IMG/VR virus record: IMGVR_UViG_3300033273_000098 | Span: 1 to 42,590 of that record | DNA from: a virus | Length of the DNA stretch: 42,590 bases | Strand: one strand, 5' to 3' | Shown here: positions 1 through 42,590 of the stretch, one piece after another | Numbering within the stretch: position 1 is the stretch's first letter | Layout: each line of letters begins with the position of its first letter | The notes under the pieces: model-generated | The model's input: only the letters and a program-made list of their open reading frames with translations | Databases searched by the model: none | What the model was told of the DNA's origin: nothing | Position numbers and translations under genes: made by a program

Positions 1-141
1 ATGCATCTAGTGGTGGCAGTGTGATCCTCAACGAGCAGTGTGCAGTGGATGACGAGGTCACCATTGTCGTACACAACACGTTCGCAGTTGCAGACACATA
101 CACCAAAGCAGAGGCAGATAGCCGCTACATTGCGTCAGGCA
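1..141. repeat. Terminal overlap copy 1 (identical to 42450-42590); assembly circularisation overlap
   Basis: The string atgcatctagtggtggcagtg...ctacattgcgtcaggca is present at both ends, 141/141 identical. It lies inside a reading frame. Confidence 0.95.
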
Positions 142-338
142 CTGCGACAGGCGGCGGTCTGTTCAAAGGTGACAACGGTGAAGTGGGATCTTCACCTGAA
201 GACATCTTCCGTGTGAACTCACAGACGCTGAACGCAAACACAACAATCGACGCAGACGAGAATGCATCATGCGCGGGGCCACTAACGATTGGCTCGGGCG
301 TGACACTAACAGTCAGCGGTAACCTAACGGTGGTATAG
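3..338 (+). CDS. Tail-fibre protein, 3' part of the gene that starts at 42299 and crosses the contig junction (162 aa when joined)
   Basis: The frame of 42299..42590 continues through the duplicated 141 bp to TAG 336-338. The hinge motif FAVADTYTKAEADSRY is shared with the 2730 fibre. The C-terminus is ...PLTIGSGVTLTVSGNLTVV. Confidence 0.8.
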   Translation, partial: ASSGGSVILNEQCAVDDEVTIVVHNTFAVADTYTKAEADSRYIASGTATGGGLFKGDNGEVGSSPEDIFRVNSQTLNANTTIDADENASCAGPLTIGSGVTLTVSGNLTVV

Positions 339-884
339 ATGTCAGGAACACTTACAGTACAGAACCTACAAGGTCCGACCACTGGAGCTAATGCAAACAA
401 AGTGATTGTACCAAGTGGACATACGTTGGATGCGTCACAAGGTTTCACACCGCCAGCAGGGCATGTGGTAAATGTTACACGTTGGACAACTACTAGTTTT
501 AATGGAAGCGGGTCCAGTAATTCCTTTGCAGCACTTGCAACCCTATCTCTTACAGCAAAAGCTGGTAATATTATACAGGTGCAAGGTGTGTTTCCAACAA
601 GAGGCGCAGCAGGTAGCGGCTGGAATTTAACATTACTGCGTTTGAATTCGAGCGTAGATGGTGTTGTCTGGGGTTCAGGTTATGATGGTCAAAATGGCTC
701 CACTGAGATAATCACCCATATACCAATAAATGCTAGCTGGGTTTGGGGCGGCACTGGAGAGAATACTCAATCAATTTCCCTAGAATTCAGAGCCTATGCT
801 GGCATCCAAAGGTTTTATGGTTCTGGCAACCAGGACGCCACTACAACCACACCTGTTCTAACATTCTTGGAGATTGCGCAATGA
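339..884 (+). CDS. Small fibre / receptor-binding-like protein, paralogue 1 of 3
   Basis: 181 aa, with ATG abutting the upstream stop. The N-terminus is MSGTLTVQNLQGP and the C-terminus ...LTFLEIAQ. Composition is Ser/Thr/Gly/Asn-rich. Its termini resemble those of the next two ORFs. Confidence 0.6.
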   Translation: MSGTLTVQNLQGPTTGANANKVIVPSGHTLDASQGFTPPAGHVVNVTRWTTTSFNGSGSSNSFAALATLSLTAKAGNIIQVQGVFPTRGAAGSGWNLTLLRLNSSVDGVVWGSGYDGQNGSTEIITHIPINASWVWGGTGENTQSISLEFRAYAGIQRFYGSGNQDATTTTPVLTFLEIAQ

Positions 885-1441
885 GTACACTCTACGTTGA
901 TAATCTCCAGCCTAACTTGGGTAATGCTGTCAGTGTTCCAGGGCATATTGTACAGGTCGTGCAAATGCATACATCCACAACGTGGACGGTCAGTGCAACA
1001 GAGGCGAAGCTGTTTGATAAAGCTATTACAACAAAACTAGACAATTCAGACATCCTTGTGATGTTGCAGATTGCCCGTAGTTCCTACAATCAGGATGTCG
1101 ATATGGCTGTTGCTGTGGGGTATAAGTCAGGTAACCCATCATCAAGCACAGCCGATTACACTTCATTACATACATCAAACTACTCTCGTCAGTTGGTGTC
1201 GAACCTGGGTTCCTATTGGACACAGGACACGTCTGATCCAGGTGGGGGCAGTTGGAGCGGTGCTTACGGTATATATTCAATCCCGTTTAACCGACTACAC
1301 AATCCAGCAGTGAGTGCTGGCACAGTGTTAAACTATTCAGTCTGGGCCTCATCAGATGGAACTATGCGCCTTGGCAATAGTTACAATACAGGTACCAACG
1401 GTTACGATACCACGCTAACCTTGATGGAGATCGCACAATGA
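881..1441 (+). CDS. Small fibre / receptor-binding-like protein, paralogue 2 of 3
   Basis: An internal ATG at 881 overlaps the upstream TGA (ATGA). The N-terminus is MSTLYVDNLQPNLGNAV and the C-terminus ...LTLMEIAQ. The 743 start would overlap the previous gene by 140 nt. Confidence 0.6.
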   Translation: MSTLYVDNLQPNLGNAVSVPGHIVQVVQMHTSTTWTVSATEAKLFDKAITTKLDNSDILVMLQIARSSYNQDVDMAVAVGYKSGNPSSSTADYTSLHTSNYSRQLVSNLGSYWTQDTSDPGGGSWSGAYGIYSIPFNRLHNPAVSAGTVLNYSVWASSDGTMRLGNSYNTGTNGYDTTLTLMEIAQ

Positions 1442-2016
1442 CCAGTATAATCAAAGTCGATCAAATCCAGTTAGCAGATGGTTCTGTGCCTACTATTGGT
1501 GATCTTGCTATCAACGACAGCGGAACAGTTTTGCAGGTACAGAGTGATGTCTTAAACACTTCATCTGGTTTATCTGCTTCTTCATGGGTTGATACTGGCC
1601 TGTCTGTGACACTTACGCCAAAATCAACAAACAGTAAGTTCATCCTTTGCCCTTCGGTAACTGGAAGTGTTGGTTATTTTACTTGGGGTATAAGGTTGGT
1701 CCGTGACGGGTCGCCTATAACGGAAAGTATTCATAACACAACTAACGCTAGCTCTAGAATAGCAACCACAATGTCACATAACGACTATAACGCTGGCTCT
1801 GGTGACACTACTAACAGCAACCAATACCAGATGCACACACTAGCAGGTTCTTTCCACGACACCACGTCAGCGTCTAACACCACAACGGCAATCACATTCA
1901 AAGTGCAATGGAACTCTTACACTGCTGGGGCAATAAACCGAAGCGTCGAGGACGACAACTCTTCTTCACGTCACAGATGCGCGTCTAGTCTGGTCGTGTA
2001 CGAAGTCGAAAAGTAA
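1438..2016 (+). CDS. Small fibre / receptor-binding-like protein, paralogue 3 of 3
   Basis: 192 aa with an ATGA overlap onto the upstream gene. The N-terminus MTSIIKVDQIQLADGSVP parallels the two preceding ORFs. Ser/Thr/Asn-rich. Confidence 0.55.
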   Translation: MTSIIKVDQIQLADGSVPTIGDLAINDSGTVLQVQSDVLNTSSGLSASSWVDTGLSVTLTPKSTNSKFILCPSVTGSVGYFTWGIRLVRDGSPITESIHNTTNASSRIATTMSHNDYNAGSGDTTNSNQYQMHTLAGSFHDTTSASNTTTAITFKVQWNSYTAGAINRSVEDDNSSSRHRCASSLVVYEVEK

Positions 2017-2029
2017 CGGAGTTTATACA

Positions 2030-2404
2030 ATGACAACAATCGCAAACGCATTAAGCGAACTGGGCGTCACAGAGTGGGTACTCCGTGGTGAACCAACGAC
2101 AGAAGCGGAGTTCAACCAGATGTTCCGCAAGATCACTGGCGCGGACGCCAATGGATCAGCAATCGAAACCACAGACCACGATGTCACCTGGGCATCTGTG
2201 TCAGCCAAGAAGGACGAGCTGGTAGCAGCTGAACCCATGCGTCTCCTACGTGAAGAACGTGACCGCCGCTTGGTTGAAACTGACTGGTGGGCCGTGTCTG
2301 ACCGTACGATGACTTCGGATCAGACAGCGTATCGCCAAGCACTTCGAGACATCACAACCACAGCAACGTCCCTGGATGACGTCGTGTGGCCTACGAAACC
2401 TTAA
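2030..2404 (+). CDS. Tail-fibre assembly chaperone-like protein
   Basis: 124 aa with GGAG 9 nt upstream. The C-terminal pattern RLLREERDRRLVETDWWAVSD...AYRQALRDI...VVWPTKP matches the hallmark of phage tail assembly chaperones. It sits among fibre genes. Confidence 0.6.
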   Translation: MTTIANALSELGVTEWVLRGEPTTEAEFNQMFRKITGADANGSAIETTDHDVTWASVSAKKDELVAAEPMRLLREERDRRLVETDWWAVSDRTMTSDQTAYRQALRDITTTATSLDDVVWPTKP

Positions 2405-2417
2405 AGAGGGAAAACCA

Positions 2418-2693
2418 ATGCCAGATATTACAGTCACACTTACAGATACCCAAATGAAGGGCCTCGAGTACGCAGCAGCATCACCCCAGGACTGGGCAGA
2501 GAATGCAATCACAGAACGCGCTCGTATCGCTAATGACGAGATCGTCCAGCTGTATACAAACCGCGCACTCGATGAGGGTGTCCAGATCCCTGCAACACGT
2601 GAGCTTATTGTTGCTGACGCCTTCACACGCGGTTGGGTCAAAACAGCAGCCCAGCGCAACGAAGATGCTGCCGCAGAGATGGCATCTGTATAA
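2418..2693 (+). CDS. Hypothetical protein
   Basis: 91 aa from the ATG preceded by aagaggg. It fills the gap between the chaperone-like gene and the next fibre gene. Confidence 0.5.
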   Translation: MPDITVTLTDTQMKGLEYAAASPQDWAENAITERARIANDEIVQLYTNRALDEGVQIPATRELIVADAFTRGWVKTAAQRNEDAAAEMASV

Positions 2694-2709
2694 ACCTCCC
2701 CCACTACAC

Positions 2710-2727
2710 ACAAAAGTAAGGAACCCA
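2710..2727 (+). promoter_or_regulatory. Conserved 18-nt leader ACAAAAGTAAGGAACCCA, copy 1 (second copy at 20715-20732)
   Basis: The identical 18-mer lies 3-5 nt upstream of the ATGGCC start of two fibre genes. Its core TAAGGAACCC resembles the TAAGGGACCCCC promoter motif. Confidence 0.4.
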
Positions 2728-2729
2728 GG

Positions 2730-3683
2730 ATGGCCTACATTGGTTCAGCCCCTACCTCAGTTGTGTCTCGAGACTCCGCAAAGGTTTACCGATACACGGC
2801 GACAGCAGGTCAAACTGTTTTCTCTGGTGCAGATGCAGACAACCAGATCCTTGATGTCACCCCTAGTGACACCAGGGTGCATATCAATGGTTTGCTACTA
2901 GAGCCATCAGACTACAACTTGACGAACTCGAGTGTCACTTTGACAACCGCAGCGTCAGGTGGTGATGAACTGACTGTCACTGGGTTCCAAACCTTTGAGG
3001 TCGCAGACACATACACCAAGGCGACTTCGGATTCACGCTATGTGAACACCACTGGTGATACGATTAGCGGCACCCTGGTTGTAGACGGAAGTTTCTCTGT
3101 ATCTCGAGGCTCAAGCCATTCTAATACCTACGAAGGTGGTCGTGTGACACTGAAGAATGGCAGCGGCTACACGAAGCAGTATGGCCTTGACACCTATTAT
3201 GAGAACTTCCGCATCTTTAGGGAAAACGCAGATGGTACAGGTGGTGCGGTAAGGTTTGAGATTGACAGCGCAGGGCGTGTGACTATGCCGTATCAACCAT
3301 CGTTTCAAGCATACAGAGCAACGACGGGATACGCCGTCTACAATGCAGGTGATGTAGTCATATGGCCTGATACGAATTACAACGTAGGAAATTGCTACAA
3401 TACGACAACAGGTAGATTTACGGCACCCATAGCGGGCCTCTACATGTTTTATGCTTACATTTACCAAGCATCGAGCAGCTACTCACGGTGGACCTTGCGA
3501 ATTAACGGTGGTCAAGCCTTTGCGGGGCAAGGTGGTATCCATCAGTCAGGCGATCAATGTACTGTGGCGGCTGCGCATAAACTCGCGGCTGGCGATTATG
3601 TTACAATGTCCTCTAGCTATGCAGGGCAGACACTATTTCACGACAGAGATCACTCCGCAATGGGCGGCTACCTAATAGGATAA
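2730..3683 (+). CDS. Tail fibre with shared N-terminal anchor domain and C1q-like C-terminal head
   Basis: 317 aa. The N-terminus MAYIGSAP...FEVADTYTKATSDSRY is paralogous to the 42299 gene. The C-terminus carries QPSFQAY, YNTTTGRFTAPIAGLYMF, AAGDYV and GGYLIG, which match gC1q hallmarks. Confidence 0.75.
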   Translation: MAYIGSAPTSVVSRDSAKVYRYTATAGQTVFSGADADNQILDVTPSDTRVHINGLLLEPSDYNLTNSSVTLTTAASGGDELTVTGFQTFEVADTYTKATSDSRYVNTTGDTISGTLVVDGSFSVSRGSSHSNTYEGGRVTLKNGSGYTKQYGLDTYYENFRIFRENADGTGGAVRFEIDSAGRVTMPYQPSFQAYRATTGYAVYNAGDVVIWPDTNYNVGNCYNTTTGRFTAPIAGLYMFYAYIYQASSSYSRWTLRINGGQAFAGQGGIHQSGDQCTVAAAHKLAAGDYVTMSSSYAGQTLFHDRDHSAMGGYLIG

Positions 3684-3695
3684 GGATACACACAC

Positions 3696-4388
3696 ATGAG
3701 TAACGCACGTAACTTATCCAAAGGTTTGATCGAGGGTCGCTTCGAGGTCAATCATTCAGAGAACTCAGCATCAGCATTCCCAAGTGGTGACTGGGCAGCT
3801 AAAGTTTACAACCAGTTCGACGCACCTAACGAGGGTGGTCTTGTTGTTGCCAATCGTTGGGAGGCAAGTGCATCTAGTGCATTTCTTGTGGGTGGTCTGC
3901 ATGATGGTGGCGATGGTTTTAACGAGTATCTAAAGGTTGACGGCATTGGTCACGTAACGATGCCTAAACAACCAGCGTTTTGGGCATATAATGTAACAGG
4001 ATCAAGTACACAGACTTCGGGTACAATCACATTCCCTCAAACGGATATAAATACTGGTAATCACTACAATACCTCTACAGGTAGATTTACAGCACCTATA
4101 TCTGGCGTTTATGAGTTTAATGTTATGGTTTTGCACAGGATGGTGAATGTCGGCGGTGCCGCTGAAATTACCCTTCTCCTTAACGGAGCAAATGTTAGTA
4201 GTCGTGGTCTAGCTTACTCTGGGGGAAGCTCTGGTCAGGGCGATTTGCATATTCCACAACATATAACGTACCGAAGATCATTGAGTGCAGGTGACTACGT
4301 TCAGCCTTACATACACGCAATGGGAGGTGGTCAGGACTTCTATTTACATAGTCGTCTATCTTACTTCACAGGACGCTTAATCGGATAG
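3696..4388 (+). CDS. C1q-like head-domain fibre protein
   Basis: 230 aa with GHVTMPKQPAFWAY, HYNTSTGRFTAPISGVYEF, SAGDYV and a terminal FTGRLIG. It is paralogous to 2730 and 41657. Confidence 0.7.
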   Translation: MSNARNLSKGLIEGRFEVNHSENSASAFPSGDWAAKVYNQFDAPNEGGLVVANRWEASASSAFLVGGLHDGGDGFNEYLKVDGIGHVTMPKQPAFWAYNVTGSSTQTSGTITFPQTDINTGNHYNTSTGRFTAPISGVYEFNVMVLHRMVNVGGAAEITLLLNGANVSSRGLAYSGGSSGQGDLHIPQHITYRRSLSAGDYVQPYIHAMGGGQDFYLHSRLSYFTGRLIG

Positions 4389-4400
4389 GGATCATAGAAC

Positions 4401-4664
4401 ATGAGTGATGAAACGGGCTGGCACCTGTCTAAATCAGTGCCACTACAGTTAATCTTTGGCTTGTTGATCCAGGCGGGTGCAATAGTCTGGACCGTAAGCA
4501 TGATGATGTCAGACATCGAGCGCAACATGCAAGACATCATGGTACTCGAGATCACCGTCAGTGAGCTAGAGGCTGTCGTGCAGTCTCAACAAGTTTCCCT
4601 GGCACGGATCGATGAGAACATCAAAGCAATACGTGATGCCGTCGAGCGGATGGCCTCCGAGTGA
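4401..4664 (+). CDS. Membrane protein with one N-terminal TMD and a coiled-coil tail (lysis-associated or virion-associated, unknown)
   Basis: 87 aa. The hydrophobic stretch LQLIFGLLIQAGAIVWTVSMMM is followed by heptad-like charged sequence. Confidence 0.5.
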   Translation: MSDETGWHLSKSVPLQLIFGLLIQAGAIVWTVSMMMSDIERNMQDIMVLEITVSELEAVVQSQQVSLARIDENIKAIRDAVERMASE

Positions 4665-4824
4665 TCTGCGTTCTACTTATAGTCGGCTACGGTCATGGGT
4701 TCTACGAAGGTTTTTACAAGAGTTGTAAATATGAATGTCAGGATGGAACCCGAAGATACTATCGCGTTTCACCTGACTACATATGTCCCAAAGCCCTAAG
4801 GGAGAGCAGACCTTAGGAGTACCC

Positions 4825-5259
4825 ATGATAGCTGAGTTGGCTGCATTCAACGCTGCCTATGCAACCGTCAAGGCAACGATTACCGCAGGTAAAGAGCTTT
4901 CGTCCGTCATGGCATCCATAGGGACCATGGTCGACAGTAAAGACAGCCTACAGAAACAAATGCAGGGCAAAGGCCATAGGACCGACCTGGATCAGTTCAT
5001 GGCACTCGAGCGTATCAAAGAGGCCGAGGATGAGCTGAGGCAGCTGATGATTTACGCGGGTCGGCCTGGGCTTTACCAGGACTGGGTCAAGTTCCAGGTG
5101 GACGCTCGAAGGGCACGTAAAGAGGCCGAGAAAGAAGCCGCGCGCAAACGTCAAGAATTCATGGACACAGTCATACCTATCGTTGCCGTGGGTCTGATCC
5201 TTGTGATTGCCCTGGGTGCCTTGGTCGCGCTCATGTGGCACAGAGGAGTATTCGGATGA
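4825..5259 (+). CDS. Tail-anchored membrane protein, unknown function
   Basis: The ATG at 4825 has taggag 7 nt upstream (the ORF track start is 4783). It has a charged helical body and a C-terminal TMD IPIVAVGLILVIALGALVALMW. Confidence 0.5.
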   Translation: MIAELAAFNAAYATVKATITAGKELSSVMASIGTMVDSKDSLQKQMQGKGHRTDLDQFMALERIKEAEDELRQLMIYAGRPGLYQDWVKFQVDARRARKEAEKEAARKRQEFMDTVIPIVAVGLILVIALGALVALMWHRGVFG

Positions 5260-5459
5260 ATGAACTAATACCAGACAAGGTCACCTATCAGACCAACAAA
5301 CGGCGCATGACCTGGGCTGCGCTGGGGATGATGATTGTCGCAACCCTGGCAGTCATCCACGACCCCGCACGTATGAATGAGGCCAGTGCGGTTCTCATGA
5401 TGATGTATGGCTCATTAAGTGCTGTTGTCGCTGCCTACGTCACGGTCAACAGTAAGTGA
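5256..5459 (+). CDS. Putative holin (two TMDs)
   Basis: 67 aa from the ATG with GGAG 6 nt upstream. It has two hydrophobic segments (WAALGMMIVATLAVI and VLMMMYGSLSAVVAAYV). It lies immediately upstream of the spanin-like and endolysin genes. Confidence 0.5.
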   Translation: MNELIPDKVTYQTNKRRMTWAALGMMIVATLAVIHDPARMNEASAVLMMMYGSLSAVVAAYVTVNSK

Positions 5460-5818
5460 TCACCAGGGTCATCCTGGTCGTCATGAGTTTTACACTAGCA
5501 TCCTGTGGTTCGATCCCCTTCCTATTCAGTGGTGGGGGTGGGCCCTCAGTCACAACTGTCGGAACACAGCTGGCTAAGGAAGCGAACCAGCAAGTCGTAA
5601 ACGACCAGTCCAACATCAGGACAGAAGACGGCGACATCGAGGTCACTGAGCTGCAAGACACAGTCACGACCCGAGACGTCGAACGTATCAACATCAAGAA
5701 CACTGACATCCCGCCCTGGATCATCATTGCACTGATCCTCGGGTGGTTGGCTCCCTCACCAGGTGAGATGGGCAGGGGCCTCATGTCAGCTGTCACCAGC
5801 CTTCGAAGGAGAACATAA
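5456..5818 (+). CDS. Lipoprotein with C-terminal TMD; candidate unimolecular spanin
   Basis: A GTG start overlaps the upstream TGA. The signal peptide MITRVILVVMSFTLA|SC carries a LASC lipobox. A C-terminal TMD IPPWIIIALILGWLAP is followed by a basic tail. It sits between the holin-like and amidase genes. Confidence 0.5.
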   Translation: MITRVILVVMSFTLASCGSIPFLFSGGGGPSVTTVGTQLAKEANQQVVNDQSNIRTEDGDIEVTELQDTVTTRDVERINIKNTDIPPWIIIALILGWLAPSPGEMGRGLMSAVTSLRRRT

Positions 5819-6249
5819 TGCGTCATATAGACGAGATCATTCTACACTGCACAGCCACTCGATCTGACTGGGCGGCAGACCAGAGCACAGACTGGAAGGT
5901 CGCACAGGTCCGCAGCTGGCATAAAAATGGAAATGGCTGGCGCGACATCGGCTACCACTACCTAGTGGATATCGACGGAACAGTGGCAGTAGGTCGACCA
6001 GTGACGCAAACTGGCGCACATACTCGAGGCCACAACAAGGGCACCATCGGTATTGCACTGTTTGGTGGTCATGGATCCACAGCTGACGATGCGTTCTCAG
6101 ACAACTTCACAGATGCACAGTTCAAGGCCGTCGAACAACTGATCGAGGATCTGAAGGCAGACTACCCGATCACTCGTGTCTCAGGACACAACGAATATGC
6201 AAACAAAGCATGTCCTGGATTCAACGTCCCGATTTACTTTCACGACTAA
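5818..6249 (+). CDS. N-acetylmuramoyl-L-alanine amidase (T7 gp3.5 lysozyme-like endolysin)
   Basis: 143 aa. ILHCTAT, WRDIGYHYLVDIDGTVAVGR, GAHTRGHNKGTIGIAL and HNEYANKACPGF align with the conserved blocks of T7 lysozyme. Confidence 0.9.
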   Translation: MRHIDEIILHCTATRSDWAADQSTDWKVAQVRSWHKNGNGWRDIGYHYLVDIDGTVAVGRPVTQTGAHTRGHNKGTIGIALFGGHGSTADDAFSDNFTDAQFKAVEQLIEDLKADYPITRVSGHNEYANKACPGFNVPIYFHD

Positions 6250-6278
6250 TTCCCCTCAGCAGAAAGGAAGGTGATCCT

Positions 6279-6365
6279 ATGTCTATCGTGGCTGGATTTC
6301 CTGTGTCGATCCCCGAATTGATCACAATAGGAATGCTGGCTGTCGTCATCTATAAACTTAGGTAA
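6279..6365 (+). CDS. Possible 28-aa membrane peptide
   Basis: ATG preceded by aggaaggtga. The product is MSIVAGFPVSIPELITIGMLAVVIYKLR. It is very short and has no other support. Confidence 0.25.
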   Translation: MSIVAGFPVSIPELITIGMLAVVIYKLR

Positions 6366-6385
6366 TCAACAGCCAACTTTGACAA

Positions 6386-6442
6386 CATCGGTCTACATCA
6401 GCATGGCAATCAGCCAGCATCAGAAGTAGATCGGTGTTTTTT
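6386..6442 (+). terminator. Hairpin plus T6 at the end of the late/lysis operon
   Basis: catcggtctac (6386-6396) pairs with gtagatcggtg (6426-6436), giving 11 bp including 2 G-U in RNA. It is followed by tttttt. Confidence 0.5.
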
Positions 6443-6450
6443 GCTCACAC

Positions 6451-6463
6451 TAAGGGTCCCCCT
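6451..6463 (+). promoter_or_regulatory. Candidate phage-RNAP promoter, variant copy (TAAGGGTCCCCCT)
   Basis: It has one mismatch to the motif repeated at 8179, 10683 and 19781. It is intergenic, on the + strand, and directly after the terminator. Confidence 0.5.
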
Positions 6464-6475
6464 TATACAAAAGTG

Positions 6476-6505
6476 TTGACAAGGATGTATCCGTTGACTC
6501 ATAAG
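6476..6505 (+). promoter_or_regulatory. Possible host sigma70-type early promoter
   Basis: TTGACA, an 18-nt spacer, then CATAAG. It lies upstream of the early genes. The -10 element is weak. Confidence 0.25.
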
Positions 6506-6532
6506 GGGGTACGGACGATGCGTCCAGATATC

Positions 6533-6595
6533 GGTGGTTAGAGCAGCGGAATCATAATCCGCGTGTCGGGGGTTCAAGTCCCTCCTCCGCTACCA
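6533..6595 (+). other. tRNA-Met/Ile2(CAT)-like 3' fragment (D-loop GG to CCA); candidate attP core
   Basis: GGTGGTTAGAGC, then anticodon arm gcgga/atCATaa/tccgc, variable loop gtgtc, T arm ggggg/ttcaagt/ccctc, then ctccgct-A-CCA. There is no matching 5' acceptor strand or D-stem upstream. int lies 0.7 kb downstream. Confidence 0.65.
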
Positions 6596-6649
6596 ACCAA
6601 AGATATCATCGGAACAGCATCAGTCCTTAACCATAAGGAGACTGATACG

Positions 6650-6847
6650 ATGACATATATTCACGACGATTACTGGTCCAGACAGTGGCAGCTAGAGGCT
6701 GAGTCAGAAGCCCACTTTATTGAAAAACAGCGTCTTGAGCTACAGAACGCAGCTGGCGTCGATATGCCTAGACTAGACTGCTATTGTTATTATTCCGATT
6801 TCGCTGATTGCATCACGAAAGCACCTGAAACAGAGGTGCCGTTCTAA
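6650..6847 (+). CDS. Early hypothetical protein, acidic
   Basis: 65 aa from the ATG with AAGGAG upstream. The ORF-track start at 6563 would lie inside the tRNA-like segment. Confidence 0.55.
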   Translation: MTYIHDDYWSRQWQLEAESEAHFIEKQRLELQNAAGVDMPRLDCYCYYSDFADCITKAPETEVPF

Positions 6848-7080
6848 TGACTAATATCACACCATATTACACACTGTTTGTTCGCTCACCTGAGACTGGT
6901 GAATGGGAAGATGTCTACGGATCATATGTCCGCAACGACTGCAAAGACCAGTGGCTGTACGAATACAACGGCTACGGCGAGTATACTTCCAAAGATGCCA
7001 AGATCGTCAAGACTGACGGATCCCACGAGGCACTGCTGCGCGTCCACCGCAAATTGAACCCTGACGAGGTGTCAGCATGA
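6847..7080 (+). CDS. Early hypothetical protein
   Basis: 77 aa, with a TAATG start/stop overlap onto the previous gene. Confidence 0.55.
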   Translation: MTNITPYYTLFVRSPETGEWEDVYGSYVRNDCKDQWLYEYNGYGEYTSKDAKIVKTDGSHEALLRVHRKLNPDEVSA

Positions 7081-7163
7081 ACTGGCTCGGAGACCTCATT
7101 GGATGCCTGGCACTGTTTGTCATGCTCTACGTCGGTCTGGGTGCAGCACATGTATTCGGATGA
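7077..7163 (+). CDS. Possible 28-aa hydrophobic peptide
   Basis: ATGA overlap with the upstream stop. The product is MNWLGDLIGCLALFVMLYVGLGAAHVFG. Confidence 0.3.
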   Translation: MNWLGDLIGCLALFVMLYVGLGAAHVFG

Positions 7164-7287
7164 CGATCTAGACGACTTCCTTAGGCAGCTGTTTCCACCG
7201 TTGCCTAAGCCGACCAGGGAAGAACCTGACTACCGCGATCACGTCCCCTGGAAACCATCACACACTGGCGAAGAGCCACCGTTCTAA
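7150..7287 (+). CDS. Possible 45-aa early protein
   Basis: Internal ATG of ORF 7099..7287. The product MYSDDDLDDFLRQLFPP... is acidic and Pro-rich. Confidence 0.3.
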   Translation: MYSDDDLDDFLRQLFPPLPKPTREEPDYRDHVPWKPSHTGEEPPF

Positions 7288-7301
7288 CTGGGAGAGAACA
7301 C

Positions 7302-8129
7302 ATGAACTTCATCGACTTTGTAAACACCGAGGGTCCTAACATCTGGCGCGACAAGCACCTAGCAGAGAGCCGCACTAAGATGCACCGCTTTGGCGAGTTT
7401 GGCGGCGTAGGTTTCAAAGAGATCTCAGAGATCACAGCCCGTGACATCCACGCATTCAGCCTACACCTTTTGGACCAGGGCCTAACCGTAAATACTGTCA
7501 ATCACTACAAGGCTGCTATCAGTGCAATCCTGAAGCATGCGCTGGATCTCGATGAGATCGAAAAGCTACCCAAAATTAAGTTTGCGAAAGTGCGGACTAA
7601 CCGTGTACGCTACATGTCTCACGACGAGATCGAGAAGCTAGACACATTCCTACGTGACTACAAAGGTGGCAGCTACTGGTGGATGCGCCACATGTGCACC
7701 ATTGCTTTGAACACAGGCATGCGTCATGGCGAGATCCTATCGATCACACCAGACATGGTGACCATCGAAGGTGACATGTGCACAGTGCACTTGACCAACA
7801 CCAAGAACGGCGATGACCGCGACGTAGTATGCGCTGGGAAGACCTTTGCAGCCATCATGGCCCTAGAGTTCGAACCAGGTAAATACTACAGCCACCGCAA
7901 GTTCTATAACACCTGGGATGAGGCACGTTATCGTATTGCCAAGGGTGACAAAGAGTTTGTCTTCCACATCCTACGTCACACAGCAGCCACCAAGATGGCT
8001 AACGAGCTAAAGCTACCTACGGTTACCGTAGCCCAGCAATTGGGCCATCGTAGCCTTCAGACGACTGCTAAGTACGTGCATCAGACACCTGAAACACGTG
8101 CAGAGATTGCCAAGCTAATGGGGTCCTAA
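7302..8129 (+). CDS. int: Tyrosine recombinase / phage integrase
   Basis: 275 aa. It has ALNTGMRHGEIL (Arg I), HILRHTAAT (H-x-x-R) and LGHRSLQTTAKYVH (His/Tyr nucleophile region). Confidence 0.9.
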   Translation: MNFIDFVNTEGPNIWRDKHLAESRTKMHRFGEFGGVGFKEISEITARDIHAFSLHLLDQGLTVNTVNHYKAAISAILKHALDLDEIEKLPKIKFAKVRTNRVRYMSHDEIEKLDTFLRDYKGGSYWWMRHMCTIALNTGMRHGEILSITPDMVTIEGDMCTVHLTNTKNGDDRDVVCAGKTFAAIMALEFEPGKYYSHRKFYNTWDEARYRIAKGDKEFVFHILRHTAATKMANELKLPTVTVAQQLGHRSLQTTAKYVHQTPETRAEIAKLMGS

Positions 8130-8178
8130 AGGCCCCTTTCGCACCTAAAAACGACACTAATAATATCAATGGGTTAAC

Positions 8179-8191
8179 TAAGGGACCCCCT
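8179..8191 (+). promoter_or_regulatory. Candidate phage-RNAP promoter (TAAGGGACCCCCT)
   Basis: Intergenic between int and the RNAP gene. It shares AAGGGACCCCCTCAGAA (17 nt) with the copy at 10683. Confidence 0.55.
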
Positions 8192-8216
8192 CAGAAACCC
8201 AAGGGAGACTACAAGA

Positions 8217-10679
8217 ATGACTATAGGGGTACTTCAGACACAGTCTGATCTCGAGCAGCAAATGATCCAAAGAGGTCAAGAGAGATACAAAAAGAGACAA
8301 GAGAAACTAGCACCGAGCCAACGTGAGATCCCGCACCAGGTGCTAACCGATGCCCTACCCAAGGTGTCTAAAGCTATCAAAGAGGCACTTGAAGAGGACG
8401 CGAAACGCTTCCACTCTGGCCTTGGCAAAAAGAGCCTGTGGTACGAGGAGCTAATTGATCAAGACACAGACACCCTAGCCTACTTAGGTCTGAACTCTTG
8501 CTACGAAAGCGTGATGATGCAGGGTACTCTAGCTGGCTGTCTGATCACTATAGGATCTAGGGTCGAACTAGAGTGCTGGGCTGAAGATCTACGTGCGTAT
8601 GATGACACACTGTTCAAACGCCTGGTCAAACAGGTGACCCGAGATCACTCCAGTGAACGCTATCGGCTCAAGGCCGCACGTATCATAGCCACCAAAGCTG
8701 GCTTCAAGTTTGATAAGTGGTCAAGGTCGATGAAGGTGAATATCGCTAGTCCGATCCTGAATGCTGTCTTGGAACACTCAGAGATATTCGATGTCGCCAC
8801 AGTAGAAGAGAACCTGAAGACACATCGGACCTTATGTCTGACTGATGCAGCTGAAGGTCTCATCCGTCAGCGCATGTTTGACGCAAGCTGGGCCGAGCCA
8901 GCCTTTGGTCCACTTATAGTTCCACCAAAGCCCTGGACTGCCTTCGACAGCGGTGTCTATGAAAACGAGATGTTGTCGACCCTGGTACCTATGATCCGTA
9001 GGACCACCACAGAGCAGCGGAGAGCCATCGAGAGAGACTTTGAGAGAGAACCTGAGCCTCTATATGTCAAAGCTATAAACGCGCTCCAGGACACCCCTCT
9101 GCGGATCAACAAGCGCGTCTTGGATGTCTTGGATTGGTGCGTCAGTGAAAAGCTCAGGTTCGGTAAGTTTCCAGAGCTGGAACCACCGATCTTTCCTAAG
9201 CTACCTGAAGACTTCGAGGATCTACCTGAGAAGCAGCAACGGCAGCTGAAGAAGGACCAAAAGGATTGGCACGTGAAGAGACGTGAGTCAGTTGCCAACC
9301 TGGTTGTCATGGATGATGACCTGAAGTCGGCTTTTAAGATGGCTGAGTATGATCGCTTCTGGATTGGCTGGAGCTTTGACTTCAGAGGGCGCATGTACCC
9401 TGTCAGCCATTTCAACTACCACCGTGATGACCACATCAAGGCACTCTTTGAGTTTGCTAGAGGTCGACCAGTGGCTGAAGAGGACAGAGGTTGGCTTGCG
9501 ATCCACCTGGCTAACGTCGGTGACTTCAAGAAGATCTCCAAGGCATCTCTGGATGATCGGATCCAGTGGGTCATGGACAATGAGGAGTGGTTGCGTCAGG
9601 TCAATGACGACCCCAAGTCCACCTTCGATCTGTGGACCCAAGCTGACAAACCGTTCCAGTTCCTGGCGGCTGTCTTTGCCTACTTTAGCGACGACCCTGT
9701 GTGTCACCTTCCAGTTTCCCTGGATGGAACTAACAGTGGCGTCCAGCACTATGCCCTGGCACTTCGGTCATCTGAGGACGGTCACATGGTTAACCTGGTG
9801 CCAGACGATAAGTGCCAGGACGTCTACCAGACCGTGGCTAACCAGGTGATCCAGGATCTGACTGAGGATGGATCTGAGGAAGCAGTCAAATGGCTCGACT
9901 ACGGCATCACTAGATCCACGGTCAAACGTAATGTCATGACCTATGGGTACAGCAGCGTCGAGCGTGGGTTTGGCGATCAGATCATCGAAGATCTCATGCA
10001 GCCGCTACAAAAGGACGTCAACTATGGGACGATCCCCGAGCACCCGTTCGGTGACGTCAGAGACCAGGAGAAGTACGCCAGGTTTCTAGCCAAGTTCAAC
10101 TACCAGGCAGTGCAGAAGGTCATCTCTAGTGTGGCCCAGGGCATGGACTTCTTACAGTCATATGCTGACGCCCTGGCTCGTGAAGGTAAGTCAGTTCGGT
10201 GGACAACACCCAGTGGTTTCCCAGCGGTCCAAAGGTACACCAAACCTGACGTCAAACGAGTGAAGATCTTCCTATATGACCGAGAGGCCAAGCTACGGAA
10301 ACAGACCAGGGTCACGCTACACAGTGACGGACCCACGTACGACACCAGGAAGGCAAGAGCTGGCATAGCCCCCAACTTCGTGCATTCCCTGGACTCAGCT
10401 CACATGCAGTTGGCTATCGTGCACGGTCTCGAGCAGGGCATCGAGGACTTCTTTATGATCCACGATAGTTTTGGTACGGCTGCTGGTCAGACCTGGTCAT
10501 TCTACCACTGCATCCGTCACGCGATTGTCGACATGTACGAGGACAACTGTGTTCTGGGCAACTTCGAGATCGAGTGTCGTAACCGTCTGGCTAACCCAGA
10601 CATGGACCTAGCACAGGTCCCACAGAAGGGCACATTAGATGTCCGAGCAGTCCTGGACAGCGAATATTGCTTTAGCTGA
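8217..10679 (+). CDS. T7-like single-subunit DNA-dependent RNA polymerase
   Basis: 820 aa. DGTNSGVQHYA, IAPNFVHSLDSAHM, MIHDSFGT and the C-terminal ...SEYCFS correspond to T7 gp1 DGSCSGIQH, APNFVHSQD, IHDSFGT and the ...FAFA foot. Confidence 0.95.
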   Translation: MTIGVLQTQSDLEQQMIQRGQERYKKRQEKLAPSQREIPHQVLTDALPKVSKAIKEALEEDAKRFHSGLGKKSLWYEELIDQDTDTLAYLGLNSCYESVMMQGTLAGCLITIGSRVELECWAEDLRAYDDTLFKRLVKQVTRDHSSERYRLKAARIIATKAGFKFDKWSRSMKVNIASPILNAVLEHSEIFDVATVEENLKTHRTLCLTDAAEGLIRQRMFDASWAEPAFGPLIVPPKPWTAFDSGVYENEMLSTLVPMIRRTTTEQRRAIERDFEREPEPLYVKAINALQDTPLRINKRVLDVLDWCVSEKLRFGKFPELEPPIFPKLPEDFEDLPEKQQRQLKKDQKDWHVKRRESVANLVVMDDDLKSAFKMAEYDRFWIGWSFDFRGRMYPVSHFNYHRDDHIKALFEFARGRPVAEEDRGWLAIHLANVGDFKKISKASLDDRIQWVMDNEEWLRQVNDDPKSTFDLWTQADKPFQFLAAVFAYFSDDPVCHLPVSLDGTNSGVQHYALALRSSEDGHMVNLVPDDKCQDVYQTVANQVIQDLTEDGSEEAVKWLDYGITRSTVKRNVMTYGYSSVERGFGDQIIEDLMQPLQKDVNYGTIPEHPFGDVRDQEKYARFLAKFNYQAVQKVISSVAQGMDFLQSYADALAREGKSVRWTTPSGFPAVQRYTKPDVKRVKIFLYDREAKLRKQTRVTLHSDGPTYDTRKARAGIAPNFVHSLDSAHMQLAIVHGLEQGIEDFFMIHDSFGTAAGQTWSFYHCIRHAIVDMYEDNCVLGNFEIECRNRLANPDMDLAQVPQKGTLDVRAVLDSEYCFS

Positions 10680-10682
10680 ACC

Positions 10683-10694
10683 AAGGGACCCCCT
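10683..10694 (+). promoter_or_regulatory. Candidate phage-RNAP promoter (AAGGGACCCCCT)
   Basis: Intergenic between the RNAP and SSB genes, in the same orientation as the other copies. Confidence 0.55.
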
Positions 10695-10742
10695 CAGAAC
10701 CAGTAGAAAAGGTTCACGTTGGAAACACTACAGGAGACTCAT

Positions 10743-11285
10743 ATGAGCAAAACTAAATTCGTATCCCCAGCTGGCATTGCACAATACCCGTGGCTTCAGC
10801 CTGGGCGACCAGACACAGCCTTCGATCCTGAAGGTAAGTACAAGGTCGAATTACGATTGGCACCAAAAGATGCAAAACACATGACTAACCTGATTGAACA
10901 GGTGACGTCAGAAAACTTCGGTGCCAAGGACAAAGTCCACAAGCCCTTCAAGATCGATGACGAGACTGGAGAGTACTCTTTTAAGATCCAATCAAAGTAC
11001 CAACCAAAGTACTATGACGCATCAGGCAACCCAATTCCCTTGGAGTCAGTGCCATCGATGTTCTCAGGATCTGAGCTGCGTGTCTCTGGTCAGGTCGATG
11101 CCTACACTAATGGTGCCAAGAAAGGCATCAGCCTACGCCTGGCAAACGTCCAGGTGATCAACCCAGTATCTGGTGGGTCTGGTGATGGTGCAGGTGACTT
11201 CGATGCTGTCGATGGGTTCACAGTCACGTCAGGTGGTTCGAGCGAGTTTGCTGACGACCTGAATGATGAACTTGAGGACTTCTAA
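10743..11285 (+). CDS. Single-stranded DNA-binding protein (T7 gp2.5-like)
   Basis: 180 aa from the ATG with AGGAG 6 nt upstream. The acidic C-terminal tail ends ...DDLNDELEDF, with a terminal Phe as in gp2.5. It lies between RNAP and endonuclease I. Confidence 0.75.
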   Translation: MSKTKFVSPAGIAQYPWLQPGRPDTAFDPEGKYKVELRLAPKDAKHMTNLIEQVTSENFGAKDKVHKPFKIDDETGEYSFKIQSKYQPKYYDASGNPIPLESVPSMFSGSELRVSGQVDAYTNGAKKGISLRLANVQVINPVSGGSGDGAGDFDAVDGFTVTSGGSSEFADDLNDELEDF

Positions 11286-11700
11286 AGCTGCCTATCGGCT
11301 GGGCTTTAGATCAGGACTGGAAAAGAAGGTCAGCGAACAGATACTCGAGGCAGGGATCAAGCTCCTCTACGAGACGGACAAGATCCAATTTACCATTCCA
11401 GCACGACAGGCAAAGTATACGCCTGACTTTAAGCTCCCAAAACCTGGGGGCTTTTTCTTTGTCGAAACGAAAGGGATCTGGGCAGTTCAAGATAGGCAAA
11501 AGCATATCCTGATCGCGCAACAGATGCCTGAGTTAGACATCCGCTTCGTCTTCTCCAATCAGAACGCACGTTTGTACAAGGGTTCCCCGACCACGTACGC
11601 GATGTACTGCGAGAAGCACGGGTTCAGGTATGCGAACAAGGTCATACCTGATGAATGGCTTGAAGAAGCCAAACAAGGAGAGAGCGAGGGGGCGGCTTAG
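11263..11700 (+). CDS. Endonuclease I (T7 gp3-like Holliday-junction resolvase)
   Basis: FRSGLEKKVSEQ, YTPDF, FVETKG, ELDIRFVFSN, LYKGSPTTY and CEKHGF match T7 gp3 block for block. Confidence 0.9.
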   Translation: MMNLRTSKAAYRLGFRSGLEKKVSEQILEAGIKLLYETDKIQFTIPARQAKYTPDFKLPKPGGFFFVETKGIWAVQDRQKHILIAQQMPELDIRFVFSNQNARLYKGSPTTYAMYCEKHGFRYANKVIPDEWLEEAKQGESEGAA

Positions 11701-11719
11701 GTCGCCCCTTTTTATTTTA
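11689..11719 (+). terminator. Intrinsic-type terminator after the endonuclease gene
   Basis: ggggcg (11689-94) pairs with cgcccc (11703-08) around an 8-nt loop that contains the stop codon. It is followed by tttttatttt. Confidence 0.6.
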
Positions 11720-11734
11720 CTGGGAGTTAACGCG

Positions 11735-11935
11735 ATGAAGATAAAACGCATAGATCCGTTCACAGGTAAGACCAATGAAATGGACCTACCCATAACCACT
11801 GAGCAGTATGATCGCTGGCAGTCTGGTGTCTTAATTCAATATGCATTTCCAGATCTGACGCCCACGCAACGTGAGTTTATCAAGACTGGTATTATGGATT
11901 GGCCTTGGCCTAACGACGGTGATTTCAATGAGTAA
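11735..11935 (+). CDS. Hypothetical protein
   Basis: 66 aa (MKIKRIDPFTGKTNEMDL...) with GGGAG upstream. It ends 8 nt inside the primase gene. Confidence 0.55.
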   Translation: MKIKRIDPFTGKTNEMDLPITTEQYDRWQSGVLIQYAFPDLTPTQREFIKTGIMDWPWPNDGDFNE

Positions 11936-13547
11936 TGTTGAGACAACCGAAAGCGAATTCGTACGTCACGTCCCATGTGACGAGTGTGGATCCCGCGACA
12001 ACGGCGCAATGTACAGCGACGGGCATGTCTATTGCTTTGGCTGCGGTGCCTGGGTCGCTGGTGACGGTGAGACGCCCACCTGGACGCCAGAACGCAAACC
12101 AGCCGTTCCCCTGGTCAGTGGCGAGTATAAAGCTCTTCGATCACGCAAGATCACCGAAGAGACCTGCCGCAAGTTTGGCTACATGGTCGGACGCATGGGT
12201 GGCGAAACAGTGCAGCTGGCGACATACAAGGACAGCAAGGGCCGTCCAGTCGCGCAGAAGGTCCGCACCAAAGATAAGAAGTTCTCAATCGTTGGTGAGA
12301 GCAAGAAGATGACCCTGTTTGGATCGCACCTGTGGTCCAACGGCAAGATCCTCACTATCTGTGAAGGCGAGATTGATGCCATGTCGGTCAGTCAGATGCA
12401 GAACCACAAGTGGGCAACCGTCAGTCTACCTAACGGTGCTCACTCAGCTAAACGAGCGATCCTAGAGAATTACGATTATGTGACTGGGTTTGAGTCCGTC
12501 GTGCTTATGTTCGACAATGACGAACCTGGTCGCGAAGCTGCCATCGAGTGTGCAGAAGCATTGCCAATTGGGTTAGCCAAGATCGCTAACCTGGGCGAAC
12601 ACAAGGATGCCAATGAGGCACTTGTGAAAGGAGATGCAAAGACAGTCATACAGGCGATACACCAGGCTCGTGACTACCGTCCTGATGGTATCGTGGCAGC
12701 TGCCGACCTCAGAGAGGTTATAGGTGTGGGGGATGCTGTCTCTCCCATTAGTTACCCTTACAGCAAGCTCAACGATATCACGAAGGGCTTACGGCTGGGG
12801 TCACTGGTCACCATTGCCGCTGGCTCTGGGGTCGGCAAATCTACGTTCGTACGTGAGCTGATGTATCACGTGCAGCAGTCAGGTTTCCCTATCGGTATGA
12901 TGATGCTCGAAGAGAGTACCAAGCGTACCGCCCAGGGCCTGGTTGGCTTACACATGAACAAGAACATCACAGTGTGTGTCGAGGACACGTCTGAGGATGA
13001 AATCGTCAGTGCGTTTGATGACATGCTCAAGGCTGGTGAATTCTACTTGTTCGATCACTTCGGATCCACGGATCTGGACGTCATCATCAGTCGCATACGC
13101 TACATGAACAAGGCCCTGGGATGCCAGGTCATCTGTTTAGATCACGTATCGATCCTGGTCAGTGGTTTAACTTCAGGTGTGTCAGATGAACGACGTCTGG
13201 TAGATGACATAATGACCAGGCTACGTGTCGAGGTCCAAGCCCTGGGCATCTGCCTTATCCTGGTGTCCCACCTACGTCGCCCACAAGGGGACAAGGGACA
13301 CGAAGGGGGAGCACAAGTGTCTTTGAGCCAGCTCAGGGGGTCACATGCTATTGCGCAGTTGGCAGACACCTGCATCGGCATCAACGTGGACGCTGACGAT
13401 CCGACATCTGGAAAGCGAAACCTGGTCGTCCTGAAGAACAGGCACACGGGTGAGGTAGGCGCAGCTGGTGTTCTCAAGTACGACCTGGACACAGGGCGTC
13501 TGAGCGAGACCAATGACTTCAATGAATTCGAAGACGTGCCGTTCTGA
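11928..13547 (+). CDS. Bifunctional DNA primase-helicase (T7 gp4-like)
   Basis: It has the zinc finger CDECGSRDNGAMYSDGHVYCFGCG, TOPRIM-like ICEGEIDAMS...MFDNDEPG and the Walker A AAGSGVGKST. The start was chosen at the ATG giving MSNVETTESEFVRHVPC. Confidence 0.9.
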   Translation: MSNVETTESEFVRHVPCDECGSRDNGAMYSDGHVYCFGCGAWVAGDGETPTWTPERKPAVPLVSGEYKALRSRKITEETCRKFGYMVGRMGGETVQLATYKDSKGRPVAQKVRTKDKKFSIVGESKKMTLFGSHLWSNGKILTICEGEIDAMSVSQMQNHKWATVSLPNGAHSAKRAILENYDYVTGFESVVLMFDNDEPGREAAIECAEALPIGLAKIANLGEHKDANEALVKGDAKTVIQAIHQARDYRPDGIVAAADLREVIGVGDAVSPISYPYSKLNDITKGLRLGSLVTIAAGSGVGKSTFVRELMYHVQQSGFPIGMMMLEESTKRTAQGLVGLHMNKNITVCVEDTSEDEIVSAFDDMLKAGEFYLFDHFGSTDLDVIISRIRYMNKALGCQVICLDHVSILVSGLTSGVSDERRLVDDIMTRLRVEVQALGICLILVSHLRRPQGDKGHEGGAQVSLSQLRGSHAIAQLADTCIGINVDADDPTSGKRNLVVLKNRHTGEVGAAGVLKYDLDTGRLSETNDFNEFEDVPF

Positions 13548-13771
13548 TGCAGTGGTTCACAGTCTTATTCATTGAGTACACCAGTGCTCAGTATGGCTAC
13601 CTGTGGGCACAGGTACTCTTCCCCACGTACGAGCAATGTGAACAGGCTATGGAGATCCATGAGCCTCTTTACGAAACCTATCGAGACGCGGCGGTCTACT
13701 GCCAGCGCATCAAACTTAGCAAATCAATCAGACCGAAACTAAGACCAGAGGAGAGCACCCATGGTTTCTGA
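13547..13771 (+). CDS. Hypothetical protein
   Basis: 74 aa. Its start overlaps the helicase stop (TGATG). Confidence 0.45.
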   Translation: MQWFTVLFIEYTSAQYGYLWAQVLFPTYEQCEQAMEIHEPLYETYRDAAVYCQRIKLSKSIRPKLRPEESTHGF

Positions 13772-14126
13772 GAAGTTTATCTACCCGCTAACAATGAACG
13801 ACTACCAGGCAGACACAGCACAGTTTGCCATCTACAGGCACAAGGTGGTCTACCCTGCGCTGGGCCTCGCAAACGAAGCTGGTGAAGTGCTGGGCAAGAT
13901 CAAGAAGCTCATGCGCGATCATGAGTTGAGCTTTGGCCCTGAGCAGAAGGTGTCAGACAAGGATCGAGCAGAGATAGCTGACGAGCTTGGTGACGTGCTC
14001 TGGTACATTGCCGCCCTGGCACGTGACCTGGGCATCAGTATGAATGAGCTTGCACACATTAATGTGGAGAAGCTGACGTCACGTCAGAAGCGCGGCGTGA
14101 TTAAAGGATCGGGAGACAACAGATGA
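13761..14126 (+). CDS. mazG: MazG-like nucleoside triphosphate pyrophosphohydrolase
   Basis: It has GLANEAGEVLGKIKK and ELGDVLWYIAALA (the EXXE/D metal-binding helices), plus a C-terminal ...RQKRGVIKGSGDNR. Confidence 0.8.
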   Translation: MVSEKFIYPLTMNDYQADTAQFAIYRHKVVYPALGLANEAGEVLGKIKKLMRDHELSFGPEQKVSDKDRAEIADELGDVLWYIAALARDLGISMNELAHINVEKLTSRQKRGVIKGSGDNR

Positions 14127-14299
14127 GTGACTACACGGTTCACATAAATAAGATCACAGAGCACAAGGACGGCTCTGCTACACTTGACGTAGAAGTCCCT
14201 GACGAAACCTACAAGTTAATATTCGAGTACGGCTTACAGATGCTATTCTTGAAGGCCGCAGAGAATGCTAAAAGTACTCTGACTGAGGGACCGAAGTGA
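14123..14299 (+). CDS. Hypothetical protein (58 aa)
   Basis: ATGA overlap with the mazG stop. It fills the 170-nt gap before the polymerase gene and ends 4 nt inside that gene. Confidence 0.4.
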   Translation: MSDYTVHINKITEHKDGSATLDVEVPDETYKLIFEYGLQMLFLKAAENAKSTLTEGPK

Positions 14300-16065
14300 C
14301 CCGCTGGGTCTGGGATCTGGAGAGCGACGGACTATTAGACAAGATCACTAAGATCCACTGCATTGTGTTGAGACACGTTGAGACCGACGAGGTGCAAACC
14401 TACGGCCCCGACGAGATCAAGGCAGCACTGTTCACGCTGATGAATGCTGAGGAAGTCATTGGTCACAACATCATCGACTACGACATCCCCGCACTCCAGA
14501 AGGTGTACCCTGGCTTTGAGATACTAGGCAAAGTCACGGACACACTCATACTGTCTCGCTTGTGTGAAGCAAACCTGGCAGAGAAAGACGTTATTCGTCA
14601 CACAAAGGATCCCGAGAAGTTCCCAAAGAAACTGACAGGATCCCACAGCCTAAAGGCCTGGGGCTTACGCCTGGGCGATTACAAGGATGACTACGATGGC
14701 GGTTGGGAAAACTATAGCCAAGAGATGCTGGACTACTGCGTCCAGGACACTCAGGTCACCCGCGTTTTATACGATCATCTTATGGATCGCGGTTTTTCTA
14801 CTCAGTCGATAGACCTGTCGATGTCTATGGCACAGATATGTCATAACATTGGTAACAATGGGTGGACGTTTGATGAGCCTAAGGCAATCGAGCTGTATTC
14901 CGTACTTGCGCAGAAACGTAACGAGTTAGAGCAAGGCCTGGACGAGCTGTTCCCGCCCTGGGAAGTCACTGAAGAGTTTGTACCCAAGGTCAACAACTCG
15001 AAGCTGGGCTACGTGAAAGGCGAGACGTTTATCAAGCGCAAGCAGGTAGCGTTCAACCCAAGCTCACGTCGTCACATAGAGTTCTGTCTACGTGAGAAGT
15101 ATGCCTGGAAACCTAAGAAGTTTACAGAGAAGGGTCACGCCCAGATCGATGAGAATGTATTGGGTCAGCTACCATATCCTGAGGCCAAGAAACTGGCAGA
15201 ATACTTCCTGGTGCAGAAACGCCTGGGACAGCTGGCAGAAGGTCCCCAGGCATGGCTACGCAAGAAGGATGATGACGGTAAGATCAGACACAAGATCCAG
15301 GTCAACAAAACGATCTCGGGCCGCTGTGCGCATTCGTCACCAAACCTGGCCCAGGTGCCTAAAACCACCCTGCCGTATGGTCGTGAGTGTCGTGAGCTAT
15401 TCACGGTCCCTGACGGCTGGTTCCTGACTGGTAGCGACCTTAGTGGCCTTGAGCTGCGGTGCCTTGCCCACTACCTGAATGATGGCGGTGAGTATGCCAA
15501 GCAGATCCTCGAGGGTGACATCCATACCCACAATCAAAAGGCTGCTGGCCTGGCTACTAGAGACCAGGCGAAGACCTTTATTTACGCCACGATGTACGGC
15601 GGGGGTGATGCCCTGATTGGCAAGATAGCTGGCAAAGGTGCAAAGCACGGCAAGCAGCTAAAGGAGAACTTCAACAAGAACATCCCAGCGTTTGGAACAC
15701 TGCTCCAAAGACTCAAAGCAGCACATGACAAAAGAGGTCACTTGATTGGCCTCGATGGCAGGAAACTGTTCATCAGGTCAGAGCACAAGTTGCTATCACA
15801 ACTCCTGCAATCATGCGGTGCAATCATATGCACTAAGTGGGTGCAGCTGGCCTACAACGAAATCAACAGGCAGCACGAAGGCGATGCATACATCGTTGGC
15901 TGGATTCATGACGAGATCCAGGTTGCCTGTCGTACACAGGAGATCGCTGAGAATGTCGGTGATATCGCTCGACGAATGGCGCAAGAAACAGGCCGCCATT
16001 TCAAAACTAAAATCCCCATTACCGCAGAATATTCCGTGGGCCGAACTTGGGCTGACACACACTGA
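14296..16065 (+). CDS. Family A DNA polymerase (T7 gp5-like, without the thioredoxin-binding insert)
   Basis: The exonuclease N-terminus is WDLESDGLLDKITKIHC. Motif A is DLSGLELR, motif B KTFIYATMYGGG and motif C WIHDEIQV. GTG start. Confidence 0.92.
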   Translation: MTRWVWDLESDGLLDKITKIHCIVLRHVETDEVQTYGPDEIKAALFTLMNAEEVIGHNIIDYDIPALQKVYPGFEILGKVTDTLILSRLCEANLAEKDVIRHTKDPEKFPKKLTGSHSLKAWGLRLGDYKDDYDGGWENYSQEMLDYCVQDTQVTRVLYDHLMDRGFSTQSIDLSMSMAQICHNIGNNGWTFDEPKAIELYSVLAQKRNELEQGLDELFPPWEVTEEFVPKVNNSKLGYVKGETFIKRKQVAFNPSSRRHIEFCLREKYAWKPKKFTEKGHAQIDENVLGQLPYPEAKKLAEYFLVQKRLGQLAEGPQAWLRKKDDDGKIRHKIQVNKTISGRCAHSSPNLAQVPKTTLPYGRECRELFTVPDGWFLTGSDLSGLELRCLAHYLNDGGEYAKQILEGDIHTHNQKAAGLATRDQAKTFIYATMYGGGDALIGKIAGKGAKHGKQLKENFNKNIPAFGTLLQRLKAAHDKRGHLIGLDGRKLFIRSEHKLLSQLLQSCGAIICTKWVQLAYNEINRQHEGDAYIVGWIHDEIQVACRTQEIAENVGDIARRMAQETGRHFKTKIPITAEYSVGRTWADTH

Positions 16066-16090
16066 GGTAGGGGCAGAACTAGAAGCTCTA

Positions 16091-16342
16091 GTGGCAGTCT
16101 ATATCGTCCTCGACAGGGCGTGGAGACGCCCCTTCACAGTATCCAGTCAGTTCGCACGTCAAGGTGCCTTCTACGTCGCTCTAGCGGCCTCTGAGGGCTT
16201 TATTACGACGAACTGTGGTGAGGATACTTGGGGCAACCGTTGGCTGATCACGGAGCATGGCATGGAAGCAAAGGCAGAGCTAGATGAACTACTTCAAAAC
16301 GTACTTGCAGCAGCCCGAGGAGAACACAGTCCTACTCATTGA
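16091..16342 (+). CDS. Possible small protein between the polymerase and exonuclease genes
   Basis: This is the only open frame across the 218-nt gap. It has a GTG start and no convincing RBS, and it overlaps the exonuclease start by 59 nt. Confidence 0.25.
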   Translation: MAVYIVLDRAWRRPFTVSSQFARQGAFYVALAASEGFITTNCGEDTWGNRWLITEHGMEAKAELDELLQNVLAAARGEHSPTH

Positions 16343-17051
16343 TGGTGACTTGTACGCCTATCGAGCATGTGCCGCTGCTGAAGAGGAGATCGACTGGGGT
16401 GACGACATATGGTCCCTGGCGTCAGATCTGAAGCAAGCGAAAAGCATATTTAAGGAAACAATCGACAACGTATGCGAGACCCTGGAGACGGGGTCTTTTG
16501 TTGTCTGCCTGTCCGACAAGGACAACTTCAGGAAGTCCCTGGATCCTGAGTACAAAGGTGGACGCAAGAAGACCAGGAAACCCGTAGGCTACTCGGCATT
16601 CATTAAGTGGATCCAGGAGACCTACCGCTGGTATCGTGAGCCTCTACTCGAGGCAGATGACGTCATGGGGATCCTAGGGTCCGCACCAGGTCATAACACC
16701 ATCATGGTGAGTGATGACAAGGACATGAAGTCGATTCCAGGGAAACTGTACCGCCCGATGTCGGGTGAGTTCATGACCATCAGTAAACAGGATGCGGACC
16801 TATGGTTCTACACCCAGACACTGACTGGTGACGTGACGGATGGATATTCAGGTTGTCCGTCAGTCGGTGCCAAGACTGCCGAAAAGCTACTGGCCCGAGC
16901 GTGTACCTGGGACACAGTTGTCCAGGCCTACGCAAAGCAAAAGCTGAATTACCAATACGCACTAACACAAGCGCGTCTCGCTCGGATCCTGAGGTTCGAA
17001 GACTGGGACGTTGAGAAGGGTGCGATAAAACTATGGGAGCCAAAAAGATGA
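16284..17051 (+). CDS. 5'-3' exonuclease (T7 gp6-like, FEN/PIN fold)
   Basis: LLIDGDLYAYRA, KPVGYSAF, LEADDVMG, SDDKDMKSIPG, GDVTDGYSG and ARILRFEDW...LWEP parallel T7 gp6. Confidence 0.9.
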   Translation: MNYFKTYLQQPEENTVLLIDGDLYAYRACAAAEEEIDWGDDIWSLASDLKQAKSIFKETIDNVCETLETGSFVVCLSDKDNFRKSLDPEYKGGRKKTRKPVGYSAFIKWIQETYRWYREPLLEADDVMGILGSAPGHNTIMVSDDKDMKSIPGKLYRPMSGEFMTISKQDADLWFYTQTLTGDVTDGYSGCPSVGAKTAEKLLARACTWDTVVQAYAKQKLNYQYALTQARLARILRFEDWDVEKGAIKLWEPKR

Positions 17052-17479
17052 GAACAAGTGCACTCGAAACATGCGTCGAGAACGCATTTAGATTGCCTAT
17101 GTACCCAGACTGGGTTCAGGACGTCATCCGCAATCGTATGCTCAAACACGAGCAGGGCATCAGCCGTGATTACTTGAAGGGTGACAATGCCTGGGCGCAC
17201 CGTGAGCGTTCGCCTAAGGAAGTGCAGCTACAGCAACGCTGTGGTGACAGTCGCATGAAGATTAACGAGTGGATCATTGCCCTCGAGGCAAACAAGATAT
17301 TCACGACGTCTCCGATCAATGAGCTTGCACCAAAGTCAACAGTGCGTGACCACCTGCGCAGACTGGTGGAACATAAGTTCATTACGGACACAAAGATGTT
17401 TGGACAGGACGGATTCAAGAAGTACTACCAGACACCTGAACAGAAGATCTTACACCAGGCGTTTTATGCCAATGGATAA
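17048..17479 (+). CDS. Hypothetical protein with possible C-terminal winged-helix DNA-binding segment
   Basis: ATGA overlap with the exonuclease stop. The segment SPINELAPKSTVRDHLRRLVEHKFI looks like an HTH recognition-helix region. Confidence 0.45.
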   Translation: MRTSALETCVENAFRLPMYPDWVQDVIRNRMLKHEQGISRDYLKGDNAWAHRERSPKEVQLQQRCGDSRMKINEWIIALEANKIFTTSPINELAPKSTVRDHLRRLVEHKFITDTKMFGQDGFKKYYQTPEQKILHQAFYANG

Positions 17480-17723
17480 CAATGAGATCGTCAAACGCCC
17501 ACAGCACTACGCCAAGTGGCCTGTGGAACCAATCGTGTTCATCATGCAAAACAGCATGGAATTCTGGCGTGGCAATGTCATCAAGTATGTCAGCCGCGCT
17601 GGGTCCAAGCTCTATGATGGACAAGACAAAGTACAATCTGAAATCACTGATCTAAAGAAGGCCATGCGTTACTGCGAGATGCGCATCAACCTTCTCGAAG
17701 GAAAACAACCAAATGACATTTAG
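17466..17723 (+). CDS. DUF3310-family protein
   Basis: PQHYAKWPVEPI...FWRGNVIKYVSRAGSK...DLKKAMRYCEM matches the DUF3310 signature common in T7-like phages. The start could be 17466 or 17472. Confidence 0.6.
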   Translation: MPMDNNEIVKRPQHYAKWPVEPIVFIMQNSMEFWRGNVIKYVSRAGSKLYDGQDKVQSEITDLKKAMRYCEMRINLLEGKQPNDI

Positions 17724-19497
17724 TAATCACCAGGGCCACTTCGGCCCATCACTACCTATTTCTGAAGAGATCCACGCAATGAAGTACCGCGCCGATGGCG
17801 AAGACTTCAAGCAAGCCATGGCACGTGTTGCCGATGCACTAAAAGACAGTGAACCACATTACCGTGCGTTCAAGGACATCCTGTACAACCAGCGTTTCCT
17901 ACCAGCTGGTCGTGTGCAGTCAGCCATGGGATCCCCACGTCGTGTGACCCCTTACAATTGCTTTGTGTCGATGACCATCGAAGACAGCATGGAAGGCATC
18001 ATGGATGCAGCCAAGCAAGCAGCAAAGACCATGCAGCTAGGTGGTGGCATTGGTTATGACTTCAGCACCCTTCGCCCCCGTGGCGATCTGATCAAGTCCC
18101 TGGACAGTAAATCATCAGGCCCATTATCCTTCATGGGTATCTTCGATGCTGTCTGTCAGACAATCGCATCAGCTGGTCACCGTCGTGGCGCACAGATGGG
18201 TGTCCTACGTGTTGATCACCCAGACATCGAAGAGTTTGTCACAGCGAAGAACAACAGCACCACACTGACAGGTTTCAACATCAGTGTCGGCGTGACAGAT
18301 GAGTTCATGGAAGCTGTGAAGGTCGGTGGTGACTTCGATCTGATGTTCGATGGTCGTGTGTACAAGACTGTCAGTGCCCAGGCACTGTGGGATCAGATCA
18401 TGCGTTCGACCTGGGACTGGGCCGAGCCTGGCATCCTGTTCATTGACCGCATCAACCAGAAGAACAACCTGTGGTACTGTGAGAAGATCGCAGCAACCAA
18501 CCCATGTGGTGAGCAGCCGCTGCCACCGAACGGCGCATGCCTACTCGGTTCGTTCAACCTGGTGAAATACGTCAGCCGCCATGGCATCCACAGTGGTGAG
18601 CCAGCGTCGTTCGACTATGTCCAGCTCCAGGATGACATCAGACACGTTGTACGCGCCATGGATAACGTGGTTGATCGTGCGGTGTACCCACTGCCAGCGC
18701 AACAGCTCGAGGCACAGAGCAAGCGTCGCATGGGCTTGGGTGTCACAGGTGTTGCTAACGCCATCGAGGGCATGGGTCATGAGTATGGATCCCCAGGGTT
18801 CCTACATGTCTTCAAGACAATCATGCAGATCATCCGTGATGGTGCTTACCGTGCATCGATTGACCTGGCGATTGAGAAAGGCCCGTTTCCACTGTTCGAT
18901 ACACTTATGCTCGACAGTGCGTTCGCTCGTACACTGCCAGATGACATCCGTGATCAGATCCAGGCACATGGGATCCGCAACTCGCACCTGTTGTCAGTTG
19001 CACCTACTGGGACGATCTCGCTGTCTGCTGACAACGTAAGCTCTGGGATTGAGCCAGTGTTCAGCCACTTCTATGACCGACGCATCCAGACCTTTGACGG
19101 GCCACGTGATGAGCGTGTGGAAGACTATGCGTTCCGCGAGTGGGGCATCAAAGGTAAGACAGCAAACGAGCTGTCAGTGTTTGATCACGTGAAGGTGCTA
19201 AATGTAGCGTCTGAGTATGTCGACTCTGCGTGTAGCAAGACGTGTAATGTAGGTGATGACGTCAGTTGGGAAGACTTCAAGCAGGTCTACATGGATGCAT
19301 ACGACGGTGGTGCCTCAGGGTGCACGACGTTCCGTGCAGCTGGTAAACGCTACGGGATCCTGAACGCTGCATCGTCAGAGGACGTGGCTGCTGAGGAAGC
19401 ACCAGAGGTGTCGTCAGTGGTCACTGAACATGATGAGTCTGAGGTCGGTGGCGCATGCTACTACGACCCACTGACTGGCAAGAAGCAGTGTGAATAG
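17713..19497 (+). CDS. nrdJ: Ribonucleotide reductase, probably class II (cobalamin-dependent)
   Basis: 594 aa with the active-site block ATNPCGEQPLPPNGACLLGSFNL. No NrdB, NrdD or NrdG partner is present anywhere in the genome, which favours class II. Confidence 0.75.
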   Translation: MTFSNHQGHFGPSLPISEEIHAMKYRADGEDFKQAMARVADALKDSEPHYRAFKDILYNQRFLPAGRVQSAMGSPRRVTPYNCFVSMTIEDSMEGIMDAAKQAAKTMQLGGGIGYDFSTLRPRGDLIKSLDSKSSGPLSFMGIFDAVCQTIASAGHRRGAQMGVLRVDHPDIEEFVTAKNNSTTLTGFNISVGVTDEFMEAVKVGGDFDLMFDGRVYKTVSAQALWDQIMRSTWDWAEPGILFIDRINQKNNLWYCEKIAATNPCGEQPLPPNGACLLGSFNLVKYVSRHGIHSGEPASFDYVQLQDDIRHVVRAMDNVVDRAVYPLPAQQLEAQSKRRMGLGVTGVANAIEGMGHEYGSPGFLHVFKTIMQIIRDGAYRASIDLAIEKGPFPLFDTLMLDSAFARTLPDDIRDQIQAHGIRNSHLLSVAPTGTISLSADNVSSGIEPVFSHFYDRRIQTFDGPRDERVEDYAFREWGIKGKTANELSVFDHVKVLNVASEYVDSACSKTCNVGDDVSWEDFKQVYMDAYDGGASGCTTFRAAGKRYGILNAASSEDVAAEEAPEVSSVVTEHDESEVGGACYYDPLTGKKQCE

Positions 19498-19507
19498 GTA
19501 GAAAGCT

Positions 19508-19558
19508 AGAGAGCCAGGGGCGACCAATGGTGTACTATGGTCATCTCCCTGGCTCTCT
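19508..19558 (+). terminator. Large stem-loop after the RNR gene (end of the replication operon)
   Basis: A perfect 12-bp stem joins agagagccaggg and ccctggctctct. Inner pairing gacca/tggtc lies within the 27-nt loop. Confidence 0.5.
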
Positions 19559-19684
19559 CTTGCATATCCTTGGTCATCTGTCCCGCGAATACATTGTGAT
19601 ACGTGGGGCATAGACACCTATGTGTCAATACTTATGCACAGGCGTTCACGCTATGGACACTGTGCGTTCATTCTTTGCCCCAGA

Positions 19685-19759
19685 GCTTACGCTTCCTAGT
19701 ATACCTCAGCTCACCATCTGTGGTTGGTGCTTACGCTTCCTAGTATACCTCAGCTCACC
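19685..19759 (+). repeat. Two identical 31-bp direct repeats (GCTTACGCTTCCTAGTATACCTCAGCTCACC), 44-bp period
   Basis: Copies at 19685-19715 and 19729-19759 are identical. The second copy ends 21 nt upstream of the promoter motif at 19781. Confidence 0.9.
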
Positions 19760-19780
19760 CCAGTAAACTAAAGTGGGTAC

Positions 19781-19793
19781 TAAGGGACCCCCT
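19781..19793 (+). promoter_or_regulatory. Candidate phage-RNAP promoter (TAAGGGACCCCCT) heading the late region
   Basis: It is an exact copy of the motif at 8179. It lies in the 1.2 kb intergenic region upstream of all structural genes. Confidence 0.55.
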
Positions 19794-19869
19794 AACGAAG
19801 GAATGGTACCTGTGTGCCATCCTAGAACCAAACTGACGACGTAACCTCCCGACGATACGTCAGTTCCTA

Positions 19870-19951
19870 CATCACAGGTCACCGAGCACCAGTGTACCTA
19901 TGTGGACTCCTCCCAGCCACTGAGGACAACACAGGACGGTGACCTGTGATG
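19870..19951 (+). repeat. 14-bp perfect inverted repeat (catcacaggtcacc / ggtgacctgtgatg) with a 54-nt spacer
   Basis: The arms lie at 19870-19883 and 19938-19951. The 3' arm contains the GTG/ATG start of ORF 19946/19949. Confidence 0.85.
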
Positions 19952-20209
19952 ACATATAGAGAAAGACATCAGATCATGACACAACAGCATGGCTTACGCC
20001 AGCAACAGACAAACATCAGCTCCAAGCTCATGTTTGGCTTAGGTCAAGCTGGTGCTGACTGGAAGTGGACTAGTGATACCACCACCACTGTCAATGACAT
20101 AGAAGCTGATGACCAGGTAACCGAAGACCAAGAGCACCCAAAGACAACTGATGATGACCTAAGTACACTTGAAGAGATCTATCAGTACTACTGGGAAGAA
20201 CTCAGGTAA
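19949..20209 (+). CDS. Hypothetical acidic protein (first ORF after the late promoter)
   Basis: 86 aa with a weak RBS. It is the only sizeable + strand ORF in the intergenic hub. Confidence 0.4.
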   Translation: MTYRERHQIMTQQHGLRQQQTNISSKLMFGLGQAGADWKWTSDTTTTVNDIEADDQVTEDQEHPKTTDDDLSTLEEIYQYYWEELR

Positions 20210-20271
20210 TGATCGAGATAACTCTAGTGATCTGGTTGGCTGTCCTGTTGTTCCTGATCCTGAGACAATAC

Positions 20272-20381
20272 TGATGATGATGACTGATGATGACTGATGT
20301 CTGACTGAGGTCTGACTGATGTCTGACTGATGTCTGACTGATGTCTGACTGATGTCTGACTGATGATGACTGATGTCTGAC
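20272..20381. repeat. Tandem array of 10 units of 10-13 bp (core TGATGTCTGAC)
   Basis: Unit boundaries were read off directly, with five exact TGATGTCTGAC copies. The + strand carries TGA in all frames. The - strand is open and yields repeat-driven ORFs. Confidence 0.9.
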
Positions 20382-20649
20382 TTGGGTTGGCTTCAGGTCC
20401 CGATTTGTCTTGAAGAAAACCAAGGCCCATCCAGACAACACAGACCCGCAAGCGCGGCTAATGTCCTAATGTCCGTCATTTGGTCAACGGATAGTGTATC
20501 CGATGACATCAGAAACCCAACGATTACAGCGACTTAGCTATTGTCGATCAATGGATCTAATGAAATCAATGTCAATCACGGGACTCCTGGTCGACTTTCG
20601 ACACCCCCGTGCGCTCGTCAATCAATCGATTTCAAAAAGGCGTTAAACA

Positions 20650-20673
20650 GTTGTCGTTGTTGTTGTTGTTGTC
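20650..20673. repeat. Trinucleotide run (GTT/GTC)x8
   Basis: The sequence gttgtcgttgttgttgttgttgtc was read directly. Confidence 0.9.
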
Positions 20674-20714
20674 AGGCCTCTCGAAGCAGAGCCCCAGCCC
20701 CACAAAAAGCGAAA

Positions 20715-20732
20715 ACAAAAGTAAGGAACCCA
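20715..20732 (+). promoter_or_regulatory. Conserved 18-nt leader ACAAAAGTAAGGAACCCA, copy 2
   Basis: Identical to 2710-2727. It ends 4 nt upstream of ATGGCC (20737). Confidence 0.4.
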
Positions 20733-20736
20733 AGCC

Positions 20737-21222
20737 ATGGCCTTAGAGACTGGCATTTACATCGATAGTCTGAATGCAGCGAACCCTGCGTCGACTGATG
20801 GCCTTGGTCAGGCTGACGACCACCTACGACTACTCAAAAGCACCATCAAGGCAACACTGCCGAACCTGACTGGCGCGGTCACAGCTGACCAAAGCGAACT
20901 GAACGTCCTCGATGGTATCACAGCTGACACAACTGAGCTGAACCTTTTGGATGGTGCCACAGTATCGACAACCGAACTGAACTATGTGACTGGCGTCACC
21001 TCAGGTATCCAGGCCCAGATCGACACAAAGGCCCCCAGCGCATCCCCCACGCTGACTGGAACCACCACAGTGTCCACAGTCGCCTTAGGTGCCTTCACGA
21101 TCTCCCAGGGATCCGATGGTCGCCTGGACTTCAAGGTTGGTACCACGACTGTCATGTCGATTGACCAGTCAGGTAACCTGCGTGTCCGTGCTGACATCAG
21201 TGCATTCGACACCTCAGCATAA
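20737..21222 (+). CDS. Tail-fibre-like structural protein with ELNxLDG repeats
   Basis: 161 aa. The N-terminus reads GIYIDSLNAANPASTDGLGQADDHLRLLKSTIKATLPNLTGAV. This is followed by SELNVLDGIT, TELNLLDGAT and TELNYVTGVT, a pattern seen at the N-termini of many phage fibre proteins. Confidence 0.6.
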   Translation: MALETGIYIDSLNAANPASTDGLGQADDHLRLLKSTIKATLPNLTGAVTADQSELNVLDGITADTTELNLLDGATVSTTELNYVTGVTSGIQAQIDTKAPSASPTLTGTTTVSTVALGAFTISQGSDGRLDFKVGTTTVMSIDQSGNLRVRADISAFDTSA

Positions 21223-21239
21223 CTTAGGGGGACACAAGT

Positions 21240-21974
21240 ATGGCACTTAGTTCTACGGGTACCATCAAGTTCTCCCAGATCCAGGGTGAACACGGTGGTG
21301 CGAACCCTATCAGTATGTCCGAGTATTACCGAGGTGGATCCTACGTCTCGACTAATAACACCACAGTGGGTACGAGCGGACGTCTCCACATGAGTAACTT
21401 CCGTGGCACCGTCCGCGCTGTCTACGTCACATATGAAATCATTGGTGGCGGTGGATCAGGCGGCTTTGGGGTCGACGATGGTGGATCCTCAGGCCGAGGC
21501 AACTCAGGTGGCTCCAGCTCCCTCAGCGGCTCAGGCGGTGGTCTATCTATCAGTGTCACCGCAGCAGGTGGCCTAGGTGGTCGCAACGGCTACCAATCAC
21601 GTCTAGATCCCCACAACGGTCAGGCCTCTCACTATGGTGCGGGGGGTGTAGGTGGTGGTAACTCCTCTGGCGGTGGCGATGCACCCGCGTCGCACTACGG
21701 CTCGGGGGGAGGCGGCGGTGGGGGAGATAGCCCCGACTGGAATGACCACTCAGGTAACGCTGGTGAAGGTGGACGCGCGGGTACCCGCTACACAGGAACA
21801 GTTCTCCTGGTCCCAGGAACATCTGTTGCAGTCTCCATCGGCGGCGGTGGTGCTCGTAAATACGGCGGTTTCTATGGTGGCGCAGGTGCGGGTGGATACG
21901 CCCGTATAACCAAAGGCAACAACGTGAGCACATACAGCTCACCTGGGTCCTACACATACACGGTACCGTCATAA
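21240..21974 (+). CDS. Glycine-rich domain protein (probable virion/fibre-associated)
   Basis: 244 aa. After VYVTYEIIGGGGSGGFG there are repeated GG-rich blocks (AAGGLGGRNG, GAGGVGGGNSSGGG, GSGGGGGGG, SIGGGGARKYGGFYGGAGAGG). Confidence 0.5.
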   Translation: MALSSTGTIKFSQIQGEHGGANPISMSEYYRGGSYVSTNNTTVGTSGRLHMSNFRGTVRAVYVTYEIIGGGGSGGFGVDDGGSSGRGNSGGSSSLSGSGGGLSISVTAAGGLGGRNGYQSRLDPHNGQASHYGAGGVGGGNSSGGGDAPASHYGSGGGGGGGDSPDWNDHSGNAGEGGRAGTRYTGTVLLVPGTSVAVSIGGGGARKYGGFYGGAGAGGYARITKGNNVSTYSSPGSYTYTVPS

Positions 21975-22537
21975 TGATTAATACATCAGCAGAAAACCTC
22001 AGTAGATACCAAGGCTATTCACAAGCCTTCGACAGTCTTCCACAGCACGCTAAGGAAGCCACAGACGCTCTTGTCTGGTCCTGGCGTAATGGGAAGCTGT
22101 CGTTGGGCTGGGTAACCCGAGATCTCGACATCTTCATTGAAGTGTGTGGCGGTCAGGTCCCCGATATCATTGCGGATCAAACGCTATACTGTGTCGACCT
22201 AGAGAGCTTGTCGTCATCCACGATCCGTATGTACTCTGACTTCCCGTCAGATCCACGTGTGAACGTCAAGGGGTACTACTTTACATCCCTGGAGCCATCA
22301 GCCAAGCCCACGCAATCCAAGTCATACAAGAAGACATCCACAGAGGGTGTCATGCTGGTAGACAGGTACGGCGCGGACAAGCAGTTGATCTCAGCTGACG
22401 AAAAGGAACTCATGGGTGATGACCCCAGCATTTGGGGTGGACCTAAGCAGCTCATGGACATCGTCATGTCTGGCCCAGACAACTGGTGGCTTTTCCGTAA
22501 GCAATCCAAGAACCAATCGTACATCAGGGTCTACTGA
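21974..22537 (+). CDS. Hypothetical protein
   Basis: 187 aa. Its start shares one base with the upstream TAA. I recognise no motif. Confidence 0.55.
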   Translation: MINTSAENLSRYQGYSQAFDSLPQHAKEATDALVWSWRNGKLSLGWVTRDLDIFIEVCGGQVPDIIADQTLYCVDLESLSSSTIRMYSDFPSDPRVNVKGYYFTSLEPSAKPTQSKSYKKTSTEGVMLVDRYGADKQLISADEKELMGDDPSIWGGPKQLMDIVMSGPDNWWLFRKQSKNQSYIRVY

Positions 22538-22562
22538 TCACGTAGTGAGAGACATAACACCT

Positions 22563-24170
22563 ATGCCCAACTTACCTATTCGTAATCTAGGAGCCGCAGG
22601 TGTAGTTACCGATATCGACCCGTTCAACCTACCGTTCAACACGTTTACCCGAGCAAAGAACGTACGTTTCACCGAGGGTAACGTCGAGAAGGCCCCGATC
22701 TTTCGTACAGCCGAGACGTTCACATTTGAACCTGTGTTTGCCATGGGTATCTCACAGCCTGGTGCATACGATACGATCCTGGTTGCTGACAGTGACTTCA
22801 ATGTCCACGAATATGCAAACGCTACTGTTACACAGGTTTACACAAACCCGACCCCAGCGTCGTCTGTGGATCCTGTCACTGGTACGACCCTGGCAAACGT
22901 CGAGTACTTGAACCGACCAGATCATGTACCCGTGTATCGTGGGCCGACACAGACGAGCTTTAGCGTCCTACCGAACTGGCCTTCCAACAATCGTTGTGCG
23001 GCTATACGTTCATACGGCGACTTCTTGATTGCCTTGAACACGACAGAAAACGGTCAGGCCTTCCCAAACCGCGTCCGCTTCTCAGATCCTGTTCTAGCTA
23101 ACTCAGTCCCTGACACCTGGGACGAGACAGACACAACGAACAGCGCAGGTTTCAACGACCTGGTGCAGATGCAAACGCCTATCGTTGATGGAGCGACCCT
23201 GGGCACCAACTTTATGATCTATTCGTCTGACCAGGTATGGCAGATGGATTTCGTTGGTGGTTCATTTATCTTTAACTTCCGTAAGGTCTTCGATGACGCT
23301 GGTATCATCAACAAGAACTGTGTGGTCGAGGTTGAGGGACGTCATTACGTTTTCGACAATGATGACATCTACGTCAACGACGGCGTGACACGTAAATCTA
23401 TCTGTGACCAGCGGATCCGTAACTACGTTTTCAACGGTCTCGATAAGTCGAAAGCCAACCGCTGTTTTGTACAGCACAACACGTTACACGAAGAGATCTA
23501 CTTTTGTTATCACACAGGTGATGACATGGCGATTTACATGGACTCAGACGCATGCAACCGTGCAGCTGTTTACAACTATCGTGATGACAACTGGTCTTTC
23601 ATCGATCTTCCTAACTGTATCTCTGGTACATCAGGGAACCTGGACACGGTCCTAACCTACGCCACAACCAATGCGTCATATGCTTTGATTGGTGGTACAT
23701 ACCTTGCCCAGGAAAGCCGATACACTCAGTACCCTCTGATGATTTCACGTCAGAACACGGCTGATGGTATCAACTCAAATCGTATGCTTGCGATTGACAA
23801 CATGGACAAAGGTACGCTGTCCCTGGAGTACGCTGATGACATCAGTACAGAGGTTGTGCTCGAGCGCAAAGGTATTGACCTGGACGAGGCACAGATCCCG
23901 CTGTCAGGATACAAGGTGATCAAGGCGATCTATCCCCAGGTTTCCAGCCCAGGACAGGCCGCGACGATTAACTTTGTCTTTGGTGCGCATGACGTTCCGA
24001 ACTCAGTGCCTAACTATGGTTCGCCCGTGCTGTTTGACATTCAGACAGGATACAAGGTCGACACCAGGGCATCTGGTCGATACCTCAGTTTCCAGGTGAC
24101 ATCTAACGAGGTCAACGACTTCACGCTGTCAGGCATGGATATTGACCTGGTCGTGACAGGGAGACGATAG
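22563..24170 (+). CDS. Putative tail tubular / nozzle protein (gp12-like role)
   Basis: 535 aa from the ATG giving MPNLPIRNLGAAGVVTDIDPFNLP... It lies directly upstream of the ejection-protein genes. The call rests on size, position and composition. The upstream part of ORF 22416 overlaps the previous gene. Confidence 0.45.
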   Translation: MPNLPIRNLGAAGVVTDIDPFNLPFNTFTRAKNVRFTEGNVEKAPIFRTAETFTFEPVFAMGISQPGAYDTILVADSDFNVHEYANATVTQVYTNPTPASSVDPVTGTTLANVEYLNRPDHVPVYRGPTQTSFSVLPNWPSNNRCAAIRSYGDFLIALNTTENGQAFPNRVRFSDPVLANSVPDTWDETDTTNSAGFNDLVQMQTPIVDGATLGTNFMIYSSDQVWQMDFVGGSFIFNFRKVFDDAGIINKNCVVEVEGRHYVFDNDDIYVNDGVTRKSICDQRIRNYVFNGLDKSKANRCFVQHNTLHEEIYFCYHTGDDMAIYMDSDACNRAAVYNYRDDNWSFIDLPNCISGTSGNLDTVLTYATTNASYALIGGTYLAQESRYTQYPLMISRQNTADGINSNRMLAIDNMDKGTLSLEYADDISTEVVLERKGIDLDEAQIPLSGYKVIKAIYPQVSSPGQAATINFVFGAHDVPNSVPNYGSPVLFDIQTGYKVDTRASGRYLSFQVTSNEVNDFTLSGMDIDLVVTGRR

Positions 24171-24449
24171 ATGGCGTTAGAGGACAAACTCGACCTACTG
24201 GTCAGTAAATACACACGACGTCAGATCCCTAGCCTCGAGGCATCGATCCGTTTCTACATCCAGGACGAGCTTCAGAGGATCGAACAGGCGATCTCAATAT
24301 TGGCTGACGCTGCCCCGCAGGTAGCTGACGCCGAGCCTGAATCAAAACGAAAAGGCATGGTGCGATATGCCGTGTCACCTTGGAACCCTCTCGGCAACAA
24401 CTACGAGGGTCTCGTTGTCTACAATGGCACGAGCTGGGTCCAGGTATAA
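24171..24449 (+). CDS. Hypothetical small virion-module protein
   Basis: 92 aa, with ATG abutting the upstream TAG. The C-terminus is ...VRYAVSPWNPLGNNYEGLVVYNGTSWVQV. Confidence 0.55.
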   Translation: MALEDKLDLLVSKYTRRQIPSLEASIRFYIQDELQRIEQAISILADAAPQVADAEPESKRKGMVRYAVSPWNPLGNNYEGLVVYNGTSWVQV

Positions 24450-24476
24450 AAACAACAAGAATGATTGGAGAAGCCC

Positions 24477-25514
24477 ATGTGGGGTGCAATTATTGGCGGG
24501 GCCTTAGGTCTTGCATCTGCTAACAAGCAGTCAAAGGCCATTGACCGCGCCAACGCTGCAAACATGGCGTCTTTTAACCAGTACAAACCCTATGTGGACT
24601 CAGCGTTATCTGGTGGTAAAGGTGCCCTATCAGACGTATTGAACGCTGGTTACTACCAGGGACCTACGTTAGCTGGTCCAACTGCATACCAAACTGGTGC
24701 AGCTAATGCGCTGGGTTCAGGGGCAGTCAATGCGATCAACAATGGATTCAACATTGCGAATGCTACTGGTGGTTTTGGGCAGAACGCGGCTGACATTTAC
24801 TCTGGTTATCAAAACCTGGCTAACACAGCTGCAAACACGGACCGTATGGCTACTGCAAATGAATATGCCCTGGACAACTACGAGGACATCAGTAACGCAG
24901 TTCTGCGTGATGACCGTCGTGCCCTGTCTAACACTCTAAACAACATCAACATGGCTGCGTCAGGATCTGGTAACATGAACTCGAGCCGCGCAGGTGTTGC
25001 GGATGCAATTGCCAACCGTGACTTCAGAGATCGTGCAGCTGATGTAAACATCGACATCATTAACAGCCTACGCGACAAGAGCTTGCAGCAGCAAGCACAG
25101 CAATTTGCCGACACAGGAACAGCCCTAGCAGGTCAAGGCCAGGCAAACAGCGCAATGGCAGCTGCATACAACCAGGGTCTACAAAATGCTAACCAAGGTT
25201 TCGGCATGGGTATGACTGCTGGTGGTGCCCTACAAGGATACGATCAGGCTGCAATGAACGACGCGCGTGCTAACTTCGAAGGCAACCGCGACTTCAGATT
25301 GAACCAGTACAAGGATTACATGGCTGGCATGTTAGGTCGCGCACCTCAGACGACCAACACAACCTCGGTCAACAAAGTGGATCCGTTCCAGAGCGCAATT
25401 GGCGGTATGATGTCAGGCGCAGGGTTCCAGAACTCAGGCGGTTTCGCTGATATGTTTATCGGCCCACAGCAGGGACCAATGCAGCCAGGTAGCAGCTGGG
25501 GAGGTATCTTCTAA
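24477..25514 (+). CDS. Putative internal virion / ejection protein with N-terminal TMD
   Basis: 345 aa from the ATG with GGAG 6 nt upstream. It has MWGAIIGGALGLASA followed by a long Ala/Asn/Gln/Gly-rich sequence. Confidence 0.5.
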   Translation: MWGAIIGGALGLASANKQSKAIDRANAANMASFNQYKPYVDSALSGGKGALSDVLNAGYYQGPTLAGPTAYQTGAANALGSGAVNAINNGFNIANATGGFGQNAADIYSGYQNLANTAANTDRMATANEYALDNYEDISNAVLRDDRRALSNTLNNINMAASGSGNMNSSRAGVADAIANRDFRDRAADVNIDIINSLRDKSLQQQAQQFADTGTALAGQGQANSAMAAAYNQGLQNANQGFGMGMTAGGALQGYDQAAMNDARANFEGNRDFRLNQYKDYMAGMLGRAPQTTNTTSVNKVDPFQSAIGGMMSGAGFQNSGGFADMFIGPQQGPMQPGSSWGGIF

Positions 25515-26356
25515 TGGCTAACTTCAGTTTTCCAAACGGCATCCTGAACCAAAACACACAGACGCAATTGCCCCTATCGATGGGTCAACCTGCGCTGGCA
25601 AATGGTGTGATGCCACGTCAACCAGCATTACAGGCTGCGACAGGTAACGCACGTCAATCTTCACGCATGCCTATGATCCCAAACAACAAGATTGTCATGG
25701 GTAAAGAAGGCCTATTCCGTATCGGTGGTGCCATGATGGATGGTGCCCTGGATGGTCGCGGTTTCTCAGCTGGTATTGAGGAATATGGCAACATCATGGA
25801 TTACAACCGTGAGCAAGACATGGCTCGGTACCAGGAAGAGGAAGCTCGACGCCTGGAAGATCAACGTCGCCAGGATCTGATGCGTAAGATGTCTGCCGCA
25901 AACGCAAAAACAAAGAAGGGTGACGCTGAAGCTGCCGCAAAGGCTCTAGTTTCATTACAGAACGCACAGGATGTTCTTGATGGCTTTGACAAGCGTGACG
26001 GTATTGTTGGTTGGCAATCATTCTTCTTACGTGGCTGGGACCAAATGACTGGTGACGAGCGTGAGAACATCCGCTTGAAGATTGAGTCAATGAAGGTTGA
26101 CCGTGTGTTGGCAAACATTGCTCAGACAAAAGGTGCGATCTCAGAGAAAGAGATGGACATCTTCATGTCTGACCAACCATCTTGGCTGGCTGGCGAAGAG
26201 ATCTGGCGCAAGTGGATCACTGATTACATGGCTGCGATCCGCGTCATGCATACAAACTTACAGAACGGAACAACTGTCCAAAATGGGGCATCGATTAGCA
26301 CGATGTCTGACAGTGGTGACTACACCATCGAGGAAGTAACACCCTCGGGCACATAG
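25514..26356 (+). CDS. Putative internal virion protein
   Basis: 280 aa with a TAATG overlap. It lies between two ejection-type proteins and has a central charged coiled-coil segment. Confidence 0.45.
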   Translation: MANFSFPNGILNQNTQTQLPLSMGQPALANGVMPRQPALQAATGNARQSSRMPMIPNNKIVMGKEGLFRIGGAMMDGALDGRGFSAGIEEYGNIMDYNREQDMARYQEEEARRLEDQRRQDLMRKMSAANAKTKKGDAEAAAKALVSLQNAQDVLDGFDKRDGIVGWQSFFLRGWDQMTGDERENIRLKIESMKVDRVLANIAQTKGAISEKEMDIFMSDQPSWLAGEEIWRKWITDYMAAIRVMHTNLQNGTTVQNGASISTMSDSGDYTIEEVTPSGT

Positions 26357-26366
26357 GATATGACAT

Positions 26367-29300
26367 ATGGCTGAGTTTCTCATTACGGCTCCAAACGGCA
26401 AACAATACAAAGTCACTGGAGCCACACGAGAGGGTGCTCTAGCCGCTCTGAAACGTCAGCTCGAGGGTGCACCTGCCCAAGCACCAGTTAACCCAGAGGG
26501 CACTGGTGTCGGACGCGCTATTGAGCGTGGTGTGCTTAGAACAGGTCAGGGTCTAAACCTGAATACAGCAGCAAATGCATCTCAGCAGCTGCGCTCTCAG
26601 GACGTAGACCCACTGACGTCTCTCAATCGTATCCTTGACCGCCACTTAGGTCAGTACCCTGGAACACTAGAGGCGATCCGTAATAACGACGAATTACAGG
26701 CACTTGATAGAGTACCTATCGACGCTTGGGTCACTCAAATTGCACGTCAATATGATATCAAGCCTGAGGTCGCAGAACGTATTGCTATCGACTTCAAACG
26801 TATCGAAGCAGGTAAAGCCGAGATGCGTGAAGAGGGTGGTCGTTTTGATCAGATACGTGCCAAAGGTGACGCTGCGTTAGCGGCTGCGTCAGACAAGCAG
26901 CAGCGCATCGATGCACTACCAATGTCACCCACAGCACAGCGCGGTGCCCAGGACTTCCAAGAAGCCGAAGGAGTTCGTGAGTGGGCATCAAGTGCATTTA
27001 AGGATCCTATCGGAGCCTTGGCATTCATCGGTGAGGTGGCAGCTGAGGCTACGCCAGGTATTGCTGCGGGTGTTGGTACATCTGTCATCACAGGTAACCC
27101 ACTTGCGGGTGCAGGTGTCATGATCCTGGCAAGTTCACCACAGACATTCTCTGGTGAATTCGTTGAGTTCCTACGTGAGCAAGACATCGACATCAGTGAT
27201 CCAAACGCAATCAAAGATGCACTTGCTAACGATGATATTCTGGCTACCGCACAGAAACGCGGTTACACCAAGGCCGCAATCGTTGGTATGTTCGAAGCCC
27301 TAGGTATGAAGGGTGGCGGTGGCATCCTAAAACAGACCTTTAAGCAAGGTTTCACAGGTGGTGCTGGTGAGGCATCATCTGACTACGTTTTGAATGGTCA
27401 AATCGACTGGAAAGAAGCAGCACTCGAGGCCGTAGCCGAGGTTGCGACTGTACCAGGTGAAGCTGCGGTCATGACAACACGTAAGATTGTCAACAAAGAC
27501 GGCAGTCTACCAGATCTGAACTCACTTTCAGGCAATGAAAAGCAAGCTGGTGCCGATGTTGCACGTCTATTGCGTGAACTTGCGCAATCAGAGGGCTACA
27601 ACCTACGTGACACCAATGTTTCGTCCGAAAAGGGTGGCAAAAAGGCTCTAGAAGCCGCAAGAAAGCGTATTATTGACCGTTTGCGTGTTCTGAAGTCAGA
27701 TCCAGCGATCAAGCAGTTCCTTTCACCCAAACAGCGTCGGTCATTGGCGCAGTTGATTGACGATTTCGCACCAGCTGATGGTGCATTTCGTGCAGCCAAC
27801 AACAAAGTGTCTGATCGTGTGACGCAAGAGCAGTTTGACGCAGTCATGCGCCTACTACCGCCATCAAAAGAGGCGAGTGAAATTGCCAATTTGCTGATGA
27901 TGTCTAACCAGGTCACAGATCTGTTTAACTCAGGCCTAAAAGGTGGCCTCAGCCAGTACACTGATTACTTCAACCCGTTCATCAAGGACGGTAGTTACGA
28001 CCCTAGCCGTGCCGCAAACATCATCATTGGTACAGGCGCAGGTTTGACACTCGGTCCACTAGCGACAGCTGGTATTGTTGGTGGTGGTCGTACGTTTGAC
28101 TTTGTGACTGGACGCCGCGCATCTGCTCTGGACCGCTTTGTCCGTAAAAACGAGAAGTCCGCAGGTCTACCTACCCCAAGAGGCGCGTCATTGATCGACA
28201 TGGCGCAGTCAGCAACTGATGCAGCTGCGGCCCGTAAAGAGCAAGAAGCAGCACTAAAAGAACAGCGCAAGCAAGAATCCAAAGATCTTAACCTTGAGCT
28301 GACACGTAAGAATGCCCCACCAACACCAGACAGTCCCCAGGACACCCTGGAAGTTGGCACAGGGCTGCATCGTAACAACGTCGCGAGAATCTTGCGTATT
28401 CTGAAAGCCCGTAACGATACGCCCCCAGCATTGCTACGTGCTATCCGTGATTACGAGCAGTCAGTTGCCACTGGCGGTAAGGCTAAAGATCTCAGCCCAC
28501 TAATCCGTGCAGTAAAGCAGTTCCAGCAAGAGAACCCTGGTTACGTTGGTCTGGACTTCCAGCCTAACGACAGCACACGTGCGCCTATCGTTGATCAAAC
28601 ACCTGCCCAGGACAGCCCGACACCCGATGTCACGTCTGAGGCACCGACGTTTGGCCCACAACTGACAACACCTGAGAACTACAACCGTGGCATCGAGGCC
28701 AACAGAACCGCAGCTCAAACCTTGTCTCTCCAGGCACAAAATGATGCGGATCTATCTGTCCAGGACAAAGCTGTCATTGCATCTGCATTAGACAAACTTC
28801 AGGGCAACTTGGGCGCCAACCCTGTCATGAACGCTGAAGCCATCATGGAAGCAGCAGTGAACGCAGGTGTTCCTCAAGAAGCCATCGATGCGTACGTGAA
28901 ACCGTACGTTGACCGTGTGGCACGTCAGCAAACTCGTCAGGATATTCTGCCTGAGTATGACCAGGCTGTGGATCCTACGGTTACATCTGTGGATCCAAAG
29001 AAACCACAAGCCCCACGTTTGGACGAGGCGCAGATCCCTGCCGAAACACGTAAAGTGTACAAGCTGATGAAGGTACAGAAGTCTCGTCCAGGCGAGGTCC
29101 TACCTCTATTTGCAAAGAGCGGTGGCGATAAAGGGCCAGCCAGTGGTTATACATTTGGCGAGTGGTTTGGTGCAGAGAACCAGCGTCCAAAGCTAGGTAA
29201 TAAACTACTAGCACCGCGCCCAGGTATTCACGCGGTAAACCTACCAGTGTTTGACCAGGGTAAAGCCAAGGTCAAAGGTGAACAGCGCGTATGGGTTGAA

Positions 29301-32243
29301 GTAGAGATCCCAGCTGTATCAGCAGAAACACAGGCAGAAAGTGATAACTCACCTGTATTGCCAAACGGTATGCGCACTGGTGTCCAGGATCGCCTGATCG
29401 CACCCAACGAGAGCTACGACTACAAGACCAACCCAAATGCATCTAACGACGCTGGTGGTTGGCCTGTTGCTGGTTCTATGAAGGCACTGCGTATCGTACC
29501 AGATGCAGAGATTGAGCAGATCCTACGTGACAATGGTCTTGATCACCAGGTCGAGAACTCATTCTCAGATGTAGACGCGGCAAAAGCCCAGGAGCTGATG
29601 AACGCAGCTCAACCTGAGTTTGATGCAGCTGTTGAGCCACCAAGCAAACCAGCTCTACAAAACTACATTAACCCACTGAATGTTCCAGAGAATGAAATTG
29701 ACGTCACACGTCTAAACTTCTCACCATCAGAGGCCGACATCCAGGCTATGCGTGACGGGACATACAAACCCGAGCAGAAACGCACCCTGGTTGAGGCAGC
29801 AGCGTTTGTTCACAAGAAGTGGAAGAAGGCAACAGGCCGAGAAGAGCCATTTGAGTACACACCCGAGAATATCGACGTCATCTCAACATATATGGCAACC
29901 GAGGCTGTCAACGCACTTCAAAGTGACGCTAATGCCATCGGATGGTATGACCGTAAGTTGAAAGCAGCGAAAGCAGTGGTGTCTCTAGTAGACCCACGGG
30001 TCACACAGTCACCCGACGCTGAAGCAGCGTTTGACTTTGCCCTGGCTGTTACATCAAACGGTCAGGCGGTAGCGGACAACTTCCAGTATGCACATGAAGT
30101 ATTCAGCTACTTTATGGATAACGGTAAGATGCCAACAGACACCTGGGGCAAAGGTGGTGAACGTAATGCGGCAATGACCGAGGCGTTCAGCTTCTTCAAT
30201 GCTTACCAGGCATCTGGTGCCAACATGCCGATCCAGGACTTCTTGGATTCCGATTTCACTGTGAAAGAGCTGAACGACTACATCAGCAAGTTCAACGCGC
30301 AGTATGGAACAGAAATCAAGGTACCATCATCAGAGGGTGCAAATGCCCCTGTCAAAGGCTCATACATCATTGGGCCAAAGATTGGTCAGGGCTTCTACCA
30401 GAACATCCGTGGAAACTACGATCCACTGACGATGGACATCTGGTGGATGCGTATGTGGAACCGTATGGTCGGACGTCCGTTCGAGGCACAGAAAGATGTG
30501 TCAAAGAACCGTGCACGTATCCGTGAAGCGGTGAAGCTAAAGAACCAGGATCAACTTGAGAAATCGATCACAAACGAAGTTCTCAGCGATATGGGCATCA
30601 AACGCAGTGCTCTTAAAGATGACGCTGTACTGGATGATTTTGTCAGACGTGCCGAAAGTAAGTATCAAAGTTTCTTCCGTAAGAAGTCACAAGAGCTGAA
30701 AGGTACAAAGCAGAAAGTACCAAAACCTGAGCTGTTCAAAGCCACAGGTACAATGGTCAAGAACCTAGATCCTCAGCTGCAAGCACAGCCAAAAGGCCCA
30801 AGTGAACGCGCGTACATGCGTGACGTCACAAAGGCTGCAATCGCGAAACTTCGTGATCTTGGCTATGACATTTCCACAGCTGACTTCCAGGCATTAATGT
30901 GGTATCCAGAGAAACAACTATTTAGACATTTAGGTGTTGCCCCTGGAAGAGGCGCAGATAATGACTATCTAGATGCTGCAATCATGCTTGCGGAAAGCGA
31001 GGGAATATCAAATGAGCAAATCCAAAAAGCACTCCCCGATCCAGACGGAGACGGAGCAGTCAATAATCAGCCAAGTTCCCCAGGAACAGATGAAGGAGTT
31101 TATCGAGGGTCTAGTGGCCCTGGCTCAGTCGAGGCGCAACCAGCCCTCTTCCCAGCCCTCTCAAGAGGCAATGAGGGAACAGCTGGCAGCGGAGACACAA
31201 CAGGATCCCAGCCTGGCGGCTCTCTACCCGTCACAACGCTCGGGCGTATTAAGCAAGCCCTAACTCGTCATCGAGCAGCCTACCAGGTAGGTAAGAAAGG
31301 TAGTGAATTCGAGAACGGGATCCAGGACATGGAAACCGCTCTAAGTTTCGCCAAAGCTATGGGTCAAACAGTTCGTCTGTTTAACTCAATGGAAGCCCTG
31401 AACAACGAGATCGATAGACAAGGTCTCCCAGGTGCTGGATCCACAGCTGCCATTTTCTACAAAGGAACGAAACTCGATCCATTCGGAAAGTGGTATCTAG
31501 ATCCGAAAGCCAAGGGCTTCGAAGGTCTGGTGTTTGCATTGAAACCAGGTGCAAAGAGACCAGACGGATCAAGAGTCAATGACACTGAGGCACTGATGTA
31601 TCTCCTACACGAGATATCTCATGGCCTGACACTCGGTAACATCGAAGGCGGTGCGCAAGGTAAATCCACGCCATTCGCTAACCCTGTCAGCCGAACAAAT
31701 GACAGTGTCACGCCGAACTCGTTCGCGGGTTCAGCTCTTTACCCACTCGTCATGAACTCAAACTTCAAGCAGCGCGATGCCGTTCTTGAAGAGATCAGCA
31801 ATGTGCAAGTTAACCTGGATGCGTTTACGACAAACAATCCCGGGGAAAGGGCTGCGGTCCGTAACGTGCGAAAACTGATTGCACAACATGACCGGGCAAA
31901 GGCAGAGGGTGCAAGTGAATCAGAACTGTTTACATACAAACAGAACCTGTCTGAATACGCTGAGTACATGGAGAACATTCGTGAGACAGCAGTGGATCCA
32001 GTTTGGATTTATCTGATGAACCCATCACTAGCCAAGAAGGTGATGCCTAAGACAACTGCATTGATTCAGTCTGAGTTTAACAAAGCGAAAGACCCAAAGA
32101 TTCAGTTCTACAGTCATCCTCTGGCAGTAGTGGCAGCTGTTGTTGCTGCAATGCTGGCCCAGGGCGAAGAAGACGAGAAGCAAAAGCAAATGCCACCAGG
32201 CGCATTGAACCAACCAATGATGCCTGGAGCACTGTCTGCATAA
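26367..32243 (+). CDS. Giant internal virion / ejection protein (gp16-like role) with HExxH motif
   Basis: 1958 aa, the largest gene. It has Gly/Ala-rich hydrophobic segments near residues 220-260 and LLHEISHGL at nt 31608-31622. A hydrophobic stretch PLAVVAAVVAAMLA lies near the C-terminus. Confidence 0.6.
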   Translation: MAEFLITAPNGKQYKVTGATREGALAALKRQLEGAPAQAPVNPEGTGVGRAIERGVLRTGQGLNLNTAANASQQLRSQDVDPLTSLNRILDRHLGQYPGTLEAIRNNDELQALDRVPIDAWVTQIARQYDIKPEVAERIAIDFKRIEAGKAEMREEGGRFDQIRAKGDAALAAASDKQQRIDALPMSPTAQRGAQDFQEAEGVREWASSAFKDPIGALAFIGEVAAEATPGIAAGVGTSVITGNPLAGAGVMILASSPQTFSGEFVEFLREQDIDISDPNAIKDALANDDILATAQKRGYTKAAIVGMFEALGMKGGGGILKQTFKQGFTGGAGEASSDYVLNGQIDWKEAALEAVAEVATVPGEAAVMTTRKIVNKDGSLPDLNSLSGNEKQAGADVARLLRELAQSEGYNLRDTNVSSEKGGKKALEAARKRIIDRLRVLKSDPAIKQFLSPKQRRSLAQLIDDFAPADGAFRAANNKVSDRVTQEQFDAVMRLLPPSKEASEIANLLMMSNQVTDLFNSGLKGGLSQYTDYFNPFIKDGSYDPSRAANIIIGTGAGLTLGPLATAGIVGGGRTFDFVTGRRASALDRFVRKNEKSAGLPTPRGASLIDMAQSATDAAAARKEQEAALKEQRKQESKDLNLELTRKNAPPTPDSPQDTLEVGTGLHRNNVARILRILKARNDTPPALLRAIRDYEQSVATGGKAKDLSPLIRAVKQFQQENPGYVGLDFQPNDSTRAPIVDQTPAQDSPTPDVTSEAPTFGPQLTTPENYNRGIEANRTAAQTLSLQAQNDADLSVQDKAVIASALDKLQGNLGANPVMNAEAIMEAAVNAGVPQEAIDAYVKPYVDRVARQQTRQDILPEYDQAVDPTVTSVDPKKPQAPRLDEAQIPAETRKVYKLMKVQKSRPGEVLPLFAKSGGDKGPASGYTFGEWFGAENQRPKLGNKLLAPRPGIHAVNLPVFDQGKAKVKGEQRVWVEVEIPAVSAETQAESDNSPVLPNGMRTGVQDRLIAPNESYDYKTNPNASNDAGGWPVAGSMKALRIVPDAEIEQILRDNGLDHQVENSFSDVDAAKAQELMNAAQPEFDAAVEPPSKPALQNYINPLNVPENEIDVTRLNFSPSEADIQAMRDGTYKPEQKRTLVEAAAFVHKKWKKATGREEPFEYTPENIDVISTYMATEAVNALQSDANAIGWYDRKLKAAKAVVSLVDPRVTQSPDAEAAFDFALAVTSNGQAVADNFQYAHEVFSYFMDNGKMPTDTWGKGGERNAAMTEAFSFFNAYQASGANMPIQDFLDSDFTVKELNDYISKFNAQYGTEIKVPSSEGANAPVKGSYIIGPKIGQGFYQNIRGNYDPLTMDIWWMRMWNRMVGRPFEAQKDVSKNRARIREAVKLKNQDQLEKSITNEVLSDMGIKRSALKDDAVLDDFVRRAESKYQSFFRKKSQELKGTKQKVPKPELFKATGTMVKNLDPQLQAQPKGPSERAYMRDVTKAAIAKLRDLGYDISTADFQALMWYPEKQLFRHLGVAPGRGADNDYLDAAIMLAESEGISNEQIQKALPDPDGDGAVNNQPSSPGTDEGVYRGSSGPGSVEAQPALFPALSRGNEGTAGSGDTTGSQPGGSLPVTTLGRIKQALTRHRAAYQVGKKGSEFENGIQDMETALSFAKAMGQTVRLFNSMEALNNEIDRQGLPGAGSTAAIFYKGTKLDPFGKWYLDPKAKGFEGLVFALKPGAKRPDGSRVNDTEALMYLLHEISHGLTLGNIEGGAQGKSTPFANPVSRTNDSVTPNSFAGSALYPLVMNSNFKQRDAVLEEISNVQVNLDAFTTNNPGERAAVRNVRKLIAQHDRAKAEGASESELFTYKQNLSEYAEYMENIRETAVDPVWIYLMNPSLAKKVMPKTTALIQSEFNKAKDPKIQFYSHPLAVVAAVVAAMLAQGEEDEKQKQMPPGALNQPMMPGALSA

Positions 32244-32262
32244 GACCCCCAAGGAGAGCGAA

Positions 32263-32610
32263 ATGTACAAAACGGCATTGGACCTAGTTCCAATCCTAGA
32301 GGCTATTGATGTCGTGAAGTCATCAAAGCTCCTAACCAAAGCACAGCAGAACACAATGTTGCGTGAGATTGCCTATGCGATCCCTGCACCTGTGTTCTGC
32401 AAGCAATGTCCAGAGACACTGTCCATCATAAACAGCTTAGTGGAGACGACAGATGGGTCACGTACCGAACGAGCCTCGAAAGAAGAAACCAAAGAAGCCA
32501 AAAAACCCAAACCTAGCGCGACCAGGTCCAAACAACTGGATAGTGCAGCAGCACCTAACACCAGAAGGCCGCGCAAAGCGTCAGGAGATGCTGGCAAATC
32601 GAAAGAATAA
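32263..32610 (+). CDS. Hypothetical protein with Lys-rich disordered tail
   Basis: 115 aa with AAGGAG upstream. The first 190 nt are the only open frame there. The last 158 nt overlap the TerS-like ORF in another frame. Confidence 0.5.
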   Translation: MYKTALDLVPILEAIDVVKSSKLLTKAQQNTMLREIAYAIPAPVFCKQCPETLSIINSLVETTDGSRTERASKEETKEAKKPKPSATRSKQLDSAAAPNTRRPRKASGDAGKSKE

Positions 32611-32929
32611 AGGTGGTCGCCCCCTAGGCGTCCCCGATGGTCACTCCAAAGAGACGATAAAGCCAATCGTGGAGAAGGCACAAAAAGAAGCAAAGAAGGT
32701 CGTAAGTATCATGAAGAAAGAGTATGACATCGAGGATCCACGCGCCGAAGAGGCCTTGGAAACCGCAGTCGAAATCATGCGTACACCTGTGCACAATCGA
32801 GACCGCTTGCAAGCAGCTAAGTTGATCCTCGATTTTACTAAGGTCAAACCAGTTGCGAAGTCCGAGATCACAGTTGGCAAGGCCGAAGAGTTCCTAAGCT
32901 CACTACTCGATGGTGACAAAGAGGAATAG
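32453..32929 (+). CDS. terS: Putative terminase small subunit
   Basis: 158 aa, immediately upstream of terL, with GGAG 7 nt upstream. It has a basic N-terminus with KGGRPLG and a helical C-terminus (RDRLQAAKLILDFTKVKP). The start is uncertain (alternative ATG at 32589). Confidence 0.5.
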   Translation: MGHVPNEPRKKKPKKPKNPNLARPGPNNWIVQQHLTPEGRAKRQEMLANRKNKGGRPLGVPDGHSKETIKPIVEKAQKEAKKVVSIMKKEYDIEDPRAEEALETAVEIMRTPVHNRDRLQAAKLILDFTKVKPVAKSEITVGKAEEFLSSLLDGDKEE

Positions 32930-32932
32930 CAG

Positions 32933-34510
32933 ATGGCAACTAAGGAGCAGCTAGTTGCAGTTCGTAAGCGTCTTTATGAGGACTTTGACTTCTATGCCAA
33001 GTCGGCACTGAAGATCAGAACGAAGGAAGGCAAGATTGCTCCCCTCAAGCTACGCCCTGCACAAAAGATATTAGAAGAGGCTGTCGTCAAACAGATGGCC
33101 TCTGAAGGTAAGGTCCGTGTCATCATCCTGAAGGCGCGACAGCAGGGCCTGTCTACATATGTGGGCGGCTACCTGTATTTCAGTGTTTCCCAGCGCAAGG
33201 CCGCAAAGGCCATGGTGATTACCCACCATTCAGACAGTACTCGAGCTTTGTTTGATATGACCAAGCGTTATCACGAGAACTGCCCTGAGATCCTGAAGCC
33301 ACACACAAAGTACTCTTCACGACGTGAACTATCGTTTGACGTTCTGGACAGTTCTTATGTCGTTGCGACAGCTGGTGGTGAGGCCATTGGTCGAGGCGAG
33401 ACGCTGACACACGTCCATGCGTCAGAGCTTGCGTTCTGGAACAAGACAACGGCCCTGGAGAACTGGAACGGCCTGACCCAGGCGGTACCTAACGCACCAG
33501 GCACAGCTATCTTTGTCGAGAGCACAGCCAACGGTGTCTCGGGTATCTTCTACGACCTGTGGAAAGGTGCTGTCGAAGGCACCAATGGATACGTGCCAGT
33601 GTTCATTCCCTGGTTCATGGATCCTGACTATCGAGAGCCAGTGCCCGAGAACTTCGAGCGTACGCCAGACGAGGAAGAGCTGGCAGAGAAATATGACCTG
33701 GATGACGAGCAGTTGATGTTCCGTCGTCGCAAGGTCGCACAGAACGGAATCGACCTGTTCAAACAGGAATACCCCTCAGAGCCTGAGGAAGCCTTCCTGA
33801 CGACAGGTAGACCCGTGTTTAACCCTGAGCAGCTGCAAGAGAACATGGGCAATGCCAGGGACCCTGAGGCGCGTCTAGCGTTAGAGGGCGAAGAGTGGCT
33901 GAACAACGCCAGGGGTGAGCTAACGATGTATCGTAAGCACGACCCAGGTGAACAGTATGTCATTGGTGCTGACGTCGCTATGGGCGTCCGTGGCGGTGAC
34001 TACAGTGTTGCCCAGGTACTCGACAGTAAGAAACGACAAGTTGCAACATGGCGTGGTCATATACATCCTGATTATTATGCCACGGTCCTGTACCACCTAG
34101 GTATGTTTTACAACACGGCTCACATCTGTGTTGAGAACAACGGTCACGGTCTATTGACGTGCACCAGGTTAGCTAAGGATATGAACTATCCGTCTTTCTA
34201 CACTGAGGTCCAGGTCGACAAGATCTCCGACAAAGAGACTGTCAAACTTGGTTTCTCTACCACTGCAAAAACCAAACCCATGGTCATCGATGAACTACGC
34301 GCAGCAGTGCGTGACGGTGACATCGAGCTAAACGACAAAGTCACGATCCGTGAAATGCTCACGTACATTGTGACCGAGACAGGTGCCATGGAAGCCGAGC
34401 AGGGGTGTTATGACGACTGCGTCATGTCCCTGGCATTAGCGAACCACGTCCACGAGGGCGTTTGGGAACCAATAGAAAGTGCCGATGATTTCTACATTAG
34501 AATGGTCTGA
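32933..34510 (+). CDS. terL: Terminase large subunit
   Basis: 525 aa. It has the Walker A-like VIILKARQQGLST and ATPase/nuclease-type blocks (THVHASELAFW, VESTANG, YSVAQVLD...HICVENNGHG...CYDDCVMSLA). Confidence 0.85.
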   Translation: MATKEQLVAVRKRLYEDFDFYAKSALKIRTKEGKIAPLKLRPAQKILEEAVVKQMASEGKVRVIILKARQQGLSTYVGGYLYFSVSQRKAAKAMVITHHSDSTRALFDMTKRYHENCPEILKPHTKYSSRRELSFDVLDSSYVVATAGGEAIGRGETLTHVHASELAFWNKTTALENWNGLTQAVPNAPGTAIFVESTANGVSGIFYDLWKGAVEGTNGYVPVFIPWFMDPDYREPVPENFERTPDEEELAEKYDLDDEQLMFRRRKVAQNGIDLFKQEYPSEPEEAFLTTGRPVFNPEQLQENMGNARDPEARLALEGEEWLNNARGELTMYRKHDPGEQYVIGADVAMGVRGGDYSVAQVLDSKKRQVATWRGHIHPDYYATVLYHLGMFYNTAHICVENNGHGLLTCTRLAKDMNYPSFYTEVQVDKISDKETVKLGFSTTAKTKPMVIDELRAAVRDGDIELNDKVTIREMLTYIVTETGAMEAEQGCYDDCVMSLALANHVHEGVWEPIESADDFYIRMV

Positions 34511-34512
34511 AC

Positions 34513-36543
34513 ATGCATAAAAAACATTATGAAAAGCTGGAAGATGACAAGATTGTCAACATTCTGGACGATAACATCCGCAGATCTATCGGGTACTATG
34601 ACTCACAGATCAGCCGTGAACGCCAGCGTGTAATCGACCACTACAATGCGAAGCTGCCACGCCCAGCGCACGACGGTAACTCGAAGTATGTGTCCATGGA
34701 CGTATATGATGCCGTCGAGAGTATGAAAGCAGCTCTACTGGAGACATTCAGTACAGGATACAAGACTGTCCGCTTTGCGCCTCAGACAGCCGATGATGTC
34801 GTCCTGGCAGATGTAGCAACTTCATACTGTGACTATGTAGCAAATCGTCAAAACAACCTCTTCGAGGTGATGCAGTCTGTCATCCACGATGGCCTGATCG
34901 CTCGAGCTGGTATTGCAAAGGTGTTCTATTACTATGGGTCGGAGAGCTACCTCGAGGAAATACAAGATCTTACGGAAGAGGAATTCGACGCGCTACTTGC
35001 CCAGGATAACGTCGAGATTGACGAAGTTGAGCAAGATGAGCTTGGCTTATACTCGGGCACACTGCGCGTATCTGAGGATGCGTCGAAGGTCTGTATCGAA
35101 AGCATCGGGCCTGAAGAATTCGTAGTTGAGCCACAGTGTCGTGACCTGGAATCAGCGTCATTCTGTGCCCACCGTACGACCAAGACGATCTCAGAGCTGC
35201 GTGAGGCAGGTTACGACGAGAAACTGATCGCCAAGATCGGGGACCATGAACACGTCGACATGGAGACGGATCCAGAGGTCCTGGCACGTCACGAGAACAT
35301 CGGCTCAGATCGTGGATTCAACGCTAAAGGCTACCAAGACCAGGTGCGTGAAGTCACAGTCTATGAGTGCTACATCATGCTCGATCCCGATGCCACTGGC
35401 GTCGCTGAGTTGTACCGTATCGTCAAGGCTGGCAACGTGATGCTAGAGATGGAACAGGTGACACGTCGCCCGTTCGTTGCATTCGTTCCTCTGCCGATCC
35501 CTCATGCGTTCTATGGCAACAACTTTGCATCCAAGGTTGTCCCGATTCAGAATGCGCGCACAGTTTTGACACGCTCGATCCTGGATCACGCGATGATCAC
35601 AAACAACCCACGTTACCAGGTCGTCAAAGGCGGTCTAACAAACCCACGCGAGTTGATCGACAACCGTGTCGGCGGGATCGTCAATGTGTCACGCCCTGAT
35701 GCAATCACCCCGATGCCACAGGCACCGTTGAACCCATTTATCTTCCAGACAATCCAGATGCTGGACGAAGACAAAGAAGACACCACAGGCGTCTCTCGTT
35801 TGTCCCAGGGACTCAACAAGGATGCCATCAGCAAGCAGAACTCAGCAGCTATGGTCGAGCAGCTGGCGACAATGTCCCAGCAGCGTCAGAAGATCATTGC
35901 ACGTAACTTCGCTAACAACTTCCTGAAACCTCTGTATCAGATGATCTACCAGCTGGTGATCGAGAACGAGCCAGAGACAAAGATTGTGGAGCTGGCAGGG
36001 AACTATGTTGCTGTGTCTCCAGCTGACTGGAAGTCTAAGCGTGATGTCGTCGTCGAGATGCATCTAGGTTACGGCGAACAGGAACAGGAAGCACAGAAGT
36101 ACCTGGCACTGCATACGTTGATGTCACAGGATCCAACCCTGTCATCGATGTACACTCCTGAGAACCAATTCAAACTTATGGCGCACGTGATGGAAAACAA
36201 CGGGATCAAGAACGTGTCAGACTATCTGACGCCGCCGAACCAGTTGCCACCGCCACAGCCAGATCCAGCACAGGAAATGGCGATGCAGATGCAGCAGAAA
36301 CAGATGGAGCTGCAAGAGCGTCAAACACAGATTGCGGAGATGAAGGCGCAGATGGACGCACAAATCGCGCAAATGAAGATGCAGCTGGATACCATGAAGG
36401 CGCAACAGAACTTCGCAATACAATCGGACAACGTCGATCTGAAGGAAGCTCAACTCGAGCACAAGCAGTTTGTCGACAAGGCCGAGCTAGAGATCGCGAG
36501 AAACGCAGACGACGTCCGCGCAATCGCATCACCGACTGGGTAG
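34513..36543 (+). CDS. Portal protein
   Basis: 676 aa, directly after terL. It has a C-terminal Gln/Met-rich coiled coil (QEMAMQMQQKQMELQERQTQIAEMKAQMDAQ). The call rests on size and position. Confidence 0.75.
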   Translation: MHKKHYEKLEDDKIVNILDDNIRRSIGYYDSQISRERQRVIDHYNAKLPRPAHDGNSKYVSMDVYDAVESMKAALLETFSTGYKTVRFAPQTADDVVLADVATSYCDYVANRQNNLFEVMQSVIHDGLIARAGIAKVFYYYGSESYLEEIQDLTEEEFDALLAQDNVEIDEVEQDELGLYSGTLRVSEDASKVCIESIGPEEFVVEPQCRDLESASFCAHRTTKTISELREAGYDEKLIAKIGDHEHVDMETDPEVLARHENIGSDRGFNAKGYQDQVREVTVYECYIMLDPDATGVAELYRIVKAGNVMLEMEQVTRRPFVAFVPLPIPHAFYGNNFASKVVPIQNARTVLTRSILDHAMITNNPRYQVVKGGLTNPRELIDNRVGGIVNVSRPDAITPMPQAPLNPFIFQTIQMLDEDKEDTTGVSRLSQGLNKDAISKQNSAAMVEQLATMSQQRQKIIARNFANNFLKPLYQMIYQLVIENEPETKIVELAGNYVAVSPADWKSKRDVVVEMHLGYGEQEQEAQKYLALHTLMSQDPTLSSMYTPENQFKLMAHVMENNGIKNVSDYLTPPNQLPPPQPDPAQEMAMQMQQKQMELQERQTQIAEMKAQMDAQIAQMKMQLDTMKAQQNFAIQSDNVDLKEAQLEHKQFVDKAELEIARNADDVRAIASPTG

Positions 36544-36582
36544 ACCTACGGGTCTCCCAGCCCCCAACCCCAATGAGAGCAG

Positions 36583-36858
36583 ATGAAAACCGAAGAAGAG
36601 CTAATTGAGCTTGGAACGGCATCAGATGAGCTGTTGTCGTCCCATGCATTTGGTCAGGTGACAAACCACTTAGTGGAGCAAGCGTTCCAGGCGTTTGTCA
36701 ACTCGGCCCCAGATGCGCACGAGAAGCGCGAACAGATCTATCGCCATTATCGATCCCTGGTCGACGTGGTGAACAGCCTGAAGGAAAACAAGGCCGTCAA
36801 AGACGAGATCTTAATGAAACTCAACAACCGAGAAGAGGAAGCACAGGACCATGAGTAA
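36583..36858 (+). CDS. Hypothetical head-module protein
   Basis: 91 aa, lying between the portal and scaffold genes. Confidence 0.5.
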   Translation: MKTEEELIELGTASDELLSSHAFGQVTNHLVEQAFQAFVNSAPDAHEKREQIYRHYRSLVDVVNSLKENKAVKDEILMKLNNREEEAQDHE

Positions 36859-37876
36859 CGTCCAAAATGATGCAACCGAACCACGCGCGTTTGACGATCT
36901 GTCAGATGCCGCAGATGCCATCCTAGACCGCTGGTCAGACGGTGAAGACCTATCTGAAGAAGAGGAACTAGAGGCGACAGATGACGTCCAAGAGGAGGAG
37001 ACTGACGAGGACGTCACTGAACTTGATGAAGACACTGAGGACGAAGAGCCAGAAGAAGATCAAGACGAAGACCCTGAGGAAGCTGAAGAAGCCAGCGACG
37101 ACGATGAGCCTGAAGAAATCGAAATTGACGATGACTTCCTGGTTGCCATCTCAGTCGACGGTGAAGAGCGTCAGGCATCTTTGAAGGATCTGAAACGTCT
37201 CTACGGACAAGAAGCGTCTTTGACACGTAAGTCTCAAGAAGTTGCTGCCAAACGTAAAGAGGCTGAAGAGTCTTTCGTTAGAGCAAATGCAAGTTATCAG
37301 AAACTTATTGAACGAGCAGAAGCACGGTTCAAGCCGTATTCCGAGATCGACATGCTAGTCGCATCGAGGGAGATGTCGGCAGAGGACTTTGCGTCGTTGC
37401 GCCGTGAGGCCAAAGAAGCTGAAGAGGACGTCAAGTTTCTCAAAGAGGAAGCTCAGAACTTCTACAGCGAGGCCCAAAAGCAATACCAGGCACAGCAGCA
37501 AGAAGCAGCCAAAGAGTGTGTAAAAGTACTTGAGGAGCAGCTGCCAGACTGGGGCAACGAGCTTTACAATGACATCCGTCAATATGCGGTTTCTGTCGGA
37601 CTTCCCCAGGAACAAGTTGACCAATACGTCGACCCAACAGTGATCATGCTGATTAACAAAGCACGTCTGTATGACCAAAGCCAAAAGACCATCGAGTCCA
37701 AGAAGGCTAAGGCCAAGAAGACGAGCCGAGGAAAGGTACTGAGATCTAAGAAGTCGCCAGTCAAACCTAAGGCTACGTCCGAGATGAAGCAGCAGCGGAT
37801 GCGTGAACGCGCCCGTTCGACACAGGATCCCGATGACATTGCAAGCGCACTAATGGCGCGATGGGAGCAATCCTAG
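36851..37876 (+). CDS. Scaffolding protein
   Basis: 341 aa. It has an extremely acidic N-terminal third (EEEELEATDDVQEEETDEDVTELDEDTEDEEPEE...) and a helical charged remainder. It lies immediately upstream of the capsid gene. Confidence 0.7.
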   Translation: MSNVQNDATEPRAFDDLSDAADAILDRWSDGEDLSEEEELEATDDVQEEETDEDVTELDEDTEDEEPEEDQDEDPEEAEEASDDDEPEEIEIDDDFLVAISVDGEERQASLKDLKRLYGQEASLTRKSQEVAAKRKEAEESFVRANASYQKLIERAEARFKPYSEIDMLVASREMSAEDFASLRREAKEAEEDVKFLKEEAQNFYSEAQKQYQAQQQEAAKECVKVLEEQLPDWGNELYNDIRQYAVSVGLPQEQVDQYVDPTVIMLINKARLYDQSQKTIESKKAKAKKTSRGKVLRSKKSPVKPKATSEMKQQRMRERARSTQDPDDIASALMARWEQS

Positions 37877-37907
37877 TTCACAACACTCAAATAGAAGGTA
37901 ACCAATC

Positions 37908-38789
37908 ATGGCTACATTTACTACTTACGACCAGGTCGGTAAGAAAGAAGACGTCTCAGATATCATCTCAGACATCACACCCCTAGACAGCCCAATGTTC
38001 AGCCTAATGAAAACCGAGAAAGTAAATGCTCGTGTATTCGAATGGCAAGAAGATGCGCTACGTGCAGCAAATGCTGACAACGCCATCGTGGAAGGGGCCG
38101 ACGCAACGATGTCAACATTGACAGCGACAACAATGCGTTCGAACACAACACAGATCCTAGAAGAGTCTTTCCAGGTTTCTGCAACTTCAGACGCAATCGC
38201 CACATATGGTCGTGCGAAGGAAACTGCATACCAGTTGGGCCGCGCACTAAAAGCCATCAAGCGTGACATCGAAGCAGCGTTCGTTGGTCGTGACCAAGCA
38301 GCTGTCACAGGTTCAGGCTCAGTTGCTCGTAAGATGGCGTCAGTCATCAACCAGATCACAACTGACGAGAACAACGCAACACCAGCAGCTCTTTCAGAAG
38401 CTATGGTATTGTCAGCTGGTGAAACAGCGTACGACAACGGTTCTGACGTCAACACATTGATGATCAAACCAGGTGACGCACAGATTGTTGCTGGCTTCGC
38501 AGGTTCTGCGGGTCGTAACCGTGAGATCGCACAGGGCAAAACATTGGTTAACGCCATTGATTTGTACGTGAGTCCGTATGGTGAGTACCGCGTGGTATTG
38601 AACCGCCACTTGGCGTCTGACACAGCTCTGCTGATCGACCCAGCGATGTTCAAGACATGTGTACTACGTCCATTCGCACGTACACTTCTTGCGAAGAACG
38701 GTGACTCAGATCGCCACAGCATCGTCGGTGAATACTCATGTAAGCACATGAACTTCGGTGACTCTGTGAAGATCACAGGTCTTACCTAA
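37908..38789 (+). CDS. Major capsid protein (HK97-fold; not T7 gp10-like at the N-terminus)
   Basis: 293 aa, preceded by the scaffold gene and followed by strong hairpins. The N-terminal QVGKKEDVSDIISDITPLDSPMFSLM...FEWQEDAL resembles the DUF5309/SU10-type capsid family. Confidence 0.8.
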   Translation: MATFTTYDQVGKKEDVSDIISDITPLDSPMFSLMKTEKVNARVFEWQEDALRAANADNAIVEGADATMSTLTATTMRSNTTQILEESFQVSATSDAIATYGRAKETAYQLGRALKAIKRDIEAAFVGRDQAAVTGSGSVARKMASVINQITTDENNATPAALSEAMVLSAGETAYDNGSDVNTLMIKPGDAQIVAGFAGSAGRNREIAQGKTLVNAIDLYVSPYGEYRVVLNRHLASDTALLIDPAMFKTCVLRPFARTLLAKNGDSDRHSIVGEYSCKHMNFGDSVKITGLT

Positions 38790-38796
38790 GACATAG

Positions 38797-38816
38797 CTCA
38801 GGCCTTCGGGCCTGGG
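38797..38816 (+). terminator. Hairpin 1 after the capsid gene
   Basis: ctcaggcc-ttcg-ggcctggg forms an 8-bp stem (one G-U) with a TTCG tetraloop. Confidence 0.55.
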
Positions 38817-38838
38817 TCATCTGATGAGGGTCATCCTC

Positions 38839-38900
38839 GTCGTCCCTGGGGTTTTCGCTCTCCTTACCCTGGGACGACTTGGGTGGCCCTCTTTTTATTT
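38839..38900 (+). terminator. Hairpin 2 plus T-rich tract after the capsid gene
   Basis: gtcgtccc pairs with gggacgac (8 bp), with a further ggg/ccc. The tract ctttttattt follows at 38891-38900. Confidence 0.55.
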
Positions 38901-38914
38901 CCAAGGAGATAGCA

Positions 38915-39232
38915 ATGAGTAAGCTAATTGATAAGAACGCCGTCGACCTGACAGGAACCTTCGAGGACTTCCACCAGGACGGTAAGAACGTCATTCGCCA
39001 AACATCACAGAATATATCCCAGGCGTTCCTGGACGACCTGAAGAATGCGCGGAACGAGTCCACGCAGAAACCGACAGGTGACTTCATGCGTGTTGCATCG
39101 ATCCCCGTCGTTATTGTCGAGAAGTGGATGCGCGAAGGTTTCAACGTATGGGAAGCCTCGGGCCAGGAGATCGTCAAGAAACTGAAGAATGAAAACCTGG
39201 ATGCCTTCATGGCAACTGAGAAGAGGATCTAA
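38915..39232 (+). CDS. Hypothetical protein
   Basis: 105 aa from the ATG with AAGGAG upstream. The ORF-track start at 38879 lies inside the terminator. Confidence 0.55.
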   Translation: MSKLIDKNAVDLTGTFEDFHQDGKNVIRQTSQNISQAFLDDLKNARNESTQKPTGDFMRVASIPVVIVEKWMREGFNVWEASGQEIVKKLKNENLDAFMATEKRI

Positions 39233-39235
39233 CCC

Positions 39236-39325
39236 ATGTACAAGAGCGGTAAGTTTAAACCCTGCAAGGCCTGTAAGACACCAATGACATGCAGCAAGTT
39301 TGGCTGTCAGAAGGCAGAGGATTGA
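39236..39325 (+). CDS. Possible 29-aa four-Cys peptide
   Basis: The product is MYKSGKFKPCKACKTPMTCSKFGCQKAED, with CxxC...C....C. It fills the gap exactly. Confidence 0.3.
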   Translation: MYKSGKFKPCKACKTPMTCSKFGCQKAED

Positions 39326-39327
39326 AT

Positions 39328-39492
39328 ATGGGTAGAGGTCTGTATGCAAATATTCACGCTAACCAAAAGGCTGGCAAAAAGCCTCGCAAGAAAGGCCAGA
39401 AGGGTGCACCTACTGATGCTGATTTTGCACGCGCTGCTAGAACAGCAAAGCCGAAGCCAAAAGCAAAGCCACGAAGAACACAAAGGGCATAA
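39328..39492 (+). CDS. Small highly basic protein (GLYANIHA motif, DUF5872-like)
   Basis: 54 aa with GAGG upstream. MGRGLYANIHANQKAGKKPRKKGQKGAPTDADF resembles a small basic protein family widespread in phages. Confidence 0.5.
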   Translation: MGRGLYANIHANQKAGKKPRKKGQKGAPTDADFARAARTAKPKPKAKPRRTQRA

Positions 39493-39495
39493 GAA

Positions 39496-40101
39496 ATGAA
39501 CAAAGGTCAGCTAAGGGCGCACCTGATTGCGCTAATGAACCGCAGCGATCTATCCAACGCACTGGCTGACACGTTCATCGATCAGTCGTTTGCTCGTATC
39601 AACCGTACCCTGCGGATCCCACCGATGGAGAAGCAGGTGTCTTACAATATCAACGCTGCAACCTCGTTTGTCGGTCTACCTAATGACTTCCTCGAGGTGA
39701 TCGATGTCTACTCTGAAGGCCGTGTCCTGGACCGCGTGACAATGCGTGAGATGGTACCTTTGAGACACCAGGGCGACGCTGGTCCAGCACAACGGTTCAC
39801 ACGTGAGGGTTCTAAGATCCTACTGCATCCTGAGCCATCCACAGGTGAAGTACTCTTGAACTACTACGCTGAGATCCCGCAGCTGACGTCAGATAGTGAC
39901 GAGAACTTTATGACCGTCATTGCTAGTGACCTGGTTTGCTATGGTGCCCTTTGTTATGCGGCTGATTACTTCATCGACGAACGCGCTCAGTTCTTCGAAC
40001 AGAAGTTCGCACTCTACATGGCAGAGCTTCAGAGCCAGAGTGATGATGCCGAAACAGCTGGGACCGTCATTGCGATGACACCAGTCGCAACCTACGAATA
40101 A
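39496..40101 (+). CDS. Putative head-to-tail adaptor / tail tubular A-like protein
   Basis: 201 aa. It lies between the capsid block and the fibre genes. The N-terminus is LRAHLIALMNRSDLSNALADTFIDQSFARINRTLR. The call is based mainly on position. Confidence 0.4.
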   Translation: MNKGQLRAHLIALMNRSDLSNALADTFIDQSFARINRTLRIPPMEKQVSYNINAATSFVGLPNDFLEVIDVYSEGRVLDRVTMREMVPLRHQGDAGPAQRFTREGSKILLHPEPSTGEVLLNYYAEIPQLTSDSDENFMTVIASDLVCYGALCYAADYFIDERAQFFEQKFALYMAELQSQSDDAETAGTVIAMTPVATYE

Positions 40102-40113
40102 TGAGGTCAGGAA

Positions 40114-41310
40114 ATGAGTGCCAAGTCTAGTTTCTATGCAATTGCTGGACGCGAAGTTACTGAAGTCGACCCAATCACGTCACTTCGAAACGAAGCGGAG
40201 GCAGCACGTGCAGCCGCAGTCCAGGCAAAGAATGAGGCCTTGGCATCACAGCAAGCTGCCCAGGATAGTGAAAACAATGCGGCAACCAGTGAGGCCAATG
40301 CCGCCGCTAGTGCATCAGCTGCAAACACGTCAGCTGTCGCAGCGTCCAACGCAGCCGCCAACATCAGTACATCCACAGCAGCAGCCGCAGCCGCCCAGGC
40401 AGCAGCCGAGACTGCACGTGATGATGCCCAGGCTGCACGTCTAGGTGCTGAGACCGCAGAGACCGCCGCTGAAACAGCTCAGACAGCCGCTGAGGCCGCT
40501 CAGACAGCAGCGGAAACAGCTGAGACGAATGCTGAGACGGCAGAGACCAATGCAGCGTCCTCAGCCACCGCAGCGTCCGCTAGTGAGACAGCAGCAGCTG
40601 CAAGCGAGACTGCCGCAGCAGGTAGTGCCACAGCAGCAGCTGGATCTGCCACAGCAGCCGCCACCTCTGAAGCAAATGCAGCAGCGTCACAGACAGCAGC
40701 AGCTGCAAGTCAAACAGCAGCCGCTACGTCAGAAACCAACGCTGCAACTTCAGCTACTAATGCTGCTACCTCAGAGACCAACGCAGCAACGTCAGCAACT
40801 AACGCTGCTACCTCTGAGACCAATGCAGCCACGTCAGCTGCAAACGCAGCAGCAGCAGAAACCAATGCGACCACAAGCGCGACTAATGCTGCGACGTCAG
40901 CAACCAATGCCGCCGCAAGTGAAACAGCAGCAGCTGGGTCAGCGACAGCAGCCGCGACCAGTGAAACAAACGCTACGACAGCAGCAACTAACGCCGCTAC
41001 GTCAGAGACCAACGCAGCAACTTCAGAGACGAATGCCGCCTCGAGTGCAACAGCTGCGGCAGGGTCAGCAACGACAGCAGCGACTGAGGCAACCAATGCT
41101 GCAACATCTGCAACAGACGCAGCGACGTCAGCAGGTACAGCAGCCACCGATGCAGCAGCAGCAGCCGCGTCAGCAGCGGCAGCGGCAACATCAGAAACTA
41201 ATGCAGCAACATCAGAAGCAAACGCTGCGGCATCAGCAGCCGCTGTGGCATCAGCAGCTCAGACAGCAGCGACAGATGTCTCCGTCGCGATGGCTATCGC
41301 TCTTGGATAA
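40114..41310 (+). CDS. Fibrous tail-fibre shaft protein made of Ser-Glu/Ala-Thr-Asn-Ala-Ala-Thr heptads
   Basis: 398 aa. From about residue 40 to 385 it consists of Ala/Thr/Ser/Glu/Asn 7-residue (21-bp) repeats such as NAATSET NAATSAT. The SETNA motif is familiar from lambda Stf / P2 H-type fibres. Confidence 0.7.
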   Translation: MSAKSSFYAIAGREVTEVDPITSLRNEAEAARAAAVQAKNEALASQQAAQDSENNAATSEANAAASASAANTSAVAASNAAANISTSTAAAAAAQAAAETARDDAQAARLGAETAETAAETAQTAAEAAQTAAETAETNAETAETNAASSATAASASETAAAASETAAAGSATAAAGSATAAATSEANAAASQTAAAASQTAAATSETNAATSATNAATSETNAATSATNAATSETNAATSAANAAAAETNATTSATNAATSATNAAASETAAAGSATAAATSETNATTAATNAATSETNAATSETNAASSATAAAGSATTAATEATNAATSATDAATSAGTAATDAAAAAASAAAAATSETNAATSEANAAASAAAVASAAQTAATDVSVAMAIALG

Positions 41311-41324
41311 TAGGACAAACGAAT

Positions 41325-41657
41325 ATGGCTAATACATTCACACGATATACATCTCGCAGCGTAGGTACGTCAGCAGTGCCCGTAGGTAACTTGACCGTAG
41401 GATCATCCACACAGACAACTGTCATTGGTCTCAGCTGCTCGAACATCACCACTGATGCAATCACTGTGGACGTACAGCACAGCGATGGGACAAGCGATAC
41501 GCACCTGGTAAAGGGTGCGACAGTTCCAGTTGGTGGATCCCTGGTTGTCGTTGGTGGTGATCAAAAGGTTGTCCTGGTCTCAGGTGACAGCATCAAAGTC
41601 ACCTCAAGTGCACCGACATCATGCGATGTCTTTATGTCAGTATTGGAGATCACATAA
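41325..41657 (+). CDS. Small beta-rich virion protein, unknown role
   Basis: 110 aa, Ser/Thr/Val/Gly-rich. It is embedded in the fibre module. Confidence 0.5.
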   Translation: MANTFTRYTSRSVGTSAVPVGNLTVGSSTQTTVIGLSCSNITTDAITVDVQHSDGTSDTHLVKGATVPVGGSLVVVGGDQKVVLVSGDSIKVTSSAPTSCDVFMSVLEIT

Positions 41658-42292
41658 TGGGTAAGTCACATGATCTAGCCACGTTCCTGGACGATGGTGC
41701 CCCAGGTGATCTGATTGTCGACTCAGGTCATCAGCTCCGCGTCACAAGATCTGATGGACTGACCTTTGGTACAATCTCTAAGGGTAACGCTAATTCCGCT
41801 CTTGGTAGTGGTATCATATACAACGACGTTAATGCCGATGGTCACCACTTCAAGCTCGGTGGCGTGACAAAGATGAACATAGACACGGCGGGTCGTGTGA
41901 CTATGCCTGACCAGCCTTGGGCGTTAGTAGATCTCGGCGGTGGTGCCAACTATGTTAGTCACACTGGTGTGATGGCATTTAATAATGTGGTGCAATCTAA
42001 TGGGTCACACTACAACACCTCAACTCACCGTTTCGTTTGTCCTGTCGATGGGGTGTACTCAATTGCGTTCTCTGTTCTTTCGGCTAATGCCACAGATCAG
42101 TTTCACGTTAATGTACTCTTAAACGGAACAAGATTTGCGCGAAGCTACGTTACCTACCGCGCTAACAAGGGTTACGTTGAATACAGATGCGCAGCTAATG
42201 ATTATCTTCAGATATTCGCGGATAACATAAGTGTATACCCAGGGACTGGCATAGATATGTACACGTGGGCTTGCTACAGATTATTAGGATAA
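41657..42292 (+). CDS. C1q-like head-domain fibre protein
   Basis: 211 aa from the ATG overlapping the upstream TAA. It has GRVTMPDQPWAL, HYNTSTHRFVCPVDGVYSIAF, ANDYLQIF and a terminal CYRLLG. Confidence 0.7.
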   Translation: MGKSHDLATFLDDGAPGDLIVDSGHQLRVTRSDGLTFGTISKGNANSALGSGIIYNDVNADGHHFKLGGVTKMNIDTAGRVTMPDQPWALVDLGGGANYVSHTGVMAFNNVVQSNGSHYNTSTHRFVCPVDGVYSIAFSVLSANATDQFHVNVLLNGTRFARSYVTYRANKGYVEYRCAANDYLQIFADNISVYPGTGIDMYTWACYRLLG

Positions 42293-42298
42293 ACACAC

Positions 42299-42590
42299 AT
42301 GGCATACATAGGACATTCCCTTTCTGAAGGGGTACGCCGCGTATATACATATGTGGCTACAGTTAACCAGGACACGTTTAGCGCGGTTTATGGCGTAGGC
42401 GCAGTAGACGTCTACCAGAACGGAGTCCTTCTACCACCCACAGCATACAATGCATCTAGTGGTGGCAGTGTGATCCTCAACGAGCAGTGTGCAGTGGATG
42501 ACGAGGTCACCATTGTCGTACACAACACGTTCGCAGTTGCAGACACATACACCAAAGCAGAGGCAGATAGCCGCTACATTGCGTCAGGCA
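42299..42590 (+). CDS. Tail-fibre protein, 5' part (continues at base 142 of the window; see 3..338)
   Basis: MAYIGHSLSEGVRRVYTYVATVNQDTFSAV... is paralogous to the N-terminus of the 2730 fibre. The frame is open to the end of the window. Confidence 0.8.
   Translation, partial: MAYIGHSLSEGVRRVYTYVATVNQDTFSAVYGVGAVDVYQNGVLLPPTAYNASSGGSVILNEQCAVDDEVTIVVHNTFAVADTYTKAEADSRYIASG
42450..42590. repeat. Terminal overlap copy 2 (identical to 1-141)
   Basis: See the feature at 1-141. Confidence 0.95.

Follow-up and report, generated by a model that had tools for sequence, protein, structure and literature searches.

Background

Putative receptor-binding proteins that bear a C1q domain were first reported from aquatic phages in 2014, when Mizuno, Ghai & Rodriguez-Valera (PMC3909814) found them in the "metaviromic islands" of marine phages. 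Bellas et al. (2020, PMC7468147) saw this protein class in phages from cryoconite as well; the published carriers are HTVC010P-like pelagiphages and a Mu-like phage. Other viral and bacterial tips of C1q/TNF-like fold are the C-terminal domain of Bacillus BclA, gp30 of tectivirus Toil, PRD1 P5 and the C1q heads of eCIS tail fibres (PMC5773508, PMC12923769).

The locus considered here lies in a window of 42,590 nucleotides, the whole stretch of viral DNA that was analysed (IMG/VR record IMGVR_UViG_3300033273_000098). Three of its genes, P1, P2 and P3, in our judgement probably encode short tail-fibre (receptor-binding) proteins of a temperate podovirus with SU10-like structural genes, and their gC1q ten-strand jelly-roll heads are exchanged between gene slots and between phages.

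The phage and its tail-gene block

The first 141 bases of the window are repeated as bases 42450-42590. With a unit length of ~42,449 bp, the genome has either a circular form or redundant ends, which puts P3 in one tail-gene block with P1, only ~2.9 kb upstream of it. The phage is a podovirus with SU10-like structural genes, replication genes of the T7 type and an integrase; an alphaproteobacterium is its probable host. A DNA search for cultured relatives in 50,697 phage records gave only short matches of 66-72% identity (HMO-2011, CRP roseophages and others), and no record has a capsid protein more than 37% identical to that of this phage. ARAGORN found no tRNA gene; one tRNA-like stretch is a partial copy that scores 21.5 bits against an Rfam cut-off of 29. 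As a prophage the virus would be expected at a tRNA-Met(CAU) gene.

The block runs from the SU10 adaptor through an Ala-rich fibre, a 110-amino-acid protein, P3, an anchor gene, three small variable genes, a tail-fibre assembly chaperone, P1 and P2 to the holin and amidase genes, and the order from adaptor to holin is kept in the related loci L081 and L086. Its features are as follows.

39496-40101, + strand: SU10-type adaptor; its 54% identical orthologue in L086 carries PF24175 (SU10_adaptor)
40114-41310, + strand: 398-aa Ala-rich repeat fibre
41325-41657, + strand: 110-aa protein, an upstream tail gene whose stop overlaps the P3 start; the group of genes over 39496-41657 gives PHROG virion structural and tail-fibre matches
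41657..42292, + strand: P3, 211 aa; Pfam C1q E 5.2e-8, BclA_C E 7e-5; N-terminal module MGKSHDLATF... (residues 1-78), joint IDTAGRVTMPDQP, C1q head (residues 79-211)
42299..42590, continuing at 142-338 across the circular junction, + strand: 162-aa anchor gene, from the translation wrapped over the terminal 141-nt overlap
339-884, 881-1441 and 1438-2016: three small variable genes, replaced between relatives
2030..2404, + strand: tail-fibre assembly chaperone, 2 genes upstream of P1; Pfam Phage_tail_APC E 3e-14, PHROG tail fibre assembly families
2730..3683, + strand: P1, 317-aa fibre protein; Pfam C1q E 9.7e-11 (residues 198-316), PHROG 15750
3273..3680, + strand: P1 head cassette, GRVTMP through to the LIG at the C-terminus
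3696..4388, + strand: P2, 230 aa; Pfam C1q E 1.2e-10; N-terminal module MSNARNLSK... (residues 1-84), joint VDGIGHVTMPKQPAF, C1q head (residues 85-230)
3948..4385, + strand: P2 head cassette
between P2 and 4401, + strand: P2-to-holin junction GGATAGGGATCATAGAACATG, kept in L081 and L086
4401..4664, + strand: holin-like gene (PHROG holin E 4e-4), the downstream limit of the fibre block

The start of P3 overlaps the preceding stop by one base (TAATG), as it also does in L086. The possibility that the three small variable genes and the gene at 41325-41657 are mutual paralogues found no support, with local alignment z-scores of at most 2.8.

C1q-type heads

The earlier note had pointed to four blocks shared by the C-termini of P1, P2 and P3, and all four are present. 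In that order, block 1 aligns as GRVTMPYQPSFQA, GHVTMPKQPAFWA and GRVTMPDQP-WA, a pattern that fits P3 only roughly since P3 is one residue shorter here; block 2 as CYNTTTGRFTAPIAGLY, HYNTSTGRFTAPISGVY and HYNTSTHRFVCPVDGVY; block 3 as AGDYV, AGDYV and ANDYL; and the C-terminal block 4 as YLIG, RLIG and RLLG. Pairwise BLASTP among the proteins gives E-values of 3e-16, 6e-12 and 2e-8, and an HMM of the head, run against the open reading frames of the window, found exactly these three.

The assignment of these C-termini to a C1q/TNF-like fold, likewise put forward in the earlier note, holds up in profile, sequence and structure searches. Against Pfam PF00386, P1 scores 42.4, P2 42.1 and P3 33.6 bits, all above the curated gathering threshold of 23.7 bits; of the 127 profile positions P1 covers 7-127, P2 1-54 and P3 16-82, the latter two thus only about half. 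Direct phmmer searches matched the solved heads of cerebellin, C1QL3, adiponectin and C1q, with PDB chains down to E 9e-10. In a Foldseek search of the PDB, the model of P2 matched mouse C1QL1 (4d7y) at E 6.4e-11, with a TMt of 0.86 and an rmsd of 2.2 A over 142 columns, and C1q (1pk6_C) with the same TMt; the top 50 PDB matches were all of the C1q family, led by C1QL1, C1QL3, Cbln1 and C1q, and phage entries named "C1q domain containing protein" were also recovered. In the P1 model the strands of the head are arranged alike, and its top BFVD matches are annotated as C1q. Chance similarity to C1q was rejected on the Pfam, phmmer and Foldseek evidence, and each of the three proteins is accordingly assigned a C-terminal C1q-type head, with the fold predicted from the models of P1 and P2.

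The C1q signature (PROSITE PS01113), which we take to be F-x(5)-[ND]-x(4)-[FYWL]-x(6)-F-x(5)-G-x-Y-x-F-x(4)-[FYWL], is matched in full by P2 when applied as a regular expression; P1 differs at the first position only (W for F), and in P3 two residues do not fit (S for N/D and I for F). For the C-terminal domain of BclA (BclA_C, PF18573), P3 scores 23.1 and P2 12.5 bits, both below the gathering threshold of 38 bits, which suggests a related fold rather than membership for these two heads.

The AlphaFold2 model of P2 has ten strands in its head (residues 94-228), with block-mean pLDDT of 85-98 over residues 91-230 except for 65 at residues 171-180. That of P1 exceeds a pLDDT of 90 at residues 20-80 and over most of the head from residue ~180, with dips to 73-86 in three 10-residue blocks of the head.

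N-terminal modules

P1 consists of a beta-sandwich "anchor" (residues ~1-95), a helix (97-104), a poorly modelled linker with a small sheet (105-178), the joint motif IDSAGRVTMPYQPSF (178-192) and the head (~186-317), and this anchor-plus-C1q architecture recurs in ~60 metagenomic proteins. The gene at 42299 (MAYIG...) has the same anchor module followed by a short C-terminus that is not C1q; it is 39% identical to the P1 N-terminus (BLASTP E 1e-12) and 73% identical in amino acids to the L086 gene at 7326-7820. The N-terminal module of P2 is modelled with low confidence (pLDDT about 50-58). Among solved structures, a profile of the P1-type anchor matched nothing but a tailspike, and that below significance (7rfo, E 0.9); a PHROG search with the N-termini (the first 115 residues of P1, 85 of P2 and 81 of P3) returned no family, and the modules of P2 and P3 matched no known docking domain.

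Each of the three proteins is thus built of two modules: the N-terminal one is particular to its slot, and the head can be exchanged. The N-terminal module is the beta-sandwich anchor in P1 (and in the gene at 42299) and a short 80-residue segment in P2 and P3.

Replacement of heads between relatives

Homologues among the 50,697 phage records were found only in Limnohabitans phage DC33 and Synechococcus phage ACG-2014j, both annotated "hypothetical", and relatives are encoded on at least 465 IMG/VR contigs. In a set of 81 sequences (80 related loci and the window), 29 carry two to five C1q-head open reading frames, always with the head at the C-terminus.

In DNA the contig L081 is 87-90% identical to the window, but over precisely the heads of P1 and P2 the similarity vanishes completely. 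The source metagenomes of L081 and L085 are ERZ27275810 and SRR32608991. Nucleotide identity to L081 is 90% over 2028-3315, 84% over 3664-3964 and 87% over 4361-6654, and neither head is matched: similarity stops at 3315 and resumes at 3664 around the P1 head, and no DNA match is seen between 3964 and 4361 in P2, where the flanks are 83-87% identical. At the protein level, P1 and its counterpart in the same slot of L081 share 92% identity in the N-terminal part and 38% in the head. In L085, the head of protein P0002 is 96% identical in nucleotides and 93% in amino acids to that of P2, yet it sits on an anchor of the P1 type with no more than 77% identity; anchor gives way to head inside the GRVTMPYQP codons. 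The P3 slot of L086 holds a C1q gene that is 31% identical, between flanking genes of 75% and 73% amino acid identity, and L086 lacks P2, of which only an 18-codon MSNAR... stub is left.

Between phages, N-terminal modules are 55-92% identical in the P1 slot and 77% in the P2 slot, and heads are 28-47% identical regardless of slot (28-40% within this genome), so that the N-terminal modules cluster by genomic slot but the heads do not. This clustering, with the losses and swaps seen in L081 and L085, shows the heads to be exchangeable C-terminal tips. As to a diversity-generating retroelement behind the head variability, no reverse transcriptase was found among the ten large open reading frames scanned, and the variation seen is whole-cassette replacement rather than adenine-targeted mutation. 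The diversity of the heads comes from replacement and not from point mutation.

Joints, junctions and the origin of the three genes

The breakpoints place the probable crossovers at two short joints, by recombination at which heads would move between slots and phages. The 5' joint is the motif (I/V)DxxGRVTMPxQP, with the nucleotide core CGTGTGACTATGCC and a conserved length of only about 14-17 nucleotides; the 3' joint is the L(I/L)G-stop together with the ribosome-binding site of the next gene. The junctions after P1 and P3 are as follows.

3678..3698, + strand: P1-to-P2 junction GGATAAGGATACACACACATG, made up of GGA TAA (Gly-stop), GGAT, ACACAC and ATG
42287..42301, + strand: P3-to-anchor-gene junction GGATAAACACACATG

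The first stands where the earlier note had placed it; the second begins at 42287, one base later than the 42286 given there. From these junctions that note had argued for duplication of a cassette together with its intergenic joint. Under such an account all three genes would descend within this genome from one cassette that included stop, spacer and ATG, as might be supposed from the homology of the three heads and from the GGATAA...ACACACATG that follows two of them. The string ACACACATG has only these two sites in the window, where 1.2 occurrences are expected by chance, and among the window's other gene starts, compared as 1081 pairs, no -6..-1 hexamer recurs, which makes the match mildly above chance for this particular pair.

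Functional constraint nevertheless covers much of what is shared. GGATAA consists of a conserved Gly codon and the stop behind it, and the AGGA/AAGGA serves also as the ribosome-binding site of the next gene, AAGGA standing as a Shine-Dalgarno-like site 8-9 nucleotides before the ATG of P2. The P1-to-P2 junction is identical in L081 but is replaced by GGAG-containing spacers in other relatives (CAGGAGATTAACAC in L085, CAAGGAGATAAGCAC in L086), and the junction after P3 in L086 is GGATAAAAACACATG, with the spacer AAACAC. The shared junction is thus mostly made up of conserved L(I/L)G-stop codons that double as a ribosome-binding site, variable in relatives. Downstream of the two junctions stand genes with no relation to each other (MSNAR... 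and MAYIG...). With heads only 28-40% identical, synonymous and non-coding sites should be saturated, and the heads are too diverged for a neutral spacer to have survived by descent; the matrix of head identities, too, already points against a grouping of heads from the same genome. The 96% nucleotide identity of the P2 head to a P1-slot head of another phage demonstrates exchange between genomes and argues for import and exchange rather than duplication in place. We consider descent by in-genome duplication quite unlikely, and favour the exchange of heads between genomes.

Putative receptor binding

That the heads serve as alternative receptor-binding tips, as the earlier note had proposed, gains indirect support from the position of the genes between the SU10-type adaptor and the lysis genes, adjoining the fibre chaperone, and from the replacement of heads cassette by cassette with N-termini and flanks conserved. 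If it behaves like every gC1q domain of solved structure, the head would form a trimer that nucleates folding of the fibre from its C-terminus and whose loops would bind a host surface molecule; a trimeric receptor-binding head is the most likely role. Trimerisation, a place on the virion, receptor binding and the tail protein to which each N-terminal module would dock are inferences. Positive selection is not seen between the P2 and L085 heads (pN/pS 0.43 over 17 differences, too few changes).

In C1q and in collagens VIII and X, it is from the gC1q domain that the assembly of the trimer starts, and the trimer structures 1o91 and 1gr3 are among the Foldseek matches. The heads might then be mainly trimerisation or folding nuclei, or general tail-decorating adhesins, with specificity residing elsewhere, for instance in the hypervariable genes at 339-2016, which are likewise replaced between relatives and one of which matches the C-terminus of a tail-fibre PHROG. 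A pure nucleus, however, would hardly have to be replaced as a cassette between phages whose DNA is otherwise 87-90% identical. Conservation within the head is greatest at the core signature positions, the rest being highly variable; column entropy in the P2 head (2.63 in strands, 2.01 in loops) is uninformative here, as the conserved signature lies largely in turns. The C1q part is also the variable, under-recruiting part in the marine-phage recruitment data (PMC3909814). A mainly structural or adhesive role therefore seems to us improbable, and receptor binding by exchangeable heads is preferred.

A more elaborate arrangement, which must be called speculative and is on balance doubtful, would have the joints act as homology arms that move gC1q heads among the three slots and among co-infecting phages, with the anchorless P2 and P3 riding on other fibres to give a branched apparatus on the SU10-like tail and three C1q specificities per virion.

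Comparison with known systems

P1-P3 reveal no new fold, mechanism or class of system. To the published picture, in which C1q heads are the hypervariable receptor-binding modules of aquatic phages, they contribute a clean case with resolved breakpoints, and they pin down the most likely host-range genes of an uncultured temperate podovirus, probably of Alphaproteobacteria, with the limits of the exchangeable parts; the mapped head limits should be useful for host-range prediction and for the design of head-swap chimeras.

As in the marine and cryoconite phages, the C1q domain is C-terminal on a small protein that adjoins tail-fibre genes, and a conserved N-terminal part is joined to a hypervariable C1q part and read as a receptor-binding protein. 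Here, however, the setting is one of SU10-like structural genes, T7-like replication genes, an integrase and a probable alphaproteobacterial host; a single genome has three slots, the breakpoints map to the joints at GRVTMPxQP and at the LIG-stop, and one head is caught on two different N-terminal modules.

The tips of BclA, Toil gp30, PRD1 P5 and the eCIS fibres likewise form the outer, C-terminal end of a fibre or spike, are known or presumed to be trimeric and are proposed to bind a target, and P3 has the weak, below-threshold BclA_C signal (E 7e-5). Their carriers differ, being an exosporium filament, the spike of membrane-containing phages and a contractile injection system.

With the metazoan gC1q domains (C1q A/B/C, C1QL1-4, cerebellins, adiponectin, caprin-2 and the NC1 domains of collagens VIII and X), the heads share the Pfam family and the ten-strand jelly-roll. 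The P2 head aligns to them with a target-normalised TM of 0.75-0.87 at 19-25% identity, its core signature F-x5-N-x4-Y-x6-F-x5-G-x-Y-x-F being intact. Unlike these proteins, P1-P3 have neither a signal peptide nor a collagen-like stalk (no Gly-X-Y run is present in any of the three sequences), their chains end exactly at the last strand (LIG-stop), and the heads sit on phage fibre modules. A Gly-X-Y stalk is not required in the C1q family, as cerebellins and caprin-2 also lack one.

Mosaic tail fibres with exchangeable C-terminal tips are familiar from T-even gp37/gp38, from fibres of the P2 and Mu type and from the heads of lactococcal receptor-binding proteins. The arrangement of P1-P3 is of the same kind: the N-terminal module for attachment is conserved, and recombination at short, conserved linkers swaps the distal tip. 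Here, though, the tip has the gC1q fold and the linker is the GRVTMPxQP motif.

Genome organization and tail genes

The three open reading frames P1, P2 and P3 quite probably encode tail-fibre proteins with exchangeable C1q heads at their C-termini. The window covers an entire phage genome. Its positions 1-141 are identical to 42450-42590 (141 nt), so that the assembly is circular (or terminally redundant), the unit being about 42,449 bp long. On the circle, only about 2.9 kb separate P3 from P1, which lies downstream of it in the same unbroken block of tail genes.

Genes of the tail block, in order
39496-40101, adaptor, first of the block
40114-41310, Ala-rich repeat fibre (398 aa), matching many tail-fibre PHROGs
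41325-41657, 110-aa protein
41657-42292, P3 (211 aa), C1q head
42299-42590 then 142-338, 162-aa gene wrapping over the window ends
339-2016, three small genes (181, 186 and 192 aa)
2030-2404, tail-fibre assembly chaperone
between the chaperone and P1, 105-aa gene
2730-3683, P1 (317 aa), C1q head
3696-4388, P2 (230 aa), C1q head
4401-4664, holin-like gene
5818-6249, amidase, last of the block

The 162-aa gene crosses the window join and is absent from ORF lists that end at the window ends. The 398-aa fibre protein consists almost entirely of Ala/Thr/Ser/Glu/Asn repeats of the ETNAATSA type, and its repetitive DNA is the source of long spurious ORFs, both in the other frames and on the complementary strand. 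In SU10, the proximal and distal proteins of the long fibres are encoded after the adaptor, and the nozzle is where the short fibres dock (PMC9509320). If position is a guide, P3 could be the tip of a distal fibre, and P1 and P2 could be proteins of the short-fibre type.

The three small genes at 339-2016 are joined by ATGA start/stop overlaps. Two of them end in LEIAQ or MEIAQ, with GGAGAT codons that serve as ribosome-binding site for the gene that follows, and one matches the C-terminus of a tail-fibre PHROG. Their DNA similarity to L081, a 6.2-kb metagenomic contig with the gene order of the window, is limited to short patches, and four unrelated small genes take their place in L086, a syntenic genome of 41,974 bp from a sediment metagenome; the region is thus a second hypervariable slot.

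Structural genes resemble those of SU10, with a portal that matches Pfam SU10_portal (E 2.5e-184) and with L086 orthologues of the capsid and adaptor that match SU10_MCP and SU10_adaptor. Among 50,697 phage records, none exceeds 37% identity to the capsid protein. A single-subunit RNA polymerase, a primase-helicase and a family-A DNA polymerase make up a T7-like replication set, and a tyrosine integrase is encoded at 7302-8129, with an L086 orthologue matching Pfam Phage_integrase. Gene content is hybrid, with the T7-like replication set and a ribonucleotide reductase (8217-19497) accompanying the SU10-type portal, capsid and adaptor (34513-40101) and the integrase. The product of a 1958-aa ORF at 26367-32243, upstream of the terminase/portal region, could be a large protein of the virion interior or one that is ejected.

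Upstream of the integrase gene, at 6534-6597, is a partial tRNA (anticodon CAU, the 3' two-thirds plus CCA) that is the likely attP core; it scores 21.5 bits with the Rfam tRNA model, under threshold, and ARAGORN calls no tRNA there. Exact matches to a 46-nt stretch of this region occur in at least 120 genomes, and almost all of these carry the label Alphaproteobacteria or unclassified Pseudomonadota (Rhodobacterales, Sphingomonadales, SAR116/Puniceispirillales and others). The host is thus probably an alphaproteobacterium, and tRNA-Met the probable site of integration.

C1q identity of the three heads

The C1q fold of the heads is essentially certain. An earlier note had described the three ORFs and four shared C-terminal blocks, and had read the heads as C1q/TNF-like. 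The ORF calls and an alignment of the products recover all four blocks (GRVTMPxQP, an HYNTSTGRFTAPIxGxY block, AGDYV and a terminal L(I/L)G), and Pfam, phmmer, AlphaFold2 and Foldseek agree on heads of C1q type. Pairwise BLASTP gives E-values of 3e-16, 6e-12 and 2e-8, and an HMM of the head region run over the window matches exactly P1, P2 and P3, with no fourth C1q-head ORF. All three pass the 23.7-bit cut-off of Pfam C1q (PF00386), at 42.4, 42.1 and 33.6 bits, respectively. Single-sequence phmmer leads directly to solved metazoan C1q-family chains (E down to 9e-10), including cerebellin-1, C1QL2/3, adiponectin, single-chain C1q and caprin-2. The classical C1q signature of PROSITE is complete in P2, with a departure at one position in P1 and at two in P3.

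Modelled by AlphaFold2 with 76 homologues, P2 has ten strands in residues 94-228 and block-mean pLDDT values of 85-98 in the head, except for 65 at residues 171-180. The top 50 Foldseek matches of this model in the PDB are all C1q-family entries, the best being mouse C1QL1 (E 6e-11, TM 0.86 on target, rmsd 2.2 Å); human C1q chain C also gives a TM of 0.86. The P1 model has the same head.

N-terminal modules

In the P1 model, an N-terminal beta-sandwich (the anchor; residues ~12-88, pLDDT >90) is followed by a short helix, a poorly modelled linker, a small sheet, the joint motif and the head. The anchor is 39% identical to the wrapped 162-aa gene product, which has a non-C1q end, and some 60 metagenomic proteins, 270-320 aa long, are likewise built of the anchor and a C1q head. 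P2 and P3 have just ~80 residues ahead of the head, modelled with low confidence. The P2 opening, MSNARNLSK, is found again in metagenomic proteins P0003, P0005 and P0018, and a similar MSNARQL... opens the gene that follows the head gene in the related locus L085; the P3 opening, MGKSHDLAT, is echoed in P0004 (MGKSKELAT...). Residues ~25-80 of P2 (window 3770-3940; SAFPSGDWAAKVYNQ...GGLVVANRW...FLVGGLHDGGDGF) recur at 63-67% identity inside the longer metagenomic fibres P0022 and P0023, whose C-terminus is a Peptidase_S74 intramolecular-chaperone domain, and this segment is thus an independent fibre module.

Head exchange and the origin of three copies

The DNA of L081 is 90%, 84% and 87% identical to window 2028-3315, 3664-3964 and 4361-6654, with no detectable similarity to 3315-3664 or 3964-4361. 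These gaps are the P1 and P2 heads; each runs from the GRVTMP motif to 20-27 nt short of the stop codon, and the replacement sequences are also C1q heads, of only 37-38% protein identity. In L085 (protein P0002), the P2 head, at 96% nucleotide identity, is joined to a P1-type anchor of only ~77% identity, and the switch from P1-like to P2-like falls inside the GRVTMPYQP codons. At the P3 slot of L086, the flanking genes show 75% and 73% protein identity and the C1q gene between them 31%. P2 is absent from L086, where the P1-like gene is followed at 10835-10902 by MSNARQLAANLPREADPV-stop, a stub of 18 codons that is the remnant of a second-fibre gene; in L085 the gene in this position is full length and not obviously C1q. 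The slot after P1 thus gains and loses genes. Among eight genes compared, N-terminal modules group by slot and heads do not. Taken together, these sequence comparisons indicate that the heads behave as exchangeable cassettes, with two or three slots per genome. A short nucleotide core of the 5' joint, CGTGTGACTATGCC, is common to P1, P3, one L081 C1q gene (L081a) and L085, and the 3' joint is (C/T)TAAT(A/C)GGATA(A/G).

The earlier note had taken the strings at two gene junctions as a sign of cassette duplication that included the intergenic joint. Both strings are present, one of them a single base from its reported coordinate, and their ACACAC spacer is a hexamer shared by no other pair among 47 gene starts, which favours a duplication within the genome that kept the spacer. 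However, 1.2 chance occurrences of the junction 9-mer are expected, and the spacer varies in relatives, being AAACAC at the L086 P3 junction and very different, GGAG-containing sequence downstream of the P1-slot genes of L085 and L086. Since the heads are only 28-40% identical within the genome and one is common to two phages at 96% nucleotide identity, the three copies are better accounted for by import and exchange, and the duplication proposal, as worded, is unlikely. GGATAA comprises the conserved Gly codon and the stop codon and, with a preceding A or following GGAT, provides an AGGA or AAGGA Shine-Dalgarno-like site 8-9 nt ahead of the next ATG. Conservation of the joint, if real, would more plausibly be functional, through translational coupling and/or as a recombination arm.

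Prevalence and relation to known C1q proteins

At least 465 IMG/VR viral contigs encode relatives (pattern and tblastn scan). In 29 of 81 sequences (80 related loci plus the window) there are 2-5 C1q-head ORFs within about 6 kb, with the head always C-terminal. In cultured phages this subfamily is rare and lacks annotation, its matches being limited to three records, from two phages, all labelled "hypothetical protein"; PHROG 15750 has the label "unknown function". Dozens of phage entries in BFVD already bear the name "C1q domain containing protein", and one bears the name "putative variable tail fiber protein" (Pf-WMP3). A tail-fibre role with an exchangeable distal head is well supported by context and comparative data; from the family and its published interpretation, we infer that the heads would trimerise, be incorporated into the virion and bind receptors.

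In contrast to collagen-stalked C1q proteins, P1, P2 and P3 all lack a collagen-like stalk. C1q heads are also on record for eCIS fibres (PMC12923769) and for the spike of a tectivirus (PMC5773508). In marine phage genomes, Mizuno et al. (2014) noted hypervariable islands with C1q-domain proteins beside the tail fibres, which they described as putative receptor-binding proteins; in recruitment plots, recruitment was good for the N-terminus and poor for the C1q part (PMC3909814). Cryoconite phages have this class too, with as many as three variants together in one metagenome (Bellas et al. 2020, PMC7468147). C1q-headed phage fibre proteins are thus already described as a kind; the small addition here lies in the resolved cassette boundaries and in one head found on two different N-terminal modules.

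Follow-up and report, generated by a model that had tools for sequence, protein, structure and literature searches.

Why does the genome of a T7-like phage carry a piece of a bacterial tRNA gene between its late genes and its integrase gene, and what could that piece do there? We addressed this question for positions 6533 to 6595 of a 42,590-nucleotide stretch of viral DNA, which in its entirety is referred to here as the window. The initial annotation, made from the sequence alone, had described these positions as a tRNA-Met(CAT)-like 3' fragment and as a candidate phage attachment site (attP).

The fragment is an exact copy of part of an alphaproteobacterial tRNA-Met(CAT) gene

The fragment reads GGTGGTTAGAGCAGCGGAATCATAATCCGCGTGTCGGGGGTTCAAGTCCCTCCTCCGCTACCA, which is an exact 63-nt copy of positions 15 to 77 of an alphaproteobacterial tRNA-Met(CAT). 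It is entered as follows.

6533-6595, + strand: putative attP identity block, identical to tRNA positions 15 to 77, from the D-loop remnant through CCA

All of the tRNA parts that had been described, from the D-loop GG to an encoded CCA, are present. After the D-loop remnant, the anticodon stem (GCGGA/TCCGC) encloses the loop ATCATAA with its CAT. Behind it come GTGTC as the 5-nt variable loop, GGGGG/TTCAAGT/CCCTC as the T arm, and CTCCGCT as the 3' acceptor strand, and the discriminator A and CCA close the fragment. The accompanying statement that this is not a functional tRNA gene also proved correct. ARAGORN calls no intact tRNA anywhere in the window, Rfam at the gathering threshold gives no match in the window, and neither ARAGORN nor the covariance model calls a complete tRNA at 6533-6595. 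At a relaxed threshold, the Rfam tRNA model matches 6534-6585 at 21.5 bits (the gathering threshold is 29 bits), and the match covers model positions 7 to 64 only. The 5' half of the tRNA, GGCGGAGTAGCTCAG, is absent from the whole window even when as many as 3 mismatches are allowed. Since 6533-6595 lacks the 5' acceptor strand and the D arm of a full cloverleaf, it is a fragment and not a functional tRNA gene.

A genome search with the inner 47 nt of the fragment (6546-6592) returned at least 120 loci, and the figures that follow apply among the matches listed. The 47-mer has an exact match in at least 120 species-representative genomes, nearly all of them Alphaproteobacteria, with Sphingomonadales, Rhodobacterales, Rhodospirillales, Hyphomicrobiales, SAR116/Puniceispirillales, Holosporales, and others represented. 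The host gene is 77 nt long and consists of GGCGGAGTAGCTCAG, a G, C, or T, TGGTTAGAGCA, the 47-mer, and CCA. ARAGORN calls these 77-nt genes intact tRNA-Met(cat), in which Met is assigned by the anticodon only, so that they may be elongator Met or lysidine-modified Ile2 genes. In host genes with the D loop AGGTGG, identity spans all of 6533-6595 and one more base, for a total of 64 nt. Among the matches listed, those of 64 nt are from Erythrobacter, Paracoccaceae, and Boseongicola, and those of 63 nt are from Roseibium and unclassified metagenome-assembled genomes. By sequence comparison, the match between fragment and tRNA gene is far above chance, and the extended exact match with bacterial tRNA(CAT) genes, on which the attP proposal had been made to depend, is found many times over, at lengths of 47 to 64 nt.

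The fragment had also been said to point to the host. Matching attP to tRNA genes is an established practice in host assignment (PMC3861242), and here it does point to the class Alphaproteobacteria. It goes no finer than the class, because at least six alphaproteobacterial orders have the tRNA gene in identical form; the same caution about attP-based host calls was given by Mizuno et al. (PMC3861242). We tried to narrow the host by means of the D-loop variant AGGTGG and the bases past CCA (CCAACC, which is seen in Sphingomonas) and rejected this approach, since the matches are scattered over several taxa and do not discriminate among them. The D-loop variant is uninformative on the host because it lies to the left of the proposed crossover and would not be exchanged with the host.

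The fragment lies between the late genes and an early region that encodes an integrase

The ends of the window share a 141-nt exact overlap, and the window is, judging by its sequence, a circularly assembled complete genome of a T7-like phage, 42,449 bp (42.4 kb) in length. It is ~51% G+C, and its major open reading frames (ORFs) are all on the + strand. The gene set is T7-like: the integrase gene (int) lies directly upstream of the RNA polymerase (RNAP) gene, which is followed by genes for a gp2.5-like single-stranded DNA-binding protein and endonuclease I. The late genes end upstream of the fragment with an amidase gene (5818-6249) and a small ORF. The elements from this point to the RNAP gene, other than the fragment and its immediate flanks, are as follows.

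6384-6443, + strand: terminator-like hairpin with a 13-bp stem and a T run, which closes the late block after the amidase gene (z -5.4)
6450-6463, + strand: conserved intergenic motif CTAAGGGWCCCCCT, a candidate phage-polymerase promoter
6476-6504, + strand: sigma-70-like early promoter candidate, TTGACA-17-nt spacer-TCATAA, read from the sequence
6619-6652, + strand: hairpin, conserved in relatives, holding AAGGAG (6635-6640) as the Shine-Dalgarno sequence of the first early ORF, whose ATG is at 6650
6650-7287, + strand: three small early ORFs (6650-6847, 6847-7080, and 7099-7287), between the putative attP and int
7302-8129, + strand: tyrosine integrase, 275 amino acids (PF00589, 8.8e-20)
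8217-10679, + strand: T7-like single-subunit RNAP (PF00940), starting 88 nt past the end of int

Sites homologous to the 6384-6443 hairpin are called terminator-like in relatives by the scan. We also considered a class II T7-RNAP terminator (ATCTGTT-like) at 6430-6442 and rejected it, since these positions are the 3' side of an ordinary hairpin and T-run terminator. The motif CTAAGGGWCCCCCT has 4 copies in the genome, all on the + strand, versus 0.18 expected; the spacer between int and the RNAP gene contains only a CTAAGGGACCCCCT motif. The early promoter candidate has a weak -10 element, and a strict promoter scan gives no call in the window. In the relative L166, the homologous site is called by the scan (TTGTGA-17-TATACT), and both the position of the promoter and the -35/-10 spacing are conserved in the relatives listed.

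The three small early ORFs have no match to Pfam or PHROG families. The integrase gene is where it had been placed, 0.7 kb downstream of the fragment: it starts 707 nt away on the same strand. Its product has a SAM-like core-binding domain and a catalytic domain and lacks an N-terminal arm-binding domain. The catalytic set is complete (R141, K168, H222, R225, H249, and Y258), as read from the translation and an alignment to Tn1549 Int. No excisionase, repressor, or MarR-type regulator is recognizable adjoining int. In comparisons with the closest deposited phages, identity is at most 32% for the RNAP and at most 31% for the integrase (HTVC019P-type pelagiphages), and a nucleotide search of deposited phages gives generic tRNA-level matches only.

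Relatives carry fragments of different tRNA genes in the same slot

In 10 IMG/VR contigs whose integrases are 64 to 90% identical to that of the window, a tRNA-Met fragment lies 0.5 to 0.9 kb upstream of int. The fragment starts at tRNA position 15 in 9 of these 10 contigs and at position 22 in the other (L191), and the sequences directly to the left and right of the Met block are of several unrelated types among relatives. In relatives with integrases that are 83 to 84% identical, a tRNA-Phe(GAA) 3' fragment stands in place of the Met fragment. More distant relatives have, in the same slot, 3' fragments of a second tRNA-Met variant or of Cys(GCA), Ser(CGA), Thr(TGT), or Tyr(GTA) tRNA genes. 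In all of the further relatives found through their RNAP (41/41), an integrase match precedes the RNAP gene. A neighbor-joining integrase tree puts the Phe clade inside the Met clade of the window, and the tRNA identity of the fragment shifts with the integrase lineage (Met, Phe, Cys, Ser, Thr, Tyr).

Based on these sequence comparisons, we conclude that a host-identical fragment, divergent flanks, and the swapping of one tRNA for another are the signature of an integration module and not of a decaying tRNA gene. tRNA genes do occur in phages, and ARAGORN calls a 73-nt "tRNA-Phe" without a D arm in the Phe-type relative L182, so that a phage tRNA gene that has lost its 5' part and plays no role in integration deserves consideration. 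Such decay would bring substitutions and not in-register replacement, whereas identity to the host genes is 63/63 while the adjoining flanks have diverged freely, the truncation point is the same in lineages whose integrases are as little as 64% and as much as 90% identical, and six tRNA identities occupy one slot, always as 3' fragments by int. We regard decay as very improbable. The probability that the fragment is host sequence wrongly joined to a phage contig, by assembly or through contamination, is close to nil. tRNA repeats are indeed places where assemblers mis-join, but both junctions of the fragment recur in many independent JGI, ENA, Logan, and NCBI assemblies, and the window, which closes on itself through its 141-nt overlap, has phage genes to the left and to the right of the fragment.

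The candidate attP reading is supported by the conserved, tRNA-swapping module in relatives and by the intact catalytic set of the integrase. In our assessment, 6533-6595 is very probably the attP core used for insertion into a host tRNA-Met(CAT) gene, with integration itself inferred from the sequence.

Strand exchange is predicted at the anticodon loop

The Met and Phe fragments, whose integrases are ~84% identical to each other, share TAGAGCAGCGGA-N7-TCCGCGTGTCGG, so that the anticodon loop has 12 common nt to either side. CGGA-N7-TCCG is likewise present in the Cys and Ser targets. In contigs L199 to L202, identity to tRNA-Met starts only at about position 29, inside the anticodon stem, after a 4-nt insertion; across Met lineages, the left limit of identity lies anywhere from position 15 to ~29. 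Because the block in L199 to L202 begins inside the anticodon stem, the crossover would be at or 3' of the anticodon loop, and because Met-Phe identity extends 12 nt to its left and right, we place the crossover at the loop itself.

6546-6562, + strand: anticodon stem-loop GCGGA-ATCATAA-TCCGC, the proposed crossover core, with a 7-nt loop at 6551-6557

Strand exchange most likely takes place in, or just 3' of, this 7-nt loop. The stem halves of 6546-6562, with adjacent bases, would be the inverted half-sites for the integrase, and the loop would be the strand-exchange overlap.

In the integration that we propose, the 275-amino-acid integrase would recombine attP with the tRNA-Met(CAT) gene of an alphaproteobacterial host. 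The order at attL would be host upstream sequence, regenerated tRNA, the right flank of the fragment (the right arm described below), small ORFs, int, and RNAP. The order at attR would be late genes, terminator, promoter(s), the left flank (left arm), the displaced 3' part of the host tRNA, and host downstream sequence. Because the phage carries the entire 3' part of the tRNA through CCA, an identical tRNA would be regenerated at attL. Integration would also carry the early promoter(s) away to the opposite end of the prophage, apart from the small ORFs, int, and RNAP. If T7-like cyanophages are a guide, such insertion may happen rarely and not lead to stable lysogeny.

One attL-like contig and no lysogens among the matches listed

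The initial annotation had suggested looking for prophages flanked by the repeat as attL and attR. We searched JGI metagenomes with an attL pattern consisting of the full tRNA, then 1 to 14 nt, and then RTCATCGGA. One contig, L196, has this pattern, and it is identical to the IMG/VR contig L150. In it, a complete tRNA-Met leads into a phage right arm, an int with 72% identity, the RNAP gene, and more T7-like genes; the non-phage flank, at the contig end, is 26 nt long. This contig is suggestive only as an attL, because an assembler could join through the 63-nt shared repeat.

Window-like phage genes adjoin none of the tRNA loci listed (0 of at least 120), and no lysogen was found in IMG/VR or in those contigs of integrase homologues that we examined. 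All 43 of the 43 integrase homologues at an E value of ≤1e-20 are from metagenomic sources, and the contigs of three of them (P0008, P0009, and P0010) have a free-phage context in 3/3 cases. No record was found with the exact sequence of the window integrase. The suggested search yielded the one attL-like contig with its 26-nt host flank and no lysogen among the matches listed, an absence that weighs little against integration. T7-like cyanophages integrate rarely and form no lysogens (PMC8776855), and for pelagiphages, PCR and hybrid reads have revealed integration (10.1101/410191). The lack of lysogens here agrees with the experience with cyanophages (PMC8776855).

The flanks of the fragment form a predicted hairpin that co-varies between lineages

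The flanks of the fragment are complementary to each other over ~22 to 35 nt on each side, with ~23 to 28 pairs in the window.

6511-6532, + strand: left arm ACGGACGATGCGTCCAGATATC, which would go to attR on integration
6596-6627, + strand: right arm ACCAAAGATATCATCGGAACAGCATCAGTCCT, which would stay with int in attL

Positions 6511-6532, with part of the D-loop remnant, pair with 6596-6627, and a repeat finder reports GATATCGGTGGTT/AACCAAAGATATC. The 132 nt from 6504 to 6635 fold with the arms closed at -47.9 kcal/mol (z -3.4), and 0 of 200 shuffled sequences fold as well. The same fold topology is found in all of the relatives folded (24/24), with arm sequences of at least 8 unrelated types. 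Energies of the left-right duplex in relatives are -19.6 to -37 kcal/mol, with z scores mostly -3 to -6; in the attL-like contig L150, in which the left flank is host sequence, the arm duplex has a z score of -0.1. Two motifs are nonetheless conserved in the arms: the left arm has ACGGACGA(T/C)G, and the right arm has TCA(T/A)CGGA with CATCAGTCC after it. All relatives also keep the right-arm motif TCATCGGA.

With RNAalifold, a MAFFT alignment gave back the tRNA arms but, of the hairpin arms, just the outermost stem. This recovery is partial because the arms do not align by sequence, and we therefore used an alignment-free comparison of cognate and non-cognate arms. In an all-pairs matrix of 16 arm types, the mean duplex energy is -28.8 kcal/mol for cognate pairs versus -17.9 kcal/mol for non-cognate pairs (permutation p < 5e-5). 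Since cognate arms pair better than non-cognate arms, the arms co-vary between lineages.

Inverted repeats also flank attP in the three cultured pelagiphages that we checked, where they are 116 to 139 nt apart: HTVC105P has a repeat of 11/11 nt with a spacing of 139 nt, HTVC019P has one of 20 nt at 85% identity, and HTVC121P has one of 14 nt at 93% identity. The int-RNAP spacer of P-SSP7 has no flanking inverted repeat of ≥10 nt. A hairpin, inverted repeat, stem-loop, or palindrome is not mentioned in 10.1101/410191 or PMC8776855, and none is described in the literature covered by a limited further check.

From the fold predictions, we lean slightly toward the hairpin being an RNA structure. 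RNA is favored because the region is transcribed in the sense orientation and, by our own reasoning, a cruciform with a spacer of 63 to 140 nt is kinetically unlikely. Arm pairing is 1.9 kcal/mol better on the + strand (p 0.016, for sequences that are non-independent), and G-U counts on the two strands are equal (53 versus 47), so that this comparison does not separate RNA pairing from DNA pairing. By analogy, the RNA may be an RNase III-type processing site or a stabilizing structure like T7 R0.3/R1. The hairpin possibly insulates the tRNA-like piece from tRNA-processing enzymes. A role at the DNA level, for example as accessory sites for an integrase that lacks an arm domain, is a good deal less probable than an RNA structure; the resemblance of TCATCGGA to the core half-site GCAGCGGA fits this idea.

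An RNA structure around the fragment raises the question of whether the fragment itself serves as RNA. It could be a tRNA-like domain in the leader of an early mRNA, acting as a processing or stability signal or as a mimic, with its identity to the host tRNA kept for recognition at the RNA level and not for recombination. The fragment does lie downstream of a promoter-like site, in the orientation of sense transcription, and it is enclosed by the conserved, co-varying hairpin. Mimicry, however, needs no 63/63 identity to one host tRNA, and it leaves unexplained both the strict linkage to the integrase in 41/41 relatives examined and the switching between tRNAs that share their anticodon-stem sequence. 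We consider it improbable as a replacement for the attP reading; an RNA role on top of attP function is possible.

With one arm on each side of the fragment as attP core, the hairpin would necessarily be split on integration. The lambda sib element and the T7 RNase III sites R0.3 and R1 are long imperfect RNA hairpins in early transcripts, by int or before the first early gene, and in lambda, integration at att separates the sib hairpin from int. Here, unlike in those systems, the arms are on both sides of the attP core, so that the hairpin itself would be split, and the pairing is predicted. By analogy, the hairpin could be an RNA-level sensor of the integration state, such as a lambda-sib-like retroregulator or an RNase III site around att, although we think this rather unlikely, slightly more so than a DNA-level role. 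If it is true, a hairpin sensor and the disconnection of the promoter would control early genes in a T7-like phage without a recognizable repressor.

We also considered integration-dependent sequestration of the Shine-Dalgarno sequence by the right arm alone. The predicted unpairedness of the Shine-Dalgarno sequence of the first ORF has a mean of 0.30 in the attP context versus 0.21 in the attL context, and the effect is sizeable only in the window (0.77 in the attP versus 0.21 in the attL context). We set this candidate aside, as the difference has the expected direction but is large in the window only.

Implications

The window represents an uncultured, widespread T7-like lineage assigned to alphaproteobacterial hosts, with many contigs in JGI, ENA, Logan, and NCBI assemblies and an RNAP at most 32% identical to those of deposited phages. 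An exact integration locus, the tRNA-Met(CAT) gene, is predicted for it. Its relatives form a natural series of closely related small integrases with switched tRNA targets, in which the Met and Phe types are ~84% identical and have anticodon-stem sequence in common, and the lineage would be useful for the study or re-engineering of integrase site specificity. The position of the putative attP between the early promoter candidate and int-RNAP leads to testable hypotheses on integrated, repressor-less T7-like phages. The parts that we see as worth pursuing are the switching of tRNA targets between close integrases and the co-varying hairpin that encloses attP, an arrangement of which is also visible as flanking inverted repeats in cultured pelagiphages.

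Comparison with known systems

Williams, in 2002, reportedly distinguished sublocation classes of tDNA integration, including one with crossover in the anticodon loop. The classical anticodon-loop cases resemble the present one in that the tRNA gene is restored by the element, which brings along everything 3' of the anticodon region, and in that a symmetric anticodon stem flanks a 7-nt overlap. The classical examples have heterobivalent integrases with an N-terminal arm-binding domain, whereas the integrase here has core-binding and catalytic domains only and a predicted crossover.

The initial annotation had cited integrase-bearing T7-like cyanophages and pelagiphages as precedents. These phages do integrate into tRNA genes by means of int and attP (10.1101/410191; PMC8776855), and to this extent the precedent stands. 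It does not extend to the arrangement, since their attP is downstream of int and the fragment here is upstream.

The HTVC019P-type pelagiphages (Zhao et al., 10.1101/410191) are like the phage described here in that they are T7-like and have a tyrosine integrase immediately upstream of the RNAP, a core identical to part of an alphaproteobacterial host tRNA gene, and an inverted repeat of 11 to 20 nt that brackets the attP region (in the three checked). In contrast, their attP is between int and the RNAP gene, and the one proposed here is 707 nt upstream of int; their cores are 11 to 46 bp and often from the 5' end or middle of the tRNA (10.1101/410191), and this one is 63 nt and from the 3' part. 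A MarR-family regulator precedes the pelagiphage int, and none was found adjoining int here; MarR is annotated in HTVC105P, HTVC121P, CRP-125, and P-SSP7. Integrase identity to the HTVC019P-type phages is ≤31% and RNAP identity is ~30%, and their hosts are low-GC SAR11.

The cyanophages P-SSP7 and S-TIP37 (Shitrit et al. 2021, PMC8776855) likewise combine an exact match to a host tRNA and a tyrosine integrase with an otherwise lytic T7-like genome. Their integration was found experimentally to need int and attP, and it is rare and does not lead to lysogeny (PMC8776855). Their target is tRNA-Leu and their attP is downstream of int, whereas here the predicted target is tRNA-Met and the putative attP is upstream. 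An integrase with a tRNA-derived attP in T7-like marine phages is therefore a known class. What sets the present phage apart within it is an attP upstream of int and behind an early promoter candidate, a 63-nt identity block, the lack of MarR, and membership in a distinct uncultured lineage.

Sequence signals around attP

The late gene block is closed by a hairpin and T run that lie upstream of the tRNA-Met-derived attP.

6384-6443, + strand: hairpin of 13 bp, including G-U pairs, with a T run on its 3' side (z -5.4)
6450-6463, 8178-8191, 10681-10694 and 19780-19793, all + strand: motif CTAAGGGWCCCCCT, four copies vs 0.18 expected
6619-6646: hairpin ATCAGTCCTTA/TAAGGAGACTGAT, which contains the Shine-Dalgarno sequence of the first early ORF

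The hairpin at 6384-6443 was missed by a simple terminator scan because its loop is 29 nt long; the versions in relatives, which have shorter loops, are called terminator-like. Three of the four CTAAGGGWCCCCCT copies are found ahead of the attP leader, ahead of the RNA polymerase (RNAP) gene and directly after it, and relatives keep the motif upstream of attP. We consider CTAAGGGWCCCCCT a candidate promoter for a phage polymerase, or a candidate processing signal. Most relatives keep the Shine-Dalgarno hairpin. It and the attP hairpin compete, because its 5' half doubles as the outer portion of the latter's right arm.

tRNA fragments in relatives and on unrelated contigs

Two kinds of deviation are seen among the tRNA fragments of relatives. 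In one Phe-type relative (L182, 3112-3184), ARAGORN calls a 73-nt "tRNA-Phe(gaa)" without a D arm; the left flank of this fragment retains CTCAG, followed by a 6-nt insertion and then TTGGTAGAGC, and the tRNA similarity thus reaches further 5' than in other Phe types. In contigs L199-L202, 4 nt (AAGG/GAGG) are inserted into the tRNA-Met fragment after the 5' strand of the anticodon stem and before the loop, at a site ~50 nt 5' of the T arm, and exact identity with the host tRNA-Met therefore does not begin until about position 29.

Fragments of the same tRNA-Met (47-50 nt of the 3' portion, beginning at the anticodon stem) also occur on other genome and viral contigs, with flanks that are not related to the T7-like lineage.

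L104 5269-5315 and L120 338-384: tRNA-Met 3' fragment
L121, L125, L130-L135, L140, L144, L145, L151, L160 and L161: tRNA-Met 3' fragment

No window-like proteins were detected on these contigs at E <= 1e-5. We interpret these fragments as parts of other integrative elements, which, if correct, makes the tRNA-Met gene an integration hot spot shared in Alphaproteobacteria.

Genome ends, repeats and C1q-domain proteins

1-141 and 42450-42590: exact direct repeat of 141 nt at the window termini
2730-3683 and 3696-4388: neighbouring C1q-domain proteins (PF00386, ~1e-10), late region
19685-19715 and 19729-19759: exact 31-nt direct repeat
20291-20399: tandem array, ~9 copies of the 11-nt unit TGACTGATGTC, between ORFs 19946-20209 and 20541-20768
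40373-41270: long GCAGC-rich array of 21-nt periodicity, within ORF 40114-41310

The terminal repeat is most simply explained by overlapping ends of a circular assembly, so that the genome is complete at 42,449 bp; the physical ends, of T7-like type, probably lie close to the late terminator/early promoter region, at ~6.4 kb. The TGACTGATGTC array, which the 31-nt repeat shortly precedes, could represent an origin, a set of iterons or a binding array. The GCAGC-rich array encodes a protein with 7-residue repeats, and the two C1q-domain proteins may be tail-fibre or receptor-binding proteins.

Inverted repeats around attP in cultured phages

An attP-bracketing inverted repeat is not mentioned in 10.1101/410191 (pelagiphages) or PMC8776855 (cyanophages), and none was found in the T7-like cyanophage P-SSP7. 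It is present in three cultured pelagiphages.

L291 (HTVC105P), 2144-2304: attP-bracketing inverted repeat
L292 (HTVC019P), 1641-1796: attP-bracketing inverted repeat
L294 (HTVC121P), 1809-1961: attP-bracketing inverted repeat

In these genomes, the repeat is 11-20 nt long and flanks the tRNA-derived attP region in the int-RNAP interval.

Follow-up and report, generated by a model that had tools for sequence, protein, structure and literature searches.

Eleven consecutive genes in the genome of an uncultured short-tailed phage probably encode a single modular receptor-binding apparatus, carried on a tail of the SU10/Bruynoghevirus type. Six separate globular heads are specified: three with a C1q domain (g3, g10 and g11) and three that are predicted to be TNF-like (g5, g6 and g7). 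A multivalent, probably branched receptor-binding complex is a reasonable but unproven model for the assembled product.

The module and its place in the genome

The window analysed here, a stretch of 42,590 nucleotides from IMG/VR virus record IMGVR_UViG_3300033273_000098, is a circular assembly of this 42 kb phage. Its two ends form an exact overlap of 141 bp, giving a unique sequence of 42,449 bases. The overlap falls within g4, the 3′ part of which occupies positions 1..338 of the window (1–141 repeat 42450–42590); it looks like an assembler signature (a k=141 circular path) rather than a true terminus of the genome. A search for tRNA genes was negative.

The module runs from 40114 across the join to 4388 and covers 6,724 unique bases, or 15.8% of the genome, in agreement with a preliminary description which had put it at about 6.7 kb across the junction, one sixth of the genome. 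It lies between the gene for the head-to-tail adaptor and that for a holin (Table 1); in the relative L001, a CHAP endolysin follows the holin position. All 11 open reading frames are intact, share the + strand and are translationally coupled, with start/stop overlaps of 1–4 nt or gaps of 6–36 nt. Scans for sigma-70 promoters and terminators inside the module gave chance-level results only. An invertible fibre switch of the Mu/P1 type was rejected, since every gene has the same orientation and no convincing inverted repeat or other signature of an invertible segment was seen. A diversity-generating retroelement was also considered; reverse transcriptase was absent among the genes scanned, which represent part of the genome.

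The preliminary description had listed eleven consecutive fibre-related genes: a heptad-repeat shaft, a 110-aa protein, three C1q-like heads, two proteins with a common N-terminal anchor domain, three tandem small paralogues, an assembly-chaperone-like protein and one unknown protein, with a further fibre-like gene at 20737. Each of these components was borne out, nine of the eleven module genes having direct family, fold or homology evidence. All eleven plausibly belong to one fibre or receptor-binding module.

Table 1. Genes of the fibre module (g1–g11, in gene order), the genes that flank it and other tail genes of the window
Gene	Product	Position	Strand	Basis
g1	398-aa alanine-rich heptad-repeat shaft; short N-terminal region, conserved C-terminal '...AIALG' tail	40114..41310	+	heptads, PHROG, positional homologues
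g2	conserved 110-aa protein, partner of next head gene	41325..41657	+	family size, homologues, fusion
g3	211-aa C1q-domain head protein	41657..42292	+	PF00386 33.6 bits; aligns with g10, g11
g4	162 aa; XD-type N-terminal domain and short C-terminal stalk	42299..42590 then 142-338	+	translation across join, g10 similarity
g5	181-aa small paralogue 1; conserved N-terminal peptide and variable head	339..884	+	g7-family profile E 5.5e-4
g6	186-aa small paralogue 2	881..1441	+	g7-family profile E 4e-7
g7	192-aa small paralogue 3; TNF-like jelly-roll head	1438..2016	+	AF2, Foldseek, phrog_6942
g8	124-aa tail-fibre assembly chaperone	2030..2404	+	PF16778 53 bits
g9	91-aa conserved stand-alone protein, usually just upstream of XD-domain gene	2418..2693	+	conservation in relatives
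g10	317 aa; XD-type N-terminal domain, conserved neck and C1q head	2730..3683	+	PF00386 42.4 bits, AF2, Foldseek
g11	230-aa C1q-domain head protein	3696..4388	+	PF00386 42.1 bits; phrog_15750 2e-18
	holin-like protein, downstream module boundary	4401..4664	+	phrog_1296 holin E 3.6e-4
	separate short tail fibre	20737..21222	+	N-terminus match to Pa223 gp60, PHROG tail proteins
	tail hub / nozzle	22416..24170	+	PDB 9nwi_Y E 2e-65; nozzle 8zkk_O 2e-34; SU10 nozzle 7z47_G 4e-28
	head-to-tail adaptor, likely docking platform for module	39496..40101	+	PF24175, PDB matches

The tail platform and the shaft

The adaptor matches the SU10_adaptor family (PF24175; 94.3 bits, cut-off 27) and the solved adaptors of SU10 (7z47_A, E 3e-10) and Pa223 (9nwi_A, 1e-7). 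With a homologous hub/nozzle as well, the phage is predicted to have a tail of the SU10/Bruynoghevirus type (portal, adaptor, hub). The N-terminus of the fibre encoded at 20737 matches the Pa223 tail fibre gp60 (9nxk_A, E 5e-9); its match to the short fibre of SU10 (7z47_I) is weak. The hub-docking mode of the Pa223 fibre is described in the Pa223 preprint; by analogy, the 20737 product is probably a short fibre docked on the hub/nozzle, and would occupy the site there.

The first gene of the module encodes a protein that is 44% alanine and contains about 51 heptads whose register is never broken; residue identity at lag 7 is 0.59 as against 0.27 +/- 0.02 in shuffled sequences, and 21-nt repeats are visible in the DNA. 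It matches PHROG tail-fibre families with E down to 7e-22, matches which may be partly compositional. Positional homologues of 70–372 aa have the C-terminal motif in common, so that shaft length, this phage included, spans 70 to 398 aa. In SU10 a coiled-coil long fibre docks on the adaptor, and its gene follows immediately after the adaptor gene. The N-terminal 78 aa of g1 match no PDB sequence at E <= 10, the SU10 long fibre gp12 included; g1 has no solved relative there, and its docking on the adaptor therefore stays an analogy.

The second gene, g2, is genuine, and its product belongs to a family of 2,429 homologous clusters, nearly all of them 110 aa long. Annotations of the homologues HMO-2011 gp42, HTVC100P gp41, RHph_Y65 gp310 and S-TIM5 gp130 describe virion structural proteins, and their genes adjoin fibre genes; without exception, g2 homologues lie directly upstream of a fibre gene. 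In the relative L013, g2 is fused to a C1q/BclA_C-like head. Since the two are fused there, and since g2 homologues are found just upstream of fibre genes, g2 and g3 may be regarded as a single unit, perhaps one split fibre tip. The start of g3 is most likely at 41657, where a TAATG overlaps the g2 stop, and not at the upstream ATG at 41621. Neither the single g2 sequence nor its family profile found a relative among solved structures, and profile–profile comparison revealed no relation of g2 to the XD domain or to the g7 family.

Heads, putative docking domains and accessory proteins

All three C1q heads exceed the Pfam gathering threshold for PF00386 (23.7 bits), with g3 at 33.6, g10 at 42.4 and g11 at 42.1 bits. 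The AF2 model of g10 has a pLDDT of 82 overall, with most of the C-terminal domain above 90. In Foldseek it matches the gC1q heads of cerebellin, caprin-2, C1QL and C1q with a TM score (target) of 0.77–0.87; the g10 head superposes on the ten-strand gC1q jelly-roll, while g3 and g11 are linked to g10 by alignment only. Homologues of g10 number 429, and the g10 family profile detects C1q structures in the PDB, single domains, with E down to about 1e-17. The collagen-like Gly-X-Y repeats of the metazoan C1q and BclA architecture are absent from g3, g10 and g11. Here the C1q head is instead preceded by an XD domain or a short N-terminal peptide.

The anchor domain is common to the N-termini of g4 and g10, which are 42% identical over 106 aa (BLASTP, E 5e-15). 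Relatives of g4 include a 164-aa protein in L001 (73% identical) and gp33 of HMO-2011 (37%). A profile of the g4/g10 N-terminus matches residues 196–277, the XD2 region, of CBA120 TSP4-N (7rfo, 7rej) at E 2e-4 and the N-terminus of a K1 depolymerase (9k4a) at E 3.5e-4. These profile matches are weak but specific (E about 1e-4). In the g10 model residues 17–86 form a six-strand beta domain with pLDDT above 90; an XD domain is a beta-jellyroll of some 60–70 residues. The one structural link to XD domains is a whole-chain Foldseek match of g10 to the fibre gp24 of cyanophage A4, whose head-binding N-terminal domain is reported to be XD2-like and to sit at the adaptor/nozzle junction. A relationship to the trimer-docking XD module of T4 gp10 and CBA120 TSP4 is thus suggested by these profiles. 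In CBA120, G7C and T4, branched tailspike complexes are put together by means of XD domains (PMC8825819), and this relationship gives the idea of a branched apparatus its concrete basis.

No similarity among g5, g6 and g7 was detected by BLASTP, so that a profile was needed to reveal their paralogy: a g7-family profile finds g6 (4e-7) and g5 (5.5e-4), both cleanly separated from the noise. The AF2 model of g7 (pLDDT 85.6, pTM 0.80) matches the C-terminal domain of Pgp3 (E 4e-6), the TNF-like lectins BC2L-C-Nt and PLTL, and the C-terminal domain of lambda gpJ. Matches to TNF-like lectin folds range from E 4e-6 to 1e-3 with TM scores (target) of 0.55–0.66, at a sequence identity of just 9–17%. 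Matches in a viral library include the C-termini of S-CAM7 tail fibre proteins, and g7 also matches the tail fibre C-terminus family phrog_6942 (2e-9). A TNF-like lectin fold is thus predicted for all three heads, by modelling for g7 and via profile paralogy for g5 and g6. Nearly invariant columns of the g7 family are concentrated in residues 1–33. In the relatives, the N-terminal 82 aa of g5 are 59% identical to a 170-aa protein of L014/L016, and the N-terminal 27 aa of g6 are 78% identical to a 152-aa protein of L014-16, the remainder having diverged. Conservation of g7, at 77–91%, is far above expectation for a receptor-binding tip and counts against a model of multivalent heads.

The chaperone g8 belongs to Phage_tail_APC (PF16778; 53 bits, gathering threshold 26.6) and to the tail fibre assembly family phrog_4912 (1e-15), and is 56% identical to gp38 of HMO-2011. 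The unknown protein of the preliminary description, g9, has no family match in Pfam or PHROG. It is 73–94% identical in relatives, and its homologues form 251 representative clusters, nearly all of 75–120 aa; an exhaustive homologue search returned small stand-alone proteins only and no informative fusions.

Recurrence and exchange of the module

A nucleotide search with half of the genome against 50,697 phage records gave no match, so that cultured relatives are found at the protein level only. A pattern-based search of IMG/VR with the adaptor returned nothing, nor did a look-up of exact matches to the major capsid protein. Relatives were collected via homologues of g10 and g7. Among them, at least five metagenomic phage lineages possess the same cassette with swapped heads, and in several the ordered cassette comes right after the adaptor gene. 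The block g4-g5-g6-g7-g8, with the chaperone directly after g7, is kept in L006, L013 and L014-16. One slot may hold different head types in different relatives, and heads vary independently; the N-terminal parts of each module family are conserved, in contrast to its variable heads. The cassette swapping for which the preliminary description had recommended looking is therefore clear, and parts of the module have been exchanged between unrelated phage backbones. In Limnohabitans phage DC33, an 848-aa protein has an XD+C1q unit at its end, and the genes that come next are g9-like and g7-like. In myoviruses, homologues of the module are annotated as tail fibre proteins and adjoin tail fibre genes.

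The same description had held the module to be exceptional for a podovirus, which would normally carry one or two fibre genes. This claim to rarity is overstated: the cassette recurs in metagenomic lineages, and the cultured SAR116 podovirus HMO-2011, which infects Puniceispirillum, has about 16 consecutive small genes (gp28–gp43) annotated as tail fibre, C1q or tail-related. Many aquatic phages possess this exchangeable gene set, which makes the module a well-resolved case of a known kind and not an oddity.

Proposed assembly of the apparatus

In the favoured model the fibre proteins would all be trimers. The shaft g1 would dock on the adaptor like the long fibre of SU10 and act as a spacer of about 50 nm, and the XD domains of g4 and g10 would be nodes for the attachment of other trimers. 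The conserved N-terminal peptides of g5–g7, and perhaps of g3 and g11, may be docking peptides by which exchangeable heads are plugged onto these nodes, producing a branched, multivalent complex. Two XD nodes are present for five heads without a node of their own, a point against the branched model. The chaperone g8, and possibly g9, would assist folding and be absent from the virion. Different heads could bind different surface glycans or proteins, allowing higher avidity or the use of several host surface variants.

The same gene set might instead be a store of cassettes, in which a subset (for example g1–g3 and g10) is built into the virion while the other heads are alternatives or newly acquired spares, expressed at low levels or competing for one docking site, so that virions would be heterogeneous and not multivalent. 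The docking domain common to g4 and g10 could let them compete, cassettes turn over rapidly among relatives, and metaviromic-island behaviour has been reported for such genes (PMC3909814). However, a store is difficult to reconcile with reading frames that are all intact, co-oriented and coupled, with the gene order kept from g4 to g8 in several relatives, and with a module in which no promoter, terminator or inversion signal that would split it was found. This alternative is considered unlikely.

The long tail fibre of T4 is assembled serially from gp34-35-36-37 with the help of chaperones. A single unbranched fibre of this style, in which the products are joined one after another in the order of their genes and the terminal one alone binds the receptor, would have this established precedent; the order of shaft, small connectors and chaperone would suit it, and g2 and g9 could serve as hinge or connector proteins. 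Nevertheless, compact jelly-roll domains normally terminate fibres and do not extend them, and there are six here. The two XD domains are side-attachment modules, and the heads vary independently among relatives. A serial fibre therefore appears more doubtful than a cassette store.

Least probable of all is that part of the module is not borne on the tail. In particular, the g1 coiled coil could form neck whiskers or head fibres (as in T4 fibritin or the Pa223 capsid spike), with lectin-like heads that keep the virion attached to a cell surface or a particle. In favour of this, the module comes after the genes for capsid and adaptor, the 20737 fibre probably already occupies the docking site on the hub, the Pa223 capsid spike has been proposed to aid adsorption (Pa223 preprint) and the length of g1 varies widely. 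Against it, an SU10-type adaptor is a known dock for long fibres, myovirus homologues carry tail fibre annotations and adjoin tail fibre genes, and XD domains are tail or baseplate modules.

A more far-reaching form of the branched, multivalent model, which is put forward tentatively and is itself doubtful, is that of a portable plug-and-socket adsorption kit common to podoviruses and myoviruses whose hosts are aquatic and mainly alphaproteobacteria. The sockets would be single XD-type nodes together with the ultra-conserved g2 and g9, and the plugs short conserved N-terminal peptides. Up to six C1q/TNF-type lectin heads would be shown together on each of six fibres and be swapped through recombination at conserved necks. 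If correct, the kit would correspond, in miniature and with lectins, to the large depolymerase branches of CBA120-like phages, and the g2 and g9 families would have a structural role not described before. Host-range determinants of metagenomic phages could then be predicted by a rule, and the engineering of binding heads would gain a compact scaffold.

Phages that infect abundant marine bacteria such as SAR11, SAR116 and Roseobacter are difficult to cultivate, and little has been learned about their recognition of the host. The window and its relatives offer a parts list for a recurrent recognition module, with conserved sockets (XD, g2, g9, chaperone) and exchangeable C1q/TNF-type heads. At present this amounts to a good annotation and a testable model, and not to a new kind of system.

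Comparison with known systems

The head folds themselves are known from other proteins: metazoan gC1q, the bacterial TNF-like lectins BC2L-C-Nt and PLTL, and Chlamydia Pgp3 have trimeric heads with the same jelly-roll folds. In contrast to metazoan gC1q, the heads described here occur in the context of a phage fibre and have no collagen stalk.

SU10 (Kuravirus) and Pa223 (Bruynoghevirus) have an adaptor, a hub/nozzle and a hub-docked short fibre homologous to those of this phage. The SU10 long fibre consists of two proteins and Pa223 has no long fibre; neither possesses C1q/TNF heads or an eleven-gene module. The shaft g1 and SU10 gp12 are analogous in position and coiled-coil character, with no sequence similarity.

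Tandem receptor-binding genes with an XD-type beta-jellyroll on the N-terminal side of the protein are also found in CBA120 (TSP1-4) and G7C (gp66/gp63.1). The depolymerases of those systems are large beta-helices carried on the tails of myoviruses or N4-like phages, and each hub protein has 2–3 XD domains, whereas here g4 and g10 have a single XD-type domain each, the heads are small C1q/TNF domains and partner binding is a prediction.

C1q proteins adjoining a tail fibre have been proposed as the receptor-binding proteins of pelagiphages (Mizuno et al. 2014, PMC3909814). As in the present case, the HTVC010P-type pelagiphages, which are marine podoviruses, have a C1q head next to a tail fibre gene, with a conserved N-terminus and a hypervariable head (PMC3909814). 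One C1q gene per genome has been described in that group, in contrast to the three C1q and three predicted TNF-like heads and the XD-type domains found here. Homologues of g2 are present in HTVC100P, HTVC035P and HTVC203P.

HMO-2011 has a different backbone (55 kb, without a T7-type RNA polymerase), lacks a heptad shaft of the g1 type, and its small 'tail fiber' genes mostly belong to another family. Nevertheless it encodes homologues of g2 (gp42, 40%), g4 (gp33) and g8 (gp38), as well as a C1q head (gp31), and, together with the related Roseobacter CRP phages, it has a long co-oriented run of small fibre genes comparable to that of the phage described here.

Genome layout and tail type

The ends of the window are identical across exactly 141 bp (1–141 and 42450–42590), indicating that the assembly was circularised and has 42,449 unique bases. 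Because the join falls within the coding sequence of g4, it looks like an assembly artefact, the signature of a circular path at k=141, and not a biological terminus or terminal repeat. The fibre module, its genes numbered g1–g11 in order, runs from 40114 through the join to 4388 and comprises 11 ORFs which overlap by 1–4 nt or are separated by gaps of at most 36 nt; its 6,724 unique bases make up 15.8% of the genome, as the preliminary description had estimated at about one sixth.

The large terminase, portal, scaffold, major capsid protein and head-to-tail adaptor are encoded 5′ of the module, and the genome also encodes a tyrosine integrase, T7-type RNA polymerase, primase-helicase, DNA polymerase and ribonucleotide reductase. 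Given the matches of the hub/nozzle, and since no sheath, tube or tape-measure gene was found among the genes scanned, the gene content identifies the phage as a podovirus with an SU10/Bruynoghevirus-type tail. No close cultured relative was found, the top identities being 30% for the portal and 32% for the RNA polymerase.

The backbone (7302–10679 with 32933–40101) is itself mosaic, joining a tyrosine integrase and T7-type single-subunit RNA polymerase to a portal, capsid, adaptor and hub of SU10/Bruynoghevirus type; cultured matches are ~30% identical at best, and one metagenomic contig, L001, has the entire arrangement in common with the window. The tail and ejection block contains a 1,958-aa ORF that presumably encodes a giant protein inside the virion or active in ejection; its sole PHROG match is weak and covers residues 896–1057. 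On the strand opposite the major capsid gene, a 283-aa ORF has almost certainly arisen by chance, all genes of the genome being oriented on the plus strand.

Coordinates of the features discussed, in the window and in related sequences (L numbers)
Feature	Sequence	Position	Strand	Remark
head-to-tail adaptor	window	39496-40101	+	directly upstream of module
g2	window	41325-41657	+	
32-nt direct repeat	window	78-109, 2991-3022		in g4 and g10
g9	window	2418-2693	+	
holin-like gene	window	starts 4401	+	directly downstream of module
tail and ejection gene block	window	20737-32243	+	
glycine-rich 244-aa protein	window	21240-21974		between short fibre (20737) and hub
hub/nozzle	window	22416-24170	+	Pa223 hub 9nwi_Y E 2e-65; SU10 nozzle E 4e-28
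1,958-aa ORF	window	26367-32243		
283-aa ORF	window	37925-38776	-	
'...A(L/M)AIALG' C-terminus	window	41281-41310		
'...A(L/M)AIALG' C-terminus	L001	C-terminal end of 5205-6323		
'...A(L/M)AIALG' C-terminus	L003	C-terminal end of 6868-7428		
'...A(L/M)AIALG' C-terminus	L006	C-terminal end of 4656-4868		
'...A(L/M)AIALG' C-terminus	L009	C-terminal end of 6951-7430		
'...A(L/M)AIALG' C-terminus	L015	C-terminal end of 6396-7250		
g2-head fusion	L013	4418-5431		
848-aa protein	L020	6378-9907, with the genes that follow		

Components of the module

The preliminary description had read the module as a heptad-repeat shaft, a 110-aa protein, three C1q-like heads, two proteins with a common N-terminal anchor, three tandem small paralogues, an assembly-chaperone-like protein and one unknown, and these assignments are borne out. 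The shaft, g1, is a 398-aa protein (44% alanine) in which a seven-residue period continues without break across ~51 heptads, with a lag-7 identity of 0.59 against 0.27 ± 0.02 in shuffles and with 21-nt repeats in the DNA. It matches many PHROG tail-fibre families, with scores that may be inflated by composition. The proteins at this position in relatives are 70 to 372 aa long, and a hydrophobic C-terminal motif, '...A(L/M)AIALG', ends every one of them, whatever the length (70–398 aa, g1 included) or N-terminus. Because the lengths range so widely and the tail is the same throughout, the repeat appears to behave as a variable-length spacer with conserved ends on both sides.

The family of the 110-aa g2 comprises 2,429 clusters, nearly all of exactly that length. 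Homologues encoded by cultured podoviruses and myoviruses (HMO-2011 gp42, Pelagibacter HTVC100P gp41, Roseobacter CRP-9 and CRP-13, Rhizobium RHph_Y65 gp310 and cyanophage S-TIM5 gp130) are annotated as virion structural proteins and lie immediately 5′ of a fibre gene. In the relative L013, a 337-aa in-frame fusion joins a g2-like domain (residues 1–107, 73% identical) to a C1q/BclA_C-like head, compared with at least 2,400 stand-alone 110-aa family members. On the strength of this fusion and that gene position, g2 and g3 are treated as a putative single unit.

All three of g3, g10 and g11 score above the Pfam C1q threshold; in profile comparison the g10 family reaches ~1e-17 against solved C1q domains, and the AlphaFold model of g10 gives TM 0.77–0.87 against gC1q heads. 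The N-terminal domain common to g4 and g10 (42% identity across 106 aa) is confidently predicted to be a six-strand beta domain. A profile search with this domain gives matches to CBA120 TSP4, in the XD2 region of its N-terminal fragment (E 2e-4), and to a K1 capsule depolymerase at its N-terminus (E 3.5e-4). XD domains are trimer-to-trimer docking modules in T4 gp10, CBA120 TSP2/TSP4 and G7C gp66 (PMC8825819). Foldseek paired g10 with the tail fibre of cyanophage A4, which according to its authors has an XD2-like head-binding domain at the adaptor/nozzle junction.

A 32-nt direct repeat (81% identical) encodes the 'F.VADTYTK' neck common to g4 and g10 and is a plausible candidate recombination site for head exchange. 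An XD+C1q unit also ends an 848-aa protein of Limnohabitans phage DC33 (L020, PQ492659), followed by a g9-like gene, a g7-like gene and a peptidase endolysin; this phage, whose taxonomy line reads Inoviridae, looks like a mis-filed tailed phage.

BLASTP detected no relation among g5, g6 and g7; a profile of 69 g7 homologues finds g6 (4e-7) and g5 (5.5e-4), with noise cleanly separated, and all positional equivalents in relatives. g7 is modelled as a TNF-like jelly roll (pLDDT 85.6, pTM 0.80), with the C-terminal domain of Chlamydia Pgp3, the BC2L-C and PLTL lectins, the receptor-binding end of lambda gpJ and the C-termini of longer tail fibres in marine phages as its nearest matches. The best-conserved columns of its family lie in the first 33 residues, a stretch without structure in the monomer model. 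PF16778 identifies g8 as a tail-fibre assembly chaperone (53 bits; cut-off 26.6), and g9 (91 aa) was assigned no family in Pfam or PHROG. The g9 family consists of small stand-alone proteins, mostly encoded immediately 5′ of an XD-domain gene.

Exchange of parts among relatives

Searches from g10 and g7 homologues reached long metagenomic contigs in which the cassette, in the same order, directly follows an SU10-type adaptor gene. L001, from sediment, has the backbone of the window (portal 82%, capsid 89%, RNA polymerase 79%) and retains g1–g4, g9 and g10, with four other small genes in place of g5–g8, two of them in a different 'tail fiber' PHROG. Three seawater contigs (L014-16; portal 81%) retain g4–g8, the g3 slot being filled by a C1q head, a peptidase-S74 fibre tip or a 191-aa protein. 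Throughout the module, N-terminal segments are conserved and heads are variable.

Gene identity does not track backbone identity: g7 is 91% identical in L013 (adaptor 27%), g9 94% in L009 (portal 27%), and g2 73–77% in the distant lineages L003, L006, L009 and L013 (adaptor 26–30% where present) and 48% in L014-16. Cassette swapping, for which a comparison of related contigs had been proposed, is demonstrated, and because identities do not follow the backbone the module reads as a mosaic of horizontally exchanged parts. Taken together, g2 and g9 reach 73–94% identity in distant lineages, against 26–30% for portal or adaptor, and g2 just 48% in a close one, a pattern which would imply that they were transferred horizontally not long ago or are under very strong constraint.

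Probable docking site and proposed architecture

The further fibre-like gene reported at 20737 is likewise upheld: its N-terminus matches that of Pa223 tail fibre gp60 (E 5e-9) and gives a weaker match to that of the SU10 short fibre. The Pa223 fibre (described in a preprint) and the SU10 short fibre are docked on a hub/nozzle loop, and the SU10 long fibre on the adaptor. By this resemblance the hub site is probably taken by the 20737 fibre, so the module would need another attachment point, the adaptor being the most plausible, as for the SU10 long fibre. The neighbouring 244-aa protein resembles at its N-terminus a 341-aa L006 protein bearing a T-even GP38 adhesin signature, and is possibly another adhesin.

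It is reasonably likely that the module forms a branched multivalent receptor-binding complex, and the multivalency and branching of the preliminary description are to that extent plausible. This account takes domain identities, conservation pattern and part exchange as observed, and infers oligomeric state, contacts, stoichiometry and ligands. Trimers of g1 would dock on the adaptor and serve as spacers, g2 and g3 would form the tip, XD trimers of g4 and g10 would act as nodes, and heads would plug in via their own conserved N-terminal peptides, with g8 and perhaps g9 as chaperones. Its weak points are the modest XD match score, the presence of two XD nodes as against five node-less heads, and a g7 more conserved than expected. 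An unlikely alternative is that the module is a store of alternative cassettes, giving heterogeneous virions, and a serial fibre of the T4 kind is more doubtful still. That the module is located partly on the neck or capsid is the least probable.

Comparison with known phage systems

In the literature searched, no architectural account of such modules was found, nor any mention of proteins with one XD-type node each, of heads from two jelly-roll families with conserved N-terminal peptides or of a split g2/head unit. The main value of the module is as a well-defined, testable list of the parts with which uncultured aquatic phages may recognise their hosts. In pelagiphages, C1q-domain genes adjoining the tail fibre have been described as the likely receptor-binding proteins, with conserved N-termini and hypervariable heads, and proteins with a 'putative carbohydrate binding domain' are the commonest class in the hypervariable-island gene list (Mizuno et al., PMC3909814); one protein of that class has the g7 fold. 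In the cultured podovirus HMO-2011, ~16 small genes in a row carry tail-fibre, C1q or tail-related annotations; among them, gp42 is a homologue of g2, gp33 of g4, gp38 of g8 and gp31 of the C1q heads. The module had been regarded as exceptional for a podovirus, a view that does not hold: given the HMO-2011 gene run and the pelagiphage C1q genes, a large fibre module is not unusual in a marine podovirus, and the premise of one or two fibre genes is closer to the situation in T7 and P22 than to that in this ecological group.
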